A DNA stretch of 64,000 nt from Clostridia bacterium (GTDB taxonomy: Bacteria; Bacillota; Clostridia; Christensenellales; DTU072): contig JAFQOO010000007.1 in assembly GCA_017403145.1 (NCBI GenBank), positions 142,889 through 206,888 on the forward strand, given 5' to 3'. The translations under genes and the position numbers were made by a program. The notes beneath the pieces were generated by a model. That model made no database searches. It was not told the origin of the DNA and worked only from the letters and a program-made list of their open reading frames with translations. Positions 1 to 64,000 of this stretch are shown one piece after another; positions within the stretch are counted from its first letter, which is position 1, and each line of letters begins with the position of its first letter.

Positions 1-1
1 T

Positions 2-1122
2 ACCATTATCTACTCCGTAGATATCAATGGTATAATTGCTCCCGTTGATGGTGAAATCCACGATATTAGCACTATAACCGTCAATACCGAAGGTATATTA
101 GGCTTTGAAGCAATACAATGGTGCAAGTCATCAAGCAATACTGTTCTAAATCCCGGTGTTGCTTTTGTTGCAGGTCAGGCATATTATCTGAATATTAAGT
201 TTGAGGTTGCAGAGGGATACGTGCTCAATCGTTCTAATAGTCCTTATCATGGGGATATAACGATAAATGCCGAGGCTCCCTATACGAGCATGACATCAAT
301 GAATAACTTTTTCTTCCGTCTTATCTATACAGCAGCCAACCTACCGGTTGTTTCATTTGATGCAAACGGCGGTGGCGGTGAGATGACTGCTATTCCAGAT
401 GTTAAAGGCGACTATGAACTTCCTACATGCTCTTTTACTGCACCTAAGGACCATTACTTTAAGGCATGGGCTATTGGGGCGGTTGACGGACCCCAAAAGA
501 AGGCTGGTGAAACCATCACCATCAGTAGTGATACAACTCTTTATGCAATTTGGGGTGAATATACTACTATAAACACCGTTAATATTACAGGCATAATTGC
601 TCCCGTTGATGGTGAAATCCACGACATTAGCACTATAACCGTCAATACAGAAGGTATATTGGGCTTTTCCGCAATACAATGGTGCAAGTCATCAAGTAAT
701 ACTGTTCTAAACCCCGGTGTTGCTTATATTGGTGGTCAGGCATATCATCTGAATATCAAGTTTGCACTTGCAGAGGGGTATAGACTCAATACTCTCTCAA
801 ATAGTCCTATTCATGCGGATATAACGATAAATGCCGATGCTCCCTTTGCTAGCATGGAATCAAATAATAACTTTTTCTTCCGTCTTAAATATACGGCAAC
901 CAATCCTTCCACCGTATCCTTTGATGCAAATGGTGGCACAGGCTCAATGGCACCCGCAATAGACCAATATGGTCCCTATGAACTACCTTCTTGTGCCTTT
1001 ACCGCTCCTAGTGAAAAGCAATTTAAGGCTTGGGCAATCGGCTCTTTAGAGGGCGAACAAAAGGCACCCGGCGAGCAAATCACAGTTACCGATGACGTAG
1101 TTATCTATGCTATTTGGAAGGA
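2..1122 (+). repeat. Intragenic tandem duplication with a period of 561 nt (187 aa).
   Basis: attgctcccgttgatggtgaaatccacga occurs at nt 35 and again at nt 596. The flanking sequence (GIIAPVDGEIHDISTITVNTEGILGF..IQWCKSSSNTVLNPGVA...) is repeated with few substitutions. Confidence 0.85.
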
Positions 1123-1984
1123 TATCCCCGTAGCAACAGGCATAACTGCAAGCTATAACGGTACCATTCTTGCCGGCAATACGTTGGCTATCAATAGTCT
1201 AACCGTAAAACTACAATACTCTGATAGTTCCGAAATGCCTTGCGCTGGACTTTGCACCTATTGGTATAATGGAAGCCAAATTCAAAACCCAATTAGCTAC
1301 GTATTTGGTGAAGAGCTCATAGGCAATTTAACCATAACCGTAAAATACCAAGGCTTTGAAACTACTTTTGACGTTCAAGTTGTTGGTTACGAAATAACCT
1401 TTAACGCAAATGGTGGTAGCGGTGTAATGGCAGGGGATGAACGCGTAGGCGAATATACCTTACCTACTTGCACCTTTAGTGCACCGAGTGGCAAACAATT
1501 CAAGGGTTGGGCAACCTCTGCGAGTGGTGAAGTTATAGGCGCAACCTATACTTTAACTGCAAACGTTGAGTTCTTTGCAATTTGGGAAGATATTCCCCAC
1601 ACCCACTCCTATGGTAGCGCTTGGGAAAAAGACGCAAATAACCACTGGAACGAGTGTGCTTGTGGCGACAAATCAAACGAAGGCGCACACGTAGACGCAA
1701 ACACCGATGGCACTTGTGATACCTGCGGATGGGTAGACCCGAACTTTACCCCCGTAGTACCCGGTCCCGGCGAAGGTGAAGGAACTCCCGCACCCACTCC
1801 CGACAACACTCCCGAAATAGAAGGTGAAGAGGAAGCAGGACTAAGCGGTGGCGCAATTGCAGGCATTGCAGTAGGCGCAACCGCTGGTGCAGTAGGACTA
1901 GGAGCAGGTGGCTTTGCAATCTTCTGGTTTGTAGTAAAGAAAAAGAAATTTGCCGACTTGATTGCATTGTTTAAGAAGAAATAA
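2..1984 (+). CDS. Cell-surface protein, 5'-truncated by the window edge. Carries Listeria-Bacteroides (InlB B-repeat/Flg_new-like) repeats, a Cys/His-rich module and a C-terminal TM anchor.
   Basis: Frame 2 is open from nt 2. Nt 2-220 translate to TIIYSVDINGIIAPVDGEIHDISTITVNTEGILGF..., a copy of the module at 575-790, so the track start at 221 (GTG) is internal. There are four repeats of the type FDANGG.G.M....YELP.C.FTAP....FK.WA......I.....L(Y/F)AIW. The tail is HTHSYG..C.CG...DGTCDTCGW, then a P/E/T linker, a Gly-rich TM (GGAIAGIAVGATAGAVGLGAGGFAIFWFVV) and KKK. Stop is TAA. Confidence 0.85.
   Translation, partial: TIIYSVDINGIIAPVDGEIHDISTITVNTEGILGFEAIQWCKSSSNTVLNPGVAFVAGQAYYLNIKFEVAEGYVLNRSNSPYHGDITINAEAPYTSMTSMNNFFFRLIYTAANLPVVSFDANGGGGEMTAIPDVKGDYELPTCSFTAPKDHYFKAWAIGAVDGPQKKAGETITISSDTTLYAIWGEYTTINTVNITGIIAPVDGEIHDISTITVNTEGILGFSAIQWCKSSSNTVLNPGVAYIGGQAYHLNIKFALAEGYRLNTLSNSPIHADITINADAPFASMESNNNFFFRLKYTATNPSTVSFDANGGTGSMAPAIDQYGPYELPSCAFTAPSEKQFKAWAIGSLEGEQKAPGEQITVTDDVVIYAIWKDIPVATGITASYNGTILAGNTLAINSLTVKLQYSDSSEMPCAGLCTYWYNGSQIQNPISYVFGEELIGNLTITVKYQGFETTFDVQVVGYEITFNANGGSGVMAGDERVGEYTLPTCTFSAPSGKQFKGWATSASGEVIGATYTLTANVEFFAIWEDIPHTHSYGSAWEKDANNHWNECACGDKSNEGAHVDANTDGTCDTCGWVDPNFTPVVPGPGEGEGTPAPTPDNTPEIEGEEEAGLSGGAIAGIAVGATAGAVGLGAGGFAIFWFVVKKKKFADLIALFKKK
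1697..1946 (+). repeat. Copy of the shared 3' anchor cassette. It matches 10229-10478 in the third gene.
   Basis: About 250 nt align colinearly with only about ten mismatches by eye (gcaaacaccgatggcacttgtgata...cttctggtttgtagtaaagaaaaag). They encode DANTDGTCDTCGWVDPNFTP..PGPG.GEGTPAPTPDNTPE.EGEEEAGLSGGAIAGIAVGAT.GAVGLGAGGFAIFWFVVKKK. Confidence 0.9.
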
Positions 1985-2175
1985 TAGGCATTAAACAATT
2001 ACCCCTTGCCTTTCGGGGCAAGGGGAAAGCAAACGGAGATAACAATAAGAAAAAATCATGAAATGTCTTAATAACGTTTTTAACGACACATGTAATGGTT
2101 ATCCGTTTGGGCGCAAAAGAATAAACAAAACACAAAAACGGCGCGGCGAAAACCGTCCGCGCAAAGGAGAATAGT

Positions 2176-5100
2176 ATGACACAAACAAAAAAAGGGTTTT
2201 TAGCAGGGCTTATTGTTTTGGCGATGGCGCTTGCCTTGGCGTTCAGCTTTGCGCTCGTGCCAAGCGCCCACGAAAGTGCGTATGCGGATACTTTGCCTGC
2301 ACTCTCAAACGTGCAACTGGTTGGTGATACCCTCAGTTGGGACGCGTTTACAGGCGCAACCGAGTATCAGGTTCAGATGGTTGGCAATGGCGGAAACGGT
2401 TCTCAATACTACACAACCAATTCGGCAGACCTAAGTGCGCTTGCAGCCAACTACCACTTTGAAACTGGCACATACAATTGGTCTGTATATGCAGTGGATG
2501 AGCATGACAATCAGATTTCTTTGACGTCAACAAGCAATGCGGGCTATAGCGTTTATCCCGAATATGACTACAACGTCTCGTATGCTCAGTATTCGTATAC
2601 AAACACACAAGCGAGACTCTCGACGCCTACAGGACTTGAGTGGAATCACACAACTCTTATGTGGGATGGCGTTGATGGGGCATGGACTTATAGCTTGACT
2701 GTTTATGAGGCAGTGGGAGACGCCTTCGTGACTCAAGAGAATATTTTCAGCGGAACGAGCTATTCTTGGACAGGCTTTAAAACTGATACGTCCTATTATT
2801 TCACAATTAAAGCCAATGCTCCATTTGGCGGAGAGTATTGCAACAGTCTTGTAGCAACGAGTGGCACGCACACTTATGTAAGCGTTGTAGCAGACCTTGG
2901 CAGCCACGTGTCTATATCAAACGGTCAACTCAGCATTTCGGACGTTGAAGGGCTTGATAACTGCAGTTATGGTATATGGTCATCCGATCGCACGAGCAAA
3001 GAATTCGGCAGTGGTTCCAACGTGGATTTGCCAATAGACCTTTATACCGAATTTGCATCTTTTGAGGTTCCTGACGGCACTTATGATATTAAAATCGAGG
3101 TTTACAATCAATACAACGAGCCGCTCGCACCTGTCTATTATTATGACGATTGGGTTTATGACAGTTCACTCGCTCCGCAAGTGCTTACAGGCACCGTGAC
3201 CGTCACAGGTGATTTGGAATACGGAGAGACCCTCACGGCGACCGTCACAGACACCAACAACACGGGCACTTTGAATTATAGGTGGTATCGCAGTGATCCC
3301 CTTGAAGATTGGGTTATTCTTCAAAACGGAACGAGCAACACGTTTACGCTCACCACGCCGTGTATTGGCAAGAGCATACTTGTTATTGTCACAAGTAGCG
3401 TAGAATTGAATCAGATTCAGAGCGCAGAAACGGACACCGTTGGTGCAGGTGCTGCTGCGGTGGAAATCATCTCCGTCGGTGGCAATCCTGTGACTGCGGA
3501 ATTGGGACCGGGTGAGTTTACCAACGGTTCCTTCCCGATGGGACACGTAGGCACACCGTACAGCGCACAACTTGTGGCTGAGGGCGGTTCCGGCAACTAC
3601 ACTTGGGAAGTCATCATCGGCAGTCTTGCTTCGGGCCTTTCACTCAATCCGAGCACAGGTATTGTCAGCGGCACTCCGACAGGCACCGCTACAGGTTCTA
3701 TCACTATCAAATGTACGGACGCAGACAACACGGAATTTTCTGACAACGTACAGTTGAACTTTGTCGTCTATGAAGACAGTTGGGTTCCAAGCATTGTGAC
3801 TACAACCGCTGACAACGCGGTCGTCGACCAGAGTTATGGCTTTGATTTGGTCGTGGAAAGCGGCATAAGTGCGTCTGTTGACTGGACTGTTGAGAGCGGC
3901 TCTTTGCCGACGGGCTTGTCTCTCGGCAAGAATGGCGCTCGGAACGGGTACCTATATGGAACACCGACGACAAAAGGCACGTATACCTTCACTTTGAAAG
4001 CCGCCAACTACGTTGGCTCTGACACACAAGAATACACTATCGTCGTTGACGAACTGTTGACTGTGTCCTATGTCGTGGCTAAATACTACCGCGGTGATGA
4101 GATTGCGCTCACGGCAAGTATCGGCAACGAAAACGTAGATTGGTCTATCGGTCACAACACGTCCGCTGCCACCGTCATCTCTTCTTCCGGTGTGCTTACT
4201 ATCGGCACAGACGAGGCTGCAACCGGTTCTTATATCGTCGTTTATGCAACTTCCAAGACCAACTCAAACAACGTTGGACAAGAGTCGGTTTACTTTACAC
4301 CAAAGACGGCTTATTCCATCACGGTCACGGGTGGCACGGCAACCGACTCTTTGGCAAATCCGATTGCAAAAGCGGCGGAAGATGAAAACGTTTATATTGT
4401 AGCTCCTGAACTCGCGGGCAAAGAGTTCCGTGAATGGACGGTTGAGGCGGGTAGTGCGGATGTGACGCTCGACGGCGAAAACAATTCGAGTACGTTCTTT
4501 ATTATGCCCGCGGGCAACGTCATTTTGAAAGCCAATTATAATACGATTATCGACAGCGTTTCGGCAACGTTTGATGCCCCAGTCAACGGTCAACATATCG
4601 ACCAGACTCTCACAACGGGCAGTCCCAATTATACGGCTACCCTCACGAGGGTTTGGCAGGGCGCAGGTTTTAAGTCTTTGACCGAAACGATATACGAAAC
4701 GGGCAAAGAATATGCTTTCTACGTTCAATTTGCCCCTGCCTCGGGCTACGTTCTTGTCCCTAATAATCAGTTGTCCGTGACTTTGAACGGCAGGGCACTC
4801 AACTTCGACGATGACTACATCGGGTCTTACTCCGCTTGGATGATAGCACTCACCGCTGTCTCCGAAGAGATTCCGCACTTTGCAGTTACCGTGACAAACG
4901 GTATCGCAAGCGCGTCTCTTGCTCAAGAGAACGACGTCATCACAATCACAGCCAACGCTCCCGCAAGCGGGTTCGTGTTTGACAAGTGGACGACGGAAGA
5001 CGGCGTTACCTTCGCTTCCGAAACGTCTGCTTCTACAACGTTCGTTATGCCTGCAAAGGCAGTCACGGTGAGCGCAACCTACAAGGCGATTCCGCAATAC

Positions 5101-6096
5101 ACCGTCACTTTCGGCGCAGGCGAGGGTACGGGCTCTATGGCAAGCGAACTCGTCAATGAAAACAGTACGTTTGAACTTCCTGCCAATTTGTTCGTTGCTC
5201 CTGCAAACAAAGAGTTCAAGGCTTGGTCTGTCGGTGGCGTCGAAAAGAACGTCGGCGACGAAATCACCATAACCGCCGACACCACGGTCACCGCCGTTTG
5301 GCAGTTTATCAAAGTCACGGTCTCCTTTGTTGCTGGCGAGGGCACGGGAACGATGGATAGCGTTCAAGTAGACAAAGGCTCTTCCTATACGCTCCCCGTA
5401 AACGGCTTTACTGCACCTGACGGCAAGCGCTTTAAGTCTTGGAGCATCGGTGGCAACGCAGTTGCTGTGGGCGCTTCTATCATCATCAACAACGCAACAA
5501 CAGTCACCGCGGTTTGGGAAGACCTCCCAACTATGCACGCCGTCTCGTTCAACGCAAACGGAGGCACGGGCTCCAAGGCAGCTGAACAGGTCGAACACGG
5601 TACCTACTTCACGCTCCCTGCAAATCCCTTTACGGCTCCGACCGGCAAAGTGTTTGCAGGTTGGGCATTCACGGCAAACGGCTCCAAGATTGAAGCAGCA
5701 ACGATTCAAGTCAACAACAACGTGACGCTCTTCGCTCTTTGGAAAGACGCGGAATCCGCTCCTGGCAATCCTGGCAATCCTGACGAACCTGGCAATCCTG
5801 GCAATCCTGACGAACCTGGCAATCCTGGCAATCCTGACCAACCTGGCAATCCCGATACTACTCCCGAAGTAGAAGGTGAAGACGAGGCAGGACTAAGTGG
5901 CGGTGCTATCGCAGGCATCGTCATCGGCTCGGTAGCCGGTGCGGCAGCCCTTGGATGTGGCGGTTTTGCAATCTTCTGGTTTGTCGTAAAGAAAAAGAGC
6001 CTAGCAGAGCTTCTTGCAATCTTCAAGAAAACTCCCAAAGCAACTCCTAACACAACTCCCGATATTCCCACGGGCAACGACGATATAGCCGAATAA
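2176..6096 (+). CDS. Large cell-surface protein: signal peptide, Fn3-like and putative Ig (He_PIG-like) domains, four Listeria-Bacteroides repeats, a PGNPGNPDE linker and a C-terminal TM anchor.
   Basis: RBS aaaggaga lies upstream. The N-terminus is MTQTKKGFLAGLIVLAMALALAFSFALVPSAHESAYA (signal peptide). GTPYSAQLVAEGGSGNYTWEV..LPSGLSLNPSTGIVSGTPT is typical of the putative Ig domain. Repeats of the type TFGAGEGTGSM...FELPANLFVAPANKEFKAWSVG...ITADTTVTAVW are present. The C-terminal TM is followed by KKKSLAELLAIFKK. Stop is TAA. Confidence 0.9.
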   Translation: MTQTKKGFLAGLIVLAMALALAFSFALVPSAHESAYADTLPALSNVQLVGDTLSWDAFTGATEYQVQMVGNGGNGSQYYTTNSADLSALAANYHFETGTYNWSVYAVDEHDNQISLTSTSNAGYSVYPEYDYNVSYAQYSYTNTQARLSTPTGLEWNHTTLMWDGVDGAWTYSLTVYEAVGDAFVTQENIFSGTSYSWTGFKTDTSYYFTIKANAPFGGEYCNSLVATSGTHTYVSVVADLGSHVSISNGQLSISDVEGLDNCSYGIWSSDRTSKEFGSGSNVDLPIDLYTEFASFEVPDGTYDIKIEVYNQYNEPLAPVYYYDDWVYDSSLAPQVLTGTVTVTGDLEYGETLTATVTDTNNTGTLNYRWYRSDPLEDWVILQNGTSNTFTLTTPCIGKSILVIVTSSVELNQIQSAETDTVGAGAAAVEIISVGGNPVTAELGPGEFTNGSFPMGHVGTPYSAQLVAEGGSGNYTWEVIIGSLASGLSLNPSTGIVSGTPTGTATGSITIKCTDADNTEFSDNVQLNFVVYEDSWVPSIVTTTADNAVVDQSYGFDLVVESGISASVDWTVESGSLPTGLSLGKNGARNGYLYGTPTTKGTYTFTLKAANYVGSDTQEYTIVVDELLTVSYVVAKYYRGDEIALTASIGNENVDWSIGHNTSAATVISSSGVLTIGTDEAATGSYIVVYATSKTNSNNVGQESVYFTPKTAYSITVTGGTATDSLANPIAKAAEDENVYIVAPELAGKEFREWTVEAGSADVTLDGENNSSTFFIMPAGNVILKANYNTIIDSVSATFDAPVNGQHIDQTLTTGSPNYTATLTRVWQGAGFKSLTETIYETGKEYAFYVQFAPASGYVLVPNNQLSVTLNGRALNFDDDYIGSYSAWMIALTAVSEEIPHFAVTVTNGIASASLAQENDVITITANAPASGFVFDKWTTEDGVTFASETSASTTFVMPAKAVTVSATYKAIPQYTVTFGAGEGTGSMASELVNENSTFELPANLFVAPANKEFKAWSVGGVEKNVGDEITITADTTVTAVWQFIKVTVSFVAGEGTGTMDSVQVDKGSSYTLPVNGFTAPDGKRFKSWSIGGNAVAVGASIIINNATTVTAVWEDLPTMHAVSFNANGGTGSKAAEQVEHGTYFTLPANPFTAPTGKVFAGWAFTANGSKIEAATIQVNNNVTLFALWKDAESAPGNPGNPDEPGNPGNPDEPGNPGNPDQPGNPDTTPEVEGEDEAGLSGGAIAGIVIGSVAGAAALGCGGFAIFWFVVKKKSLAELLAIFKKTPKATPNTTPDIPTGNDDIAE
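5761..5853 (+). repeat. Perfect or near-perfect 27-nt tandem repeat (about 3.4 copies) encoding PGNPGNPDE.
   Basis: cctggcaatcctggcaatcctgacgaa occurs at 5761 and 5788. At 5815 the copy has one change (gaccaa). A partial unit starts at 5842. Confidence 0.95.
5965..6050 (+). repeat. Copy of the TM and cytoplasmic-tail part of the shared anchor cassette. It matches 10445-10530.
   Basis: tttgcaatcttctggtttgt(c/a)gtaaagaaaaagagcctagcagagcttcttgcaatcttcaagaaa(a/g)ctcccaaagcaactcctaa: 86 nt with 2 mismatches. Confidence 0.9.
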
Positions 6097-6160
6097 TTTA
6101 ACTTAACTTATGCCCCTTGGTACTGCCAAGGGGCAAAAACTCTTATAAGGAGGTAAAATT

Positions 6161-9100
6161 ATGAATACGAAACTAAAAACGTTTTCAATTTGCATCTTAT
6201 TAGCGTTTGCAGTTCTTGTTGGAATATTGGCGCTGGATGCTCCTTTAACTGCTCAAGCAGAAACACCAGCAGGCGTTTACGTCGGTGATGTTTATCTTAG
6301 CTCCGGCAATTATCTTCCCTCCGGCTCTGAAGTAGCAGTAGATGAAAAGCCCGAGGGTGGATATGCTTACTTTGATAATGCCGGCCTCGTACTAAAAGAT
6401 TACGTATACGATGATTGGGGCTATGAAGAAAGCCAAAACAACTTCTATTTAGTCTATGCCGATGGCGATTTGAACGTTTATTTGGAGGGCGAAAATAGTC
6501 TTTTAGCTTACTCTTCTCCAAATGCCGATTTTACCGGAATTTACGTAGAGAATGGTTCTTTGAACATAAAAGGGCCCGGTAAACTAACGATTGATGCAAG
6601 CACGCCTATTTACGTTAACGGTGGCGATATATCTATTGAGGGTGGTCGTCTTAATCTTACCAATCGCGGAAACCACTATGGTATGTTTGCTAATGGTGGT
6701 AGCATAAGCATTAGTGGTGGTATTCACTCAATTACCGGTTTCTATGGCGCGGTATATGCTAATGCCGGTACCACTATGAGTGGTGGCTCACTTACCGCAA
6801 CCGGTGATAATAATGCTATTGACGGTGCTTTTACTATGACCTACGGTAGCTTGCTAGCCATTGCTACGGGTGACGGTGGAACCGCCTTTGGTACGGGTGC
6901 AAGCGCTATCATAGATTTTTCTTCTTTAACTAACGCTTCTGCCTTTGGCTATGATAACGTTGAAGGTAATAGTGCCGCGGTTTACGACAATGCGGACAAA
7001 GCCTACTACAAGCGCGTATTTGTGAAGCCCACGTTACATAACGTTTGGGTGGGTGGCACACAACTATCCGACACTAATATGTCTACCGAGGTATTCTTCG
7101 AGCCTCTTTCACGCACGCTAACCTTGACTGATTATGAGTGCGTTGAAACGTCGGGCTATGCCTATTCCGGAGAAGCTAAGGCACTCGTGTATTCCGAGGA
7201 TGACCTAAATATTGTTCTTTCCGGCGAAAACACTTTGACTGCAAAGGAAGGGGAAGAGGGCATAAGACTAGCAGATGGACGCCTTCTCACCATTGATACA
7301 GCTGAAGGCGAAACAGGCGTACTTAACGTATCAGGCGCCTATGGTATCGGTGCAGTTAGCGAAATCAAGGGTGGCAAAATTATCGTTGCGGGTACCGAAA
7401 CAGCAATGATTGCATCCCTTGGACAAAGCGCAGCTCCAGACCTTCGTTATTATTACGAAACTCCCTACGTGAGAGTATCTGGAAATGCAAGCGGTTCCGC
7501 GTGGACGTTAAATTACGATGCGACCAAGATTGATGAATACAAGTATATTTACTTTGCGGAAGGCGTAATGGTAGAGTACTATGTCGATAATGTTCTAAAG
7601 TCAAGCGGAGCAGAGGAAAAAGGCGCGGAGTATCAATTGAAAACCTGTCGTTTTGAAATACCCACGGGATATACCTTTGGTGGTTGGGGACTAGGTTCTG
7701 CCGACAGTACCACCGTTTATGGAGAATCCGACTACATAGAACTTACCGAAGACGTTGCCTTCCACGCTGTACTAAAGCAACTGGGAAAGGTATACGTTTA
7801 TTACCCTTCAAACAGTTCTAATGAGGCAATACTTTACGAACTTACTTATGGTACGCACTCCCTTGATTTTATAGACGATGACTTTACTCCTCCCGAAGGA
7901 CTGGAAATCAAAGGCTTTACCTTGGGATGGGTTATGGGTGAAAGCGTTACCGAGATAGAGGTTAGCGAATATCCCAAATATCTATATGCAGAGTTGGGAG
8001 CAGAAGCAGGCGTTGAGTTTTACGATTTGTACGTGGGCGGTATTGCGGTAACGAATGCGAACAAAGACGATATTTTGGAAGATGGCACGACTGCTTACAA
8101 TCCTACCACCAATACTCTTACCTTGACTGAAATGGAGCTTGCTGAAGAAGATACCATTTACTGGGGCTATGATGGTTATGCTATTTTTGCTAAAGGTGCA
8201 CTAAACGTTGTACTTGTAGGGGAAAACGGTATCGTCACAAGTAGCGAAGACGAGGTTTATGGTATCATAGCAAACGAACTTAATATCTCTACTATTGATG
8301 ATGGTTCTCTATCTATAGAGTCTTATTATGCAATATATGCAGAAATAGTTACCATAAAAAGTGGTGTCTACCATCTAATAAGCAATAATCCAATCACGGG
8401 GGATTCCGTAACAATAAACGGTGGCGAAATCGCTATGGAGGAACGCACTGGGGATGAGGGACAGACCGGTATTGACGCAGGGATTCTAACCATCAATGGT
8501 GGCGTGATAGATATTAAGTATTTCGATAGTTGCATTTATTCGTATGGAACCATTATAAAAGACGGTACCATTACGATTATTACATATACGGAAGGAATAT
8601 TTGCCTATGCCGGGCTCATAATTGAAGGCGGAACGATAAATATTTACGGCATGGACGGTAATGGTGGCGCTGGTATTTTTGTAGAAAAAGGTGATATTTC
8701 TATTACCGGGGAAGATACAAGTGTAGCAATCTATGGTTTTGAAGTGGGAATTTATCAATCCGAGGAGGATGGTAACGCTGTTACGATAGAAGATGCTACT
8801 GTGATAATTGACGACACTCTCCCCATTACTTCCTATATGTTAGCACCACCCCCACCTGTTACTAAGGGTATGATGGTAAATGAATTAACCTTAAATAACG
8901 CAAAGTTGGACGTTAGCGCATTGGTTGGTTTGAGGGTGTTCAATGGACTATCTTTTACCGATTCCGAAGTTAATATAACGTCCGTTGCAACGGATTCTAT
9001 GGATGAGCCCGCAGGTATCCAAGCTGTAGAAGATTCCGTTATTACTAATTCCAAAATAAATATCAATATAGAGGCCGAACTATGTGCTTATTCTGTTGCA

Positions 9101-10579
9101 ATTGAAACTCGTTCATATGGAGCCGGAACTTCTGCTGATTTGACCATAACCAATAGCGATATTACCATTACGGTAACTACCAGTACCTTTGCCGGTGGTA
9201 TTTGTGCTTTAGGCAATCTCGTTATTGACGGATGTAATGTTGATATTGCGTTAGATTCTAATACAACGATTGCTCTTGGTTGTAACTACGAAGATGAGGA
9301 CTCTTATATTACTATAAAAGACTCTACGGTTGTTCTTTCATCCACTCGTGGAGGATTGACCGCTGGTAATCTTGAGTTGGATTACAAGAACGATGCTTTC
9401 AAGGTTTGGGCATCCGAAAACGCTGACGGAAGTGATATGGCACTCGCTCCCAATATCGAAGTATTTGAATACGCCAATTATTGCTTTGTACACCCCATAT
9501 ATGAAATTATTTTGGATGGTAACAACGATAGTGAAACCGACACTATAACGGAGCAATACGGCACTTATAGGCTCCCCACTTGCACGTTTACTGCTCCCGA
9601 AAACAAGGAGTTCTTGGGTTGGGCAGTTGGCACAGTAGAGGCTACTCCCCTCAAGCAAGCAGGTGATGAAATTGAAATTTCTTCCGACCTAACCATTTAT
9701 GCAATTTGGAAAGTGAAAGACCACGTTCACGCTCTAACTCCCGTTTCCGCAACTCCCGCAACTTGTACGGAAAATGGTAACGTCGCATATTACACTTGTA
9801 ATTGCGGACAATGGTTTAGCGATAGCGAAGGTAATAACCTAATTTCAGACCACAGCTCGGTAGTAATTCCCGCAACCAACCACAACTACGAAGGCGTAGC
9901 TTGGTCAAGCGATGCAAACGAGCACTACAAGGTATGTAAGAATAATAATTGCTCTGAAAAGGGAGAGGTAGCAACCCATACTCCCAATATAGCAAATCCC
10001 ACCGAAGAGGAAGCAAAGGTATGTACCGTATGCGGGTACGTAATTGCTCCTGCACTAAACCACGTTCACGTTCTAACGCCCGTAGTAGCGAAGGATGCAA
10101 CTTGTACGGAAAATGGTAACGTTGCATACTATACCTGTACTTGCGGACAATGGTTTAGCGACGAAAACGCAACCAACCTAATTGCTAACCACGATAGTGT
10201 AATCGTAGTAGCAAGTGGACACACCGATGCAAACACCGATGGCACTTGTGATACTTGCGGATGGGTAGACCCGAACTTTACTCCCATTGTACCCGGTCCC
10301 GGCGGAGGTGAAGGAACTCCCGCACCCACTCCCGACAACACTCCCGAAGTAGAAGGTGAAGAGGAAGCAGGACTAAGCGGTGGTGCAATTGCAGGCATTG
10401 CAGTAGGCGCAACCGTTGGCGCAGTAGGACTAGGAGCAGGTGGCTTTGCAATCTTCTGGTTTGTAGTAAAGAAAAAGAGCCTAGCAGAGCTTCTTGCAAT
10501 CTTCAAGAAAGCTCCCAAAGCAACTCCTAATGGTACTAACGAGAACCTAGGCGGTGGCTCGGGCGATATTACCGAATAG
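6161..10579 (+). CDS. Large cell-surface protein: signal peptide, long predicted beta-helix-like repeat region, Listeria-Bacteroides repeats, a duplicated Cys-rich module and a C-terminal TM anchor.
   Basis: RBS aaggagg lies 7 nt upstream. The signal peptide is MNTKLKTFSICILLAFAVLVGILALDAPLTAQAE. There are recurrent G-rich turns (GGDISIEGGRLNLTN, GGSISISGGIHSITG, INGGEIAMEE, INGGVIDIKY, EGGTINIYG). A B-repeat reads YRLPTCTFTAPENKEFLGWAVG...LTIYAIW. HVH.LTPV.A..ATCTENGNVAYYTC.CGQWFSD occurs twice. The anchor cassette is shared with genes 1 and 2. Stop is TAG. Confidence 0.9.
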   Translation: MNTKLKTFSICILLAFAVLVGILALDAPLTAQAETPAGVYVGDVYLSSGNYLPSGSEVAVDEKPEGGYAYFDNAGLVLKDYVYDDWGYEESQNNFYLVYADGDLNVYLEGENSLLAYSSPNADFTGIYVENGSLNIKGPGKLTIDASTPIYVNGGDISIEGGRLNLTNRGNHYGMFANGGSISISGGIHSITGFYGAVYANAGTTMSGGSLTATGDNNAIDGAFTMTYGSLLAIATGDGGTAFGTGASAIIDFSSLTNASAFGYDNVEGNSAAVYDNADKAYYKRVFVKPTLHNVWVGGTQLSDTNMSTEVFFEPLSRTLTLTDYECVETSGYAYSGEAKALVYSEDDLNIVLSGENTLTAKEGEEGIRLADGRLLTIDTAEGETGVLNVSGAYGIGAVSEIKGGKIIVAGTETAMIASLGQSAAPDLRYYYETPYVRVSGNASGSAWTLNYDATKIDEYKYIYFAEGVMVEYYVDNVLKSSGAEEKGAEYQLKTCRFEIPTGYTFGGWGLGSADSTTVYGESDYIELTEDVAFHAVLKQLGKVYVYYPSNSSNEAILYELTYGTHSLDFIDDDFTPPEGLEIKGFTLGWVMGESVTEIEVSEYPKYLYAELGAEAGVEFYDLYVGGIAVTNANKDDILEDGTTAYNPTTNTLTLTEMELAEEDTIYWGYDGYAIFAKGALNVVLVGENGIVTSSEDEVYGIIANELNISTIDDGSLSIESYYAIYAEIVTIKSGVYHLISNNPITGDSVTINGGEIAMEERTGDEGQTGIDAGILTINGGVIDIKYFDSCIYSYGTIIKDGTITIITYTEGIFAYAGLIIEGGTINIYGMDGNGGAGIFVEKGDISITGEDTSVAIYGFEVGIYQSEEDGNAVTIEDATVIIDDTLPITSYMLAPPPPVTKGMMVNELTLNNAKLDVSALVGLRVFNGLSFTDSEVNITSVATDSMDEPAGIQAVEDSVITNSKININIEAELCAYSVAIETRSYGAGTSADLTITNSDITITVTTSTFAGGICALGNLVIDGCNVDIALDSNTTIALGCNYEDEDSYITIKDSTVVLSSTRGGLTAGNLELDYKNDAFKVWASENADGSDMALAPNIEVFEYANYCFVHPIYEIILDGNNDSETDTITEQYGTYRLPTCTFTAPENKEFLGWAVGTVEATPLKQAGDEIEISSDLTIYAIWKVKDHVHALTPVSATPATCTENGNVAYYTCNCGQWFSDSEGNNLISDHSSVVIPATNHNYEGVAWSSDANEHYKVCKNNNCSEKGEVATHTPNIANPTEEEAKVCTVCGYVIAPALNHVHVLTPVVAKDATCTENGNVAYYTCTCGQWFSDENATNLIANHDSVIVVASGHTDANTDGTCDTCGWVDPNFTPIVPGPGGGEGTPAPTPDNTPEVEGEEEAGLSGGAIAGIAVGATVGAVGLGAGGFAIFWFVVKKKSLAELLAIFKKAPKATPNGTNENLGGGSGDITE
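10229..10530 (+). repeat. Shared 3' anchor cassette in the third surface-protein gene.
   Basis: 10229-10478 matches 1697-1946. 10445-10530 matches 5965-6050. Confidence 0.9.
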
Positions 10580-10609
10580 TATATAAGGTTTGGTGTAGGG
10601 ACCAAAAAA

Positions 10610-10637
10610 ATAACACTCCGTTTGGAGTGTTATTTTT
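10610..10637. terminator. Bidirectional intrinsic terminator between convergent genes.
   Basis: Stem ataacactcc (10610-19), loop gttt, stem ggagtgttat (10624-33). It is flanked by an A7 run upstream and a T4 run downstream. Confidence 0.8.
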
Positions 10638-10644
10638 ATATCGG

Positions 10645-10866
10645 TTATTTTCTTAAAACTAGAATATATAAAATGGAGTATACGATTGCCACTCCGTTTA
10701 TAATAGCAAGCGTGGTGCATAACGTGGAAAATATTGCCGGCAGGAAGGCTATTCCTCCTAATACCGAAGAAAGAGTTATACCGAGGTATATTGTGAATGC
10801 AAGGTCGCAAGCAATCGCTATACCGCCGATAATCAATAGAAGTATAAAGAAGAAATCACGTCTCAT
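10645..10866 (-). CDS. Small hydrophobic membrane protein (about 73 aa, 2-3 TM segments); last gene of the operon.
   Basis: Sequence is MRRDFFFILLLIIGGIAIACDLAFTIYLGITLSSVLGGIAFLPAIFSTLCTTLAIINGVAIVYSILYILVLRK. The ATG at 10866 overlaps the upstream stop as TAATG (the track start at 10872 is also possible). It is followed by the terminator at 10610-10637. Stop is TAA. Confidence 0.6.
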   Translation of the reverse strand: MRRDFFFILLLIIGGIAIACDLAFTIYLGITLSSVLGGIAFLPAIFSTLCTTLAIINGVAIVYSILYILVLRK

Positions 10867-13106
10867 TACCAATATACCCCCGAATTCTTGATGCTTTCGA
10901 AATCTGTTGGTGTGGCACCTTCGTCAGAGCCCTCCGCATAATATCTTCTAACAACCATATTAAAGAAGGGGTCGAGCTCGTAAACGTAATAGTTACCAAC
11001 GCCAACGTTATATCCTTTATCATTCACGTAGTAGTTGTTGGACCACTCGTATATGGGTGATGCTACCGCTTGACCGCTATAAGCTTGCACTTCGGTAAAA
11101 CCTATAATTCCACCCGCTATAACAGAGCCTTCCTCGGATGAGGTTATAAAGCTACCTGTGTTAAACGAGTTTTTAACGGAGCCTTTAAGGTAGGCACTTA
11201 TACCGCCTACAAAGACCGCTTTATTGTCTTTTTGGGTGGTGTTAGCGGTTATATTGCCACTGTTTTGACAGTTGAGTATAATTGCGTTTTCGTGGTTATT
11301 TAGTCCAACAGCACCGCCTACGAAGGCTATGCTACCCGACGAGGTTTGGCTATTGACGTTACCCGTGTTTTTAAAGTATGATAACGTTCCGTTGTTAACC
11401 GCAAAGCCACCGCTTACGTGATGCTCAAAGGAGTCTTCTTTAGCGGTTGTAATGGTTGCGGATACGTTGCCTGTATTAGTGGTATTCGTTACAGTTCCCT
11501 CGTTTACGTAACCAATTCCACCAACGTTCAAAATACCATATTCTAGGGTGCCCGTAATATTAGCACTGTTTAGGCAATTGTCTATCGTGCCGGAGTTTAC
11601 CGTGGTAACTCCACCAAGTATAATAGCGGTATTTTGTTGGTCTTGGGTGGTAGTAGCCGATATTGCACCGTGGTTGGTAGCAAGGCTTATCTTACCGTAG
11701 TTACGCATAGTAATACCGCCAACGTTTGGCGACCAATATAGAGAGGGGGTTGTTTGGGTTAAGGTTGCATAGTTGTTTACCGAGGTAATAGTAGCTTTAT
11801 CGGCATTCTCAACAGCTATACCGCCAACGTCAACTGTGTTGGAGTTTAGAGTGGAGCCTTCTAGAACGTTCGAGTTTCTAATAGTGGCGCTGTTTTTAGC
11901 GACTATTCCGCCAAATACCGCATCTCCGTAATTAGTGGCTTGGTTTTGGTTGCTTCCTTGACTTGCATCGCCCGTTATATCCAAGTTATATTTAACGTTA
12001 CAGCCATCTATTATACCTCTATTTTCGTATAATAGGGTTCCTAAGAGCGTCTCTTCCGATGCCGAAACTTCGTTTATAACGCCATTAACGTTTACCTTTA
12101 TTCCACTAAAATTGCCCGTTGAAAGGTAGCTTACCAGTGCGCCTTCCGATTTAGCGGTTAGGTTTATATCGGGGAAAGAAAACTCTACGTTTTCTATTTT
12201 ACCACTTACCGTTTTAGCAAAATATGCACTATTCAAAGGCATATCGCTAGCGAGGTCGGTAAACACTATTTTGGCGTTAACAATGCTTCCGCTAAATTTA
12301 TCAATAAAGGCAGAGCTTCTATTTCCGCTAATTGTTATGGTGCGTCCTTGACCGTCAAGGTGTATCTTGAACTCCGTTTTATCCCACTTGGTGGCATCTA
12401 TAGTTAGGTCGTTTTCTAGGGTGTAGTAGCGGTTTGTTTCATCTAGCGCAAGCTCTAAAAGGTGGGTGGAAAGAATTTTAATAGGGGCGTCGGTAGTGCC
12501 ATCACCACCTAGAATATGTGGAACTATTTCCATCGAAACAATGGCACCGCTAAGGAAAACTACGCATACTGCTACAATGCAAAGTACCGCTATAAGCTGT
12601 GTAAAACTGGGCTTTTTTGAACGAGGAACAATGATAGAATTGCCACTTTTCTTAACTTCCAAATTGTGTGTCAGGCGGTAAATTTTCCTTACTCTATCTA
12701 GATTTTCCTTTTGATTTAGATGGGCGCTTACACCTTGCGAGTCGCATAGTATCGCACTCATTTCAATAGGGGTTATAATTTGTCCGTTTAGATATAACCT
12801 TAGCGATTTTTTTGCTTTCTTTTTAAAAAGTAAATAGTCCTCGAAATTTTCTTCCACTTGAACGTATTCTTTTATGCTGGAAAGTGCTTTTTCGTACTTT
12901 CTTATTACCTTATAAGAGGAATACAAGTATGCTAGTGAAAGGATGGGGAAACGTCCAAACGATAGGGAAGCACTCTCCTTGTCTACAAGGAGTTTTTCGA
13001 GCGTTTTTACGTCGTTATTTATGGTGGCAAGGCGTATTAGCTCCCATTTATCTTGCGCGCTCTTAGTATACGAGGCGTTTTTGTCCGTTACCAAACGATT
13101 ATCCAT
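10866..13106 (-). CDS. Single-pass membrane protein: about 175-aa cytoplasmic N-domain, one TM, then an extracellular GLUG-motif-like beta-helix repeat domain.
   Basis: The TM is FTQLIAVLCIVAVCVVFLSGAIVSMEIV. It is followed by at least 9 repeats of the type (V/F)GGI(A/V).N.G.I.N..N.G.(I/V): FGGIVAKNSATIRNSNV, VGGIAVENADKATITSVNN, VGGITMRNYGKISLATNHG, LGGVTTVNSGTIDNCLNSANI, VGGIGYVNEGTVTNTTNTGNV, VGGAVGLNNHENAIILNCQNSGNI, VGGISAYLKGSVKNSFNTGSF. I prefer the start at 13106 (MDNRLV...) because it forms TAATG with the upstream stop. The track start at 13142 is the alternative. Confidence 0.75.
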   Translation of the reverse strand: MDNRLVTDKNASYTKSAQDKWELIRLATINNDVKTLEKLLVDKESASLSFGRFPILSLAYLYSSYKVIRKYEKALSSIKEYVQVEENFEDYLLFKKKAKKSLRLYLNGQIITPIEMSAILCDSQGVSAHLNQKENLDRVRKIYRLTHNLEVKKSGNSIIVPRSKKPSFTQLIAVLCIVAVCVVFLSGAIVSMEIVPHILGGDGTTDAPIKILSTHLLELALDETNRYYTLENDLTIDATKWDKTEFKIHLDGQGRTITISGNRSSAFIDKFSGSIVNAKIVFTDLASDMPLNSAYFAKTVSGKIENVEFSFPDINLTAKSEGALVSYLSTGNFSGIKVNVNGVINEVSASEETLLGTLLYENRGIIDGCNVKYNLDITGDASQGSNQNQATNYGDAVFGGIVAKNSATIRNSNVLEGSTLNSNTVDVGGIAVENADKATITSVNNYATLTQTTPSLYWSPNVGGITMRNYGKISLATNHGAISATTTQDQQNTAIILGGVTTVNSGTIDNCLNSANITGTLEYGILNVGGIGYVNEGTVTNTTNTGNVSATITTAKEDSFEHHVSGGFAVNNGTLSYFKNTGNVNSQTSSGSIAFVGGAVGLNNHENAIILNCQNSGNITANTTQKDNKAVFVGGISAYLKGSVKNSFNTGSFITSSEEGSVIAGGIIGFTEVQAYSGQAVASPIYEWSNNYYVNDKGYNVGVGNYYVYELDPFFNMVVRRYYAEGSDEGATPTDFESIKNSGVYW

Positions 13107-13819
13107 TATTTCTTGATTTTTACCTTCCTTTCGCTTGCCCATTTATCAAGGATGTCGTATAGGTATGCTTCGTTAACGTCGTCTTTTTCTATGATTTTAC
13201 GTAGCAGTTGATTGGTTTCTTTATAGGTGGCGGTTAATTGCTCGATAGAGGTCTTTTCTTGTGAAATTCTATTGAGCATAGCTTCGCTACCACTCTTAAC
13301 AGCATTTATTTTTGCATTGGAATCGGCTACCTTTTCCGCAACGTCCTTGTTGATAAACTCGTTCATACGTCTAACGTTATCGTCATAGTTTTCAAGGGTG
13401 CGTTGTAGCTCTTTAACGTTGTAGCTCTTACGCTTTTCATCAAGGATGCTCTCTAGCTTGCCAAGTTGAGTTTCCGCCTTGCTTTCAAGGGAAGAAATAT
13501 TTTCAAGTTTATCGGCAACCTTTTCGACGGTATTCAATAGCTTGGTAATATCCTCGGTATATTTGCTACTCATTTTCATAAACCTATCTATTTGGCTAGC
13601 AAGGTCGGTTGCCTTTTCGGCTTGTCCCGATAGCGTGCGATATATCTTTTCAAGGTTAGTTTTAGCATCACCGCTAAAGGCTTGGTTTAGCCTATCGATG
13701 TCTCCTTGTAAACCGGAATAGGTTGTTATAAAATCGTTAAGATTACTTTGTATGGGTGTGAGCAAATCACGATATCCCTTGAAAGTTTCAATCAGCATTT
13801 TTACTTCGTTATTATCCAT
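13106..13819 (-). CDS. All-alpha coiled-coil protein of 237 aa with no TM segment and unknown function.
   Basis: The sequence is rich in heptads and in K/E/L/N (..LESKAETQLGKLESILDEKRKSYNVKELQRTLENYDDNVRRMNEF..). The start ATG overlaps the helicase stop (TAATG) and the stop overlaps the next start (TAATG). Confidence 0.7.
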   Translation of the reverse strand: MDNNEVKMLIETFKGYRDLLTPIQSNLNDFITTYSGLQGDIDRLNQAFSGDAKTNLEKIYRTLSGQAEKATDLASQIDRFMKMSSKYTEDITKLLNTVEKVADKLENISSLESKAETQLGKLESILDEKRKSYNVKELQRTLENYDDNVRRMNEFINKDVAEKVADSNAKINAVKSGSEAMLNRISQEKTSIEQLTATYKETNQLLRKIIEKDDVNEAYLYDILDKWASERKVKIKK

Positions 13820-16230
13820 TACCTTTTCTCCTTTAATGCTTTAAGCTGAGAGCCAAGTGTTTTTTGTTTTTCTTTTAGGTCGTTTAAATCACGTTTTAAC
13901 GTATCGATTATCAGTTTTTTTGCAACGTCGTTGCCATCTAGCTCGGTATAAAATCTTACTATATCGTAGTCGAGCGCACCGCCATCGTTTTTTAGAGATG
14001 CTTCCATAAACTCAATAAGCTTTAGGTCGCCGGAAAGACGGAAGGTTTCTTTTGCATCCTCGTATAAACCCTTTTCCCAATATCTGATTCCCGCTTCTCG
14101 GTAGTTACCATAGCGAACGTATTTTTCGTTTATCTCTATGCGGTCGAGTGAGGCCTTGCGCTTTAGTTCGTCGTCAAGGTTGAGTGCCGTGATGCGTGCG
14201 TTCTCGTATTGACCAAGAGAAATAAACTTGGATATTCTGCTTAGGAGCTCCTCTTCTTCAACCTCTTTGATAGATAAGATGCTATCAAGATTACGTATAG
14301 CATCTTTAACGTTTAACAAAGTGAATTGATTGCGGAAAAAGTTGTTAAAAGAGGGCACTCTTCGTTCTTCGTAGACGTATACGTTGGATTTTGCGCGCGA
14401 CACCGCGACGTAGAAAAGGTTAAAGTAATAACGATAAACGCTATTCTCGTCTGCGGTCTTTCGGTTAACCGTAATGCGGTCTAGGGTTTCCCATTTGTCA
14501 TAGTTTGCCGAAAGTACGTTATATAAAATTACCGTATCTCGTTCAAGACCTTTTATTTCGGAAACGGTCAAAATTTCGCGGTTACCCAAAATTTTGCGCA
14601 TAGCAACTTTTTCGCGTAGGGAGGGAACGATTAGGGTAAAATCCCCATATTTTTTGGCTTTGAGTTCTTCAATAAAGCCTCTTCCTTCTACCATAACCGC
14701 TTGTGTTTTTAGGTCGGTATCCACGCTCACACCCTTTAGTACAAAGTTGTGCGTACCAAATTTTTGAACGTTTATTTTACCAAGCTCCTCTATGATTTCG
14801 GTAATTTTTTTGGTATTACGATAGTTATTCTGTAGCTCTTTTACGTCGGTTAAATCTTCTTGATACATCAACCTCTTCAAGTAGGAAAAACTAAAGTAAG
14901 AGGGGTTTATCATTTGTAGAGCATCACCTACAGCAAAAAGCTTTCTGGTAATTTCGCTCATCAAGTGCAAGTTGATTTCCGTCATATCTTGCACCTCGTC
15001 CAGCACGATTAAAGAATAGGTGGGGAGCTTGTTTAGGTTCTTTAGTAGAGCGCGACTTATAATATTATTGTCGGTATAACCGCGCTTTTCCATATATATT
15101 TTGTAATCACGCGCAAGGCGATAGATAACCTCACATTCGGTGCGCGTAAAAGAGTTCGCACGCTTATCCATATATTCTTCGAGCGTGAGCATATCTTTAA
15201 CAGCGCTATGCGGTTCATAGGAGCCATAAATAGCACCGTATATTTCCTTATATATGACTTCGCCCGAAAGATTTTTTAGCTTTTGAACCTGTCCTTGCAC
15301 AAAGTTTTCCTTCAAATAGGTTCTGGTAAACAGCTCCTCGCCCGAAGGCGTGGCTGTTCCGCCGAGATACTTTTTATAAAGGTCCTCTATTAGATAATAG
15401 TCGACTTTTTCTAAAAGATATTTGTGTAGCACCTTTAGCTTTTCCAAAAGCTTAGCTTCTTCATCGACCTCAAGATATATGCCAAGACGATTTTCGATAG
15501 CGGTTTTTTTATCACCGATATAGGTAACCGATTTTTCTTCCATTGATTTTATGAGAGCGCCTACGGTATCGTTGAAGGCGTTGACCTTGGCTTGAGTATC
15601 AATAAGCAAACCACGAGAAAAGGTAGAATACATAAGTCTACCGCGATACTCTCTACAGCCGGCAAAAATAATTTTATCGATACAAACGTTGGTTTTGCCA
15701 CTGCCCGCAACACCTTGAACGAGCATATTTTTGTCCTCGGTTTCCACTATTTCCTTTTGCTTTTTGGATAGCATAGGGAAGCTCGCCTTATCGGTGCCTG
15801 CTACGCGATATATCTTTTTATAGTCGCTTTCTTTAACGTTAGAATGGGCTACGCTAAGCACACCCTCAAAGTTTTTTAGAGTTTCCAAGTAGTACAAAAA
15901 CCTACCATCGTTATATAAAATTTCTTCCTCGGTCGTATGGTATGCGGTGAAAATCAAGTCGTTTTTCTTTAGAAAATCGTGCTCTAAAAATGCACCGAGC
16001 GTAAAGTAAAAATCGTGTTTACCATATAGGCTTAGCTTGAACTCCTTGCCAACCTTTTGCAACTCCTTAGTAAAAGGCATAAGGCTTTCGGCAAGCTTAG
16101 AAAGGAATAAATCGTGGGAACGTATTTTACGCACGCTCAAATCACACCTTTCCGTTTTGTATACAGAGGTGTGGGCGGAAAGCACCGTCGTGCGCGTGGA
16201 TATTGTGATTTTTTTATTATACGCACCCAT
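13819..16230 (-). CDS. SF1 UvrD/Rep-like helicase (803 aa) with a C-terminal helical (TPR-like) extension.
   Basis: Walker A GVAGSGKT lies at 15691-15714. Motif II is SLIVLDEVQDMT, motif III FAVGDALQMI, motif IV NNYRNTKKI, motif V SEIKGLERDTVILYNV and motif VI LFYVAVSRAKSNVYVY. The roughly 130-aa C-terminus is helical-repeat-like (GQYENARITALNL...GNYREAGIRYWEKGLYEDAKETF). The start at 16230 has an AAGGA upstream; the alternative Met51 has no RBS. The gene overlaps the RF-like gene by 14 nt. Confidence 0.85.
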   Translation of the reverse strand: MGAYNKKITISTRTTVLSAHTSVYKTERCDLSVRKIRSHDLFLSKLAESLMPFTKELQKVGKEFKLSLYGKHDFYFTLGAFLEHDFLKKNDLIFTAYHTTEEEILYNDGRFLYYLETLKNFEGVLSVAHSNVKESDYKKIYRVAGTDKASFPMLSKKQKEIVETEDKNMLVQGVAGSGKTNVCIDKIIFAGCREYRGRLMYSTFSRGLLIDTQAKVNAFNDTVGALIKSMEEKSVTYIGDKKTAIENRLGIYLEVDEEAKLLEKLKVLHKYLLEKVDYYLIEDLYKKYLGGTATPSGEELFTRTYLKENFVQGQVQKLKNLSGEVIYKEIYGAIYGSYEPHSAVKDMLTLEEYMDKRANSFTRTECEVIYRLARDYKIYMEKRGYTDNNIISRALLKNLNKLPTYSLIVLDEVQDMTEINLHLMSEITRKLFAVGDALQMINPSYFSFSYLKRLMYQEDLTDVKELQNNYRNTKKITEIIEELGKINVQKFGTHNFVLKGVSVDTDLKTQAVMVEGRGFIEELKAKKYGDFTLIVPSLREKVAMRKILGNREILTVSEIKGLERDTVILYNVLSANYDKWETLDRITVNRKTADENSVYRYYFNLFYVAVSRAKSNVYVYEERRVPSFNNFFRNQFTLLNVKDAIRNLDSILSIKEVEEEELLSRISKFISLGQYENARITALNLDDELKRKASLDRIEINEKYVRYGNYREAGIRYWEKGLYEDAKETFRLSGDLKLIEFMEASLKNDGGALDYDIVRFYTELDGNDVAKKLIIDTLKRDLNDLKEKQKTLGSQLKALKEKR

Positions 16231-17173
16231 TGTTTTTGTTTTCCTTTATCAGCAATGGAGAGATTATTTCGTCAAGGTTGACACCCGTTGATGCCCTAAA
16301 AGGTATAGATAAATTCAACCTTAAATCACATAGTGTTTCTTTGTCGAAATCGTACAAACGTATTCTTTCGGTGCGTGATTTTTGGTAGGCGGATAGACGT
16401 TCTTTTTTTAGTAAACCTTGTTCTTTTGCTTTGTAGTAATCGTAAAGTCTAGAGCGCAAAACAAGGTGGGCACGGTTGCGGTTTTGCAGTTGAGAACGCT
16501 CTTCTTTACAAACTACAACTATACCGCTTGGTATATGCGTTAGCCTAACGGCTGTTGCAACCTTGTTTATATTTTGACCGCCGGCACCGGAAGAATGGAA
16601 GATATCGGTTTTCAAATCTTTATCGGAGATAATCACACTTACGTCATCCATAATTGGAGTAACGGAAACCCAAACATTGGAGTTCCCAATTTTACCGCCT
16701 GTGCTATGATGAGTTCCGGTTTCGCCTTTTAGCCTAAAATATGCACCTGCTCCGTCTATAGTTAGGGATATAAATTTATCCTCCCATTCGCATATGGAGA
16801 GTTTGTATCCTTTTTGTTTTGCATAGCTAGAGTATAGCCTAAAAAGCTCGTGGAGAAAGGGTAGACTTTGGGGGTTTTCGGCACGTAATTCTATTATCGC
16901 ACCGCGTTTATCTTGTTCGTTTTTTGGCAGCAGTTCTTGGGTAAGACAGGTGTACAAAGCGTTTGTTTCTTCTTGGTCGCCTAGCTCGATTGCTATCTTG
17001 AGAGCCTCACCGAGGATATAGCTTTCTTCAAGGGAGTTTTTTTCATCGGCATATCTCAAATACAAACGATTGTCGGCAATAATTTCGGGACTTTCAAGAT
17101 ATTCCACAAGTTGCTCGTATCTTGTGGAAATCGGTTGATATCTATTAAGAAGTCCTTCTATTTTTTTATCCAT
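16217..17173 (-). CDS. Divergent class-I peptide chain release factor (RF1-family) paralog. The GGQ motif is present and the stop-codon recognition loop is deleted.
   Basis: SSGAGGQNINKVATAVRLTHIPSGIVVVCKEERSQLQNR contains GGQ at 16574-16582. The C-terminus, RIRLYDFDKETLCDLRLNLS, is RF1-like (compare IRTYNFPQ.RVTDHRI). Canonical RF1 has HRVQRVP.TESQGRIHTS where this protein has HHSTGGKIGNS (16679-16711). The conserved GTGG(D/E)EA is replaced by ENPQSLP. Length is 318 aa against about 355 for RF1. Confidence 0.85.
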   Translation of the reverse strand: MDKKIEGLLNRYQPISTRYEQLVEYLESPEIIADNRLYLRYADEKNSLEESYILGEALKIAIELGDQEETNALYTCLTQELLPKNEQDKRGAIIELRAENPQSLPFLHELFRLYSSYAKQKGYKLSICEWEDKFISLTIDGAGAYFRLKGETGTHHSTGGKIGNSNVWVSVTPIMDDVSVIISDKDLKTDIFHSSGAGGQNINKVATAVRLTHIPSGIVVVCKEERSQLQNRNRAHLVLRSRLYDYYKAKEQGLLKKERLSAYQKSRTERIRLYDFDKETLCDLRLNLSIPFRASTGVNLDEIISPLLIKENKNNGCV

Positions 17174-17179
17174 ATTGTT

Positions 17180-17188
17180 ATTATATCA
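17180..17188 (-). promoter_or_regulatory. Extended -10 (TGaTATAAT) placed 6 nt upstream of the RF-like ATG; candidate leaderless promoter of the operon.
   Basis: The minus strand reads TTTTTGATATAATAACAATATG. There is no purine-rich RBS between the -10 and the ATG at 17173. The -35 is weak (TTTATT at a 17-nt spacing). Confidence 0.45.
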
Positions 17189-17244
17189 AAAATAGATAAT
17201 TAAATAAAGTATTTTATATATTTAATTACGCGCGCAATTATATC

Positions 17245-17273
17245 TTGATAATTTCTTTCTTAGGTGTTATAAT
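17245..17273 (+). promoter_or_regulatory. Sigma-70/SigA-type promoter of aroC.
   Basis: TTGATA, 17 nt, TATAAT, with TGt immediately upstream of the -10. The track ORF start at 17245 is the -35 itself. Confidence 0.65.
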
Positions 17274-17301
17274 TAAACCAACTCGAAATTTGGAGGCTAC
17301 T

Positions 17302-18417
17302 ATGAGTTCAGTATGGGGTTCTAACCTAAAACTCTCTCTCTTTGGCGAAGCGCACGGACAAATGGTCGGTGGCACTTTGCATAATTTCCCGGCAGGCGTT
17401 ACAGTCAATTTGGATAGAATAAAGCTTGGTCTAAAATTGCGTCAAGGTTCCAATAACTTTACCGCAGCGCGTAAAGACGAAGATAGACCTACTATTATAT
17501 CGGGCGTTACCAACGGTGTAACCAATGGCGCTCCCATTACCGTGGTTTTCTATAACAAGGACGTTGACGTTGTCGATTATAAGAAAGAGATTCCTCGTCC
17601 CAGCCACGCCGATTACGTATCTAACGTGCGTTATAATAATCACGCCGATACCTTTGGCGGTGGACACGGTTCGGGTAGAAGTACTCTCCCCATAGTTTTC
17701 TTTGGTATGCTTTGCGCGGACTATCTAGAAAAGATGAACGTCAAGGTTGTATCCCATATTAAATGCATAGGCGAAATCTATGACGAAAAATTTGGCAACG
17801 AATTTCCCCAAGAACTAATCGATAGATTGAACTCTGCGCCTCTAGCTACCATTAGTACCGAAGCTAGAAAGCAAATGGTTTCCTTGCTTATGACCATAGG
17901 CGCAACGGGAAATAGTGTGGGCGGAGCAGTAGAAACCGCGGTTGTAGGATTGCCCGCAGGCTATGGTTCTCCAATGTTCGACGGACTAGAATGTAAGATA
18001 GGTTCCTTCCTATTCTCTATTCCCGCAGTAAAGAGCGTAAGCTTTGGCTATGGTGCAAGGTTTGCACACGCACTTGGCTCCGACGTAGCGGATAGCTTTG
18101 TTTTAAAAGATGGCAAGATAGAAACGGATAACAACTTTAATGGTGGTCTAAATGGTGGTATCAGTAACGGTATGCCCATTATAGTTAGTTGCTCTTTTAA
18201 GCCCACTCCCAGCATAAAGCAACCCTTCAAAACGCTAAACTTTGAAACCAACAAGGTTGTAAACCTAGAAGTAAAAGGCGAACACGTAACCTGCCTTGCA
18301 CCCCGCGGTGCAATAATAGTAAGTAGTGCGGTGGCTATATGCGTGCTAGATAGCGTGCTAGAAGGGAAAGGCTATTTTGAGCTAAATTCAGTAGCTGAGG
18401 ATACGGAAAACGAGTAA
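17302..18417 (+). CDS. aroC: Chorismate synthase.
   Basis: SVWGSNLKLSLFGEAHGQ.VGG..., RPSHADY and GG.SGR are present. GGAGG lies 5 nt upstream of the ATG at 17302, so the track N-extension from 17245 is rejected. Stop is TAA. Confidence 0.92.
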   Translation: MSSVWGSNLKLSLFGEAHGQMVGGTLHNFPAGVTVNLDRIKLGLKLRQGSNNFTAARKDEDRPTIISGVTNGVTNGAPITVVFYNKDVDVVDYKKEIPRPSHADYVSNVRYNNHADTFGGGHGSGRSTLPIVFFGMLCADYLEKMNVKVVSHIKCIGEIYDEKFGNEFPQELIDRLNSAPLATISTEARKQMVSLLMTIGATGNSVGGAVETAVVGLPAGYGSPMFDGLECKIGSFLFSIPAVKSVSFGYGARFAHALGSDVADSFVLKDGKIETDNNFNGGLNGGISNGMPIIVSCSFKPTPSIKQPFKTLNFETNKVVNLEVKGEHVTCLAPRGAIIVSSAVAICVLDSVLEGKGYFELNSVAEDTENE

Positions 18418-18418
18418 T

Positions 18419-19126
18419 ATGAAGACGGTTTTAGTTACGGGAGGTTCGTCGGGTATAGGCGAACAATTGGTAAGAGAATTGGTTGAGATAGGCTACCGCG
18501 TATACTTTACCTATTATACGGGAAAGGAGCGCGCGGAGAAAATTGCTCGTGAAACGGGAGCAATTCCAAAGTATCTAAATTTGCTTGATAGGGACTCTAT
18601 AGACGCCTTAGCAAACGAAGTAAAGAACGTTGATATTTTGGTTAACAATGCAGGTAGGGCGGAAATAAATCTATTTACTCTAGTGAGTGAAAACGACTAT
18701 GACGATATGATGGGTGTAAACCTAAAAGGCGCATTCTTGCTAACCCAAAAAATCGTACCCAATATGATTTCCAAAAAGTGGGGACGTATAGTAAACGTAT
18801 CCTCTATGTGGGGTATTACCGGTGGCTCGTGTGAAGTACATTATTCTGCTTCCAAAGCGGGTATGATAGGCTTTACCAAAGCCCTTGCAAAGGAGCTTGG
18901 ACTTTCGGGCATAACTGTTAACTGCGTTGCACCGGGACTAATAGAAACTCCTATGAGCGATATTCTAGACGACGAAACCAAGCACTCATTCGTTAGTGAA
19001 GAATTGGTAATCCCCAGAATTGGTAATCCCCACGACGTAACCCACGCTATAAAATATTTTATTAGTGAAGATGCCTCTTACGTAACGGGACAAGTGCTAG
19101 CGGTTGACGGAGGTTACACGGTATAA
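18419..19126 (+). CDS. SDR-family oxidoreductase (FabG-like 3-oxoacyl reductase type).
   Basis: TGGSSGIGEQL is a Rossmann TGxxxGIG motif. NNAG and YSASKAG (YxxxK) are also present. Length is 235 aa. Confidence 0.88.
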   Translation: MKTVLVTGGSSGIGEQLVRELVEIGYRVYFTYYTGKERAEKIARETGAIPKYLNLLDRDSIDALANEVKNVDILVNNAGRAEINLFTLVSENDYDDMMGVNLKGAFLLTQKIVPNMISKKWGRIVNVSSMWGITGGSCEVHYSASKAGMIGFTKALAKELGLSGITVNCVAPGLIETPMSDILDDETKHSFVSEELVIPRIGNPHDVTHAIKYFISEDASYVTGQVLAVDGGYTV

Positions 19127-19584
19127 TGTATCGCCTGTTGTTTGTTTGCCACGGTAATATTTGTCGTTCTCCTATGGCGGAATTTATAATGAAAGACTTG
19201 GTGGAGAAAAACAAGGTAGCCCATTTATTCCATATTGAGTCCTGTGCTTGCCACACGGATGCTCTTGGATGCAGGCCACATCGCGGAACTAGGGAGAAGT
19301 TAAAAGAGGTTGGTATTTCTACCGAAGGTAAGGTTGCTAGGTTGGTTTGCTACGATGACTATGAAAATTTTGATTATATCGTAGCGATGGATAGGTACAA
19401 CGTATACGACCTTGAGTATAAATTCCGTGGCGACCCTATGGGCAAAGTTAAAAGGCTTTTGGAATATGCCTCTATTTCGCGGGACGTTGCGGACCCTTGG
19501 TATACGGGAAATTTTGACGACACCTACGACGATTGTATAATAGGGTGTAAAGCATTGTTTAATCATATTATGAATAATAAATAG
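19126..19584 (+). CDS. Low-molecular-weight protein-tyrosine phosphatase.
   Basis: LFVCHGNICRSPMAEF is a CX5R(S/T) P-loop. DPWY is near the C-terminus. The start overlaps the upstream stop (TAATG). Confidence 0.9.
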   Translation: MYRLLFVCHGNICRSPMAEFIMKDLVEKNKVAHLFHIESCACHTDALGCRPHRGTREKLKEVGISTEGKVARLVCYDDYENFDYIVAMDRYNVYDLEYKFRGDPMGKVKRLLEYASISRDVADPWYTGNFDDTYDDCIIGCKALFNHIMNNK

Positions 19585-19609
19585 AGGAACTGGTTCCTCT
19601 ATTTTTTTA
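19584..19609 (+). terminator. Intrinsic terminator.
   Basis: gaggaac..gttcctc hairpin followed by tattttttt. Confidence 0.7.
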
Positions 19610-19631
19610 TAATTTAAGGTTAAGACCGCTA

Positions 19632-19660
19632 TTGAAATTCGCGCGCATATGTGTTAATAT
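19632..19660 (+). promoter_or_regulatory. Promoter with a CGCGCGC element in the spacer.
   Basis: TTGAAA, then the 17-nt spacer ttCGCGCGCatatgtgt, then TAATAT (TGt extended). Confidence 0.55.
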
Positions 19661-19691
19661 AATCATAATAGATTATTTAAAGGAGAGGGAG

Positions 19692-21458
19692 ATGTCTGTT
19701 TTCTCAAAAGCCAAAGACAAAGTCAAATCGCTTGCTGTAAACGGTTACGGATTTGTTAAGGCACATTGGAGTACTCCGCTTGAGGGGGAGTATCTGAGCA
19801 TCAAGGAGTTTTTATCATACTGCTTTGGTAATATGGGTATTAGTGCTTTTACCTTTTTAGCAGGTGAAACCATTGCTTTTACAGCGGGATATTTTTGTGG
19901 TTCCATAATGGGAATATCCCTTATGGACTTTTCTATTATTTCGATAATTGCTCTTATTGTCAAGTATGCGACCATATATATGGAACCGCTCACAATGACT
20001 GTTTTCGAAAACTTGGGAAAGGTTGATAAACAAACAGCTAAAAAGTGTATAATTGCATATTCGGTTACCATAATCCTAGGTATAGGATGCTATTGTATAC
20101 CTTCTACGACTTGGGGGATGGACGTAAAGATTATAAAAGGACTGCCCCAAATAGTTGGTAATATTCTTATAATCAGCGGTGTTGGTAACTTTGTAAACTG
20201 GTTTATTCGTTCCAAGCTTTGCAGAAAATTTGGTAGGTATAAACCATTTATGATGATGTATGGAATACCGATAGCTATTATAACCAGCTTGATACCATTT
20301 GTTCCACCGACGCTCGAGTACACCACAAAGCTTGTGCTTTTACACGCGCTGTTTACGTTGCGTTCTCGCTTTACTGCACTATATAGTGATAACTCGCTTG
20401 CAATAGTAGCTGTTATTACGCCCAATTCTGTAGAACGTCAAAAGGTATATTCGATAGGTGGAATAGCTATTGGCTTGCTTCGTTCCATTTTTAGAATTAT
20501 CTTCCCAATGATGATAGTGTTCACGGGTGGATATCTCGATATTCGTTCATATCAAATATTCATTCCCGTGCTTTCTGCAATAAGCTGTGCAGCGGGCTTC
20601 TTATTCGTTCAAGTACAAGAGAGAATTGCCGAAAACTACGAAACCAAGCCAAAGGTCAAATTTGGAACAGCGGCAAAGAAACTGCTCAAAAACAAATTCT
20701 TCTGGATAATAAATATTTGTGCTATCTTCGAGGGCTGGAACGGATACGCCGACGGCGTTATGAACTACTTCCTAATTTACAATCTACGTTTAGAGTGGAT
20801 AAGTGGTATCGTAGGAATAGTTGGTATAACATCGGTAATAGGCAACCTTGCTACTCCCACGTTAATTAGAAGGTTTGAAAAACGCACCATTCTATTGTTG
20901 GTTCGTTCGGTATGGATAGTTGTTACAGCTGGATATTTGCTTGCAATAAAGTTTGATAGCGTAGCACTCCTTATACTCTTCGTATTTATAAGAAGTGCCC
21001 TTACAGCGTGCTCAAATGGCATTTCTAGGAGCCTAAACGCCGATATACTCGACTATCACCAATGGAAGACGGGAGAACGTGCCGACAATATGGTTACGAT
21101 ATTCGGTTGGTTTACAACACCTATGACGACGACCATAGGACTAATTATTCCTATGTTCCTAGAAAAGGTCGGCTTCACTTCCGACTGGGACGTAATGTTC
21201 GATAGTGGTATCTTCCAAAACGTAACTACGATATACGTTATCGTATCGGTAGTAGCGCTAACCGGCTCGACTTTACCTTATATATTCTATAACCTAACCC
21301 GAGCTCAACACGAAAAATGCGTTAAGGAAATTCGCGAACGTGTAGAGGCAGAAAGGTTGGCACTTGATGCCGAACAAGGTCAACTTGCTATGGCTGTTGC
21401 AGGAGCTGAGGACAACGTTGAAATAGCAATCGAGGAGGTAAACAGTGATGAAGAGTAG
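19692..21458 (+). CDS. MFS transporter of the glycoside-pentoside-hexuronide (GPH) type with a C-terminal acidic tail.
   Basis: About 12 TM segments. ADILDYHQWKTGERADNM is a typical GPH loop. RBS aaaggagaggga lies before the ATG at 19692, so the track extension from 19632 is rejected. Stop is TAG. Confidence 0.8.
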   Translation: MSVFSKAKDKVKSLAVNGYGFVKAHWSTPLEGEYLSIKEFLSYCFGNMGISAFTFLAGETIAFTAGYFCGSIMGISLMDFSIISIIALIVKYATIYMEPLTMTVFENLGKVDKQTAKKCIIAYSVTIILGIGCYCIPSTTWGMDVKIIKGLPQIVGNILIISGVGNFVNWFIRSKLCRKFGRYKPFMMMYGIPIAIITSLIPFVPPTLEYTTKLVLLHALFTLRSRFTALYSDNSLAIVAVITPNSVERQKVYSIGGIAIGLLRSIFRIIFPMMIVFTGGYLDIRSYQIFIPVLSAISCAAGFLFVQVQERIAENYETKPKVKFGTAAKKLLKNKFFWIINICAIFEGWNGYADGVMNYFLIYNLRLEWISGIVGIVGITSVIGNLATPTLIRRFEKRTILLLVRSVWIVVTAGYLLAIKFDSVALLILFVFIRSALTACSNGISRSLNADILDYHQWKTGERADNMVTIFGWFTTPMTTTIGLIIPMFLEKVGFTSDWDVMFDSGIFQNVTTIYVIVSVVALTGSTLPYIFYNLTRAQHEKCVKEIRERVEAERLALDAEQGQLAMAVAGAEDNVEIAIEEVNSDEE

Positions 21459-22371
21459 AACCAAAAAACTAACTGCGATAATATGTATTTTGGTTTTAGC
21501 GGTAGCATTTTCGGTAATGCTAGCGGGCTGTAACCAAACCTGGGAGAACAATATAGAATATAAAGTGGAAGATAATGGAGAGATAACTATCGTTGGCTAT
21601 ACCGATAGTACGCTAATTCACGAAATCACCATTCCCGATGAAATAGATGGTAAGCCTGTAACCAAAGTAGGCGCACAAGGGGTTGTTAACGCGGAAAACC
21701 TATACACTATCTATATAGGTAAAAACGTTCGCGAGATAGATACTTGGGGCTTTACCAATCTTCAAGGGCTTGGTGCAGACGAGTATGGTAAGAATGGAAA
21801 GGGGTTCGTAGTTGACCCCGAAAATCCCTATTTTACCTCGGTTGACGGAGTACTTTTCAACAAGGATATGACCGAGCTTTTATTCTATCCCATACGAAAG
21901 GGAGCCGATATCGATAACAAAATGAACGTGGAAAGTTATGCAACCTACGTTATCCCCGAAGGCGTCAAGACAATTCGCGGAAAGGCATTCTATCATTGTT
22001 ATTATCTCCGTGAAGTAACCTTGCCCTCTACTTTGGAAACGATAGGGGAAATGGCATTCTTCAAATGTAGCGAAATGGCTTCTCCCGTTCTTCCCGAAGG
22101 ACTAAAATCAATTGGCAAAGATGCCTTTAGTTATTGCACCCGCACCACCGATGGTTCCATTAAAGGATTTACCACCATCAATATTCCTTCAACCGTTCAA
22201 ACAATCGGCGACTATGCCTTCTACAATTGTCGCGCCATAACCACCATCAATATCTATGGTAAAAGTGCTACCGACGTAGAAGCTCTTCAAGAAAACGGAA
22301 CCTTTGGTACCAAATGGTATCCGACCGATAATGGACGTAAAATGAAGACTTATACTATTAACTACCTATAA
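21448..22371 (+). CDS. BspA-type leucine-rich-repeat lipoprotein.
   Basis: MKSRTKKLTAIICILVLAVAFSVMLAGCNQ has the lipobox LAGC. LRR_5-like repeats are IPEGVKTIRGKAFYHCYYLREVTLPSTLETIGEMAFFKCS and LPEGLKSIGKDAFSYC. It overlaps the transporter stop. The GTG at 21445 is an alternative start. Confidence 0.82.
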   Translation: MKSRTKKLTAIICILVLAVAFSVMLAGCNQTWENNIEYKVEDNGEITIVGYTDSTLIHEITIPDEIDGKPVTKVGAQGVVNAENLYTIYIGKNVREIDTWGFTNLQGLGADEYGKNGKGFVVDPENPYFTSVDGVLFNKDMTELLFYPIRKGADIDNKMNVESYATYVIPEGVKTIRGKAFYHCYYLREVTLPSTLETIGEMAFFKCSEMASPVLPEGLKSIGKDAFSYCTRTTDGSIKGFTTINIPSTVQTIGDYAFYNCRAITTINIYGKSATDVEALQENGTFGTKWYPTDNGRKMKTYTINYL

Positions 22372-22386
22372 AATTTTACCGACCTT

Positions 22387-22537
22387 ATATTTTGGCGACC
22401 TATTTAGGAAAGCGCAATTTCTTCTCGGTCATTTACGCGAAGTAAACTCCCGTCGAAGAAAATACCCATTCCGTCATATCTCATCCAAACTATAAGGTCG
22501 GGCATCGAATAAGCATAGTAATATTTTGGCGACCTAT
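22387..22537. repeat. 17-nt perfect direct repeats (atattttggcgacctat) spaced 134 nt apart and enclosing a hairpin. Related to the 153-nt repeat family at 36051-36640.
   Basis: Copies lie at 22387-22403 and 22521-22537. The hairpin arms are TTTCTTC (22418-24) and GAAGAAA (22455-61). The core ctcggtcaTTTACgcgaaGTAAActcccgtcg is homologous to ctcggtcgTTTACctttaGTAAAgtcccgtcg at about 36085-36116. Confidence 0.8.
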
Positions 22538-22567
22538 ATACGAAAACCCGCTATTTCAAAAATAAAA

Positions 22568-22592
22568 ACGCACCTTATTTGGTGCGTTTTTT
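22568..22592. terminator. Bidirectional intrinsic terminator.
   Basis: acgcacc, loop ttattt, ggtgcgt, with an A-run upstream and a T6 run downstream. Confidence 0.75.
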
Positions 22593-22803
22593 AATACCAA
22601 TCGACAATTCCAATTAAATAATCAGCTGATACGTTAAAATATTCTGCGATTTTCTTTAAATCGTCAATGCAAGGCTCTTGAACGTCGTTTTCCCATTTCG
22701 AAAGACTTGCTTGAGAGGTCGAGATAATTTTAGCAAATTGCTGTTGGCTTATTCCCTTGCTAATTCTTAAGTCTTTTAATCTTTCACCAAAAATCTTACT
22801 CAT
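22591..22803 (-). CDS. XRE-family helix-turn-helix transcriptional regulator (70 aa).
   Basis: LKDLRISKGISQQQFAKIISTSQASLSKWENDVQEPCIDDLKKIAEYFNVSADYLIG is a classic Cro/C1-type HTH. Confidence 0.9.
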   Translation of the reverse strand: MSKIFGERLKDLRISKGISQQQFAKIISTSQASLSKWENDVQEPCIDDLKKIAEYFNVSADYLIGIVDWY

Positions 22804-22837
22804 ATTTACACGATACTACAATTATTCGAAAAAAGAA

Positions 22838-22866
22838 TTGACAATTCGAAAATCGAATATTATAAT
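22838..22866 (+). promoter_or_regulatory. Consensus promoter with a palindromic operator in the spacer. It drives the membrane-protein gene.
   Basis: TTGACA (22838-43), 17 nt, TATAAT (22861-66). The spacer contains the perfect inverted repeat ATTCGA-aaa-TCGAAT (22844-58). The opposite-strand TTGTCA overlaps at 22839-44. AGGAGG is at 22885-90. Confidence 0.75.
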
Positions 22867-22898
22867 TTGATTATATACTTTTTTAGGAGGAATTAAAT

Positions 22899-23798
22899 AT
22901 GGCTAAAATAGGTCAATATGCAAAAGCTGCTAAAAGCGCACTGCCTCATTTACAAGGATGGGGAAAGGCAGGGTTAACCGATAATGGTATTAAACAAATC
23001 AAAAAAGAACTTGATAAACCTGCTAGAACAATGATTTCATACGCTACAAGTATGATGTTGTTATCTAAAATGGGATTGGGTCCCTTATCGTTAATTTTAA
23101 ATGTTGTTGGTTTGGTGGTTGCTGGTATAATGGGGTATCTATCTTTTGGAGTAGAGAATAGCAATGCCGTTAGTTTGGTTATTTTTGTAATCTTTGCAGG
23201 GATATACGTAGTTACAAGCCTTTCGTTGTTTGGTTTAATTAAACTATATGATGGCGCTGAAAAAATGGATGAAAAGTTTGGACTATCCATTATAGGAATG
23301 GAAATGCCTGGTTCAATTACTACAATAATTTTATTAGCTAGAATTTCAACTGCCCCATTCTATATTTTAAGACTTGTTTACGATTTATTGGTTTCCATAA
23401 TTAAGATTGCTTTTAATAGCGGTGATTCAGCAAATAGAACAATTAATAGAGGCAAGGTAACTTGTACCGTAATGCTTCCTAATGGAGTCAATGGTGATTT
23501 TGATGCACTTATTGATGAAGAAAGTTATTATGCAACTTCTAATTTCTTTAATAGAGCAATGGAATCATTTGAAGATGCAACTAGAGAAAGCACTACAAAT
23601 GTTTTAAGGGATAAGAAAATCGAATTAGAAAACAGCAAAAAGACTATTGAGGATGCATATATGGACGATAGTGTATCGAAAGAGGAGTATAGTGCAATGG
23701 TAATCAAACATAATGATTTGGTTAATGAATATAATCAAAGCATTGACAATCTTGGCAGAAAAGATAAAATGGAACATATTACAAAGACAATGAAATAA
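22899..23798 (+). CDS. Hypothetical multi-pass membrane protein (299 aa) with a C-terminal soluble helical domain.
   Basis: There are at least 4 hydrophobic segments (e.g. LSLILNVVGLVVAGIMGYLSFGV, AVSLVIFVIFAGIYVVTSLSLFGLI, SITTIILLARISTAPFYILRLVYDLLVSIIKIAF), then a K/E/D-rich tail. I recognise no family. The region is visibly AT-rich. Confidence 0.65.
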   Translation: MAKIGQYAKAAKSALPHLQGWGKAGLTDNGIKQIKKELDKPARTMISYATSMMLLSKMGLGPLSLILNVVGLVVAGIMGYLSFGVENSNAVSLVIFVIFAGIYVVTSLSLFGLIKLYDGAEKMDEKFGLSIIGMEMPGSITTIILLARISTAPFYILRLVYDLLVSIIKIAFNSGDSANRTINRGKVTCTVMLPNGVNGDFDALIDEESYYATSNFFNRAMESFEDATRESTTNVLRDKKIELENSKKTIEDAYMDDSVSKEEYSAMVIKHNDLVNEYNQSIDNLGRKDKMEHITKTMK

Positions 23799-23826
23799 TT
23801 GTCAAAAATAATTAGATACATAAAAA

Positions 23827-23849
23827 ACACCCCATCTAGGGGTGTTTTT
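23827..23849. terminator. Bidirectional intrinsic terminator.
   Basis: acacccc, loop atcta, ggggtgt, flanked by A6 and T5 runs. Confidence 0.8.
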
Positions 23850-23867
23850 GTATTGTATAAGCAGTTT

Positions 23868-25229
23868 CTATTTACGTGAAATTAGGTCGGCAACGTATAA
23901 TCCGTTAGCACCGGCTTGGGCTAGGCCACGAGTTATGCCTGCGCCATCACCAATAGTATAGATGTTGTCGCGTATTCTAAAGTCGTTGTTTTGGAACTTG
24001 GGCTTTATGGAATAGAACTTTGCTTCTACACCATAAAGGAGTGTGTCGTAGTTGGCTGTGCCGGGAGCAATTTTATCAAGCGCATAGATAGTTTCTATAA
24101 TGTTATCTAGTTGGCGCTTGGGAATACATAGTGATAGGTCGCCTGCGACCGCGTTAAGAGAGGGACGTACACGAGATTGTTTTAAGCGGTGGTCGTTGGT
24201 ACGACGGTTGTTTACCAAATCTCCAAAACGTTGAACGATAACGCCACCACCGGCTATCATATTTGCTAGCTTACAGATATGCTTTGCATATGCGATAGGC
24301 TCGTTAAAGGGTTGGGTAAAACGAGTGGTGGAAAGTATAGAGAAGTTGGAGTTCTTGGTTTTGAGCGCGGGGTCAGCGTTAGCGTGTCCGTTAACGGTTA
24401 GAATACCCTCGTTATTTTCTATAACTACTTCGCCACCGGAGTTAAAACAGAAGGTACGTGTGCAGTCTCCGTGGTCTTTGGTGCGGTAGAAGATTTTAGG
24501 CTCGTAAATCTTTTCGGAAATGCCTTCCCAAATAATTCTTGGGAGCTCTACTCTAACGCCCAAGTCAACTTGGTTGTTTATAACCTCGATACCATTGTTT
24601 CGGCACCATTTTCCAAACCATTCGGAACCGCTTCTGCCAATAGCGATAATCAAATCGCTATATCCTATAACGTCGCCTTTGTCGGTGGTAACATAGTTTT
24701 CGGCAATGTTTACGTCTACCACAGCGGTTTCGGTTATAACGGTAACGTGCTTTTCTAGGTAATCCATTAGGGCACTCATAACTCTATAGTTACCATCGGT
24801 ACCGAGGTGCTTGACGGTAGCTTGGAGCAAATAGAGGTCGTGCTTTAGGCATTCTAGCTTGATTTCGTCGCTAGGTGAATAGGTCTTTTCGGTTGCGCCG
24901 AATTCGTCTAGAATATCGGATACTTGGTTTATATAATCTATAGTTTGCTTTTCGCCGATGTAGTCTTGTAGCCAACCACCATATTCGGTCGTAATGTTGA
25001 ACTTACCATCACTAAACGCACCGGCTCCGCCGATACCTTCCATAATGGCGCATTGCTTACATTTGATACAGCTATCGGTAACGTGGGTTGCAACGGGGCA
25101 CTTACGTTTTGAAAGAGCTCTACCGCGGTCGATAACACAAACTGATTTTTCGGGACATTCTTTAGTGAGTCTATGTGCGGCCATTAGTCCGCCAATACCT
25201 CCACCAACTATTACAACGTCGTAATTCAT
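23868..25229 (-). CDS. FAD-dependent oxidoreductase (uncharacterised FAD-dependent dehydrogenase family).
   Basis: MNYDVVIVGGGIGGLMAA is a GxGxxG dinucleotide fold. A Cys cluster reads CPV...C.KCKQC. The C-terminus has IGDGAGITRG. Confidence 0.8.
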   Translation of the reverse strand: MNYDVVIVGGGIGGLMAAHRLTKECPEKSVCVIDRGRALSKRKCPVATHVTDSCIKCKQCAIMEGIGGAGAFSDGKFNITTEYGGWLQDYIGEKQTIDYINQVSDILDEFGATEKTYSPSDEIKLECLKHDLYLLQATVKHLGTDGNYRVMSALMDYLEKHVTVITETAVVDVNIAENYVTTDKGDVIGYSDLIIAIGRSGSEWFGKWCRNNGIEVINNQVDLGVRVELPRIIWEGISEKIYEPKIFYRTKDHGDCTRTFCFNSGGEVVIENNEGILTVNGHANADPALKTKNSNFSILSTTRFTQPFNEPIAYAKHICKLANMIAGGGVIVQRFGDLVNNRRTNDHRLKQSRVRPSLNAVAGDLSLCIPKRQLDNIIETIYALDKIAPGTANYDTLLYGVEAKFYSIKPKFQNNDFRIRDNIYTIGDGAGITRGLAQAGANGLYVADLISRK

Positions 25230-25280
25230 ATTGGTCTCCTTATTTTTTTCATTCTAAACTATTATAACACAAAAGGGATA

Positions 25281-25309
25281 TTGTGTAAACAAAGAAAAGG
25301 TGTTATAAT
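25281..25309 (+). promoter_or_regulatory. Promoter of the GH35 gene.
   Basis: TTGTGT, 17 nt, TATAAT (TGt extended -10). Confidence 0.55.
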
Positions 25310-25328
25310 TTTTTTAAAGGAGAAATTT

Positions 25329-27155
25329 ATGTTTGTTTGCAAAGACGGAAAATTTTATCTTAACGGAGAGGAGTATAAGCTATACTCCGGAGCCATACAT
25401 TATTTTCGCGTGCTTCCGGAATATTGGGAAGATAGGTTGAAAAAGTTAAAGGCAATGGGGCTAAATACCGTTGAAACCTACGTTGCTTGGAACGTGCACG
25501 AAAAGCGCGAAGGCGAATTTGTTTTTAACGGAAGATACGACCTAAAGAAGTTTATAGAATCTGCTTCTAAGCTTGGCTTATACGTTATAGTAAGACCCGG
25601 TCCGTATATTTGTGCGGAGTGGGATTTTGGCGGTTTCCCCGCTTGGCTTCTTAAGTACGAGGATATAAGACTGCGTTCCAACGAGCCAAAATATATGTTT
25701 TACGTCAAGCGTTATTTGGAGCATTTGTTTGATGAAATCCGTGATTTGCAAATCAGTCGTGGTGGCAACGTTATTGCTATGCAGGTGGAAAACGAGTATG
25801 GCAGTTATGGTAGGGATAAAGAATATCTAGAGGCGCTCAAAAATATTTACCGCGACAATGGTATAGATTGTTTGTTATTTACTTCCGACGGGGAGAGTCG
25901 AACCAATTTATCGGGCGGGTCCCTCCAAAACGAACTTATGGTTGCAAATTTTGGTTCTCATCCACTCAAAAAATTTGCCGATTTAAAAGAGCTTCAGCCG
26001 AACAAGCCTCTTGTATGCGGTGAGTTTTGGTGCGGTTGGTTTACAAACTATGGTGGCTCGTATAATGCAGGTTCAAGTGCAACGCAAGTAGCTTCCTATC
26101 TTAAAGAGTTTATAAAAATGGACGCGGGCTTCAATTTTTATATGTTTCACGGCGGTACCAACTTTGGGTTTAGTGCAGGAGCAAACTGCTACGGAAGATA
26201 CACTCCGGATATAACCTCATACGACTATGGTGCGCCTCTTACAGAGTGGGGTGAGTATACCGAAAAATATCATCTCTCCCGCGAGGTTCTTCATAAGGCA
26301 CAAGGTCTACCTATGGAGGAGTTGCCACCTTCGCCCGTTACAAAGGTCTATGATAACGTTAAATTAACCGAAGTTGCCGAGCTAAAAGATTGTATCGACG
26401 ATTTTTGTGTTAAACGTGATAGTCATTTGATTTATCATATGGAGCACTATGGACAAAATCAAGGGTATATTCTATACTCAACCGAGTTTAGTGGCAACTA
26501 TGCCGATACAACGCTAACGCTTAGCGAAGTTCACGATATAGCCTACGTATACGTTAACGGAGAGCTAAGAGGTAGGTTCAACCGCCTTGACGTCGATTAT
26601 TATAAAGGTGGAAGCGATACCTATAAAATACCTTTGAAAGCTTTTAATGGTACCATTAGGATAGATATCCTTGTGGAGGCGATGGGCAGAGTAAATTATG
26701 GCGATAAGCTCTATGATAGAAAGGGCGTGGGCGAAGTTAAAATTGCCGACCAAAGAATTTATGATTGGACGGTTCGCAGTATGGAAATGGAAAGTGCACC
26801 TAGCATAAACTTTAGTTCAAAAGAGAACGCAAAAGAGAATATTTCTTATCCGGCTTTCTTCAGGGGTAACTTTACAGCGAAGGAAAAAGGGGATACCTTT
26901 ATAGACCTAAAAGGTTTTACCAAAGGGTGCGTATTTATAAACGGTTTTAACTTGGGTAGATATTGGAATATAGGTCCGGAGCGTACTCTATATATACCTT
27001 CGCCTCTATTAAGAGAGGAAAACGAAATAGTGATTTTCGAGCAAGAACGCGCGTATCAAAACGAAGTTTCGTTTACCAAAAATCCGATTTATGGTTCCTA
27101 TTTGCCGAGTAAAAGTAATTCAAACAAACTTCTTAAATGGTTTAAGAAAAGATAG
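25329..27155 (+). CDS. Glycoside hydrolase family 35 beta-galactosidase.
   Basis: GAIHYFRV.PEYWEDRL.K.KAMGLNTVETYV.WN.HE, RPGPYICAEWDFGGFPAWLL and QVENEYGSYG are present. A GGAG RBS precedes the ATG at 25329. Confidence 0.92.
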   Translation: MFVCKDGKFYLNGEEYKLYSGAIHYFRVLPEYWEDRLKKLKAMGLNTVETYVAWNVHEKREGEFVFNGRYDLKKFIESASKLGLYVIVRPGPYICAEWDFGGFPAWLLKYEDIRLRSNEPKYMFYVKRYLEHLFDEIRDLQISRGGNVIAMQVENEYGSYGRDKEYLEALKNIYRDNGIDCLLFTSDGESRTNLSGGSLQNELMVANFGSHPLKKFADLKELQPNKPLVCGEFWCGWFTNYGGSYNAGSSATQVASYLKEFIKMDAGFNFYMFHGGTNFGFSAGANCYGRYTPDITSYDYGAPLTEWGEYTEKYHLSREVLHKAQGLPMEELPPSPVTKVYDNVKLTEVAELKDCIDDFCVKRDSHLIYHMEHYGQNQGYILYSTEFSGNYADTTLTLSEVHDIAYVYVNGELRGRFNRLDVDYYKGGSDTYKIPLKAFNGTIRIDILVEAMGRVNYGDKLYDRKGVGEVKIADQRIYDWTVRSMEMESAPSINFSSKENAKENISYPAFFRGNFTAKEKGDTFIDLKGFTKGCVFINGFNLGRYWNIGPERTLYIPSPLLREENEIVIFEQERAYQNEVSFTKNPIYGSYLPSKSNSNKLLKWFKKR

Positions 27156-27215
27156 GTTTAAACTAGAAAGGTAAAAATAACGATTCTAAAAATATAGTGT
27201 AACCTTACTTTTACG

Positions 27216-27250
27216 AGGGAGAAAAAGTGTAGCTTTTTACTCCCTTTTTT
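27216..27250 (+). terminator. Intrinsic terminator.
   Basis: agggagaaaaag..ctttttactccct hairpin followed by T6. Confidence 0.7.
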
Positions 27251-27285
27251 AATACTTTTTTAATTAAAAAAAGAGGGGGAAATTA

Positions 27286-27314
27286 TTGACTTACGCGCGC
27301 ACATATATTATAAT
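27286..27314 (+). promoter_or_regulatory. Consensus-like promoter with CGCGCGC in the spacer (TetR-MMPL operon).
   Basis: TTGACT, then the 17-nt spacer taCGCGCGCacatatat, then TATAAT. Confidence 0.65.
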
Positions 27315-27361
27315 GATTTCAAAAGAGAATAAACTCTCTCTTTTTTATCGCGGGGTGGTTT

Positions 27362-27952
27362 ATGCAATATCAAAAAGAAGACGTAAGAAAAAGAATCGTT
27401 GATGCTGCAAAAACAGAGTTTTTGCGCGTAGGATATTACCGCGCAAGTATGCTTCAAATCAGTAACCGCGCCCGTGTCCCCATAGGAAATTTATATCGTT
27501 ATTTTGCCTCCAAGGAAGCTCTATACGACGCTATAGTCGGCACCGCTAAAGAACGTATTTTGGAAACGGTCAAAGGTGGTCTTAGTACGAGTGTTGCCAG
27601 CGAGGAAATTTCTCCCAAAGACGTAAGAACAAAAATGGATAAAGTGTCGGATAATTTCTTGGAGTTAGCAAGGGATTATCAAAAGGAAATGATACTTCTT
27701 TTGCAAAAGAGCAGTGGCTCGGCACACGATGGTTTTATCGAGGAAGTTATAGGATACGTTAAAACTCTCCTAAACGACCGAGTGAAAAACGCTAGTGGCA
27801 CGCCCAACGAATTTTTGTTTGACTTGATAGCAGACAACGTAACACGCGGAGCCTTTCGTATTATGATAGAAAGACCTCTTGAGGAGCAACACGAAGAACT
27901 CACAAGACTGCTTACTTTCTATTTTGCCAACATTGACGATAGACTGATTTAG
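27362..27952 (+). CDS. TetR/AcrR-family transcriptional regulator.
   Basis: The N-terminal HTH reads RKRIVDAAKTEFLRVGYYRASMLQISNRARVPIGNLYRYFASKEALYDAIV. Confidence 0.9.
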   Translation: MQYQKEDVRKRIVDAAKTEFLRVGYYRASMLQISNRARVPIGNLYRYFASKEALYDAIVGTAKERILETVKGGLSTSVASEEISPKDVRTKMDKVSDNFLELARDYQKEMILLLQKSSGSAHDGFIEEVIGYVKTLLNDRVKNASGTPNEFLFDLIADNVTRGAFRIMIERPLEEQHEELTRLLTFYFANIDDRLI

Positions 27953-27973
27953 ATATAGGTAACAGGGGAATAA

Positions 27974-30640
27974 ATGAAATCTTTTGCACGCTTCGTAGTT
28001 AATAATAGGTTGTGGATAGTCATAGTATTTGCAGTCCTTTTGATAGCATCTATCGTTGGTATGATGTTTGTTGAGGTAAACTATAACGACTCGGGTTATT
28101 TGCCCGATGATAATAAGGTTGCCCAAGGTCTAGATGCTATGTATGGTGAATTTGGAGAGGGCGGTAACGCAACCGTTATGCTTTCCGAAACCACTATAGA
28201 AAAGGCGGTTGAATTCAAACAAAAAATGGAGGCAGTCAGTGGCGTTGCCGACGTTATTTGGATAGATGATATTTTCCTTTCCGACGAAATATGGGTTATA
28301 AAAAAGGCGCAAGAAAGTGCCGAGATTTCTCGCGGTAAAGCGGTTTATTTTGTTATGCATATGGTAGATAAAATATCCGGCAACGTGTTAACCGACGGAG
28401 AAAAAGCACTGATTTCATCGGGCAATTTTAGCGACCCCGCGCTTATTAGCGTGCTCGAAAAGCTTAGTGATGGATTGACCCCTTCCGATAAATCCTCGTT
28501 CTCTATATTTATGCTTAGGCTAGGCAATGCGATAATGGACCCCAATTGTCCTTTTGCAGGTACGGGCGGTGGATTCGATATGGGTATGCTTGAGCAATTC
28601 AAGCCCAGCCTCGAAATGTTCTATTATAACGATGCTAAGCGCGGTGAATATGCACTTTTCCAAGTAGCTTTTACAAATAGCGACTATGACACCAAAACTA
28701 TGGATGCAATAGATGCTATAAAAGATATAGAAGGTTACAAAATTTCTATAGTTGGTAATGCGGCAACTACCTATAATAGTATCCAACTTGTTAGCAAGGA
28801 AACTATGATTTCCACTATAGTTGCGGCAATTATCATTATCGCAATACTTCTTTTAACTACGACTTCTTATTTGGAACCAATAGCAATTCTAATTCCAATT
28901 GGCGTTAGCGTGCTTATGAATATGGGTACCAACTGGATTACCCCTTATCTTACCGGCGCGGATGGAGTATCGTATATTACCCAAAGCGTTTCTGCGGTAC
29001 TACAGCTTGCCTTAACGATGGACTACTGCGTAACGTTGCTACACCGCTTTAAAGAAGAAAAGAAAAAGGGACTAAAGTCCAACGAGGCTATGGTAGAAGC
29101 TTTGGGCTCTAGTCTAAAAGCGATAGGTAGCGCTTCGTTGACGACGGTTGCATCGTTCGTTGCCCTTATGTTTATGCAATTTAAGCTAGGTATGGATATG
29201 GGCTTCGTACTAATGAAGGGTACCGTATTATCTATACTATGCGTTATTTTCTTGATGCCTGCTGTCATTCTTTATATGGAGAAATTGCTTGATAAGACCG
29301 AGCATAAGACTTTCAATTTGAGCTTTAGAAAGTTCAGTAAGGGCTTGGTTAAATCGCGTTTCTACGTTCCATTTATAATAATTGCAATCATCGTACCTTG
29401 TATTTTCCTACAAAGCCAAAACTTTTTCGTATATGGCCCCGAAGCAAGTATGGGCGGTACGGAAAGTGAAATTGCGCAAGATAGAGAGGATATGGAAATC
29501 GTATTCGGCAAGCAAAATCAACTTATTATGCTTCTACCTATCGAGTATTATAGAAGTGGTGTCGAACTCGAAATCACCAAGGAGCTTGCCGAGGTTGAGG
29601 GCGTGTCGGTTGTTCAAAGCTATTCTGCATTTGCAGAGCAAGGCGTTCAAGGTATGATGCCCGAAAAGTTTATCAAGCAGTTCCTAGCAAAGGGAGAAGC
29701 GGATAGCCAATATACTCGCGTGGTAATGTTCCTAGATGCCGAAGAAGAGGGCGATGCAACCACCGCACTCGTGCAAGAGATAAATGCTATTGCCGATAAA
29801 TATATGGAAGAAAACCAAGAGTTAGGTCAAGGCTACGTTCTAGGTATTTCTTCCGCCACTTTGACTATAAAGGAAGTGGTAAATAGCGACTATGATATCA
29901 TAAGTTACGTTTCAATAGGACTAGTTGCCCTCATACTACTCATAACCTTCAAGAGTGCAATACTTCCCGTAATATTGGTAGTAGTAATACAAGGCTCCGT
30001 TTACGTCAATATGGCGGTACCATATATCACGGGACTAATACAAGGAGCACCTCAACCCATAGTTTTCATAGGATATATGCTTATTAGCTCGATACTACTA
30101 GGCGCTACCGTCGACTACGCAATACTCCTTACCGATAGATATATGGAAAACCGTAAGGTAATGGGTAAATATGATGCTATTAGACAAGCGCTTGCCGATA
30201 GCTCGCGTACTTTGATAACCTCGGCTGGCATTTTGACGGGTGCAGGGGCAGCGGTACAATTTGTATCAACCCTTCCCGCAACCAAGGTAATAGGTGCTGC
30301 CATTATGCGCGGTGGTATACTTGCCTTCCTATTGGTTATTATTCTACTCCCGCAATTACTAATTCTTCTCGATAAGGTTATTAGGGTAACTACTATAGGT
30401 GGCAAAAAGAATATGGTATCTTCCAAGACTATCTTGTATGCACCGGAAATCGAAGAAGCATCGGTTATCCAACAACCCAAAGATTCCGTACCTTTCTGGA
30501 AACGTCGTAAGAGATATACCGAAATGACTTCGACAGAGCGTGAAGATGCTATACTAGAAAACATATTGGAATCTATCGATAATCCTGACTTTGACCCCAA
30601 CTACGAAGACTTCCACGATTGGGACGAAGATGATAAATAG
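27974..30640 (+). CDS. MMPL/RND-superfamily membrane transporter (888 aa).
   Basis: Two 5-6-TM bundles are each preceded by a large extracytoplasmic domain. The arrangement downstream of a TetR gene is typical. Confidence 0.8.
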   Translation: MKSFARFVVNNRLWIVIVFAVLLIASIVGMMFVEVNYNDSGYLPDDNKVAQGLDAMYGEFGEGGNATVMLSETTIEKAVEFKQKMEAVSGVADVIWIDDIFLSDEIWVIKKAQESAEISRGKAVYFVMHMVDKISGNVLTDGEKALISSGNFSDPALISVLEKLSDGLTPSDKSSFSIFMLRLGNAIMDPNCPFAGTGGGFDMGMLEQFKPSLEMFYYNDAKRGEYALFQVAFTNSDYDTKTMDAIDAIKDIEGYKISIVGNAATTYNSIQLVSKETMISTIVAAIIIIAILLLTTTSYLEPIAILIPIGVSVLMNMGTNWITPYLTGADGVSYITQSVSAVLQLALTMDYCVTLLHRFKEEKKKGLKSNEAMVEALGSSLKAIGSASLTTVASFVALMFMQFKLGMDMGFVLMKGTVLSILCVIFLMPAVILYMEKLLDKTEHKTFNLSFRKFSKGLVKSRFYVPFIIIAIIVPCIFLQSQNFFVYGPEASMGGTESEIAQDREDMEIVFGKQNQLIMLLPIEYYRSGVELEITKELAEVEGVSVVQSYSAFAEQGVQGMMPEKFIKQFLAKGEADSQYTRVVMFLDAEEEGDATTALVQEINAIADKYMEENQELGQGYVLGISSATLTIKEVVNSDYDIISYVSIGLVALILLITFKSAILPVILVVVIQGSVYVNMAVPYITGLIQGAPQPIVFIGYMLISSILLGATVDYAILLTDRYMENRKVMGKYDAIRQALADSSRTLITSAGILTGAGAAVQFVSTLPATKVIGAAIMRGGILAFLLVIILLPQLLILLDKVIRVTTIGGKKNMVSSKTILYAPEIEEASVIQQPKDSVPFWKRRKRYTEMTSTEREDAILENILESIDNPDFDPNYEDFHDWDEDDK

Positions 30641-30698
30641 TTTTAGAGCAACAAAAAAAGCCTTGTGAAAGCCGAGTCCCTACAAGGGATTCGGCAAC

Positions 30699-30796
30699 TA
30701 AATAAATCCTTACGGATTTGTGATATTCGTCTAATGACGAGTGAGATTGCCTTACGGCAGTTATATTCGCCTTACGGCGAGTTAAGGATTTATTTA
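30699..30796. other. 98-nt element with 14-bp perfect terminal inverted repeats enclosing three tandem mini-hairpins.
   Basis: TAAATAAATCCTTA (30699-30712) pairs with TAAGGATTTATTTA (30783-30796). Inside are ATTCGTC-taat-GACGAGT (30725-42), ATTGCC-ttac-GGCAGT (30746-61) and ATTCGCC-ttac-GGCGAGT (30765-82). Confidence 0.7.
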
Positions 30797-30797
30797 A

Positions 30798-30882
30798 TAT
30801 AACTTTGGCGATAGCCAAAATATAACGCAAGAATTATCTTGCATATCACTTTTAGCCACACGGCTAAAAATATAACTTTTTT
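30798..30882 (+). repeat. Three tandem 23-27-nt units, each a TATAAC linker followed by a hairpin with a unique stem. The last unit is followed by a T-run and is the likely MMPL terminator.
   Basis: TATAAC + TTTGGC-gata-GCCAAA. TATAAC + GCAAGA-atta-TCTTGC. TATCAC + TTTTAGCC-acac-GGCTAAAA. Then TATAAC + tttttt. Confidence 0.75.
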
Positions 30883-30901
30883 ATTTTAAGATTTTGTGGA
30901 T

Positions 30902-30948
30902 AAAGAAAAGCCCACCATATTTCGCCTTAAAGCGAAGTATAGTGGGCT
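30902..30948 (-). terminator. Intrinsic terminator of the Na/Pi transporter gene.
   Basis: The minus strand has an AGCCCAC...GTGGGCT hairpin with an inner TTCGC/GCGAA stem, followed by TTTTCTTT. Confidence 0.7.
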
Positions 30949-31018
30949 ACACTTTTGTATTAAATTAAAATTCCCTTATAGGAACGCCATAAACAAGGCT
31001 TTTTCTTTGTTTTTTCTT

Positions 31019-32695
31019 TTAAGCTTTGACTGCTTTCTTGGGTTTTGCAAAGGATTTGGTTGCGTTTGCAATATTGGTAATGTGGTCGGCTATACGCTCT
31101 ACGTCGTTTGCAAGGCTGATATAAAGGGCGCCGGTTTCGGGGTTACATACACCCTCGTTTAGACGTTCTATATGCTTTTCACCCATAAGAACTTTCATAT
31201 CGTCGGTAATTTGTTCAAAGGTGTATAGGGTGGGTATAAGTTCGGGGCTTTCTTCGTCGTAAATCTTGTATGCCAAATCGAATAGGTTGTCAATGGCTTC
31301 ACGGAGCTTTGCAATTTCTTCTAGACTATCTTCGGAGAAAGAAAGGTTATCTTCCTTCAAGCGCTCTGCGTATTCGAATATGTTTTCGGAGTAGTCGCCT
31401 ATGCGTTCAAGGTCGGTTACGGTATGGTGTGCGGTGCCTAGAAGTTGGTTATCAAGCTCGTTTATGTCCATTTGGTTAACCTTAACTAGATATTTGGTTA
31501 TCTCTTTATGTAAATAGTTAAGTTTATTTTCGGTTAATTGTAGCTCTTCTTTTTTGGATACGTCAACCTTGGTAATAGCGTCTAGAGCTAGGTCAAGGTT
31601 TTGTTTTGCAAGGTTATACATATTGAGAATTTCTCTCTTTATATTCGCAACTGCAAGAGGGGGAGAGGTAAGGACTTGCTCGTTTAGATAGTATAAACGC
31701 GGTACGTTGTCGTCCTCCTTTCCTTTCTTTTCGGGAACGATAAGGGTGGCTAGCTTTACTAGTGGCTTAATAAAGGGAAGAAGTACTATGGTGGTCGCTA
31801 CGTTGAACATAGTGTGTAGCATAGCTATTTGCATTTGAGCAGTATCGAACCAATTCATTAGTAGGTTTGCGTACTTTGCAAAGATATCGGTAATCATAAA
31901 CAATACGCTACCGAGCAAATTGAATAGTAGGTGTACTATTGCAACGCGTTTGGCATTGGTCGTAGTACCTATTGAACAAATAAGTCCCGTTATGCAAGTT
32001 CCTATATTGGAGCCGATAATAACGTACATTGCTTGGGGAAAGGTTATAATGCCCGCGGCACTCATCGTTATAACCAAACCGGTCATTGCGCTAGAGCTTT
32101 GTATAATGCCTGTAATAATTGCGCCGAGAACGACTAGTAATACGGGGTTGGTTACGCTTTGGAGTGCGTTGACTATTATGGGTGCTTCCTTGAAGCTTTC
32201 CATACTATCACCCATAACTTGCAAGCCAACGAATATCATACCTAGACCGCAAACTATGGAACCTATCTTTTTAAACAAATCCTTTTTTGCAAATAGAAGC
32301 ATAAAGGCGCCTATACCAGCACAAGCTGCAAAGATAACGGTAAGTTGAACGTCTTTGATACCGCCAAAACCAAGAGCAACTATTTGTGCGGTTATAGTAG
32401 TACCTACGTTTGCGCCAAAAATAACGCTGGTCGCTTGTGGTAGAGTCATAAGTCCTGCATTAACAAAACCAATCAACATAACGGTAACCGCGCTAGAGCT
32501 TTGGATAACCGCGGTAGTCGCTGCACCAATACCAACACCGACGAAACGTGATTTATCGATAACGCTAAACATTTGCTTTATGCGATTACCGGCAACAGCT
32601 TCTAGATTGTCGCCTAGAATTTTCATACCAAAAATAAATACGCCAAGACCGGAAAGTGCTGCTAGAACTGCGTAGAAGATATCAAGACCTGTCAT
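31019..32695 (-). CDS. Na+/phosphate cotransporter family protein (NptA-like) with a C-terminal PhoU-like domain.
   Basis: LSGLGVFIFGMK.L...L and two QSSSA(V/M)T motifs are present. The C-terminal helical domain contains ERIGDY/ERIADH repeats typical of PhoU. Confidence 0.88.
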   Translation of the reverse strand: MTGLDIFYAVLAALSGLGVFIFGMKILGDNLEAVAGNRIKQMFSVIDKSRFVGVGIGAATTAVIQSSSAVTVMLIGFVNAGLMTLPQATSVIFGANVGTTITAQIVALGFGGIKDVQLTVIFAACAGIGAFMLLFAKKDLFKKIGSIVCGLGMIFVGLQVMGDSMESFKEAPIIVNALQSVTNPVLLVVLGAIITGIIQSSSAMTGLVITMSAAGIITFPQAMYVIIGSNIGTCITGLICSIGTTTNAKRVAIVHLLFNLLGSVLFMITDIFAKYANLLMNWFDTAQMQIAMLHTMFNVATTIVLLPFIKPLVKLATLIVPEKKGKEDDNVPRLYYLNEQVLTSPPLAVANIKREILNMYNLAKQNLDLALDAITKVDVSKKEELQLTENKLNYLHKEITKYLVKVNQMDINELDNQLLGTAHHTVTDLERIGDYSENIFEYAERLKEDNLSFSEDSLEEIAKLREAIDNLFDLAYKIYDEESPELIPTLYTFEQITDDMKVLMGEKHIERLNEGVCNPETGALYISLANDVERIADHITNIANATKSFAKPKKAVKA

Positions 32696-32845
32696 TTCGT
32701 TTTATCCTTTTTGTGAATTTATATTTGCGGTTGGACTCACATTTAGAGCCACAAACTCCACCATTACTATTATAACTTGAACTTTGTCAATAGTCAATAT
32801 GGATAATTATGGCTAAGAAAGAAAGATTTAGAAAAATATTGCTTA

Positions 32846-32875
32846 TTGACACGCACGCGCGCGGTATGATATAAT
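32846..32875 (+). promoter_or_regulatory. Promoter with a CGCGCGC spacer element (YegP-DUF1893-GH2 operon).
   Basis: TTGACA, then the 18-nt spacer cgcaCGCGCGCggtatga, then TATAAT (TGa extended -10). Confidence 0.6.
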
Positions 32876-32965
32876 TACAAATAGTGGATAATCCGTAGGT
32901 GGGCGCTGATTATTTTATTTTGATTAGAAAAATAAGCTAACGAAAAGTGTGAGTAAAACATCCTA

Positions 32966-32981
32966 CTAGTACGCGTACTAG
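32966..32981. promoter_or_regulatory. Perfect 16-nt palindrome in the 5' leader; candidate operator.
   Basis: CTAGTACGCGTACTAG lies about 42 nt upstream of the ATG at 33023. Confidence 0.4.
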
Positions 32982-33022
32982 AAAATTTAATAGAATATAT
33001 ATTATACCAAGGAGAATAAAAA

Positions 33023-33451
33023 ATGGCAGAACTAAAAGGTATCTTTTACTATGGTCAAACAGCAAAGGGACATTTCAATTTCCACTTGAAAGCTCCTAAC
33101 AGAGAAACTATCGGTGTTTGTGAAGGCGCTTATGCAGACCTTTCAAGTTGCAAAAAGGGTATTGCATCCGTACAAAAATTCGCACCTCAAGTAGTGGATA
33201 AAATCGAAGACCTCACCCTTAAAAAACCTATGGAACCTCTAAAGTTCCCCAAAGCAGAAGTTTACCAAGACAAGCAAGGCAAATATCGTTTCCGCATTTA
33301 TGCAAACAATGGTAATTTGGTTTGCATCAGCGAGTCCGGTTACGCAAGCAAAGAAAGTGCAAAAGCAGGTATTGCTTCCGTAGCAAAGTGGGCACCTAGC
33401 GCAGACGTTATGAGCGAAAAAGATTATTTGGAGTTTACCAAGAAAAAATAG
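33023..33451 (+). CDS. YegP-family (DUF1508/UPF0339) protein with two repeats.
   Basis: The internal duplication is F.FHLKAPNRETIGVCEGAYADLSSCKKGIASVQKFA and YRFRIYANNGNLVCISESGYASKESAKAGIASVAKWA. Confidence 0.8.
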   Translation: MAELKGIFYYGQTAKGHFNFHLKAPNRETIGVCEGAYADLSSCKKGIASVQKFAPQVVDKIEDLTLKKPMEPLKFPKAEVYQDKQGKYRFRIYANNGNLVCISESGYASKESAKAGIASVAKWAPSADVMSEKDYLEFTKKK

Positions 33452-33879
33452 TGGCAAATCTTATAGTGGCAAAGGAATATCTGGATAACGGATATTCCGT
33501 TTGCTTTTGTAAAGATGACAGTATATTATGTTCAAGGGATAAGGGTATAGCCTTTATCGCCTTTTTTGCGCGTGATAAAAGGGATTTTAGTGGATATAGC
33601 GTAGCGGATAGAATTGTTGGTAAGGCGGCGGCATATATCTATACCATACTAAACGTAAAGGCAGTGTATGGCAAGGTTATGACGGAAGAAGCATTTGGAA
33701 TACTAACGGAGTATGGCATTGAGGCTAGCTACGAAACCAAGGTAGCGCAAATTATAAATAGGGCGGGCGACGGAATATGCCCTATGGAAAAGGCGGTCAA
33801 AGATATTGACGAAAAGCACCTTGCACTTGAAGCGGTACTAAATAAAATCGAGTTGTTAAGAAAGGGGAAGATTGATTAA
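33451..33879 (+). CDS. DUF1893 (TM1506-like) domain protein.
   Basis: VADRIVGKAAAYIY and INRAGDGICPMEKAV match my memory of this family. The GTG start overlaps the upstream TAG. Confidence 0.6.
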   Translation: MANLIVAKEYLDNGYSVCFCKDDSILCSRDKGIAFIAFFARDKRDFSGYSVADRIVGKAAAYIYTILNVKAVYGKVMTEEAFGILTEYGIEASYETKVAQIINRAGDGICPMEKAVKDIDEKHLALEAVLNKIELLRKGKID

Positions 33880-33899
33880 CTAATCTTATTGGAGGCATT

Positions 33900-36041
33900 A
33901 TGAAAATCGTTAAATTGATAAACGAAAATTGGTCTTTTACTAAAGAAGGTAAAACCGAAGTGGTAAGTGTTCCCCATTGTTGGAATGCTATAGACGGTCA
34001 AAACCAACCCAATTATTATCGTGGTAATTGTTCCTACGTTAAAGAGTTGGAAGGCTTGAGTGGAACTTCTATAATTCGTATAGAAGGTGCTAACTCCGTT
34101 TCCTCGGTGTATGCAAACGGAACGCTAGTTGCAAGCCATCGCGGTGGATATTCTGCATATTCTGCAAACGTTACCGACTACGTAGTTGACGGCAAATGCG
34201 AAATAAGAATTGACGTGGATAATAGCGATTTCGACGACGTATATCCTTCAACCGCAGACTTCACTTTCTATGGTGGATTGTATCGTAACGTTACCTTGTT
34301 TACTAGCGTTGGAGAAGGTTATTTCGACGTTGTAAACTATGGTGGAAGCGGTGTTAAAGTTACTCCCGTTTTACAGGATGGAAAGTGGCAAGTTAGCCTT
34401 CTTGGTACCATCTTTGGCAAGGGCGATAATATCGAGTATACTATAAGCGATAAAGAAGGAAAGGTGGTTGCAACCCTTTCTGCAAGACCTTATGAAGAAG
34501 CTACTGCTATAATCGATAATCCTATACTTTGGGATACCAAAAATCCTCACTTGTATACCGTCAACGCAAAATTATTGCTCGATGGCGAAGTTATAGACGA
34601 AAGCACGACTCGCTTTGGTTTAAGGGAAATCGTATTTGATAGCGAACGTGGCTGTATCCTTAACGGAACTCCTATTAAGCTAAAGGGTGTATCCCGCCAT
34701 CAAGATAGAGAAAACCTGGGTAACGCTCTTACTTATGAACATATCAAGGAAGATATCGAACTTATAAAAGAGGTAGGTTCAAATTCCATTCGTCTAGCAC
34801 ACTATCAACAAAACCAAATTATCTATGATTTAGCGGATGAAAACGGTATTTTGGTATGGGCGGAAATCCCCGTTATTTCTCGTTGGGCTCAAAAGAAGCT
34901 TGAGAATGCAAAATCACAATTAGTAGAACTAATCAGTCAAAACTATAATCACCCCTCCATTTTCTGCTGGGGCGTTCAAAATGAAATCACCATTGGTGGC
35001 GGTGGTGGAGCAAGTAAAAAATGCGTTAAGGGTGTTAAAGAGCTTAACGACCTAGCAAAATCTATGGATGCAACTCGTCCTACCACTTGCGCCCAAGTTA
35101 TGATGGCATCAAAGACCGACCCTCTAAATAGCGTTACCGATATTTTAGGATTTAACATTTATTATGGTTGGTACGTTCAAAGATACGTTGATATCGATGC
35201 TTGGCTAGACGATTTCCACGCACAAAATCCTACCCTAAAGCTTTGTCTATCCGAGTATGGTGCCGAAGCAGTTCTTCGTTATTGGTCCTCGAACCCGTCG
35301 CAAGGCGACTATGGCGAGCAATATCAAGCAATACTACACGCTCACTATGCTAATGCAATTATGTCGCGTGATTGGATGTGGGGCGGATACGTATGGAATA
35401 TGTTCGACTTTGGTTCCGCTATCCGTAACGAAGGCGGAGTTTCCGGTAAGAACAACAAAGGACTTGTTACCTTCGATAGAAAGACCCGCAAAGACTCCTT
35501 CTATGCCTATAAAGCATATTGGTGTGATGAAAAATTCGTTCACGTTGGTGGTGAAAGATACGTGCAACGTGCTATAGGTAAATCTAGAGTAGACGTATTT
35601 AGCAATTGCGAAGAGGTTGAGCTATTCGTAAACGGAACCTCTTACGGAGTAAAACAAGGTAAACTTACCACCTACGAAGTAGATATCGTTAGCGGTGAAA
35701 ACGAAATCAAGGCTGTTGCAGGGGATTGCACTCACGTTATAGTTGTTCAAGGCGTAGAGGAAGAACCCTCATCCTATAAATGCAATCAAGCAGGCAACTT
35801 GGTACGCAACTGGTTTGCTGCAGACGATGCAACAACCTCTGCTGATTGCCTATCAGTAAACGATAAAGTAGGTGTTGTGTTAAAGAGCAAAGACGTTCAA
35901 GCAATGCTAGGCTCCAAGATACCTATGTGGGTAGCAAAAATAGCTTCTCCCTTCAAAGTCAAGACCCTTCTCAAGTTAGCCCGCATATCACCCGAAATGG
36001 TAGGGATTGTGAATAATTTCTTGCAAACCATCAAAAAGTAA
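33900..36041 (+). CDS. Glycoside hydrolase family 2 (beta-galactosidase/beta-glucuronidase-like).
   Basis: The N-terminal sugar-binding domain has W.F......VP.CWNA. The TIM barrel has NSIRLAHYQQN, WAEIPV and NHPSIFCWGVQNEI. Confidence 0.88.
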   Translation: MKIVKLINENWSFTKEGKTEVVSVPHCWNAIDGQNQPNYYRGNCSYVKELEGLSGTSIIRIEGANSVSSVYANGTLVASHRGGYSAYSANVTDYVVDGKCEIRIDVDNSDFDDVYPSTADFTFYGGLYRNVTLFTSVGEGYFDVVNYGGSGVKVTPVLQDGKWQVSLLGTIFGKGDNIEYTISDKEGKVVATLSARPYEEATAIIDNPILWDTKNPHLYTVNAKLLLDGEVIDESTTRFGLREIVFDSERGCILNGTPIKLKGVSRHQDRENLGNALTYEHIKEDIELIKEVGSNSIRLAHYQQNQIIYDLADENGILVWAEIPVISRWAQKKLENAKSQLVELISQNYNHPSIFCWGVQNEITIGGGGGASKKCVKGVKELNDLAKSMDATRPTTCAQVMMASKTDPLNSVTDILGFNIYYGWYVQRYVDIDAWLDDFHAQNPTLKLCLSEYGAEAVLRYWSSNPSQGDYGEQYQAILHAHYANAIMSRDWMWGGYVWNMFDFGSAIRNEGGVSGKNNKGLVTFDRKTRKDSFYAYKAYWCDEKFVHVGGERYVQRAIGKSRVDVFSNCEEVELFVNGTSYGVKQGKLTTYEVDIVSGENEIKAVAGDCTHVIVVQGVEEEPSSYKCNQAGNLVRNWFAADDATTSADCLSVNDKVGVVLKSKDVQAMLGSKIPMWVAKIASPFKVKTLLKLARISPEMVGIVNNFLQTIKK

Positions 36042-36050
36042 AAACACGTT

Positions 36051-36640
36051 ATTTTAGCGCTATACTTCACAAAACAAGAGCCTCCCTCGGTCGTTTACCT
36101 TTAGTAAAGTCCCGTCGGTAGGCTCTTTTGTTTTGCCTTGTCTAGCATCTAAACTAACGCGTTTTTAAGAGGCACCACAATACTTTTAGAACAATGAACC
36201 ACGCATTTTAGCGCTATCCATTGAAAAAGTAAAAAGCCGTCAGGGCGCAGTACCTTTAGTACAGCAACCCCTCGGCTTTTTTCTTTTCCTTCGCCTAGCA
36301 TCTAAACTAACGCGTTTTTAAGAGGCACCACAATACTTTTAGAACAATGAACCACGCATTTTAGCGCTATCCATTGAAAAAGTAAAAAGCAGTCAGAGCG
36401 CAGTACCTTTAGTACAGCAACCCCTCGGCTTTTTTCTTTTCCTTCGCCTAGCATCTAAACTAACGCGTTTTTAAGAGGCACCACAATGCTTTTAGAACAA
36501 TGCACCGCGCATTTTAGCGCTATACTGCAAAAATAAAGAGTCCTATCAGGCGCAGTACTACAAGTACAGCAACCCCTTGGGACTCTTCCTTTATCTTATC
36601 TAGCATCTAAAGTAACGTGTTTATCAAGGTGTTTATATAC
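36051..36640. repeat. Tandem repeat of about 153 nt, 3.8 copies, each with a long hairpin followed by a T-run.
   Basis: attttagcgctat occurs at 36051, 36205, 36358 and 36511. ctagcatctaaa occurs at 36142, 36295, 36448 and 36600. Units 2 and 3 are nearly identical. The hairpin arms covary: AAGAGCCT/AGGCTCTT, AAAAGCCG/CGGCTTTT, AAGAGTCC/GGACTCTT. Confidence 0.9.
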
Positions 36641-36664
36641 AAATGAGAAAGTTAATGTTCCTCT

Positions 36665-36880
36665 TTATTCATAGCAATCGATACCTAAAATGTAATCTGA
36701 TTTAACGTCTAATACTTTGCAAAGCTTTGCAAAAGTATCAAGTGCCGGGAAGATATCTAGTTTCATGTATTTAGAAACTGTTTGCGGAGAAACATTAATA
36801 TCTTTAGCTATTTTTTTTTGTGGAATACCTGAGTTTTTAATTGCTTCACGCAGTCTAATTTGAATATTTTTTAATTCCAT
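36665..36880 (-). CDS. XRE-family helix-turn-helix transcriptional regulator (71 aa).
   Basis: IRLREAIKNSGIPQKKIAKDINVSPQTVSKYMK....PALDTFAKLCKVLDVKSDYILG. An AAGGAAG RBS is present. Confidence 0.88.
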   Translation of the reverse strand: MELKNIQIRLREAIKNSGIPQKKIAKDINVSPQTVSKYMKLDIFPALDTFAKLCKVLDVKSDYILGIDCYE

Positions 36881-36924
36881 GTTGTCAACTTCCTTTTATA
36901 TTATATAAAAGTAGTGTCGCATAT

Positions 36925-36969
36925 TATACGATTTTTGTCTTGACAATCGTATATTAGGTGATTTATAAT
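36925..36969 (+). promoter_or_regulatory. Consensus promoter with a 9-bp inverted-repeat operator straddling the -35.
   Basis: TTGACA (36940-45), 18 nt, TATAAT (36964-69). TATACGATT (36925-33) pairs with AATCGTATA (36945-53). The opposite-strand TTGTCA overlaps at 36941-46, the same geometry as at 22838. Confidence 0.7.
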
Positions 36970-36998
36970 TGTGTTATCAAATAGGATTGGAGGATTAT

Positions 36999-37775
36999 AT
37001 GAAAAAGATTTTTAATTTTTTAATTGTATTAATGTTTGTAATAATTTTAGGTTTATGTGTTTATGGTTGCGGTAGCAATAATTATGATGATGAACAAACC
37101 AAGCTTGAAGAAAAATTAGAAAAAAATATTGATATAAATATTAATGTTGATGGTAGTATTAATACATTTATGGTTACCGAGGGGCAAATAGCCAACGTAA
37201 CTTCTTTTACTAAACCCGGTTATTATCTAAAGGGCGTTTTTGATAAAAATGAAGGAGGTGTAAAGTATTTTGATTCCAATGGAGAATCCACTACTGTATG
37301 GCAAAAAACCTATCCTACTACTTTATATGCACAATGGGGAGAATTGAGCGAATTATCAAAGACTCTAGCTACAAAGTTTTCAGAAGAAGCTAGTTATTAT
37401 ACATGGTCAGTTAATCTTGCATGGGCTCTTCCAAGTGATTTTGTAAATGCTGTAAAAGGAAATTTAGCTGAGAACATAGTGGTTACACTTAGCTTTAGAC
37501 TTAAAGAAGGAAGCAGTACTATATTTAGCACAAATGACAAAACAACTCATATAATGTTAAAATCAACAACGGGTGATGATGCAGAAACCTTTGGAACAAA
37601 AACAGCGCAGTCATATACTAACAATTATACAGATTATCAATTAGAGTGGTATGTTCCTGCAAGGTGCGCTAAAGATGGACGAATAATAATAGAATTCAAT
37701 AGAGGTAACAGCTTCAATGAAACTTATATTCGTGATGCAGTGGTAACGGTTGGATTTGAGGTAAATCATGAATAA
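36999..37775 (+). CDS. Lipoprotein with one Listeria-Bacteroides-type repeat and an otherwise unknown C-domain.
   Basis: MKKIFNFLIVLMFVIILGLCVYGCGSN has a lipobox. VTEGQIANVTSFTKPGYYLKGVFDK......FDSNG.......YPTTLYAQW is B-repeat-like. GGAGG lies 5 nt before the ATG at 36999. Confidence 0.72.
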   Translation: MKKIFNFLIVLMFVIILGLCVYGCGSNNYDDEQTKLEEKLEKNIDININVDGSINTFMVTEGQIANVTSFTKPGYYLKGVFDKNEGGVKYFDSNGESTTVWQKTYPTTLYAQWGELSELSKTLATKFSEEASYYTWSVNLAWALPSDFVNAVKGNLAENIVVTLSFRLKEGSSTIFSTNDKTTHIMLKSTTGDDAETFGTKTAQSYTNNYTDYQLEWYVPARCAKDGRIIIEFNRGNSFNETYIRDAVVTVGFEVNHE

Positions 37776-38217
37776 AAGACATATTATATTTTTGGTTATA
37801 ATCTTAACAATTTTAGTTGTTGGTTTAGTCGGATGTAACGATGATGATAGCATATATTATCAAAGAGAATATTGGGTTGGTACATATACTTTTGAAAAAG
37901 AGGTTACTTTTCTAAGTACGAATAATAAAATAATTTTTGATAAAGAAAATACAATTAAAGTATATATTGAGTTACGAGACGATGGTTCATATAGATTGTT
38001 AGAAAAAGTAAACGATAAAGACCTTTTAGTTACTTTAGTAGATAATACTGGAACATGGGAATTAGTTAGAGAGCCTTCGGCGGGGTATTGTATATATATG
38101 TATACAGGTTTTAATTACATAAACAAAATATATATATCAAAGGACGGAAATCTAACCTTTGCAGGAGATTCCTATTTCCATGAAGATAAATGCGGAATAG
38201 ATATTATACAAAGATAG
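37768..38217 (+). CDS. Hypothetical lipoprotein (149 aa).
   Basis: MNKRHIIFLVIILTILVVGLVGCNDD has the lipobox LVGC. The start overlaps the upstream gene by 8 nt. Confidence 0.65.
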   Translation: MNKRHIIFLVIILTILVVGLVGCNDDDSIYYQREYWVGTYTFEKEVTFLSTNNKIIFDKENTIKVYIELRDDGSYRLLEKVNDKDLLVTLVDNTGTWELVREPSAGYCIYMYTGFNYINKIYISKDGNLTFAGDSYFHEDKCGIDIIQR

Positions 38218-38227
38218 GGGGAAAGAT

Positions 38228-38695
38228 ATGGCATTAATTAGTTGTCCAGAATGCAAAAAACAAATTTCAAATATGGCGAAAGCTTGTCCACATTGTGGCT
38301 TCCCACTCCTTAATGAGCAAGGAAACAAAATTACAATAAAAAATAATACAGGCGAAAATATATTGTTTGAAACAAGTAGCAATCGTTGGAGAATAGAGCG
38401 TGGTCAAACAATGAGTGTAAATTTTACACAAGGCGGATGTTTTACATTTTTCTATAGTTATGAGGTTACCTATAAAATTCATGATAGGGATGTCGGAGAT
38501 ATAGAAACTAGAAATTATTATACTTGCAGTAAAAGTGCGAATTTTATAACAGGTAAAAATTATTATGTAACTGTTGATGCAGATAAAACTTTTAGAACTG
38601 TTTATCATAGCAATGGTGGATTTTTTGGTAGGGAGAAGCCAGTAGATAAATCAGGTAGAGATAAAATGATTCTAGAAATAAAGACAGTAAGATAG
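38228..38695 (+). CDS. Zinc-ribbon domain protein (155 aa).
   Basis: The N-terminus CPECKKQIS....ACPHCGFPL is a CxxC...CxxC motif. The rest has no recognisable family. Confidence 0.65.
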   Translation: MALISCPECKKQISNMAKACPHCGFPLLNEQGNKITIKNNTGENILFETSSNRWRIERGQTMSVNFTQGGCFTFFYSYEVTYKIHDRDVGDIETRNYYTCSKSANFITGKNYYVTVDADKTFRTVYHSNGGFFGREKPVDKSGRDKMILEIKTVR

Positions 38696-38756
38696 ACGTT
38701 TAATATAAAAAAGATATATACAACGAAAAATAAATGAAGAAAATGCTTGATAAAAA

Positions 38757-38780
38757 TAGCTCCGAAAGGAGCTATTTTTT
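38757..38780. terminator. Bidirectional intrinsic terminator.
   Basis: tagctcc, loop gaaa, ggagcta, flanked by A5 and T6 runs. Confidence 0.8.
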
Positions 38781-38794
38781 ACATATATTAAAAA

Positions 38795-40180
38795 TTATTT
38801 CGGCATATGCCTTAACTCGAAGAAGAGCATAATTGCTGCAGAGATAAAGGCGATAAGGTCGGATATCGGGGCTGCGAACATTACACCCTCTACACCCATA
38901 AAGATAGGTAATACTATTAGTAGGGGGAGTAGGAATATTACTTGTTTTATTAGGGAAAGAATGGCGCCTTTTACCGCTTTTCCTATTGCTTGGAAGAAGG
39001 TCGTCGAGGCAATTTGTACGCCGTTTAAGAAAGTGAAGAATAGAAATACTCGTAGATATTTTGTGCCAAATTCAAAGTATAGTTCGCTACCCTCTCCAAA
39101 TAGTGAAATTAGTGGGCGAGGTGCAAACATAAAGAGTGCAAAAGCAAACAACGAGAATATGAACGAGGAAATTATCGCAAGCTTTAACGTATCACGCACG
39201 CGCTTATAATTTTTAGCACCATAGTTATATCCAAATATTGGTTGCGCGCCTTGTATAATGCCTATTATAACCGCTAAAAATATTAGGGATATCTTGGAAA
39301 CTATGCCGGCAATAGCAATAGGGATATCGCTACCATATATAGAATCAGCACCATATTTTTTGAGCATATTGTTGGAAACAATTTGTATTACCATTGTGCT
39401 TATTTGGAAAATAAAAGAAGACATTCCCACCGTAGCTATAATTTTTGCAATGCTAAATTTGGGTATAAAGTCTTTTATTTTTACACGCACGTTCTTAAAC
39501 CATATAAAATATAACGCACACATTGTGGCAGCAACAATTTGACTTATAAGTGTTGCCCAAGCGGCACCTGCCATACCCCAATCGCAAACGAAAATAAATA
39601 TGGGGTCTAGTATGGTGTTGAGTATTGCGCCCGTTAGCACCGAAAGCATACTATAAATGGGTGAACCATCAGCACGAATTATAGGGTTAAAACCTGTGGA
39701 AAAAAGCAAGAATGGGATACCAAAAGAGGTAATTCTAGTATACTCAACAGCATAATCAATGGTTAGCTCCGTTGCTCCAAAAAGGTATAACAAATCTTTT
39801 AGGAATACGTTGGTTATAACCATTATTACTAGTCCGCTAGCAATCAGAAGGGTGCTTGCCGTACCAACTATCATCTTTGCTTTTTCGGGATTTTTTCTGC
39901 CTATTTCTAGGTTGAAATTGGCGGATGCTCCAAGTCCAACCATAAGACCTATTGCCATACAAATGGTGGTAAGAGGGAAGGCTACCGACGTTGCTGCGTT
40001 GCCGAGGTATCCTACTCCGTGTCCGATAAAGATTTGGTCGACGATGTTATAAAGAGAGTTGACTAAGTTTGCTATAATTGCGGGTATAGCAAGGGCAAGG
40101 AGTAGCTTGGGTATGGATTTTGTACCCATCATATTTGATTTTTCGTTGACGTTTTCTTGGACTAATACTTCTTCGCTCAT
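38795..40180 (-). CDS. MATE-family efflux transporter.
   Basis: 461 aa with 12 TM segments. The N-terminus IPKLLLALAIPAIIANLVNSLYNIVDQIFIGH.VG..GNAA is typical of MATE/NorM. Confidence 0.88.
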   Translation of the reverse strand: MSEEVLVQENVNEKSNMMGTKSIPKLLLALAIPAIIANLVNSLYNIVDQIFIGHGVGYLGNAATSVAFPLTTICMAIGLMVGLGASANFNLEIGRKNPEKAKMIVGTASTLLIASGLVIMVITNVFLKDLLYLFGATELTIDYAVEYTRITSFGIPFLLFSTGFNPIIRADGSPIYSMLSVLTGAILNTILDPIFIFVCDWGMAGAAWATLISQIVAATMCALYFIWFKNVRVKIKDFIPKFSIAKIIATVGMSSFIFQISTMVIQIVSNNMLKKYGADSIYGSDIPIAIAGIVSKISLIFLAVIIGIIQGAQPIFGYNYGAKNYKRVRDTLKLAIISSFIFSLFAFALFMFAPRPLISLFGEGSELYFEFGTKYLRVFLFFTFLNGVQIASTTFFQAIGKAVKGAILSLIKQVIFLLPLLIVLPIFMGVEGVMFAAPISDLIAFISAAIMLFFELRHMPK

Positions 40181-40339
40181 ACGTTTCTCTTTCGTTTTCG
40201 TTCAAGGTATTTTAGCACAATCAAGTTTTAAACTCAAACGTTATTTATATGTTTTAAGTATTCAAATACTTAATTTGTCAAAATGGCTATTGATTATGGT
40301 TTTAAGTAGTGTTATAATGTAAAAAAGGTAGGCGTAAAT

Positions 40340-41215
40340 ATGAAAATAATCGACTTATTAACGGAAGACAAACTTACTATTTCTTTCGAGGTGTTCCCTC
40401 CTAAGACGGAAACTAGCTTTGAATCGGTTAAACTTGCAACCGAGGAAATAGCTACGCTTCATCCTGCTTTTATGAGCGTAACTTATGGCGCCGGAGGAGG
40501 AACAAGCAAATATACTCTTGACATTGCAAAGGATATCAAGAACAATTTTGGAGTACCTTCTCTCGCTCACCTCACTTGCGTTTCTTCGGATAGAGCTACC
40601 GTTAAAGAGCGCATTAAGGAGATAAAAGAAGCGGGAATTACCAATATTATGGCATTGCGTGGCGATATCCCAAAAGAGCTTGAAAATGCCGACCGTACCC
40701 ATTGGGACTATCACTACGCGACCGACCTCATTACGGAGATAAAGGAAAGTGGCGGAGATTTTTGTATTGGTGGCGCTTGTTATCCCGAAGTGCACCCCGA
40801 AAGTCGTTCACGTAAAGAGGATATCCTCAATTTGAAGAGGAAGGTTGACGCGGGCTGTGATTTTCTCACCACCCAAATGTTTTTTGATAACAACATTCTT
40901 TATAATTTCTTATATAAGATACGCGAAGCGGGAATTGACGCTCCCGTTATGCCCGGTATTATGCCCATTACTAATGCCAACCAAGTTGAGCGTGCTATAA
41001 AGCTTTCCGGCTCCTTTATGCCCACCCGCTTTAAGTCCCTTGTTGATAAGTTTGGCTATAATCCTAAGGCAATGATGCAAGCGGGTATCGCCTATGCCAC
41101 CGACCAAATCATAGACTTGTTTGCAAACGGTATCAAAAACGTGCACGTCTATTCTATGAATAAGCCGGAGGTCGCTAGAAAAATTATGGATAACCTAAAG
41201 GATATTTTAGGATAA
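40340..41215 (+). CDS. metF: Methylenetetrahydrofolate reductase.
   Basis: SFEVFPPKT, MSVTYGAGG, ALRGD and TQMFFD are present. Length is 291 aa. Confidence 0.92.
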   Translation: MKIIDLLTEDKLTISFEVFPPKTETSFESVKLATEEIATLHPAFMSVTYGAGGGTSKYTLDIAKDIKNNFGVPSLAHLTCVSSDRATVKERIKEIKEAGITNIMALRGDIPKELENADRTHWDYHYATDLITEIKESGGDFCIGGACYPEVHPESRSRKEDILNLKRKVDAGCDFLTTQMFFDNNILYNFLYKIREAGIDAPVMPGIMPITNANQVERAIKLSGSFMPTRFKSLVDKFGYNPKAMMQAGIAYATDQIIDLFANGIKNVHVYSMNKPEVARKIMDNLKDILG

Positions 41216-41216
41216 T

Positions 41217-41882
41217 ATGGCGGTATCTTTAGTAAAAAGCTTTTTAGAGCCACCCATCGATGTTTTAGAAATACTAAGGTATGCGGGACAAAAGGAGAAA
41301 ACGAGCGAGCTCGACGGCATTATAACGGAGTGCCTAGAAGAAGCAAAACCCTATTTAACCTATAAGGTTTGTTACGCCTATTTACCTTGCGAGGTAAATG
41401 GAGTAGAGGTTATGCTTGGAGAAAAAAAACTATCTTCGATTTCGTTAAGTAAAAATCTTGCCGGTTGTGAGCAAGCGGTAATATTTTCTTCGACGATAGG
41501 TATTGGTATTGATAGATTGATTGAAAAATATAAGGCTATAGCTCCATTAAAATCACTAATTATGCACGCCATAGGAGTGGAGCGTATAGAGAGCTTGGCT
41601 AATAGTTTTTGTGCCTATATAAAGAAAGAATTGGCGCTTGAAGGCAAAAAAATCAGACCACGTTTTAGTGCGGGATATGGTGATTTCAAGGTGGAAAATC
41701 AAAAGCTGTTTTTTGAGTATCTAGAAAGCACCAAGCTACTAGGACTAACGTTAAACGACAGCTACTTAATGTCGCCTTCGAAATCGGTTACCGCTATTGT
41801 CGGCATATATGATTGCGAGGGAAAAGAGCAAGCACAGGGTTGCAAAGCTTGTGTTTTGAAAGATTGTGAGTACAGGAGATAA
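41217..41882 (+). CDS. Stand-alone B12-dependent methionine synthase activation (AdoMet-binding) domain protein.
   Basis: RPRFSAGYGDFKVENQKLFFEYL......GLTLNDSYLMSPSKSVTAIVGI. It sits between metF and metH. Confidence 0.75.
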   Translation: MAVSLVKSFLEPPIDVLEILRYAGQKEKTSELDGIITECLEEAKPYLTYKVCYAYLPCEVNGVEVMLGEKKLSSISLSKNLAGCEQAVIFSSTIGIGIDRLIEKYKAIAPLKSLIMHAIGVERIESLANSFCAYIKKELALEGKKIRPRFSAGYGDFKVENQKLFFEYLESTKLLGLTLNDSYLMSPSKSVTAIVGIYDCEGKEQAQGCKACVLKDCEYRR

Positions 41883-41883
41883 A

Positions 41884-44280
41884 ATGGATATTCGTAACTA
41901 TCTAAAAAACAATTTGCTATATCTCGATGGTGGAATGGGAACGCTTTTGCAAGCGAAAGGTTTAAAAGCTGGGGAACTACCCGAAAGATGGAACCTTACC
42001 CATCCCGAAATAATCACCGAGATACATAAGAATTACTACGATGCAGGTAGCAACGTTGTTTCTACCAATACTTTTGGCGCAAATATTTTAAAATTCGACG
42101 AAGCTGAACTTGAAGAAATCATAAGGTGTGCAGTAGTAAACGCAAAACGTGCTAGAAATGAAAGCAAGTCCAACCAACCCAAATGGATAGCCCTAGATAT
42201 AGGACCTACGGGGAAGATGCTTGCACCTTATGGCGAACTCCAATTTGAAAGTGCAGTTGAGGTGTTTAAAAGGACCGTCGAGCTTGGCGTAAAGTATGGC
42301 GTCGACCTTGTAATTATAGAAACTATCAGCGATGCTTACGAAACGAAAGCGGCACTTCTTGCAACCAAAGAGGTAACCTCTCTTCCCGTGCTTGTATCCA
42401 ATGCGTATGGGGAAAACGGTACTCTTATGACGGGAGCTTCTCCTAAAAGTATGGTTGCGCTCATAGAGGGAATGGGCGCAGACGCACTTGGTGTAAATTG
42501 TTCGTTCGGTCCAAGTATTCTTGCTCCAATATGCCGAGAGTATCTAAAATATGCAAGTATTCCCGTTTTATTAAAACCCAATGCAGGGCTACCTAAAGTT
42601 ATAAATGGGGATACTAAATACGATATAAGCGCCAATCAATTTGCTTTGGAATGCAAAGCTCTTGTTGAGGAAGGGGTGCGCGTGGTCGGTGGCTGTTGCG
42701 GTACGACTCCTAGTTATATAGAAGAGTTAACTACCCTAACTAGTGGACTAAAAGCAAAGGATATCGTTCCTAAAAACCATACCCTAATTTCCTCGTATGC
42801 TAAGGCTGTGGAAATTGGTAACAACCAAGTAACCTTGATAGGTGAAAGAATAAATCCAACAGGCAAAAAGTTACTTCGCGAAGCTCTCAAGAACGGAGAT
42901 TACGATTACGTTTTAAAAGAGGGAGTACAACAAGAGGAAAGGGGAGCGCACGTTCTTGACGTCAACGTCGGCATACCCGAAATTGACGAAAAGGAAGTTT
43001 TGACGCGTGTTGTGAAGGAGCTCCAAGCAGTCATACCACTCCCTTTACAAATTGATACATCTAATCCCATTGCTATGGAAAGTGCTCTTCGCGTATATAA
43101 CGGCAAGGCTCTTGTTAACTCAGTCAATGGTAAAGAAGAAAGTATGAGTGCAGTCTTCCCACTTGTAAAAAAATATGGTGGTGTTGTCGTTGCGCTAACG
43201 TTGGATGAAAATGGTATTCCGCAAACCGCTGAGGAGAGGGTTAAGATTGCTTACAAAATCATTGAGCGCGCAAAAGAGTATGGTATCGATAAAAAAGATA
43301 TCATTGTCGACCCTCTTGCTCTAACCATTAGTGCCGATAAGAGTGCAGGAGTAGAAACCTTAAAAGCAATCGAAATGCTAACTGCGAAGGGAATAAAAAC
43401 CTCGCTTGGAGTATCCAACGTCTCATTCGGCTTGCCTATGCGCGACTACGTAAACTCTACCTTTTTCGCTCTTGCTATGGAGAAAGGACTTAGTGCAGGT
43501 ATTATAAATCCCAACTCAGTGGAAATGCTAAAAGCTTATTATACTTTTAGCGCACTAAGAGGGAGGGACGAAAACTTTGATAAATATATATCGTTCGTGC
43601 AAAACCTATCGAACGTAGCAACAACGGTGGTTGCACCCCAAAAAGGCGTAAACGAAGCTTTGGATGGTGGCACTCCTTTGATGCACGCAATCATAAAGGG
43701 GCTCAAAGAGAGCGCAAGCGAAGAAGTTGATAGATTGCTAAAAGAAAGAACTCCGCTGGAAATAATAAACGGAGAAATAATACCCGCTCTTGATATCGTC
43801 GGTAATGCCTACGAAAGGGGTGGCGTATATCTTCCGGGCTTGTTGCTTAGCGCCGACACCAGCAAGGTAGCATTTGAGAAAATCAAGAGTGTAGTACCAC
43901 AAGGTGGTGCCGATAAAGGGATATTCGTTATTGCTACCGTCAAAGGTGATATTCACGATATAGGCAAGAACATCGTCAAACTGCTACTTGAAAACTATGG
44001 CTTCAAAGTAATCGATTTGGGCAAAGACGTTCCACCCGAAAGCATTGTTAAAGCGGTAAAAGAGCATCACGCTCCGCTATGTGGCCTAAGTGCCCTTATG
44101 ACTACGACGGTGCCTAGTATGGAAGAAACCATAAAGCAACTCCGCAAGGAAGCTCCGTGGTGTAAAATAGTGGTTGGCGGTGCTGTTATGACTAAAGAAT
44201 ATGCCAGTAAGATAGGTGCAGATAGATATTGCAAGGATGCAATGGAAACGGTAAGATACGCCGAGGAAATAACAAAATAA
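41884..44280 (+). CDS. metH: Cobalamin-dependent methionine synthase (homocysteine-binding, pterin-binding and B12-binding modules; no activation domain).
   Basis: LDGGMGT, GGCCGTTP, the pterin-binding region and the B12 motif GDIHDIGKNIV (DxHxxG) are present. RBS caggaga precedes the ATG at 41884, so the track extension is rejected. Confidence 0.9.
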   Translation: MDIRNYLKNNLLYLDGGMGTLLQAKGLKAGELPERWNLTHPEIITEIHKNYYDAGSNVVSTNTFGANILKFDEAELEEIIRCAVVNAKRARNESKSNQPKWIALDIGPTGKMLAPYGELQFESAVEVFKRTVELGVKYGVDLVIIETISDAYETKAALLATKEVTSLPVLVSNAYGENGTLMTGASPKSMVALIEGMGADALGVNCSFGPSILAPICREYLKYASIPVLLKPNAGLPKVINGDTKYDISANQFALECKALVEEGVRVVGGCCGTTPSYIEELTTLTSGLKAKDIVPKNHTLISSYAKAVEIGNNQVTLIGERINPTGKKLLREALKNGDYDYVLKEGVQQEERGAHVLDVNVGIPEIDEKEVLTRVVKELQAVIPLPLQIDTSNPIAMESALRVYNGKALVNSVNGKEESMSAVFPLVKKYGGVVVALTLDENGIPQTAEERVKIAYKIIERAKEYGIDKKDIIVDPLALTISADKSAGVETLKAIEMLTAKGIKTSLGVSNVSFGLPMRDYVNSTFFALAMEKGLSAGIINPNSVEMLKAYYTFSALRGRDENFDKYISFVQNLSNVATTVVAPQKGVNEALDGGTPLMHAIIKGLKESASEEVDRLLKERTPLEIINGEIIPALDIVGNAYERGGVYLPGLLLSADTSKVAFEKIKSVVPQGGADKGIFVIATVKGDIHDIGKNIVKLLLENYGFKVIDLGKDVPPESIVKAVKEHHAPLCGLSALMTTTVPSMEETIKQLRKEAPWCKIVVGGAVMTKEYASKIGADRYCKDAMETVRYAEEITK

Positions 44281-44289
44281 AACTTAATA

Positions 44290-44466
44290 CAGGGTGCGAG
44301 TTGCGTTTAGCAGAGAGTAGGGGAAGCGCGTTGAAATTACGCCACAACGTTCATTACGGTATAGTCCGATAACCTGCCCGCCCGTAGAAGCGAAATATCT
44401 TGGTTACGAAGAAAAAGCGCGGAGTATATTACTCCCTCTTTTGCGTACCATAGGTGCGCAATTTTT
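44290..44466 (+). promoter_or_regulatory. Cobalamin (B12) riboswitch with a terminator expression platform.
   Basis: The core GGGGAAGCGCGTTGAAATTACGCCACAACG resembles the conserved GGGAA..GGTGAAA.TCC..GCCAC region. A B12-box-like AGTCCGATAACCTGCC follows. The terminator is ttgcgtacc-ata-ggtgcgcaa plus T5 (44441-66). The downstream genes are of the B12-uptake type. I did not score a covariance model. Confidence 0.65.
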
Positions 44467-44484
44467 ATATAAAGGAGAGAAGTT

Positions 44485-44880
44485 ATGAAAAGAATGGTTA
44501 AAACCTTTTTAGTAGTTTTGATGCTAGTTTTAGCGATAGGGTTATGCGCCTGTACTCGAAATGGCGACGAGGTGGTCGTTAAGGTGGAGCGCGCCTATAA
44601 AATGGAGAGTGGGGATACGCTCGAAGACTATATGGACTATCTGGAAGATAAGGGAAAGATAGAGTATGAGGAAGAAGATGGAATGATAGTTTCCATTAAC
44701 GGAAAGAAAAACACCCTTAACTCCTATTGGATGATTTATACCGATGATGAAAATTATTCCAATTCCGCTTGGGGTACCTACGAATATAAAGGCAAGGAGC
44801 TTGGGTCTGCAACGTTAGGTGCAACCGCACTTCCGTTAAACGAACAAGCAACCTACGTGTTTGTCTACCAAACCTTCTAG
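44485..44880 (+). CDS. DUF4430-type lipoprotein (probable extracellular cobalamin-binding accessory protein).
   Basis: MKRMVKTFLVVLMLVLAIGLCACT has a lipobox. GDTLEDYM...........GMIVSINGKKN..NSYWMIYT matches my memory of DUF4430. Confidence 0.65.
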   Translation: MKRMVKTFLVVLMLVLAIGLCACTRNGDEVVVKVERAYKMESGDTLEDYMDYLEDKGKIEYEEEDGMIVSINGKKNTLNSYWMIYTDDENYSNSAWGTYEYKGKELGSATLGATALPLNEQATYVFVYQTF

Positions 44881-44881
44881 T

Positions 44882-45409
44882 ATGCAAGTTAGTAAAACCA
44901 GACAAATAGCAATAATGGGTGTGTACGTCGCTCTTTTGATAGGGGGACAGCTTGCTCTATCTATGATAAGCGGTGTGGAAATTGTTACCGTACTGCTTGC
45001 AGGCTTTGCCTATTATTTTGGTATAAAAAAAGGACTCGTTGTTGCGAGTGCCTTTTCTATTTTGCGTTGCTTTTTGTTTGGTTTTTTCCCTAACGTTATT
45101 ATTTTATATTTGATTTATTATAATCTTTTCGTTGTGGTATTCGGCGCTTTAGGGTTACTATTCAAGGGAGAAACGACACCCAAAAATCACGTTATTATAG
45201 TTGTGGTTGCTCTTGTGTTAACTGCGCTCTTTACAGCTCTCGATAACCTTATCACCCCGCTTTACTATGGTATGAATAGGGAGGCTTTCGCAGGATACGC
45301 GCTAACTTCGTTGTATGCGCTTGTCCCACAGTTACTATGCACCTTTATAACGGTATCACTTTTGTTTAGACCGCTTATTAAAGTGCTAAAAATTGCGGTT
45401 AGGATATAG
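44882..45409 (+). CDS. ECF-transporter S component (CbrT-like, putative cobalamin-specific).
   Basis: About 175 aa with 5-6 TM segments. TRQIAIMGVYVALLIGGQLAL is present. It is under the B12 riboswitch. The ATG at 44882 lies 1 nt after the upstream TAG. Confidence 0.65.
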   Translation: MQVSKTRQIAIMGVYVALLIGGQLALSMISGVEIVTVLLAGFAYYFGIKKGLVVASAFSILRCFLFGFFPNVIILYLIYYNLFVVVFGALGLLFKGETTPKNHVIIVVVALVLTALFTALDNLITPLYYGMNREAFAGYALTSLYALVPQLLCTFITVSLLFRPLIKVLKIAVRI

Positions 45410-46138
45410 TTAGCTACACTCTATAAGTATTTTGTCGCTAACGAGTGCTATCAGCTCTCCGTTAGTTGGCTTATCTCCACGTGAGAAAATTTTTATTCCG
45501 TAAATGTTGTTTATATTTTCTATTTTACCACGCGACCAAGCAACCTCTATGGCGTGTCTAATGGCGCGCTCAACTTTACTTGGACTAGTGTTAAATCTTT
45601 TCGCAACCGCGGGATATAACATCTTGGTTATGTTGTTTATCATACTTGGGTCGGTTACCGCTTGCTTGACTGCTTCGCGTAGGAATTGGTAGCCCTTGAT
45701 GTGTGGTGGAATACCTGCGGATATAAATATATTTGCAAGTCTTTCGTCTAGCAGTTTTTCTTTGGAAGTAGCAATTTCTATGGTTTCACGTCTTTCTATA
45801 GGTAGACGAAGAATTTTACTAGCAATATCGGGTGCGGGCTCTTTGGTGGTAAAGGTTATATGGGCGTACTCTTCATAGTTGCGTTTGTCTAAGGTTATGA
45901 TTGCAACAATGGGACGAGAGGGTAGTGCTTTCAAAAAATCTATAAAGCGCAACACTTTTTCATCTTGATTTTCGCTATAGATTAGTACCGATTGTACAAT
46001 TAGCTTTTCGAGAAGAAGCTCGCCTTCTTGTACGTCGTTTGCCGAAGCGCTAAAGGTAAACTCATATGGCCTACAAGACTTCAATTTGAGTAAAAGTTCC
46101 TCGGGTATGCCTATGGATAGGCAAGAAAGTTTTAACAT
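45410..46138 (-). CDS. Spo0A-like regulator: a canonical Spo0A C-terminal DNA-binding domain joined to a degenerate receiver-like N-domain.
   Basis: GIPPHIKGYQFLREAV......MINNITKMLYPAVAKRFNTSPSKVERAIRHAIEVAWSRGKIENINNIYG....KPTNGELIALVSDKI closely matches Spo0A_C. The N-domain lacks the DD pair and the phospho-acceptor Asp (SVLIYSEN where receivers have ..L.LD...P). An AGGAGG RBS is present. Confidence 0.85.
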   Translation of the reverse strand: MLKLSCLSIGIPEELLLKLKSCRPYEFTFSASANDVQEGELLLEKLIVQSVLIYSENQDEKVLRFIDFLKALPSRPIVAIITLDKRNYEEYAHITFTTKEPAPDIASKILRLPIERRETIEIATSKEKLLDERLANIFISAGIPPHIKGYQFLREAVKQAVTDPSMINNITKMLYPAVAKRFNTSPSKVERAIRHAIEVAWSRGKIENINNIYGIKIFSRGDKPTNGELIALVSDKILIECS

Positions 46139-46338
46139 AAAAAGATACCTCCTAAATGGTGCGTGATAATTAACAAAACTGCTAGTTTTGTGAGTGATGG
46201 GAACTATTTATTTATCGTTTGTTTATTGGAGCCTCGTAATAAAACGACGTTTTTTCTTATGATAATGGCATTATATCAATATTTATAATTTTTTGCAATA
46301 ATATATCGAAATCTTTTAATAATATTTTACAAAAATAT

Positions 46339-46345
46339 TGTCGAA
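46339..46345 (+). promoter_or_regulatory. Perfect Spo0A-box (0A box) TGTCGAA in the divergent intergenic region.
   Basis: TGTCGAA is at 46339-45. The related tatCGAAat starts at about 46303 and ggTCGAAaa at about 46389. All three lie between the Spo0A-like gene and the pdp promoter. Confidence 0.4.
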
Positions 46346-46421
46346 ATTTGTACAAAAATCGCGCAAGGGTAAATTTGGCGGTTTTAGTGGTCGAAAATTG
46401 CGGGATTTGGGACAATGCATA

Positions 46422-46450
46422 TTGACGATATTTTAATATTGTTATAAAAT
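46422..46450 (+). promoter_or_regulatory. Promoter of the pdp-deo operon, positioned for a leaderless transcript.
   Basis: TTGACG, 17 nt, TAAAAT. The -10 ends 6 nt before the ATG at 46457 and there is no RBS. Confidence 0.5.
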
Positions 46451-46456
46451 AATAAT

Positions 46457-47755
46457 ATGAGAACTTTCGATATCATAAAGCGAAAAAGAGATGGCCTCGA
46501 GCTCGGGAAAGAAGAGATAGATTTTATCATTTCGGGAGCAGTATCGGGTACCATTCCCGACTATCAAATCACAGCCTTTTTGATGGCGGTATATTTCAAG
46601 GGTATGAGCGCACGCGAGGTACGCGACCTCACCTTTGCGATAAGAGATAGCGGTGTTCACCCCGATTTTAGTAAAGTTGAGGGGCTTCGCGTTGATAAAC
46701 ATTCCACGGGCGGAGTGGGTGATAAAACCTCTCTGGTCGTATGTCCCATTGTTGCCTCACTTGGACTTAAGGTTGCAAAAATGAGTGGGCGCGGGCTAGG
46801 TCATACAGGTGGCACAATCGATAAACTGCTTTCCATTCCCGGCTTTAACGTCGACCTAAACGAGGAAGATTTTATAGAAATAGTTAATCGAACGGGTATA
46901 GCCATCGTGGGACAAAGTAAGGGGCTAGCACCCGCAGACAAGGTGCTATATGCTTTGCGCGACGTAACCGCTACCATTGATAGCTTGCCTCTTATCGTTA
47001 GCTCCATAATGGGTAAAAAGCTATGTGCTGACGACGACGTTATAGTGTTAGACGTAAAGTGCGGAAGCGGAGCTTTTATGAAGAATATAGAGCAAGCGGA
47101 AGAGCTTGCAACCGCAATGGTGCAAATAGGGCAAAGTGCCGGTAAAAAGGTACGCGCTTTGATTACCAATATGGAAGTCCCGCTAGGGCAAACCATAGGT
47201 AACGCGCTAGAGGTTAAAGAGGCTATCGACACACTAAAAGGCAACGGACCTAGGGACTTTGAAGAAATATGCTTGGTTCTTGCAAGTCATATTTTAGAGC
47301 TTGCGGGTAAAGGTAGTTACGAAAGCTGTTACGATATGGCAAAGGAAAGCATATCTAGCGGAAAAGCGCTCGATAAGTTTAGAGAAATGATAGTCGCCCA
47401 AGGTGGAAAAGCGGAAGTTATAGATAACTTTAACCTGTTCCCCCAAGCGCAGTATTGCTATGAGGTGCGTGCTGATAAGAGTGGATACGTCGAAAAAATC
47501 GATAGCGAGGCATACGGACTTGCAAGTTTAACCTTAGGCGCCGGAAGAAACGTTCAAGAAGACGAAATAGATTATTCAGCAGGCATAGTGATACACAAGA
47601 AGAGCGGTGATAAGATAGAGCAAAACGATGTGATTGCTTCGTTATATACCTCTAACGAAAGCGCACTTTCCAGAGCGGAGAGCATCGTTAAAAATGCTAC
47701 CATTATAGGCGAAAAACAAATAAACCAGCCTTTAGTATTAAAGGTAATAGGATAG
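46457..47755 (+). CDS. pdp: Pyrimidine-nucleoside (thymidine) phosphorylase.
   Basis: DIIKRKRDG..L...EI.F.I.G...G.IPDYQI.AFLMAV.F.GM, DKHSTGGVGDK and SGRGLGHTGGT.DKL are present. Confidence 0.93.
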   Translation: MRTFDIIKRKRDGLELGKEEIDFIISGAVSGTIPDYQITAFLMAVYFKGMSAREVRDLTFAIRDSGVHPDFSKVEGLRVDKHSTGGVGDKTSLVVCPIVASLGLKVAKMSGRGLGHTGGTIDKLLSIPGFNVDLNEEDFIEIVNRTGIAIVGQSKGLAPADKVLYALRDVTATIDSLPLIVSSIMGKKLCADDDVIVLDVKCGSGAFMKNIEQAEELATAMVQIGQSAGKKVRALITNMEVPLGQTIGNALEVKEAIDTLKGNGPRDFEEICLVLASHILELAGKGSYESCYDMAKESISSGKALDKFREMIVAQGGKAEVIDNFNLFPQAQYCYEVRADKSGYVEKIDSEAYGLASLTLGAGRNVQEDEIDYSAGIVIHKKSGDKIEQNDVIASLYTSNESALSRAESIVKNATIIGEKQINQPLVLKVIG

Positions 47756-47760
47756 GATAT

Positions 47761-48411
47761 ATGGATATTAAAGAAATACTTTCAAAATGCGACCATACCA
47801 TACTTTCACAAACCGCGACTTGGCTAGACGTCAAGGGAATTTGCGACGATGGTATAACCTATAAAACAGCTTCCGTTTGTATACCCCCTTCGTACGTTAA
47901 GAGGGCGAAAGAATACGTGGGCGATAACCTTAAAATATGTACGGTTATAGGCTTTCCTAACGGATATAACACGACGGAGTGCAAGGTCTTCGAAACGCTG
48001 GACGCGGTAAAAAATGGTGCCGACGAAATCGATATGGTAATAAATATAGGCGAGCTTAAAGCGGGCAATACCGAGTACGTTCTTAATGAAATAAAGGCGA
48101 TAAAAGAAGCTTGCGGAGGGGCACTTTTAAAGGTTATTATAGAAACCTGCCTACTTACCAATGATGAAAAGGTTACAATGTGCCGTTTGGTAACAGAGGC
48201 AGGTGCCGAGTATATAAAGACTTCGACCGGTTTTTCTAAAGGCGGTGCAACGCGCGAAGATATCAAGCTTTTTAGCGAGAATATCGGTTCTAACGTCAAA
48301 ATGAAGGCGGCGGGCGGAATTAGTAGCATAGAAGATGCCGAAGACTTTATAAAGTTAGGAGCAAGTAGACTTGGTACTAGTCGAATAGTTAAAATTGTAA
48401 AAGGAAAATAG
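47761..48411 (+). CDS. deoC: Deoxyribose-phosphate aldolase.
   Basis: DHT.L, VCIPP, DMVINIG, LKVIIET, the active-site Lys context IKTSTGF and GASR.GTS are present. Confidence 0.93.
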   Translation: MDIKEILSKCDHTILSQTATWLDVKGICDDGITYKTASVCIPPSYVKRAKEYVGDNLKICTVIGFPNGYNTTECKVFETLDAVKNGADEIDMVINIGELKAGNTEYVLNEIKAIKEACGGALLKVIIETCLLTNDEKVTMCRLVTEAGAEYIKTSTGFSKGGATREDIKLFSENIGSNVKMKAAGGISSIEDAEDFIKLGASRLGTSRIVKIVKGK

Positions 48412-48420
48412 GGGGATAAT

Positions 48421-49128
48421 ATGATACCTACACCACATATAACTGCAAAAGAAGGCGATTTTGCAAAGACCGTGCTTATGCCCGGCGACCCTAAACGCGC
48501 AAAATTCATAGCCGAGAATTTTCTAGAAGATGCTGTTTTGGTTAACGACGTGAGAGGAGTTAACGGTTATACGGGATATTATAAAGGTAAACGAGTATCG
48601 GTAATGGCATCTGGTATGGGACAACCAAGTATAGGGATATACTCATACGAGCTATACCAGTTTTACGGAGTGGAAAATATTATTCGCGTAGGCAGTTGCG
48701 GTGCATTTCATCCCGATTTGCACGCACGCGACATAATAATAGCTATGGGTGCTTGTACTAATGGTAATTATGCTTCGCAATATAGATTACCCGGTACCTT
48801 TGCGCCCATTGCCGATTATTCTTTGGTGGAAAAAGCGGTAAATGCGTGCAAAGCACGTAAGGTTAACTTTAAGGTGGGCAATATACTTTCCAGCGACACC
48901 TTTTACGACGATGCCAATTCGGGAATGGAATGGGCAAAAATGGGCGTTCTAGGGGTAGAAATGGAATCCGCTGCATTGTATTGTAACGCCTCAAGATTAG
49001 GTAAAAAGGCGCTTTGTATATGTACCGTTAGTGATTCGTTCATATATCCCGAAGAAAACACGACTGCAGAAGAAAGACAAAACTCATTTACTACAATGAT
49101 GGAAATTGCTTTGGAGATAGCCGAGTAA
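48421..49128 (+). CDS. deoD: Purine-nucleoside phosphorylase, DeoD type.
   Basis: TPHI.A..GDFA..VLMPGDP.RAKFIAE.FLEDA..VN.VRG..GYTG.YKG..VSVM.SGMG.PS..IY..EL is nearly colinear with enterobacterial DeoD. Confidence 0.93.
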   Translation: MIPTPHITAKEGDFAKTVLMPGDPKRAKFIAENFLEDAVLVNDVRGVNGYTGYYKGKRVSVMASGMGQPSIGIYSYELYQFYGVENIIRVGSCGAFHPDLHARDIIIAMGACTNGNYASQYRLPGTFAPIADYSLVEKAVNACKARKVNFKVGNILSSDTFYDDANSGMEWAKMGVLGVEMESAALYCNASRLGKKALCICTVSDSFIYPEENTTAEERQNSFTTMMEIALEIAE

Positions 49129-50291
49129 TGAAGAGGATATTCCTTATCGTTCTTGATAGTTTAGGCATAGGAGCACTACCCGACGCGGTAGCTTTTGGTG
49201 ATGCCGATGCCAATACTTTCAAGGCGGTAAGCAGTCATCCAAAATGTGATATACCCACCTTAACCGCGCTGGGAATAGGAAATATAGACGGAGTAGTGGG
49301 ATATAGGGTAGAGAGCCCCAAGGCTAGCTATGCTAGAATGGGAGAGCTCAGCTTAGGAAAAGATACTACCATAGGACATTGGGAAATGGCAGGGCTAGTT
49401 TCTTCGAGTCCACTGCCCACCTACCCCAATGGCTTTCCTAAAGAAATAATAGAGGAATTCGAAGCTAGAACGGGAAGAAAGGTGATTTGCAACAAACCAT
49501 ATTCCGGGACCGAGGTTATAAAGGACTATGGTAAAGAACACCTAGAAAGTGGCGCGTTGATAGTATATACTTCCGCAGACTCGGTTTTCCAAATAGCTGC
49601 GCACGAAGACAAAGTTGACGTTGAAGAACTATATAGATATTGCGAAATTGCTCGCAAAATAATGGTAGGTGAGCACGGAGTAGGCAGAATTATTGCTAGA
49701 CCGTTTAGTGGTAGCTATCCCTTTACGCGCACGGCAAATAGACACGATTTTTCTCTAGAACCGCCTAGAGATACTATGTTGGATTTGTTAAAAAAGGCAG
49801 GGCTTGAGGTAATATCGGTTGGTAAAATAGTAGATATTTTTAGCGGTAAGGGTATAACTAAAAGTTATCGTACAGGCTCTAACGACGAGGGTATGCGCGT
49901 AGCTATACAATTACTAGACGAGGCGTTTGAAGGACTATGCTTTGTTAATTTGGTAGACTTTGATATGAAGTTTGGGCACCGAAACGATGTTTTAGGTTAT
50001 GCAAACGCATTGTCGGAGTGCGACAAGGCACTTGGCGAGTTTATACTAAAAATGAAGGAAGACGACCTGCTTATTATAACCGCAGACCACGGTTGCGACC
50101 CTCTAACGCCTTCTACCGACCACTCGCGTGAATACGTTCCTATGCTTATATTCGGTTCGTCCGTAAAGGAGGGCGTAAACCTCTCTACCAGAGCTAGCTT
50201 TAGTGATATTTCTGCAACGGTACTAGAGTACTTTGGCGTAGATAAAGAAAAAACCAACGGAATAAGCTTTTGGAATAAAGTTAAAAAATAA
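49128..50291 (+). CDS. deoB: Phosphopentomutase.
   Basis: KRIFLIVLDS.GIG..PDA..FGD..ANT, NLVDFD..(F/Y)GHRND and TADHGCDP are present. The junction with deoD is TAATG. Confidence 0.93.
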   Translation: MKRIFLIVLDSLGIGALPDAVAFGDADANTFKAVSSHPKCDIPTLTALGIGNIDGVVGYRVESPKASYARMGELSLGKDTTIGHWEMAGLVSSSPLPTYPNGFPKEIIEEFEARTGRKVICNKPYSGTEVIKDYGKEHLESGALIVYTSADSVFQIAAHEDKVDVEELYRYCEIARKIMVGEHGVGRIIARPFSGSYPFTRTANRHDFSLEPPRDTMLDLLKKAGLEVISVGKIVDIFSGKGITKSYRTGSNDEGMRVAIQLLDEAFEGLCFVNLVDFDMKFGHRNDVLGYANALSECDKALGEFILKMKEDDLLIITADHGCDPLTPSTDHSREYVPMLIFGSSVKEGVNLSTRASFSDISATVLEYFGVDKEKTNGISFWNKVKK

Positions 50292-50302
50292 AGGTGTAAC
50301 GA

Positions 50303-51049
50303 ATGAAAAAGTTTTACGAAAAAAATGAAATTTGGTTTGCGGTTATTTGGATAATCGTATACGTTGTAGGCGCTTCGCTTGCCGATACTTTTTCTAGTAT
50401 GATTGGTATAGAAAAGGTGATTACTCTACCCTTCCTATTCGCGCTTTCCGCATTTTTCGTAATATGGATAGTAAAGAACAATTTGAAGGATAAATATGGA
50501 CTTTGTAAGCCTATAGGCGATATAAAGAATTATCTATTTTATCTACCCTTGCTAGTGCTTATATCGGTAAACTTTTGGATGGGAGCAAGGCTAAACTATT
50601 CGCCCCTTGAGAGCGTGCTATTTGCTCTTAGTATGGTGCTAGTAGGCTTTGTAGAGGAAATTATATTTAGAGGATTACTCTTTAAAGCTATTGCAAAAGA
50701 AAACGTCAAGGTTGCAATCATAGTAAGTAGCGTTACCTTTGGTATAGGACATATTATCAACCTTATATCGAGCGGTGGTGAAAATATACTTTCCCATCTA
50801 TTGCAGGTATTCTATGCAATGGCAGTAGGTTTCTTGTTCGTCGTTATGTTCTATCGTGGCAAATCACTTGTTGCTTGCATAGTAACCCATAGCTTGGTGA
50901 ACGCTGGCTCCACATTCCAAAACGCGGTAATGCCCGCTTACGTGGAAATTATACAAGCAGTAGTCATTATAGTCGTTGCGGTAGTTTATGCGGTAGTGTT
51001 ATGGCGCACCTTACCAAAGCAAGAGGATAACCTAGTGGAAAACAAATAA
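50303..51049 (+). CDS. CPBP-family intramembrane glutamic endopeptidase (CAAX protease-like).
   Basis: VEEIIFRGLLF (EExxxR), FGIGHIIN (FxxxH) and THSLVN are present. The protein is multi-TM. Confidence 0.85.
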   Translation: MKKFYEKNEIWFAVIWIIVYVVGASLADTFSSMIGIEKVITLPFLFALSAFFVIWIVKNNLKDKYGLCKPIGDIKNYLFYLPLLVLISVNFWMGARLNYSPLESVLFALSMVLVGFVEEIIFRGLLFKAIAKENVKVAIIVSSVTFGIGHIINLISSGGENILSHLLQVFYAMAVGFLFVVMFYRGKSLVACIVTHSLVNAGSTFQNAVMPAYVEIIQAVVIIVVAVVYAVVLWRTLPKQEDNLVENK

Positions 51050-51056
51050 AAGAAAA

Positions 51057-51076
51057 GAGCCGAAAGGCTCTTTTTT
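51057..51076. terminator. Bidirectional intrinsic terminator.
   Basis: gagcc, loop gaaa, ggctc, with A-rich sequence upstream and a T6 run downstream. Confidence 0.75.
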
Positions 51077-52349
51077 AATCGTCTATCATTATGCTTATTA
51101 TTTCTTTATCGGTTTCTTTCATTCCCACGTATGCTAGTCGTGATATGGACTTTATGGTTGCTTCTACACCTTGTTTTACAATACCGTCGCCCGCGTAGAA
51201 TTGACAGTCGTGATAGTACATATCCATACCTAGTAGACCGCTTTCAACTGCAAGAGCTATTTTAGCGGCACAGCTTGCTTTTGCTCCGTCGCATATTATG
51301 CCACTAGAAGAAGCGAGTGCATTTACGAGGGTATGTGCAATGGCTTCGAACTTACCACCGCGTAGATAAACTATACCGCAAGCGGCAGCCGCACCCGCCG
51401 AAATAACTCCACAATAAGCGGAGAGGGTGCCAATGCCCGTTTTAAGGTGTATTGTTATAAGGTTCGATAAAGTGAGCGCACGTATGAGAACGTCGCGTTC
51501 TATGCCCAAATGCGAGGCGTAAACGATAACGGGAATGGAAGTGGTCATACCTTGATTACCCGAACCGCTATTTATAATAACGGGAAGTTCGCAACCATTC
51601 ATTCTGGCATCGGAGCCTGCGGCGGCATAGGCTTTTGCGCGAACTTTAACGTTCTTGGGGTCGCCGGAAAGATATACCTTGCCTATGTTTGCGCCATAGT
51701 CGTTTTTGAGGCCTTCTTCGGCGATAGCCATATTGCAATCGATTTGTCTTTCGATAACCTCTCTAACGTCATCTAGGTCAACGCTATCGGCGAATTCTAT
51801 TATGCTTTCTATGGAAAGCAAACTTCTATCCGCTTGTTTTTTTGGTAGTGCTTTGTCGTTTTCGATTAGCACTTTATCGTCTAGCTTTAGTAACGCGATA
51901 TTTGTATGGTCGCCGACAAGCTTTATGTAAGCGACGTGGTTATCGGAATATAAGCTAACTGCAATTTCAAAAATTTCGTCGGAGCAAGAGCGTTTAACTT
52001 CGATAGGGAAGCTTTTCAAAAAGTTAGCAACGATGGGAGCTTCGTCCTCTTTGATTTCGGAAAGAACGGAAAGTTCCTTTTCGTGTTTACCAAGAGATAT
52101 GCCGGCGGCGAGAGCTGCTTCGATACCTTTTAGTCCACAAGTATTGGGAACGGTAACGCTTTTTACGTTTTTGACGATATTGCCACTAACTTCTATTAGA
52201 GCGCGTTTTGCTTGCTCTCCGGTGGTATCTAGAACGGACTTTACCTTAGCACCGGCATAAGCGATGGCAGCGGGTTCGGTGCAGCCCATAGCGGGGACAA
52301 GTTCTTCCTTTAGTATTTGTAAAAATAGATTATATTTTATTTTATCCAT
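51075..52349 (-). CDS. UPF0597 / L-cysteine desulfidase (serine dehydratase alpha-like) family protein.
   Basis: LKEELVPAMGCTEPAAIAYA, SGSGNQG and ICDGAKASCA are present. Length is 424 aa. Confidence 0.82.
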   Translation of the reverse strand: MDKIKYNLFLQILKEELVPAMGCTEPAAIAYAGAKVKSVLDTTGEQAKRALIEVSGNIVKNVKSVTVPNTCGLKGIEAALAAGISLGKHEKELSVLSEIKEDEAPIVANFLKSFPIEVKRSCSDEIFEIAVSLYSDNHVAYIKLVGDHTNIALLKLDDKVLIENDKALPKKQADRSLLSIESIIEFADSVDLDDVREVIERQIDCNMAIAEEGLKNDYGANIGKVYLSGDPKNVKVRAKAYAAAGSDARMNGCELPVIINSGSGNQGMTTSIPVIVYASHLGIERDVLIRALTLSNLITIHLKTGIGTLSAYCGVISAGAAAACGIVYLRGGKFEAIAHTLVNALASSSGIICDGAKASCAAKIALAVESGLLGMDMYYHDCQFYAGDGIVKQGVEATIKSISRLAYVGMKETDKEIISIMIDD

Positions 52350-52376
52350 ATTTTAGCCCTTTTAGAGTTATGATTT

Positions 52377-52405
52377 ATTATATCATTTATAGGCTAAAAA
52401 ATCAA
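52377..52405 (-). promoter_or_regulatory. Promoter of the cysteine-desulfidase-family gene.
   Basis: The minus strand reads TTGATT, 17 nt, TATAAT, about 27 nt upstream of the ATG. Confidence 0.55.
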
Positions 52406-52473
52406 TGGTGAATAGGCATAAAAAACTAGTAAAAAAAGTTGTAAAAAAAGGGGTTAATCGGTTGCATTTTTTT

Positions 52474-52544
52474 GGGTAATTTGGTATAACTTATTAAAGC
52501 CAAAGGTTATTACCAAAAACTTTATGTTACCCACCTTTTTTTTT
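52474..52544 (+). other. Orphan long hairpin followed by T9 (terminator-like on the plus strand) with no upstream plus-strand gene.
   Basis: GGGTAAtTTGGTATAAC...GTTATTACCAAA...TTACCC (52474-52532), then acc + ttttttttt (52536-44). Confidence 0.5.
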
Positions 52545-52591
52545 AGTCCTTACCCCTCCGGTGATTTCCTTTGGCCCCCTTTAAAAAATAT

Positions 52592-52620
52592 AGCCCCGCT
52601 AGAATTTAGCGGGGCTTTTT
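52592..52620. terminator. Intrinsic terminator, probably serving the minus-strand acyltransferase gene.
   Basis: agccccgcta, loop gaatt, tagcggggct, with T4 on the plus strand and tatatttttt on the minus strand. Confidence 0.75.
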
Positions 52621-52641
52621 CGTGTTATCTTTAACTACTTG

Positions 52642-53925
52642 CTAATAAGCGAAATTTTTAATCTCTTGTATAACGTCTTTCATAAAGGAATGGAAGATTT
52701 TTGCATCTTCGTCGTTACCGCGAATACCTACGGAGAAGGTGATTTCGTTTTGGAAAGTGGTAAGAGCAAGTTGCATATATGGTTTATATTTAACTGCGCC
52801 GGAGTAGAATGCGTCTACCAAAGTTAAACCACTAAAGCCAAACTCCATGGGGTTAATTATGCCTATATTGGACATTCCTATATAAGGATTGGTATAACCT
52901 ATTCTAATGGCGATTTCGGAAATACAATGGGGGAACACGGTATAAGCAAGCTTTAGTAGGGGGAGAGAGTATAAACCGGTGAACTTGTCCTCTTTTGCGC
53001 CCTTTAGAGCCTCTTGAACTTTTACTACGGTATCAGCCATAGTTTCGCCAACGTCGGGTGATATGGTGCAAGGCATAAAGCCTATCATATTGGTTAGTCC
53101 AAGTGATTTACCGCCGGTATATCGACGTAGGTCGTACATACAAGGCACGGTTATGGTGTCGGTGGTGCCAACGTATCTATATAGAGTACGGAAGTATGCT
53201 GCAAGAAGAACGTCGTTTATGGTTGCGCCCATAGCCTTACCTTTGTTTTTCATTGCTAAAAAGTCGTCGCGACACATTTTTTCGCGTACAAGTCTACATT
53301 TTTCGCTACCATCGTCTTTTGCGAAGGGGAAGGTAACCTTATTTTCTACGGTAGATATATTTTTATACAAGCCTTTAGCGATTTTTTGGTCTTCGGGAGA
53401 AAGCTCGTAGTAAACTTGGTCGGCGTTTCGGGTACCCTTTTTGATATCGGGAGCGAGTACGCCACTCTCCATATATTTATTATAGGTTTCTACCACTTTC
53501 ATATTGAGGTAACGCATATCGGAACCATCAAAGCACATATGGTTTACGACGGTTGCAAGAATATCCTTGCCACCGGAACGGATGATTTGAGCACGCATTT
53601 GTACCTTTCCGTTTGCTGGAACGGTATATCCCATAAAGTCGTCGAGTTCTTTTTCGGGGTCGTCGGTTTCCACAACGCGGAAGAAGTCGTCGGCACTAAA
53701 ATTTTTATTAAGCACCCAGTAGGGCTTTATAAAATTATTGTGGTAGGTGCTGTGTAGAACGGGAATTTCGTTTATTACAGCTTCGTAAACTTTGGCAAGA
53801 ACCTTTTCGTTTATCATACCATCGTAGTAGTAGGCTGCGTGCATAGTGCGGTTGTAGTAGGCGCGGAAAAGATATTGCATCTTATCCCACATTTCTGCTT
53901 TGTAAATTTTTCGTGTGTTCGTCAT
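52642..53925 (-). CDS. Condensation-domain-like acyltransferase (HxxxDG motif).
   Basis: VVNHMCFDGSD matches the HxxxDG catalytic motif of the condensation/PapA5/WS-DGAT-type acyltransferase fold. Size is about 427 aa. I recognise no closer family. Confidence 0.55.
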   Translation of the reverse strand: MTNTRKIYKAEMWDKMQYLFRAYYNRTMHAAYYYDGMINEKVLAKVYEAVINEIPVLHSTYHNNFIKPYWVLNKNFSADDFFRVVETDDPEKELDDFMGYTVPANGKVQMRAQIIRSGGKDILATVVNHMCFDGSDMRYLNMKVVETYNKYMESGVLAPDIKKGTRNADQVYYELSPEDQKIAKGLYKNISTVENKVTFPFAKDDGSEKCRLVREKMCRDDFLAMKNKGKAMGATINDVLLAAYFRTLYRYVGTTDTITVPCMYDLRRYTGGKSLGLTNMIGFMPCTISPDVGETMADTVVKVQEALKGAKEDKFTGLYSLPLLKLAYTVFPHCISEIAIRIGYTNPYIGMSNIGIINPMEFGFSGLTLVDAFYSGAVKYKPYMQLALTTFQNEITFSVGIRGNDEDAKIFHSFMKDVIQEIKNFAY

Positions 53926-54007
53926 AGTTAGTACTCCGTTAGAGTGTTTTATACAAAGTTAAAGGGGAACTTGCGTTCCCCTTGGATGTCAATTTCGGAA
54001 CGCGGAA

Positions 54008-57000
54008 CTATGCTCTTTTCCTAAATAGGAATACCATTACGGAGCCTAGCATAATTAGTGCGGCTACGCCAATGATAATTAGTAGCAAGTAGTTGTTGCT
54101 TTCCTCTGCTATGAATGCGAAGCTTGATAGGCTATCGACTTCTATCGTTACGTAGCCATCGTTAACGTCCACGTCAACGAGGTTGTAAACACCGTCTTCT
54201 TGAACCATAACCTTAACCGATTTTTCCTCTTGTAGAGCATTGGGAACCTTGATGGTTACCGTGGTCTTACCGGGAACTACTTCGGTAGAAGATTGGTCGC
54301 TGGTAGCGGTTAGGGTGAATGCACGAACTATCTTTTGGTTGGACTTTAGTTCGGCTTGGATATCCTCGAAGTCAGCGGGCAGTCTGCTCATTGATACCGA
54401 CATAGTGGGGTCGAAGCCATCTGCGCTTTCGAGCTTGATATCGATACCGTTTGCTTCGGATTGGATGAAGGGACGGTTGATGGTGATATATACGGTAACC
54501 GAGTCGGGAGCGTAGTAGTTTTCGGTTTCGGGAGCGCTTAGAACTACCACGTACTTACCTGCGTTCTTGAAGAAGTTGTGGACTTCTTCGAGGTCGATAG
54601 TATAGGTGATTTCGGCACCAGAGGAGCAAGTAGCGGATATTTCTCTAGCAATACCATCTTCAACGAAGCTTATGTATTGACTTTCAACGGTGATAACTGC
54701 CTTGAACTTCTTGATGGTGTAGGTACCGTTTATGAAGGTTACGGAGTAGTTAGTGTTATTATGAGAACCGCTTATTTCATAGGTGCCCATTTCGCTACCG
54801 CTTTCTCTTACGAGAGTTACTTGTAGGTCGTCGTTGCCAATCAAATTACCCTTTGTGATGGAGTAGGTCAACTCGGCGTCTTCTTCACCATATTCGCTTT
54901 CGGCGTTATTGATAGTAACGGTGATTTCTCTTGCGGTGATTTCGTATACAACGCCCTCTACGAAGGTGATTTCGTAGTTCTTGTGGTATAGAGTACCTTG
55001 GGTGATAGCATAGGTGCCAACGTCGGTACCGAGTTCGCAACCAAGTTCGCCTTCAAGAACGTCTCCGTTAACGAGGTTGTCATCGTCATAGGTGAGAGCT
55101 AGAGGAGCTTCGCCATAAGCAACGGACTTAGCTTGAGGAGTAATGGTTACAGGACGAGGAGTGATGGTATAGATAGCACCTTCGGAATCAAGGCTAATGT
55201 TGTAGTTGGGGTTCATTTCGGGTAGTTCACCGAGGGTGATACCATAGGTACCTACGTCGTAGCCGGTTGCAGATAGTGAACCGTGGAGTTCGTCTCCGTC
55301 AACTAGGGAAGTGCCTTCGATGAATACGTACTCGATATCTGCCATCTTGTCGCCATAAACTTGACTTGCACTAGATACCTTAATCTTCAAATCGCGCTTG
55401 GTGATGGTGTAACGGATATCGCCACTCAAGTATTGGATTTGATAGTTCCTATTTCTGCCTTCCTCGTTATTCAAGGTACCTTGGGGGATTTCCCATTCGC
55501 CTATAGTCTTATTGGTAGGTTCGCCTAAGCTTCCTTCTAGAGGATAGCCGGCAAATACCATACCGCTTTGGATAGTATAATCAAAGGGTAGAATTTCTTC
55601 ACCATATTCGTAGGAAACAGCAACGGGGGAGATGATTATAGTTGCGGGCTTGATTTCAAAGGTTGCCGGAACGTAGGTCATTTCGTAGTTACTATTGCTT
55701 GCGTTATCAAAGCCTACTGCAGTTATGGTGTACTTACCAACGTTGACGAGGTCTAATTCACCGTCAGCTACGATAGTGAGCGAACCAACGGGAACTTCGT
55801 CGTTAGCCATACCGGTTACGGTGTACTCTAGAGCAAGAAGGTCGATGGGGGTTCCGTCGAAGGTCTTGGTATTAGCAATAGCTTTAACGGTAGCGATACG
55901 CTTGGTGATAACGAACTTGCCTACTAGAGCGGTATCTTCTATGGTAACAACGTGGTTGGTGCTATCGATTACGTAGCTTTCGATGTCGTAGGTATTTGCA
56001 TTATTGTTAGAAGCATCGGTACGGGTATAGGTAATTACTACGGGGTTACCATGGTCGTCGGTTACGGTTTCTTCCCAAGTGGAAAGAATGGTACCATATC
56101 CAATCGACTTAGCGGTGGGAACAACGTTAATATGTCTTGCAGTAATTTCATATACGTCGAGGTTGGTGCCTTCTTCGAATACTAGTTCGTAGTTGGTGTT
56201 GTCGATAGATATAGAGGTTAGGTCGTATTTACCTACGTCTTCACCCTCTTCACGAATCATAGTAGCAATTACTTCGTCGCCGTAAGCGGTGGTAATCTTG
56301 AACGAGAAGTTGGAATCATCTTCGTCGTCGTAAACTTTGGTTAGGTCGCTTGCTTCAAGCATATCTACGGGGTTAATGGTACCCAAGTTTCTGGGTTTAA
56401 CGGTAACGGTAACAACCGCTTTGGTGCCCTGGAAGTTATCGTTTGCTTGAGCAGTGATTTCTACGGTGTAGGTGCCTGCGTTCTTGAAGGTTCTACCTGT
56501 TTTACCATTTACACGATAGGTTACGTTAACAGCCTTATCGTGAACGCCGTTTTCGTTGATATCAACGAATACTTCGCCTTCGTCGTAAACACCGTTTCCG
56601 TTTTCGTCAACGTATTCTTCGTCTCCACCTACTACGAGATAGGAATCAACGGTTTGTTCGGTTCCATCGTATTCTAGGTCTAGTCTATAGTTTCCGTCTA
56701 CGTCGGCATAGGTTGCGTCGTTGAATCCCAATACTGCTTGACCACGGTTGATGCTGAAGGGGTGTTTGCTATCAACGAATACGCGCTTACCATATTCGGC
56801 ACTATAAGCGAATTGACTAAAGGTATAGTAGCTATTGTTTACGCAAATATTATTATCTTCGAGAACGAATACGAAGTTATACTTACCAACGGTTTCGCCC
56901 TTTACGCGAGTCAAAGTGAAATCAATATCATATCCGCTAACGATACCGCCTGAAACTTCGTATTGGAATACGGGGTCAGCTTCGGTGTAGCCCTTCTTTT

Positions 57001-60000
57001 GACCGTCTAGAGCTTGGAAGGTTAGGGGACGAGCGGTAATGGTATAGGTACCTTCGGTAAAGATAACGTGATAGTTGGGGTTCTCTACGTCGTTTACGGA
57101 ACCTTGTCTAATTACGTAATTGCCGGGGGTGATGCCTTCGTCGCGAACGGGTGTTCCTTTAAGAGTTTCGCCGGAAACCAGACCTTGTGTAGCAGTAGCG
57201 GAAAGAGTCTTAGGTTCGTCGCCGAAAACTTGTGCGTTTCTACCGGTTATGGAGTTTGCGGTAACCTTGACTTCACGACGAGTGATATAGTACTTGATGC
57301 CCTTACTATCAAGAGATACTTGGTAGTTGGGGTTATAGCCAGATTTACCACTATCGTTTAGCGTGCCTATCAAGATTTCGTAACCTTCTTCGGTAACGTC
57401 TTTACCGGGTGCTCTGGTTAGGGCACCGCCTAACGTATCGTTACCGATAAGACCGGGCTCGTTTTCATCGAACTTATATACGCTAGTATAGTTTATCTTG
57501 GTGTCGGCATTGCTACCATATACTGCGGAAATCTTGTCTTGACCTTCCGGGATAACAGGGGTAACGACTATGTTACGTTTTTCGATATTATAGTAATATA
57601 GACCGTCGCCGGAGTCGGGGTTGGTAGCAAGAGTAAAGAAGTAGTTCTTATTGTTGGTCTTATCTAACTTGTTAAAGTTACCGATATTTATAGCGTATGC
57701 GCCATAAGAGATACCGGCATCTCTTGCAAGCTTACTTTCGGCGTCAACAGCGAATCCATCTACTAGGTCGGCAGGATTGATATAGTAATCTATACCGCTT
57801 TCCATTTGACCGTCGTAAATCTTTCTAAGGTTATTGGTAACGCCATCGTTTCTCAAAGAGGGAACTTGAACGGTAACGTCTTTCTTATTGATAACGAATA
57901 CACCGGTTTCTAGTTCAACCTTGTAGTTGGTAACTCCGTTATGCATCTTGGCTTCGAATGAACCAATAGCGATATCGTATTCACCGGCGGGTAGATAGTG
58001 CGTGCTCAAATAGAGGTTCTTTCTTTCGTGGTAATCGGCATTGCTTTCGCCATCGTTTTGGGGAAGTACGGAGCTGATATCGATAGAAAGTGAACCGCTA
58101 AATTCTGCATCATCACCAGTTAATAGGTGGCTCAAATCGATGCCCTTACGTTTATTAACAATGGTAAATGCAAGGTTGGTTTGACCTTCGTTAATACCAA
58201 AAGTGATAAGGTTACCAAAGGTATCGCTTTGTCCTGCAACGGGGGTAACGGTTGCGATTAGTTCTTCGATAATGAACTTGTTTTCACCATTTACCTTTAG
58301 CTTGTAGTTACTATTAGCACTGCTTGCCATTTGAGCATCTGCGACGATATTGTATTTACCTACGTCTTCGGGAGAGCCTTCTATCATAACGCCACCAACT
58401 ATTTGTGCGCTAGAGGGGGATACCGCGAATCTCAAGGTACTATTATCGGGTAGGGGGTCGCCTACGCTGATGGTTACCTCGTAGGGGGTTATTGTTACGT
58501 CTAGTTGCTTAATGGTATAGTAAACGGGATTGGGGCTAAAGGTGATTGCATAGTTGGAGTTAGCGCCATTATCGTTATTAAGAGTACCTTGTTGAATTTG
58601 GTAGGTGTTAACGTCTGCTCCATCTTGGCGAGTTAGAGCACCGGTTAGGGGGTAACCGGAAACCAATGCGCTACCTGTTAGACCGCTAGCGTTTAGGCTT
58701 AGGGTGTAAGAGAAGGTATCGTTTTTAGCAATACCTACACCATCGTAGGTCTTACCTTGGTCGGCGTTGGGGGTAATCAAGATGGGACGAGGAACAATGG
58801 TGAACGTACCACGTTTTGCAGTCATAACGTAGTTCTTGTTAGCACCGTTTATACCGGTCTTGATATACAAGTCGTAAGAGCCTACTTGTGCGTTAGTGAG
58901 GTCGGTGTTTAAAAGCTCTTGGGATAGACCGGGGTTGGTACGGATTATTAGTAGGGTAAACAATTCGCTAACCTTGATATCTTTATCTCTAAGAGCGATA
59001 CCCGATTTATCGTTACCGCTTATTGCAGTAGCAGTGAAAGCGGTTTGACTAATGGTGATTGGTTCGCCGAAGTAATGGTTAGTTACGTCAACGGGCTTTA
59101 TTTCCACAGGTCTACGATTGATATGGAAATAGTTTTCGTTAAACGAAATGTTGTAGTTAGTGGTGTTAAATACACTGGTACCGATGGTGCCTAGGTTGCT
59201 GGTAAAGCTAGAAGCATCTTCGCCGACAGCGGTACCTATACCATTACGAGAGAGGGCACCTTCTATCAAAGCTTTGGTAACGTTAGAGTTGCTACCGGAA
59301 GAAATGGAGTAGTCGATATAGGGGTCTTCTTCGCCATAAATCTTGCTTGTTTCTACAGCTTTGATGGTTATTGCGTGCTTAGAGATGGTGTATTTTGCAC
59401 CGATATAGGTGATATTGTAGTTGTCGTTAACGATGGTTACGTTACCGTTTGCATCGGTATTGGTTATATCGTAGGAACCAACCATACAAATGGTTTTACC
59501 GTCTGCAAGGCTAGCTCCGGGCAATGCGTATACCATATTAACTATTTCGCAGTTTAGAGTACCGAAAGTATCTCCGCTAATAAGACCGGTGTGGTTTAGA
59601 GAGTCGTACGCGGAATAGCTCATAGAGGTGTTGTTGAACTTGATATCTGCACCAAACTCTAATTTTTGTTCGGAAGCGGTAATTTCGATATCACGACGAT
59701 TTACCGTTAGGGTTAAAACGTTGGTAGCGGGTATTGCGTAGTTCCAAGTATTAGCGGGGGTGAATTGGATGGTCTTGTCACCGCTATCTGAAACGTAGGG
59801 ACGATTGGGTACGACTGCGTTGCTGGATATACTTGTTACGTAAGCCCAAGAACCATAAACGGGAATAGCTTCGCCGATGCTATCATACGCACCGTTAAGG
59901 TTGCGGTCTACGAATTCTTCGCCTTCGTCGTAGGTTCCGTTTGCGTTAGCATCAACAAAAGTTTCCGCATTGGCGTATTCTAGGTTGATGATGGTATTGG

Positions 60001-63000
60001 CTACGATATCACCGGTTGCACCATCTTCTGCATCGTATTTACCGGTTGAGAGCGTTTGACCATAAATGATATTGATATCGTTTACGCCATCGATATATAC
60101 GCTTGCTTGCTTAATGGTAAAGATAGTGTAGGTTGAACCGGTATAGTTACCGGTACCGGTTATAACTACGCGGTGTTCGTTTACAGCGTTATCTCCGTCG
60201 TAAATGCCGTTTCCGTTATCGTCGACAAAACTTTCACCTTCGTCGTAGATTCCGTTTGCGTTTGCATCAACGAAGGCTTCGCCGGCACTTCTGTTGGTAA
60301 AGTCGCCCACGTAACTGTATGAGAAATCTACGCCTACTACTAGTACGCGACTTACGTTCTTAGTAATATCGGTTGCATCGATTAAAGTCTTATCGGTTAT
60401 GGTAGTGGTAGGAACGTATCTGCTACCGGAGTAATAAACGCTGGGTATAGCATCAACTACCGAGCCACTAATATCTTTACGTTGGATAGCAACTTTATTA
60501 GCATCACTGATTTCTAGGAAACCATTGGAATCTTCGTTTAGATGATAGTTCTTGTGCGTATTATCGTCGCTGGTAATAGAAATATCCCTTGCAGTAGTCA
60601 AAACGTCGATAGATGCTTGCGAGGTACTATAAGTAACGGTTGCAGTTATCTTTATCTTACCTACGTCGCCTTCATATTCGTCGGAAACCCAAGAGAAAGC
60701 ATTGTTGTAACAAATATTATTACCATCGAATACTTTACCATCGGTAACGAGGGTTAGATTTAGTAATCTGGTTGTAATGGCTATAAAGGAACCGTCGGCA
60801 TAGTTTGCATCGCTATAAGCCGCGCCTCTATAGTCGTCGGTAGTGGTTTTGGTTAGATGGTAGTTATCTAGAACGGTATTGGGCTTAACGCTGGGGTCGG
60901 TTGCACTACCCAATGCGATAGCTACGCCCGTAGCGGATATGTATTTAGCTTCTTTCAAATAACGTCCGTCGCTAGGAGCTTTCTTACCATTATAATAGTT
61001 TGCACTAGCAGAGTTAAAGGTTGCTACTGCATCGGTGCACTTGGGGTATAGGTTATCTGCAATACCGCTGGCATTGGTTTGGATAGGGGAGCTTCCGTCG
61101 TCCCATCTACCGTTACCATTGGCATCGGTAAAGGTTTCGCCATTATCGTATTGACCGTTGCTATTAGCGTCTACGTATGCTTCGGCAGGCGCCCAGCCAT
61201 AGGTTACGGTAGCGGTGGTATTGCCATCGTAAACCTTGTTTACGTGTGAAAGGATAGCTATAGTTACGTCTTTTTGTGCTATAGCACAACCTTCTTGATA
61301 TACTTTGATAGCTTGGTTTACGTATGCGGTAGCGTTATTGTTATTTGCAATACCACGAACGTAGTAGTTTCTATAGTCGGTGCCCGAAAGGAATAGGTCG
61401 CAAGAGGTTACGGTTTTACCTTCGCCAGCGTCTATGTTAGCAAAGGTGCCGAGGAATGATTGCAAAATGCTACCCACGTTATTGGTGCCGGAAACGGTTT
61501 CGTTAGATTTGGTCTTATAGTAGGTATTGCTACCCGCTTTATCGGTAGAGAATCCAATATCGTCGCCGGTAACGTAGCCGGTCATTATTATACCTGCGAA
61601 ATATGCGGTGTCGTGTGCATCGTAAACCTTACCCTTTAGGTTGGTTGTAATCTTAGTATTATTTATGTAATAACCGTTAAGACTGCTTATTGCTTTGGTT
61701 CCGTCGTAACATTGTCCGTAGCCGGCAGAGGCGATTACAAGTTCTTTAGGTGCTATCGTACCCTTTATTTCGTCGGCAGAGTTTTGGAAGATATAACTCT
61801 TTGCTAGGTCTGCGTTAAGAGTTGACGCGGCATTAGGAATGGTTGCGGATATGCTTGCAGTTGCGTTAACGGTGATTTTTTTATTGGTAGCAACGGTCTT
61901 ATCGTTAAATACAAAGTCTTGACCGCTTGCGATATTTATTGTAGTAAAGGTTAGCCCGTTGTTGCTGTAATCGGCGGTAATAACCGGGTTGGTTGCACTT
62001 TCGGAACCAAGTACCCAGTCAGTTTGGTTAACTTGCCACAATAGTTTGTTACCATCGTATACCTTGGAGTTTTCTGCTCCATTGGGTGCGTTGGCGGGGA
62101 AAGTGGGCTTTGCATATACGTTTATTGCATTTATAGTAACGTCGAATTCGGCGGTACCGATTACCGAGCCACTATAAGTCAAGGTTACGGTTGCAATATA
62201 TTTACCCGCATAAGTAGGTGCTGTTGTAGTTAGGTTGTATTTGTTGTTTGCTAGCGTTGTTCCGCTAAATTCTATCTTTCCTCCATACCCTGACGGCACC
62301 GCTAACGTTAGTTCAATCGGTTGCCCGTCGTAATTGAAGGTGTACGCTCTTGTGCCGGAAGCACTTGCTGTTCCGTTATTTAGGACAAGCGGGGCGATTT
62401 CTGCAAATTGAGCCTCCCAAGTGAAAGTGTTTGCAGTGGGGCGTTTGTCCATAGTTTTGGTTTGACGCCATTTATTATCAACGTATGAGCCTACTCCAAG
62501 GGTACCGCTAGCACCACCACCGGTGCCTTTCCAACCGGTAAAGTAGTAGTAGTCGTTTGCACTTGCGTATAGATAATAAGATTGAGAACCATATCTATTG
62601 TTCAAAGTCTTGCTGGAGCCCGAGGAGGTTGAGCTTGTGGTAACGTATGCTACACCCGCGCTATCGTTGTTAACGGTTGCGGTAATAACGGACTTATAGT
62701 ACCAAACGGTTTTAGAAGTACTATTACCTACGTCGTCTTTAGCGGTTATAACGTATCTGCCTTCATTGGGAAGAGTCAAGGTTTTGGAACCGGTTCTAGA
62801 AGTTGCCGAGCCTGCCGACCAGTCTAGACCGGTAGAGGTGCTACTAACGCCTGCCAAGTTGTAGTAGGTAACGGATATGCTACCTAAACCTGCCCCCGCA
62901 TCCGTAACGGTAACTTGGTTGCCGGTTTGCCAATATTCGGTTGCACTACTATCACCGGTGGCTAGTGAGGTTGCGCTGGTGGGGTTTATTGACGGCGCGG

Positions 63001-63607
63001 TTCCGTCGGAAGTTCTAACAAGAAGCGTGCAGTGTGCTCTACCGTCGTTACCAGCCGCGTTACCACCTGCGTGGCAGTATACCCAACAAACGTAGGTCGT
63101 AGTGTTGGTAGGGGTGGTTTTATAAGTGCCATCGAAAGTACCGTTATAGCTGCCATTGTTTGAAACGTCGCCGGTGTGTGCAGCGGTAGGCTTTGTATCT
63201 ACGCTAGCTTTTTCGGGGTCGCCTTCTTGGTGCATTTCAACGTCAAGACGCGGTGCGTGTTGAACTACACCACCTTGAATGGAACGAGAAAGAGCGGTAC
63301 CGCTGGTGATACTAACGTCAACGCTGGAGCTGTTGCTTGCAGCCCACCACTTAGCGTCCGCGGTCGTCGTAGCAACACGATAAACCGAACCGAAAGCCGA
63401 AATCGACGCGGCTTCTGCGGTGATGGAATTCATCTCGTCAAAGTCAAGCATCTTGTAGACGGGGCTATCTTCGTCTAGCTGGGTAGCCATATTGCTTACG
63501 TAGGCGTTAACCGATGTTTGGCACAAGGTAAATACCAAAGTAAGCATAAGGAAAAGCACTAGGATAACCGAGAGCTTGCTTGCATTTTTAACTATATTCT
63601 TCTTCAT
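54008..63607 (-). CDS. Giant (3199-aa) cell-surface adhesin with YDG-type and MBG (YG..P..Y)-type repeat domains, a signal peptide and a C-terminal TM anchor.
   Basis: The start at 63607 (MKKNIVKNASKLSVILVLFLMLTLVFTLCQTSVNA) has a GGAAGGTGG RBS, so the track extension to 63682 is rejected. There are dozens of modules of the type I....A.SK.YGE.DP.L.Y.....L..GD.L.G.L.R..G..VG.Y.I..G.L...NY.I....G..TI, plus KVYDG... modules. The C-terminus is NNYLLLIIIGVAALIMLGSVMVFLFRKRA. No LPXTG is present. Stop is TAG. Confidence 0.9.
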   Translation of the reverse strand: MKKNIVKNASKLSVILVLFLMLTLVFTLCQTSVNAYVSNMATQLDEDSPVYKMLDFDEMNSITAEAASISAFGSVYRVATTTADAKWWAASNSSSVDVSITSGTALSRSIQGGVVQHAPRLDVEMHQEGDPEKASVDTKPTAAHTGDVSNNGSYNGTFDGTYKTTPTNTTTYVCWVYCHAGGNAAGNDGRAHCTLLVRTSDGTAPSINPTSATSLATGDSSATEYWQTGNQVTVTDAGAGLGSISVTYYNLAGVSSTSTGLDWSAGSATSRTGSKTLTLPNEGRYVITAKDDVGNSTSKTVWYYKSVITATVNNDSAGVAYVTTSSTSSGSSKTLNNRYGSQSYYLYASANDYYYFTGWKGTGGGASGTLGVGSYVDNKWRQTKTMDKRPTANTFTWEAQFAEIAPLVLNNGTASASGTRAYTFNYDGQPIELTLAVPSGYGGKIEFSGTTLANNKYNLTTTAPTYAGKYIATVTLTYSGSVIGTAEFDVTINAINVYAKPTFPANAPNGAENSKVYDGNKLLWQVNQTDWVLGSESATNPVITADYSNNGLTFTTINIASGQDFVFNDKTVATNKKITVNATASISATIPNAASTLNADLAKSYIFQNSADEIKGTIAPKELVIASAGYGQCYDGTKAISSLNGYYINNTKITTNLKGKVYDAHDTAYFAGIIMTGYVTGDDIGFSTDKAGSNTYYKTKSNETVSGTNNVGSILQSFLGTFANIDAGEGKTVTSCDLFLSGTDYRNYYVRGIANNNNATAYVNQAIKVYQEGCAIAQKDVTIAILSHVNKVYDGNTTATVTYGWAPAEAYVDANSNGQYDNGETFTDANGNGRWDDGSSPIQTNASGIADNLYPKCTDAVATFNSASANYYNGKKAPSDGRYLKEAKYISATGVAIALGSATDPSVKPNTVLDNYHLTKTTTDDYRGAAYSDANYADGSFIAITTRLLNLTLVTDGKVFDGNNICYNNAFSWVSDEYEGDVGKIKITATVTYSTSQASIDVLTTARDISITSDDNTHKNYHLNEDSNGFLEISDANKVAIQRKDISGSVVDAIPSVYYSGSRYVPTTTITDKTLIDATDITKNVSRVLVVGVDFSYSYVGDFTNRSAGEAFVDANANGIYDEGESFVDDNGNGIYDGDNAVNEHRVVITGTGNYTGSTYTIFTIKQASVYIDGVNDINIIYGQTLSTGKYDAEDGATGDIVANTIINLEYANAETFVDANANGTYDEGEEFVDRNLNGAYDSIGEAIPVYGSWAYVTSISSNAVVPNRPYVSDSGDKTIQFTPANTWNYAIPATNVLTLTVNRRDIEITASEQKLEFGADIKFNNTSMSYSAYDSLNHTGLISGDTFGTLNCEIVNMVYALPGASLADGKTICMVGSYDITNTDANGNVTIVNDNYNITYIGAKYTISKHAITIKAVETSKIYGEEDPYIDYSISSGSNSNVTKALIEGALSRNGIGTAVGEDASSFTSNLGTIGTSVFNTTNYNISFNENYFHINRRPVEIKPVDVTNHYFGEPITISQTAFTATAISGNDKSGIALRDKDIKVSELFTLLIIRTNPGLSQELLNTDLTNAQVGSYDLYIKTGINGANKNYVMTAKRGTFTIVPRPILITPNADQGKTYDGVGIAKNDTFSYTLSLNASGLTGSALVSGYPLTGALTRQDGADVNTYQIQQGTLNNDNGANSNYAITFSPNPVYYTIKQLDVTITPYEVTISVGDPLPDNSTLRFAVSPSSAQIVGGVMIEGSPEDVGKYNIVADAQMASSANSNYKLKVNGENKFIIEELIATVTPVAGQSDTFGNLITFGINEGQTNLAFTIVNKRKGIDLSHLLTGDDAEFSGSLSIDISSVLPQNDGESNADYHERKNLYLSTHYLPAGEYDIAIGSFEAKMHNGVTNYKVELETGVFVINKKDVTVQVPSLRNDGVTNNLRKIYDGQMESGIDYYINPADLVDGFAVDAESKLARDAGISYGAYAINIGNFNKLDKTNNKNYFFTLATNPDSGDGLYYYNIEKRNIVVTPVIPEGQDKISAVYGSNADTKINYTSVYKFDENEPGLIGNDTLGGALTRAPGKDVTEEGYEILIGTLNDSGKSGYNPNYQVSLDSKGIKYYITRREVKVTANSITGRNAQVFGDEPKTLSATATQGLVSGETLKGTPVRDEGITPGNYVIRQGSVNDVENPNYHVIFTEGTYTITARPLTFQALDGQKKGYTEADPVFQYEVSGGIVSGYDIDFTLTRVKGETVGKYNFVFVLEDNNICVNNSYYTFSQFAYSAEYGKRVFVDSKHPFSINRGQAVLGFNDATYADVDGNYRLDLEYDGTEQTVDSYLVVGGDEEYVDENGNGVYDEGEVFVDINENGVHDKAVNVTYRVNGKTGRTFKNAGTYTVEITAQANDNFQGTKAVVTVTVKPRNLGTINPVDMLEASDLTKVYDDEDDSNFSFKITTAYGDEVIATMIREEGEDVGKYDLTSISIDNTNYELVFEEGTNLDVYEITARHINVVPTAKSIGYGTILSTWEETVTDDHGNPVVITYTRTDASNNNANTYDIESYVIDSTNHVVTIEDTALVGKFVITKRIATVKAIANTKTFDGTPIDLLALEYTVTGMANDEVPVGSLTIVADGELDLVNVGKYTITAVGFDNASNSNYEMTYVPATFEIKPATIIISPVAVSYEYGEEILPFDYTIQSGMVFAGYPLEGSLGEPTNKTIGEWEIPQGTLNNEEGRNRNYQIQYLSGDIRYTITKRDLKIKVSSASQVYGDKMADIEYVFIEGTSLVDGDELHGSLSATGYDVGTYGITLGELPEMNPNYNISLDSEGAIYTITPRPVTITPQAKSVAYGEAPLALTYDDDNLVNGDVLEGELGCELGTDVGTYAITQGTLYHKNYEITFVEGVVYEITAREITVTINNAESEYGEEDAELTYSITKGNLIGNDDLQVTLVRESGSEMGTYEISGSHNNTNYSVTFINGTYTIKKFKAVITVESQYISFVEDGIAREISATCSSGAEITYTIDLEEVHNFFKNAGKYVVVLSAPETENYYAPDSVTVYITINRPFIQSEANGIDIKLESADGFDPTMSVSMSRLPADFEDIQAELKSNQKIVRAFTLTATSDQSSTEVVPGKTTVTIKVPNALQEEKSVKVMVQEDGVYNLVDVDVNDGYVTIEVDSLSSFAFIAEESNNYLLLIIIGVAALIMLGSVMVFLFRKRA

Positions 63608-63717
63608 AGACGCCACCTTCCTTTTTTCTGGGGTGCTATTTTTTAGCGATTTTATTGGGAGCTTACGCACGTATACGTACAAACGCGCTCCTATGCGTGT
63701 GATATAAATATATGCAA

Positions 63718-63746
63718 ATTATATCGTGCGCTCCCACGCGCGTCAA
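63718..63746 (-). promoter_or_regulatory. Consensus-like promoter of the giant adhesin gene with a CG-rich spacer.
   Basis: The minus strand reads TTGACG, then the 17-nt spacer CGCGtgggagcgcacga, then TATAAT. Confidence 0.55.
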
Positions 63747-63772
63747 GATAATTACGCGCATATTTTACTTTA

Positions 63773-63800
63773 ATTATACTGCGCAGGCGCGCGATAACAA
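63773..63800 (-). promoter_or_regulatory. Second upstream promoter-like element with a CGCGCGC spacer.
   Basis: The minus strand reads TTGTTA, then the 16-nt spacer tCGCGCGCctgcgcag, then TATAAT. Confidence 0.4.
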
Positions 63801-63852
63801 TATTTTTTATCTTTGAGCTCGCTACGAACTTGCAAATTTTTATATTTCTCTA

Positions 63853-63881
63853 TTGACAAAACGAGTAGGGTTTTTTACAAT
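63853..63881 (+). promoter_or_regulatory. Promoter of folD.
   Basis: TTGACA, 17 nt, TACAAT. AAGGAG is at 63898-63903. Confidence 0.6.
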
Positions 63882-63910
63882 GGATTTAGTTAAATTCAAG
63901 GAGAACCGAT

Positions 63911-64000
63911 ATGTCTCAACCATTAGTTTTAGACGGAAGAATAGTAGCCAAGGCTGTCGAAAGCGATTTGCAACAAAGAGTTAAAGTGCTAGTAGAAAAA
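63911..64000 (+). CDS. folD: Bifunctional methylenetetrahydrofolate dehydrogenase/cyclohydrolase; N-terminal 30 codons only, 3'-truncated by the window edge.
   Basis: MSQPLVLDGRIVAKAVESDLQQRVKVLVEK has the typical FolD N-terminus pattern (..(I/L)DG...A......L...V..L). An AAGGAG RBS lies 7 nt upstream. Confidence 0.65.
   Translation, partial: MSQPLVLDGRIVAKAVESDLQQRVKVLVEK

Follow-up and report, generated by a model that had tools for sequence, protein, structure and literature searches.

A Five-Gene Operon of Uncultured Gut Clostridia Joins a Predicted Codon-Blind Release Factor Paralog to an SF1 Helicase and a Membrane-Anchored β-Helix Protein

Introduction

Which cellular task might call for the joint production of a release factor that seems unable to read stop codons, an SF1 helicase, a coiled-coil protein, a membrane protein with a large ectodomain and a tiny membrane peptide? 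This question is raised by five genes located in a 64,000-nt stretch of DNA (referred to here as the window, to which all coordinates refer) from a Clostridia bacterium (assembly GCA_017403145.1, contig JAFQOO010000007.1). An initial annotation had considered this combination as one not corresponding to any described system, and in this it was right: neither the Pfam, NCBIfam and PADLOC models nor the papers that we found hold a description of it, and the recurrence of the gene order in dozens of divergent genomes makes the arrangement more than a matter of chance. The five genes form a real operon that has not previously been described.

Genetic Organization and Regulatory Signals

The five tightly packed open reading frames are all located on the minus strand and span positions 10645 to 17173 (Table 1). 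The genes for the release factor (RF)-like protein and the helicase overlap by 14 nt (16217-16230), while the following three junctions are all of the TAATG type (13821-13817, 13108-13104 and 10868-10864). The first two of these have the 11-mer TAATGGATAAT in common, which is the reason why both the coiled-coil and the membrane protein begin with MDN; an alternative in-frame ATG at 13142 would yield a membrane protein of 758 aa. Gene calls for public contigs contain identical 318-aa and 803-aa products with the identical overlap. In the overlap, the three junctions and the position of the extended -10 element, our reading of the sequence agrees with the initial annotation.

Table 1. Genes and predicted regulatory elements of the operon
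Feature	Position	Strand	Remarks
RF-like gene (RF1-derived paralog)	16217-17173	-	318 aa; first in operon
SF1 (UvrD-like) ATPase/helicase gene	13819-16230	-	803 aa
Coiled-coil protein gene	13106-13819	-	237 aa
Type-II membrane protein gene	10866-13106	-	746 aa
2-TM peptide gene	10645-10866	-	73 aa
Extended -10 element TGATATAAT	17188-17180	-	read from sequence
Intrinsic terminator hairpin	10601-10645 (inner stem 10606-10637)	.	folding and shuffles
Near-palindrome AATTGCGCGCGTAATT	17224-17239	.	aroC/RF-like divergent intergenic region

The -10 hexamer ends 6 nt upstream of the ATG of the RF-like gene, and in most related lineages a TGnTAnaaT sequence is likewise placed 6-10 nt ahead of this start codon, a spacing that implies a leaderless transcript. 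No Shine-Dalgarno sequence precedes the RF-like gene; most other genes in the window possess Shine-Dalgarno-like sequences. At the downstream end, the predicted terminator folds with -21.3 kcal/mol (z = -7.6), a stability reached by none of 200 shuffled sequences. This strong hairpin is shared with a convergent gene for a 1472-aa surface protein and lies between an A-run and a T-run, so that it could terminate both convergent genes, in keeping with the bidirectional terminator that had been proposed. The near-palindrome between aroC and the RF-like gene is kept in the window and in related loci (L081 and L082/L083), and it is present as the perfect palindrome TTACGCGCGTAA in relatives; it is a possible candidate for an operator.

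The Release-Factor-Like Protein

Judged by its alignment, the product of the first gene is a paralog of RF1 in which the GGQ domain is nearly canonical and the elements for stop-codon reading are all lost. Both the PCRF and the RF-1 models of Pfam match, and domain 1 (PCRF) is present in a form about 20 aa shorter; the score with the prfA model TIGR00019 (200 bits) lies below its cut-off of 423.25. A 7-residue deletion takes out VQRVPxT and with it the PxT loop, RIHTS is changed to KIGNS, and the GxGGxEA tip is replaced (GAGGEEA to AENPQS), while the GGQ region is identical to that of canonical RF1 in 38 out of 46 positions. The codon-blind, GGQ-containing release factor of the initial annotation is thus upheld by the alignments, and the helicase-linked RF-like genes examined agree with it: in all 30, the decoding loop is missing while the GGQ persists, and some of their products are shortened to 175-217 aa. 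The GGQ domain is the most highly conserved part of the protein (72% vs 43-64% elsewhere), which argues for selection on an activity at the peptidyl-transferase center. Eleven of the 33 genes in the window end in TAG, and UAG is read by RF1 only; hence, a canonical RF1 should be encoded elsewhere in the genome, with the RF-like protein as an extra paralog beside it. In a scan of the genome collection, ordinary RF1 genes prevailed, and no canonical prfA could be assigned to this genome.

The same GGQ domain is found in ArfB, ICT1 and mtRF-R (C12orf65), which hydrolyze peptidyl-tRNA independently of a codon. ArfB-type factors consist of a GGQ domain and a basic C-terminal tail, and they act alone or with one small partner. 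C12orf65 is matched by the RF-like protein among PDB sequences (1.6e-11); the latter, however, has traces of domains 2 and 4 left, and its C-terminus reads LLIKENKNNGCV, which does not constitute a basic tail. Since this tail is absent and the score with the ArfB model NF006718 falls short of the cut-off (42.7 vs 100 bits), with the match limited to residues 179-212, we do not regard the protein as an ArfB. A second relative is release factor H (PrfH), a protein of about 200 aa without domain 1 that is paired with the RNA ligase RtcB2 and has spread horizontally alongside RtcB (PMC9304027, PMC6514570). Like the protein studied here, PrfH is a GGQ-containing RF paralog that no longer reads stop codons in the normal way and whose gene shares an operon with that of a partner enzyme. 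The cassette protein, however, is derived from RF1, has usually kept domain 1, is inherited vertically, and is accompanied by the helicase, the coiled-coil protein and the membrane protein as its partners. The prfH model TIGR03072 gives 69 bits (cut-off 166.65), and there is no rtcB gene in any cassette neighborhood examined; together with the presence of domain 1, these data set the protein apart from PrfH.

The SF1 Helicase

By its motifs and its modeled fold, the second protein is an SF1A helicase of the UvrD/PcrA/Rep type. It matches the Pfam models UvrD-helicase, UvrD_C, AAA_19 and Viral_helicase1, and Walker A, Walker B and motifs III, V and VI (GVAGSGKT, DEVQD, GDALQ, EIKGLER, VAVSRA) are invariant in 39 homologs. 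The SF1 core follows an N-terminal α/β domain (~1-150) and is itself followed by C-terminal helical repeats (~641-760) and a long terminal helix (768-802); the extra domains at both ends are conserved in the homologs as well. When the AF2 model (pLDDT 84.7) was compared with known structures by Foldseek (E about 1e-11), the best TM-scores, 0.39-0.48, were obtained with UvrD and PcrA, and a TM-score of about 0.28 with the RNA helicase Upf1; HelD-RNA polymerase complexes were also among the matches. The UvrD-like helicase with a helical-repeat tail that had been described earlier therefore stands. It possesses all SF1 motifs, as do UvrD, PcrA, Rep and HelD, but its sequence similarity to these enzymes is very low, and the α/β domain and the helical-repeat tail are peculiar to its family. 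The match to PDB sequences is correspondingly weak (E = 7e-4 across about 90 residues). Neither the N-terminal coiled coil of HelD nor the C-terminal Tudor domain of PcrA is seen in the AF2 model. An orthology with uvrD, pcrA or helD was rejected, as the curated NCBIfam models for uvrD and helicase IV yield 24-29 bits against cut-offs of 543-1144.

The Coiled-Coil Protein, the Membrane Protein and the 2-TM Peptide

The third protein is all-helical, carries an invariant C-terminal motif (D-x-W ... RKVKxKK) and belongs to a small family whose members always stand alone and have 232-247 aa. With 53-88% identity across this family, it is the most highly conserved of the cassette proteins, the flanking AroC excepted. 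Its assignment as a coiled coil is supported, and the best 60 matches of its profile to PDB sequences are without exception generic coiled coils, chemoreceptor domains or designed helical bundles. No match to PspA_IM30 or to a solved PspA/Vipp1 structure was obtained in Pfam, NCBIfam, PADLOC or these best 60 PDB matches.

The fourth protein is predicted to be a type-II membrane protein with an ectodomain of the GLUG/IgA1-protease type. A cytoplasmic helical-repeat domain (~15-147) precedes the single TM segment detected by hydropathy (~168-199), and the basic residues on the N-terminal side of this helix indicate an N-in orientation; a right-handed β-helix follows (209-735 in the AF2 model, pLDDT 87.9). 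The top Foldseek matches to this ectodomain (3n6z, E = 6.7e-4; 7jgj; 6xja) are β-helices of IgA1 proteases with GLUG. The membrane topology and the β-helix fold claimed by the initial annotation are thereby supported, whereas its GLUG assignment finds only sub-threshold backing in Pfam: PF07581 is not detected in the window protein even at E <= 10 and reaches E = 0.05 in one ortholog (L085), although one homolog (P0263) has a precomputed PF07581 annotation. The cassette protein shares its ectodomain fold with the IgA1-protease GLUG proteins and differs from them in lacking a protease domain, and in that a TM helix on the N-terminal side anchors the β-helix and a conserved cytoplasmic domain is attached to it. 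The ectodomain evolves fast; in distant members, it is 23% identical, compared with 35% for the cytoplasmic domain. The gene of the 2-TM peptide is translationally coupled to that of the membrane protein; hydropathy analysis yields the two TM segments expected for its product, and in six lineages the orthologs have the very same length of 73 aa and conserve D21, P43, N57 and Y67.

Conservation and Inheritance of the Cassette

Conservation of the neighborhood, set beforehand as the refutation test for the cassette, was assessed by a census of gene order in 57 related loci (the denominators are the assessable cases) and found to be strong. The membrane protein gene follows the coiled-coil gene in 52/52 loci, and the helicase gene precedes the latter in 50/51. 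An RF-like gene is present in 29 of 34 loci and missing in five, and the 2-TM peptide was detected in about 21 of 30; in two loci (L102 and L103), a gene for a PadR-family regulator takes the place of the RF-like gene. It is thus well supported that the helicase, the coiled coil and the membrane protein constitute the invariant core, with the RF-like protein and the peptide as accessories present in most members. A role of the RF-like protein as the hub of the system is weakened by these counts.

The cassette adjoins aroC-SDR-LMWPc with a synteny that is kept across relatives, and the same site beside aroC is kept across the whole range of RF identity, 100% to about 31%. Its divergence parallels that of its flanks; the helicase is 65, 73, 50 and 48% identical where the SDR protein is 61, 68, 54 and 49% identical. 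Its neighbors are metabolic or surface-protein genes. No copy was found among 2.9 million viral contigs, and no full-length match on plasmids. The parallel divergence and the lack of viral and plasmid copies speak for vertical inheritance and against a mobile defense island, and it is well supported that the operon is lineage-specific and vertically inherited in uncultured gut Clostridia.

Possible Functions of the Cassette

Our leading reading is a tentative one: the products may form a membrane-tethered complex that clears stalled ribosomes or nascent chains, an assignment that we consider possible rather than probable. A ribosome-rescue-type role is plausible, with the sequence conservation of the GGQ domain as the support for a codon-independent hydrolysis of peptidyl-tRNA on stalled ribosomes; a wiring as sensor, transducer and effector can only be inferred. 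The membrane protein and the 2-TM peptide would anchor the complex at the envelope, and the coiled coil and the membrane protein's cytoplasmic domain would serve as the scaffold. The ATPase would move along a nucleic acid and strip or remodel it, be it mRNA or, where transcription and translation are coupled in one complex, the DNA, while the RF-like subunit would enter the ribosomal A site without a codon and hydrolyze the nascent peptidyl-tRNA. With a leaderless first gene and overlapping starts downstream, the operon would need little Shine-Dalgarno pairing for its translation. Against this reading, some lineages do without the RF-like gene, and peptide release therefore cannot be the core activity.

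The RF-like subunit would probably be licensed by a partner protein and not by a stop codon, much as ArfA licenses RF2. ArfA, BrfA and ArfT are adaptors that recruit the canonical RF2 or RF1 of the cell. The cassette may share with ArfA-RF2, BrfA-RF2 and ArfT-RF the licensing by a partner, but it encodes a dedicated non-decoding RF paralog together with its presumed partners, and homology of the cassette proteins to these adaptors was not found. In the translation surveillance systems eukaryotic eRF1-UPF1 (SURF) and Dom34/Pelota with Ski2-type helicases, a protein with a release factor fold is also combined with a helicase, and UPF1 is among the structural matches of the cassette enzyme. However, the bacterial GGQ and aeRF1 folds are unrelated and the helicase is nearer to UvrD/PcrA; the resemblance is one of analogy, not homology.

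Further points run counter to the clearance of ribosomes: it leaves the large, fast-evolving ectodomain with no clear role, and in the Foldseek comparison the helicase is nearer to the DNA enzymes UvrD and PcrA than to the RNA helicase Upf1.

The ectodomain would find a function in an envelope-triggered defense or abortive infection system, in line with the conflict/defense framing of the initial annotation, in which it would sense phage adsorption or wall damage and signal via the TM helix, the cytoplasmic domain and the coiled coil to free the helicase and the RF; the helicase would then attack the invading nucleic acid and the codon-blind RF abort translation cell-wide. We consider all three parts of this scenario, the trigger, the signal route and the effectors, unlikely. 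The ectodomain is the fastest-evolving part and has a fold common to adhesins, tailspikes and IgA1 proteases, and the toxicity to be expected of an unregulated codon-blind release factor would fit an effector. Zorya, in which a membrane sensor is coupled to a helicase effector, bears a formal likeness to the cassette, and GajB models of Gabija match the helicase weakly and partially (E down to 4e-16, PADLOC). Yet, the fixed chromosomal site beside aroC, the divergence parallel to that of the neighbors, the metabolic and surface-protein genes at the flanks and the absence of copies from the viral contigs and plasmids searched are unlike the behavior of a defense island. Homologs of GajA, ZorA-D or another defense partner are absent nearby. 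Gabija itself was discarded because only partial GajB stretches match and no GajA (OLD-family nuclease)-like gene adjoins the cassette in any locus examined. In PADLOC-DB 2.0, the RF-like protein, the membrane protein and the peptide match no family, and the helicase and the coiled-coil protein give weak partial or coiled-coil-type matches only; with no system-level match, the cassette was not assigned to a known anti-phage system.

Quite unlikely, in our view, is a DNA-directed housekeeping role in which a membrane-anchored UvrD-like translocase clears RNA polymerase or protein roadblocks off DNA that coupled transcription, translation and insertion tether to the membrane, with the RF-like protein as an accessory that releases nascent chains from the attached ribosomes; we rate the tethering and chain release no higher than the clearing of roadblocks. 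The structural similarity of the helicase to UvrD, PcrA and the HelD-RNA polymerase complexes, the persistence of the core without the RF-like gene and the housekeeping-like vertical inheritance are in line with it, and genes for very large secreted surface proteins, the kind at which tethering would be expected, are present in this genome. However, the helicase model has no recognizable RNA-polymerase-binding module, its DNA binding is purely putative, and the ectodomain is again left without a role.

The combination of a 2-TM peptide, a coiled-coil protein of ~235 aa and a TM-anchored β-helix protein mirrors the gene content of the Lia and Psp systems, a likeness that can serve as a lead only. 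An envelope-stress or cell-wall module like LiaI-LiaH-LiaG or Psp, with the helicase and the RF-like protein as regulatory or repair add-ons, is highly improbable: a PadR-family regulator does precede the RF-less variant, but PspA/IM30, LiaF and DUF4097 are unmatched by any cassette protein at E <= 0.01, the coiled-coil profile meets just generic coiled coils in the PDB, and the helicase, being as invariant as the trio itself (50/51 loci), is not an add-on.

Organization and expression signals of the cassette

Inspection of the window sequence bears out the layout proposed in the initial annotation: five minus-strand open reading frames encode, in this order, a release factor paralog derived from RF1 (RF-like), an SF1 helicase, a coiled-coil protein, a membrane protein and a peptide with two transmembrane (TM) segments. 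The first two genes overlap by 14 nt, each of the three junctions that follow is a TAATG stop/start overlap, and the first two of these are enclosed by the same 11-mer, TAATGGATAAT. The predicted extended -10 box and a terminator hairpin 3' of the operon are likewise present, and gene calls made independently on public contigs agree in both products and overlap.

In the window, the RF-like ATG is not preceded by a Shine-Dalgarno sequence; sequences of this kind are found at most other window genes. In most of the lineages examined, the extended -10 box ends 6-10 nt from the RF-like ATG, leaving no space for a Shine-Dalgarno sequence. With a leaderless start that is conserved, and with overlapping starts at the genes behind it, the operon may be expressed with little dependence on Shine-Dalgarno pairing. 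A near-palindrome between the RF-like gene and the divergent aroC gene, of which the related loci L081 and L082 carry a perfect version (TTACGCGCGTAA), may serve as the operator of either promoter or of both. A second window gene without a Shine-Dalgarno sequence, preceded by a TGTTATAAA box, may give rise to another leaderless transcript.

Features of the cassette, of the surrounding window and of variant loci in other genomes
Feature	Locus	Position (strand)	Remarks
Five-gene cassette	window	10645-17173 (-)	6.5 kb
RF-like gene	window	16217-17173 (-)	318 aa
Overlap of RF-like and helicase genes	window	16217-16230	14 nt
First TAATG junction	window	13821-13817	within TAATGGATAAT
Second TAATG junction	window	13108-13104	within TAATGGATAAT
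Third TAATG junction	window	10868-10864	
Extended -10 box TGATATAAT	window	17188-17180	ends 6 nt from first ATG
Near-palindrome AATTGCGCGCGTAATT	window	17224-17239	between divergent aroC and RF-like genes; conserved in closest relatives
Terminator hairpin	window	10601-10645	-21.3 kcal/mol, z = -7.6
Gene without Shine-Dalgarno sequence	window	46457-47755 (+)	TGTTATAAA box 8 nt 5' of ATG
Large surface proteins	window	221-10579 (+)	
Large surface proteins	window	54008-63682 (-)	
Gut-1 RNA motif (Rfam RF01706)	window	30695-30771 (+)	51 bits; gathering score 50
RF-less cassette	L102	7080-15421	
RF-less cassette	L103	7092-15130	
HlyIII/PAQR-type protein	L086	15112-15798	228 aa
Hydrophobic protein	L127	13123-13800	225 aa
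Hydrophobic protein	L131	12808-13485	225 aa
RF-like gene to helicase	L089	2161-7569	about 4.4 kb between the genes
Coiled-coil and membrane-protein genes	L124	7079-10538	

Conservation of gene order

Relatives of the RF-like protein with 65%, 59% and 43% identity are all encoded within the same five-gene cassette, each time divergent from the adjoining aroC-SDR-LMWPc genes. The helicase family is much wider (871 matches, with many full-length proteins of 45-50% identity among them), and its named members all stem from uncultured Clostridia MAGs. Three distant loci of this family possess the gene order RF-like, helicase, a gene for about 235 aa and one for about 630-670 aa, and a 73-aa gene closes this order in two of them. 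Scanning metagenomes for the coiled-coil profile added 50 loci, and the HMM census covered 57 altogether. Counted as present among assessable cases, the membrane protein follows the coiled coil in 52/52 and the helicase precedes it in 50/51, while the RF-like gene is found in 29/34 and the 2-TM peptide in about 21/30. From these counts, and from the variation in the RF-like gene, helicase, coiled coil and membrane protein form the core of the cassette, with the RF-like protein and the peptide as frequent accessories. A scan of a genome collection with the RF-like alignment, whose pattern AGGQN[IV]NK also fits ordinary RF1, found the cassette in 0 of 80 loci among the matches listed, these being canonical prfA genes.

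The RF-like protein

The RF-like protein matches both the PCRF and the RF-1 models of Pfam, but its score with the prfA equivalog model is only 200 bits, where 423 are needed; since it scores below all three curated cut-offs, assignment as canonical RF1, PrfH or ArfB was rejected. In alignments with canonical RF1 proteins and solved RF1 structures, a 7-residue deletion removes the PxT loop, KIGNS stands in place of RIHTS and AENPQS in place of the GxGGxEA helix tip; in the sub-clade to which the window belongs, domain 1 is also shortened, by about 20 residues. Conservation within the protein is highest in the GGQ region (38/46 identity with canonical RF1). All 30 of the 30 RF-like genes lack the decoding loop and keep GGQ, several of them being reduced to 175-217 aa. 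The GGQ domain is under strong purifying selection and all decoding elements are gone, which points to a protein that would act codon-independently at the peptidyl-transferase center.

TAG is the stop codon of 11 of the 33 window genes, and UAG is read only by a decoding RF1; a normal prfA gene is therefore to be expected elsewhere in the genome, and we infer that the RF-like protein must be an extra paralog beside it. No credible window gene ends in TGA (22 end in TAA), long open reading frames contain no in-frame TGA, and the sole TGA-terminated frame of the window is antisense inside another gene. A stop-codon reassignment, with loss of RF2 tied to the RF paralog, was nevertheless rejected because TGA stops do occur, if rarely, in relatives with the cassette (2/18, 1/16 and 2/13 genes; 5/47 in all), so that the window looks like a case of strong TGA avoidance, not of recoding.

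Helicase, coiled coil, membrane protein and peptide

The helicase (803 aa) matches Pfam UvrD-type domains, and all SF1 motifs are invariant across 39 homologs, as are many residues of its N- and C-terminal extensions. Its sequence is remote from every solved structure. In the AF2 model (pLDDT 84.7), the SF1 core is preceded by an N-terminal alpha/beta domain and followed by C-terminal helical repeats, after which comes a long terminal helix. Foldseek returned equal E-values for UvrD/PcrA, Upf1/Ighmbp2/nsp13 and HelD; with regard to a DNA or RNA substrate, UvrD is favored by the TM-scores only, which are highest for UvrD and PcrA.

The coiled-coil protein (237 aa; 53-88% identity across the family) contains no TM segment. 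In the C-terminal tail (D-x-W ... RKVKxKK), D225 and W227 do not vary among 18 sequences, the most distant of which have about 21% identity. When 1.84 billion cluster representatives were searched exhaustively, only 75 matched; about 20 of these are full length, all with 232-247 aa and no fusion to other domains. PDB matches of the profile are generic coiled coils only. Neither family nor PDB support was found for a Psp/Lia-type envelope-stress homology of this protein, and an envelope-stress module is a highly improbable function for the cassette.

No family model matches the membrane protein (746 aa). In its AF2 model (pLDDT 87.9), a single TM helix links a cytoplasmic helical domain to a long right-handed beta-helix, for which GLUG-bearing IgA1-protease beta-helices are the best structural matches, followed by lyases, adhesins and tailspikes; the cytoplasmic domain is better conserved than the ectodomain. 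The peptide is exactly 73 aa long in six lineages and has a few conserved polar residues. Coiled coil, membrane protein and peptide, three of the five cassette proteins, lack any family model and represent new protein families.

Comparison with described systems

Ribosome-rescue pathways are defined in bacteria by release-factor paralogs that need no stop codon (ArfB, PrfH). The RF-like protein would come closest in its working to this class of codon-independent release factors, of which it is not a member, and its combination with a helicase offers a formal analogy to eRF1-UPF1, again without membership. When tested, the cassette proteins fell outside RF1, PrfH, ArfB, the uvrD/helD orthologs, Gabija, Pfam GLUG and PspA. 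Membership in Gabija or Zorya was rejected, as the partner genes are absent and the matches partial only.

A superfamily-wide survey of release factors from 2019 lists RF1, RF2, ArfB and PrfH as the only bacterial members, reports ArfB to be absent from Firmicutes, and does not contain the RF-like family (PMC6514570). No description of the cassette was found in the literature on RF paralogs linked to helicases or on RF-type defence systems. The five-gene combination is, as the initial annotation held, not a described system; the cassette is real, conserved and undescribed. The RF-like family would represent a further RF1-derived release-factor family with its own conserved partners, and a clostridial substitute for ArfB would fill a gap in Firmicutes.

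Inheritance and genome setting

The divergence of the cassette proteins parallels that of the flanking housekeeping genes, a set of 2.9 million viral contigs contains no relative of the coiled-coil gene, full-length helicase matches are absent from plasmids, and the neighbors of the cassette are metabolic or surface-protein genes. On these grounds, the cassette behaves like a lineage-specific core function and not like a mobile defence island. A phage or plasmid origin was rejected on the viral and plasmid results, the PHROG matches being to generic RF and helicase families. Given this vertical type of inheritance without viral or plasmid copies, conflict or defence becomes less likely than the other function originally offered, a ribosome-rescue-type module.

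Very large predicted surface proteins (587, 1306, 1472 and 3224 aa) are clustered in two parts of the window; those of 587 and 1306 aa contain Listeria-Bacteroides or InlB-type repeats, and that of 1472 aa has a terminal TM anchor. The flank of the cassette with such proteins varies between relatives, whereas the aroC flank is conserved. The window also contains a match, barely at the gathering score, to Gut-1, an orphan sRNA motif whose name suggests a gut origin of the genome.

Possible functions

An invariant ATPase, a scaffold-like coiled coil and a membrane anchor with a conserved cytoplasmic domain argue for a putative membrane-tethered, ATP-driven complex of the cassette proteins. Together with the proposed codon-independent action at the peptidyl-transferase center, this leads us to favor, tentatively, a putative membrane-localized clearance of stalled translation complexes, or of coupled transcription-translation complexes. 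Against clearance stand the absence of the RF-like gene from some lineages and the greater resemblance of the helicase to DNA enzymes than to RNA helicases; that the beta-helix ectodomain is left without a role also counts against it. In a more specific form, which is possible but rather doubtful, the cassette would encode a new translation-surveillance machine of some Clostridia, in which a dedicated codon-independent RF1-derived factor and an SF1 helicase would be tethered to the membrane by the surface-exposed beta-helix protein as anchor and expressed from a leaderless mRNA independently of Shine-Dalgarno pairing. If true, this would make the machine functionally analogous, in bacteria, to eRF1/Dom34-helicase surveillance.

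Among the rivals, envelope-triggered defence is unlikely, and a DNA-directed removal of roadblocks is slightly less likely still. We know of no described counterpart in which a peptide-release domain, a UvrD-like ATPase and a membrane complex are combined. This pairing could show by what means jammed translation or secretion complexes are cleared in gut anaerobes; alternatively, it could be a new envelope-translation coupling. Since the cassette is compact and well defined, these hypotheses are testable by heterologous expression and in vitro translation despite the uncultured hosts.

Variant loci

In L102 and L103, a PadR-family regulator replaces the RF-like gene immediately before the helicase, and the peptide is followed immediately by a full-length RelA/SpoT gene. 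At L086, L127 and L131, which lack the 73-aa peptide, a different membrane protein comes next: an HlyIII/PAQR-type protein overlapping the end of the membrane-protein gene in L086, and in the other two a hydrophobic protein that resembles MgtC by eye only. The segment separating the RF-like gene and the helicase in L089 carries two opposite-strand genes (849 and 386 aa) and resembles an insertion within the operon. In L124, helicase and RF-like genes are absent from the 7.9 kb upstream, where genes for aspartate kinase and aspartate-semialdehyde dehydrogenase are found instead.
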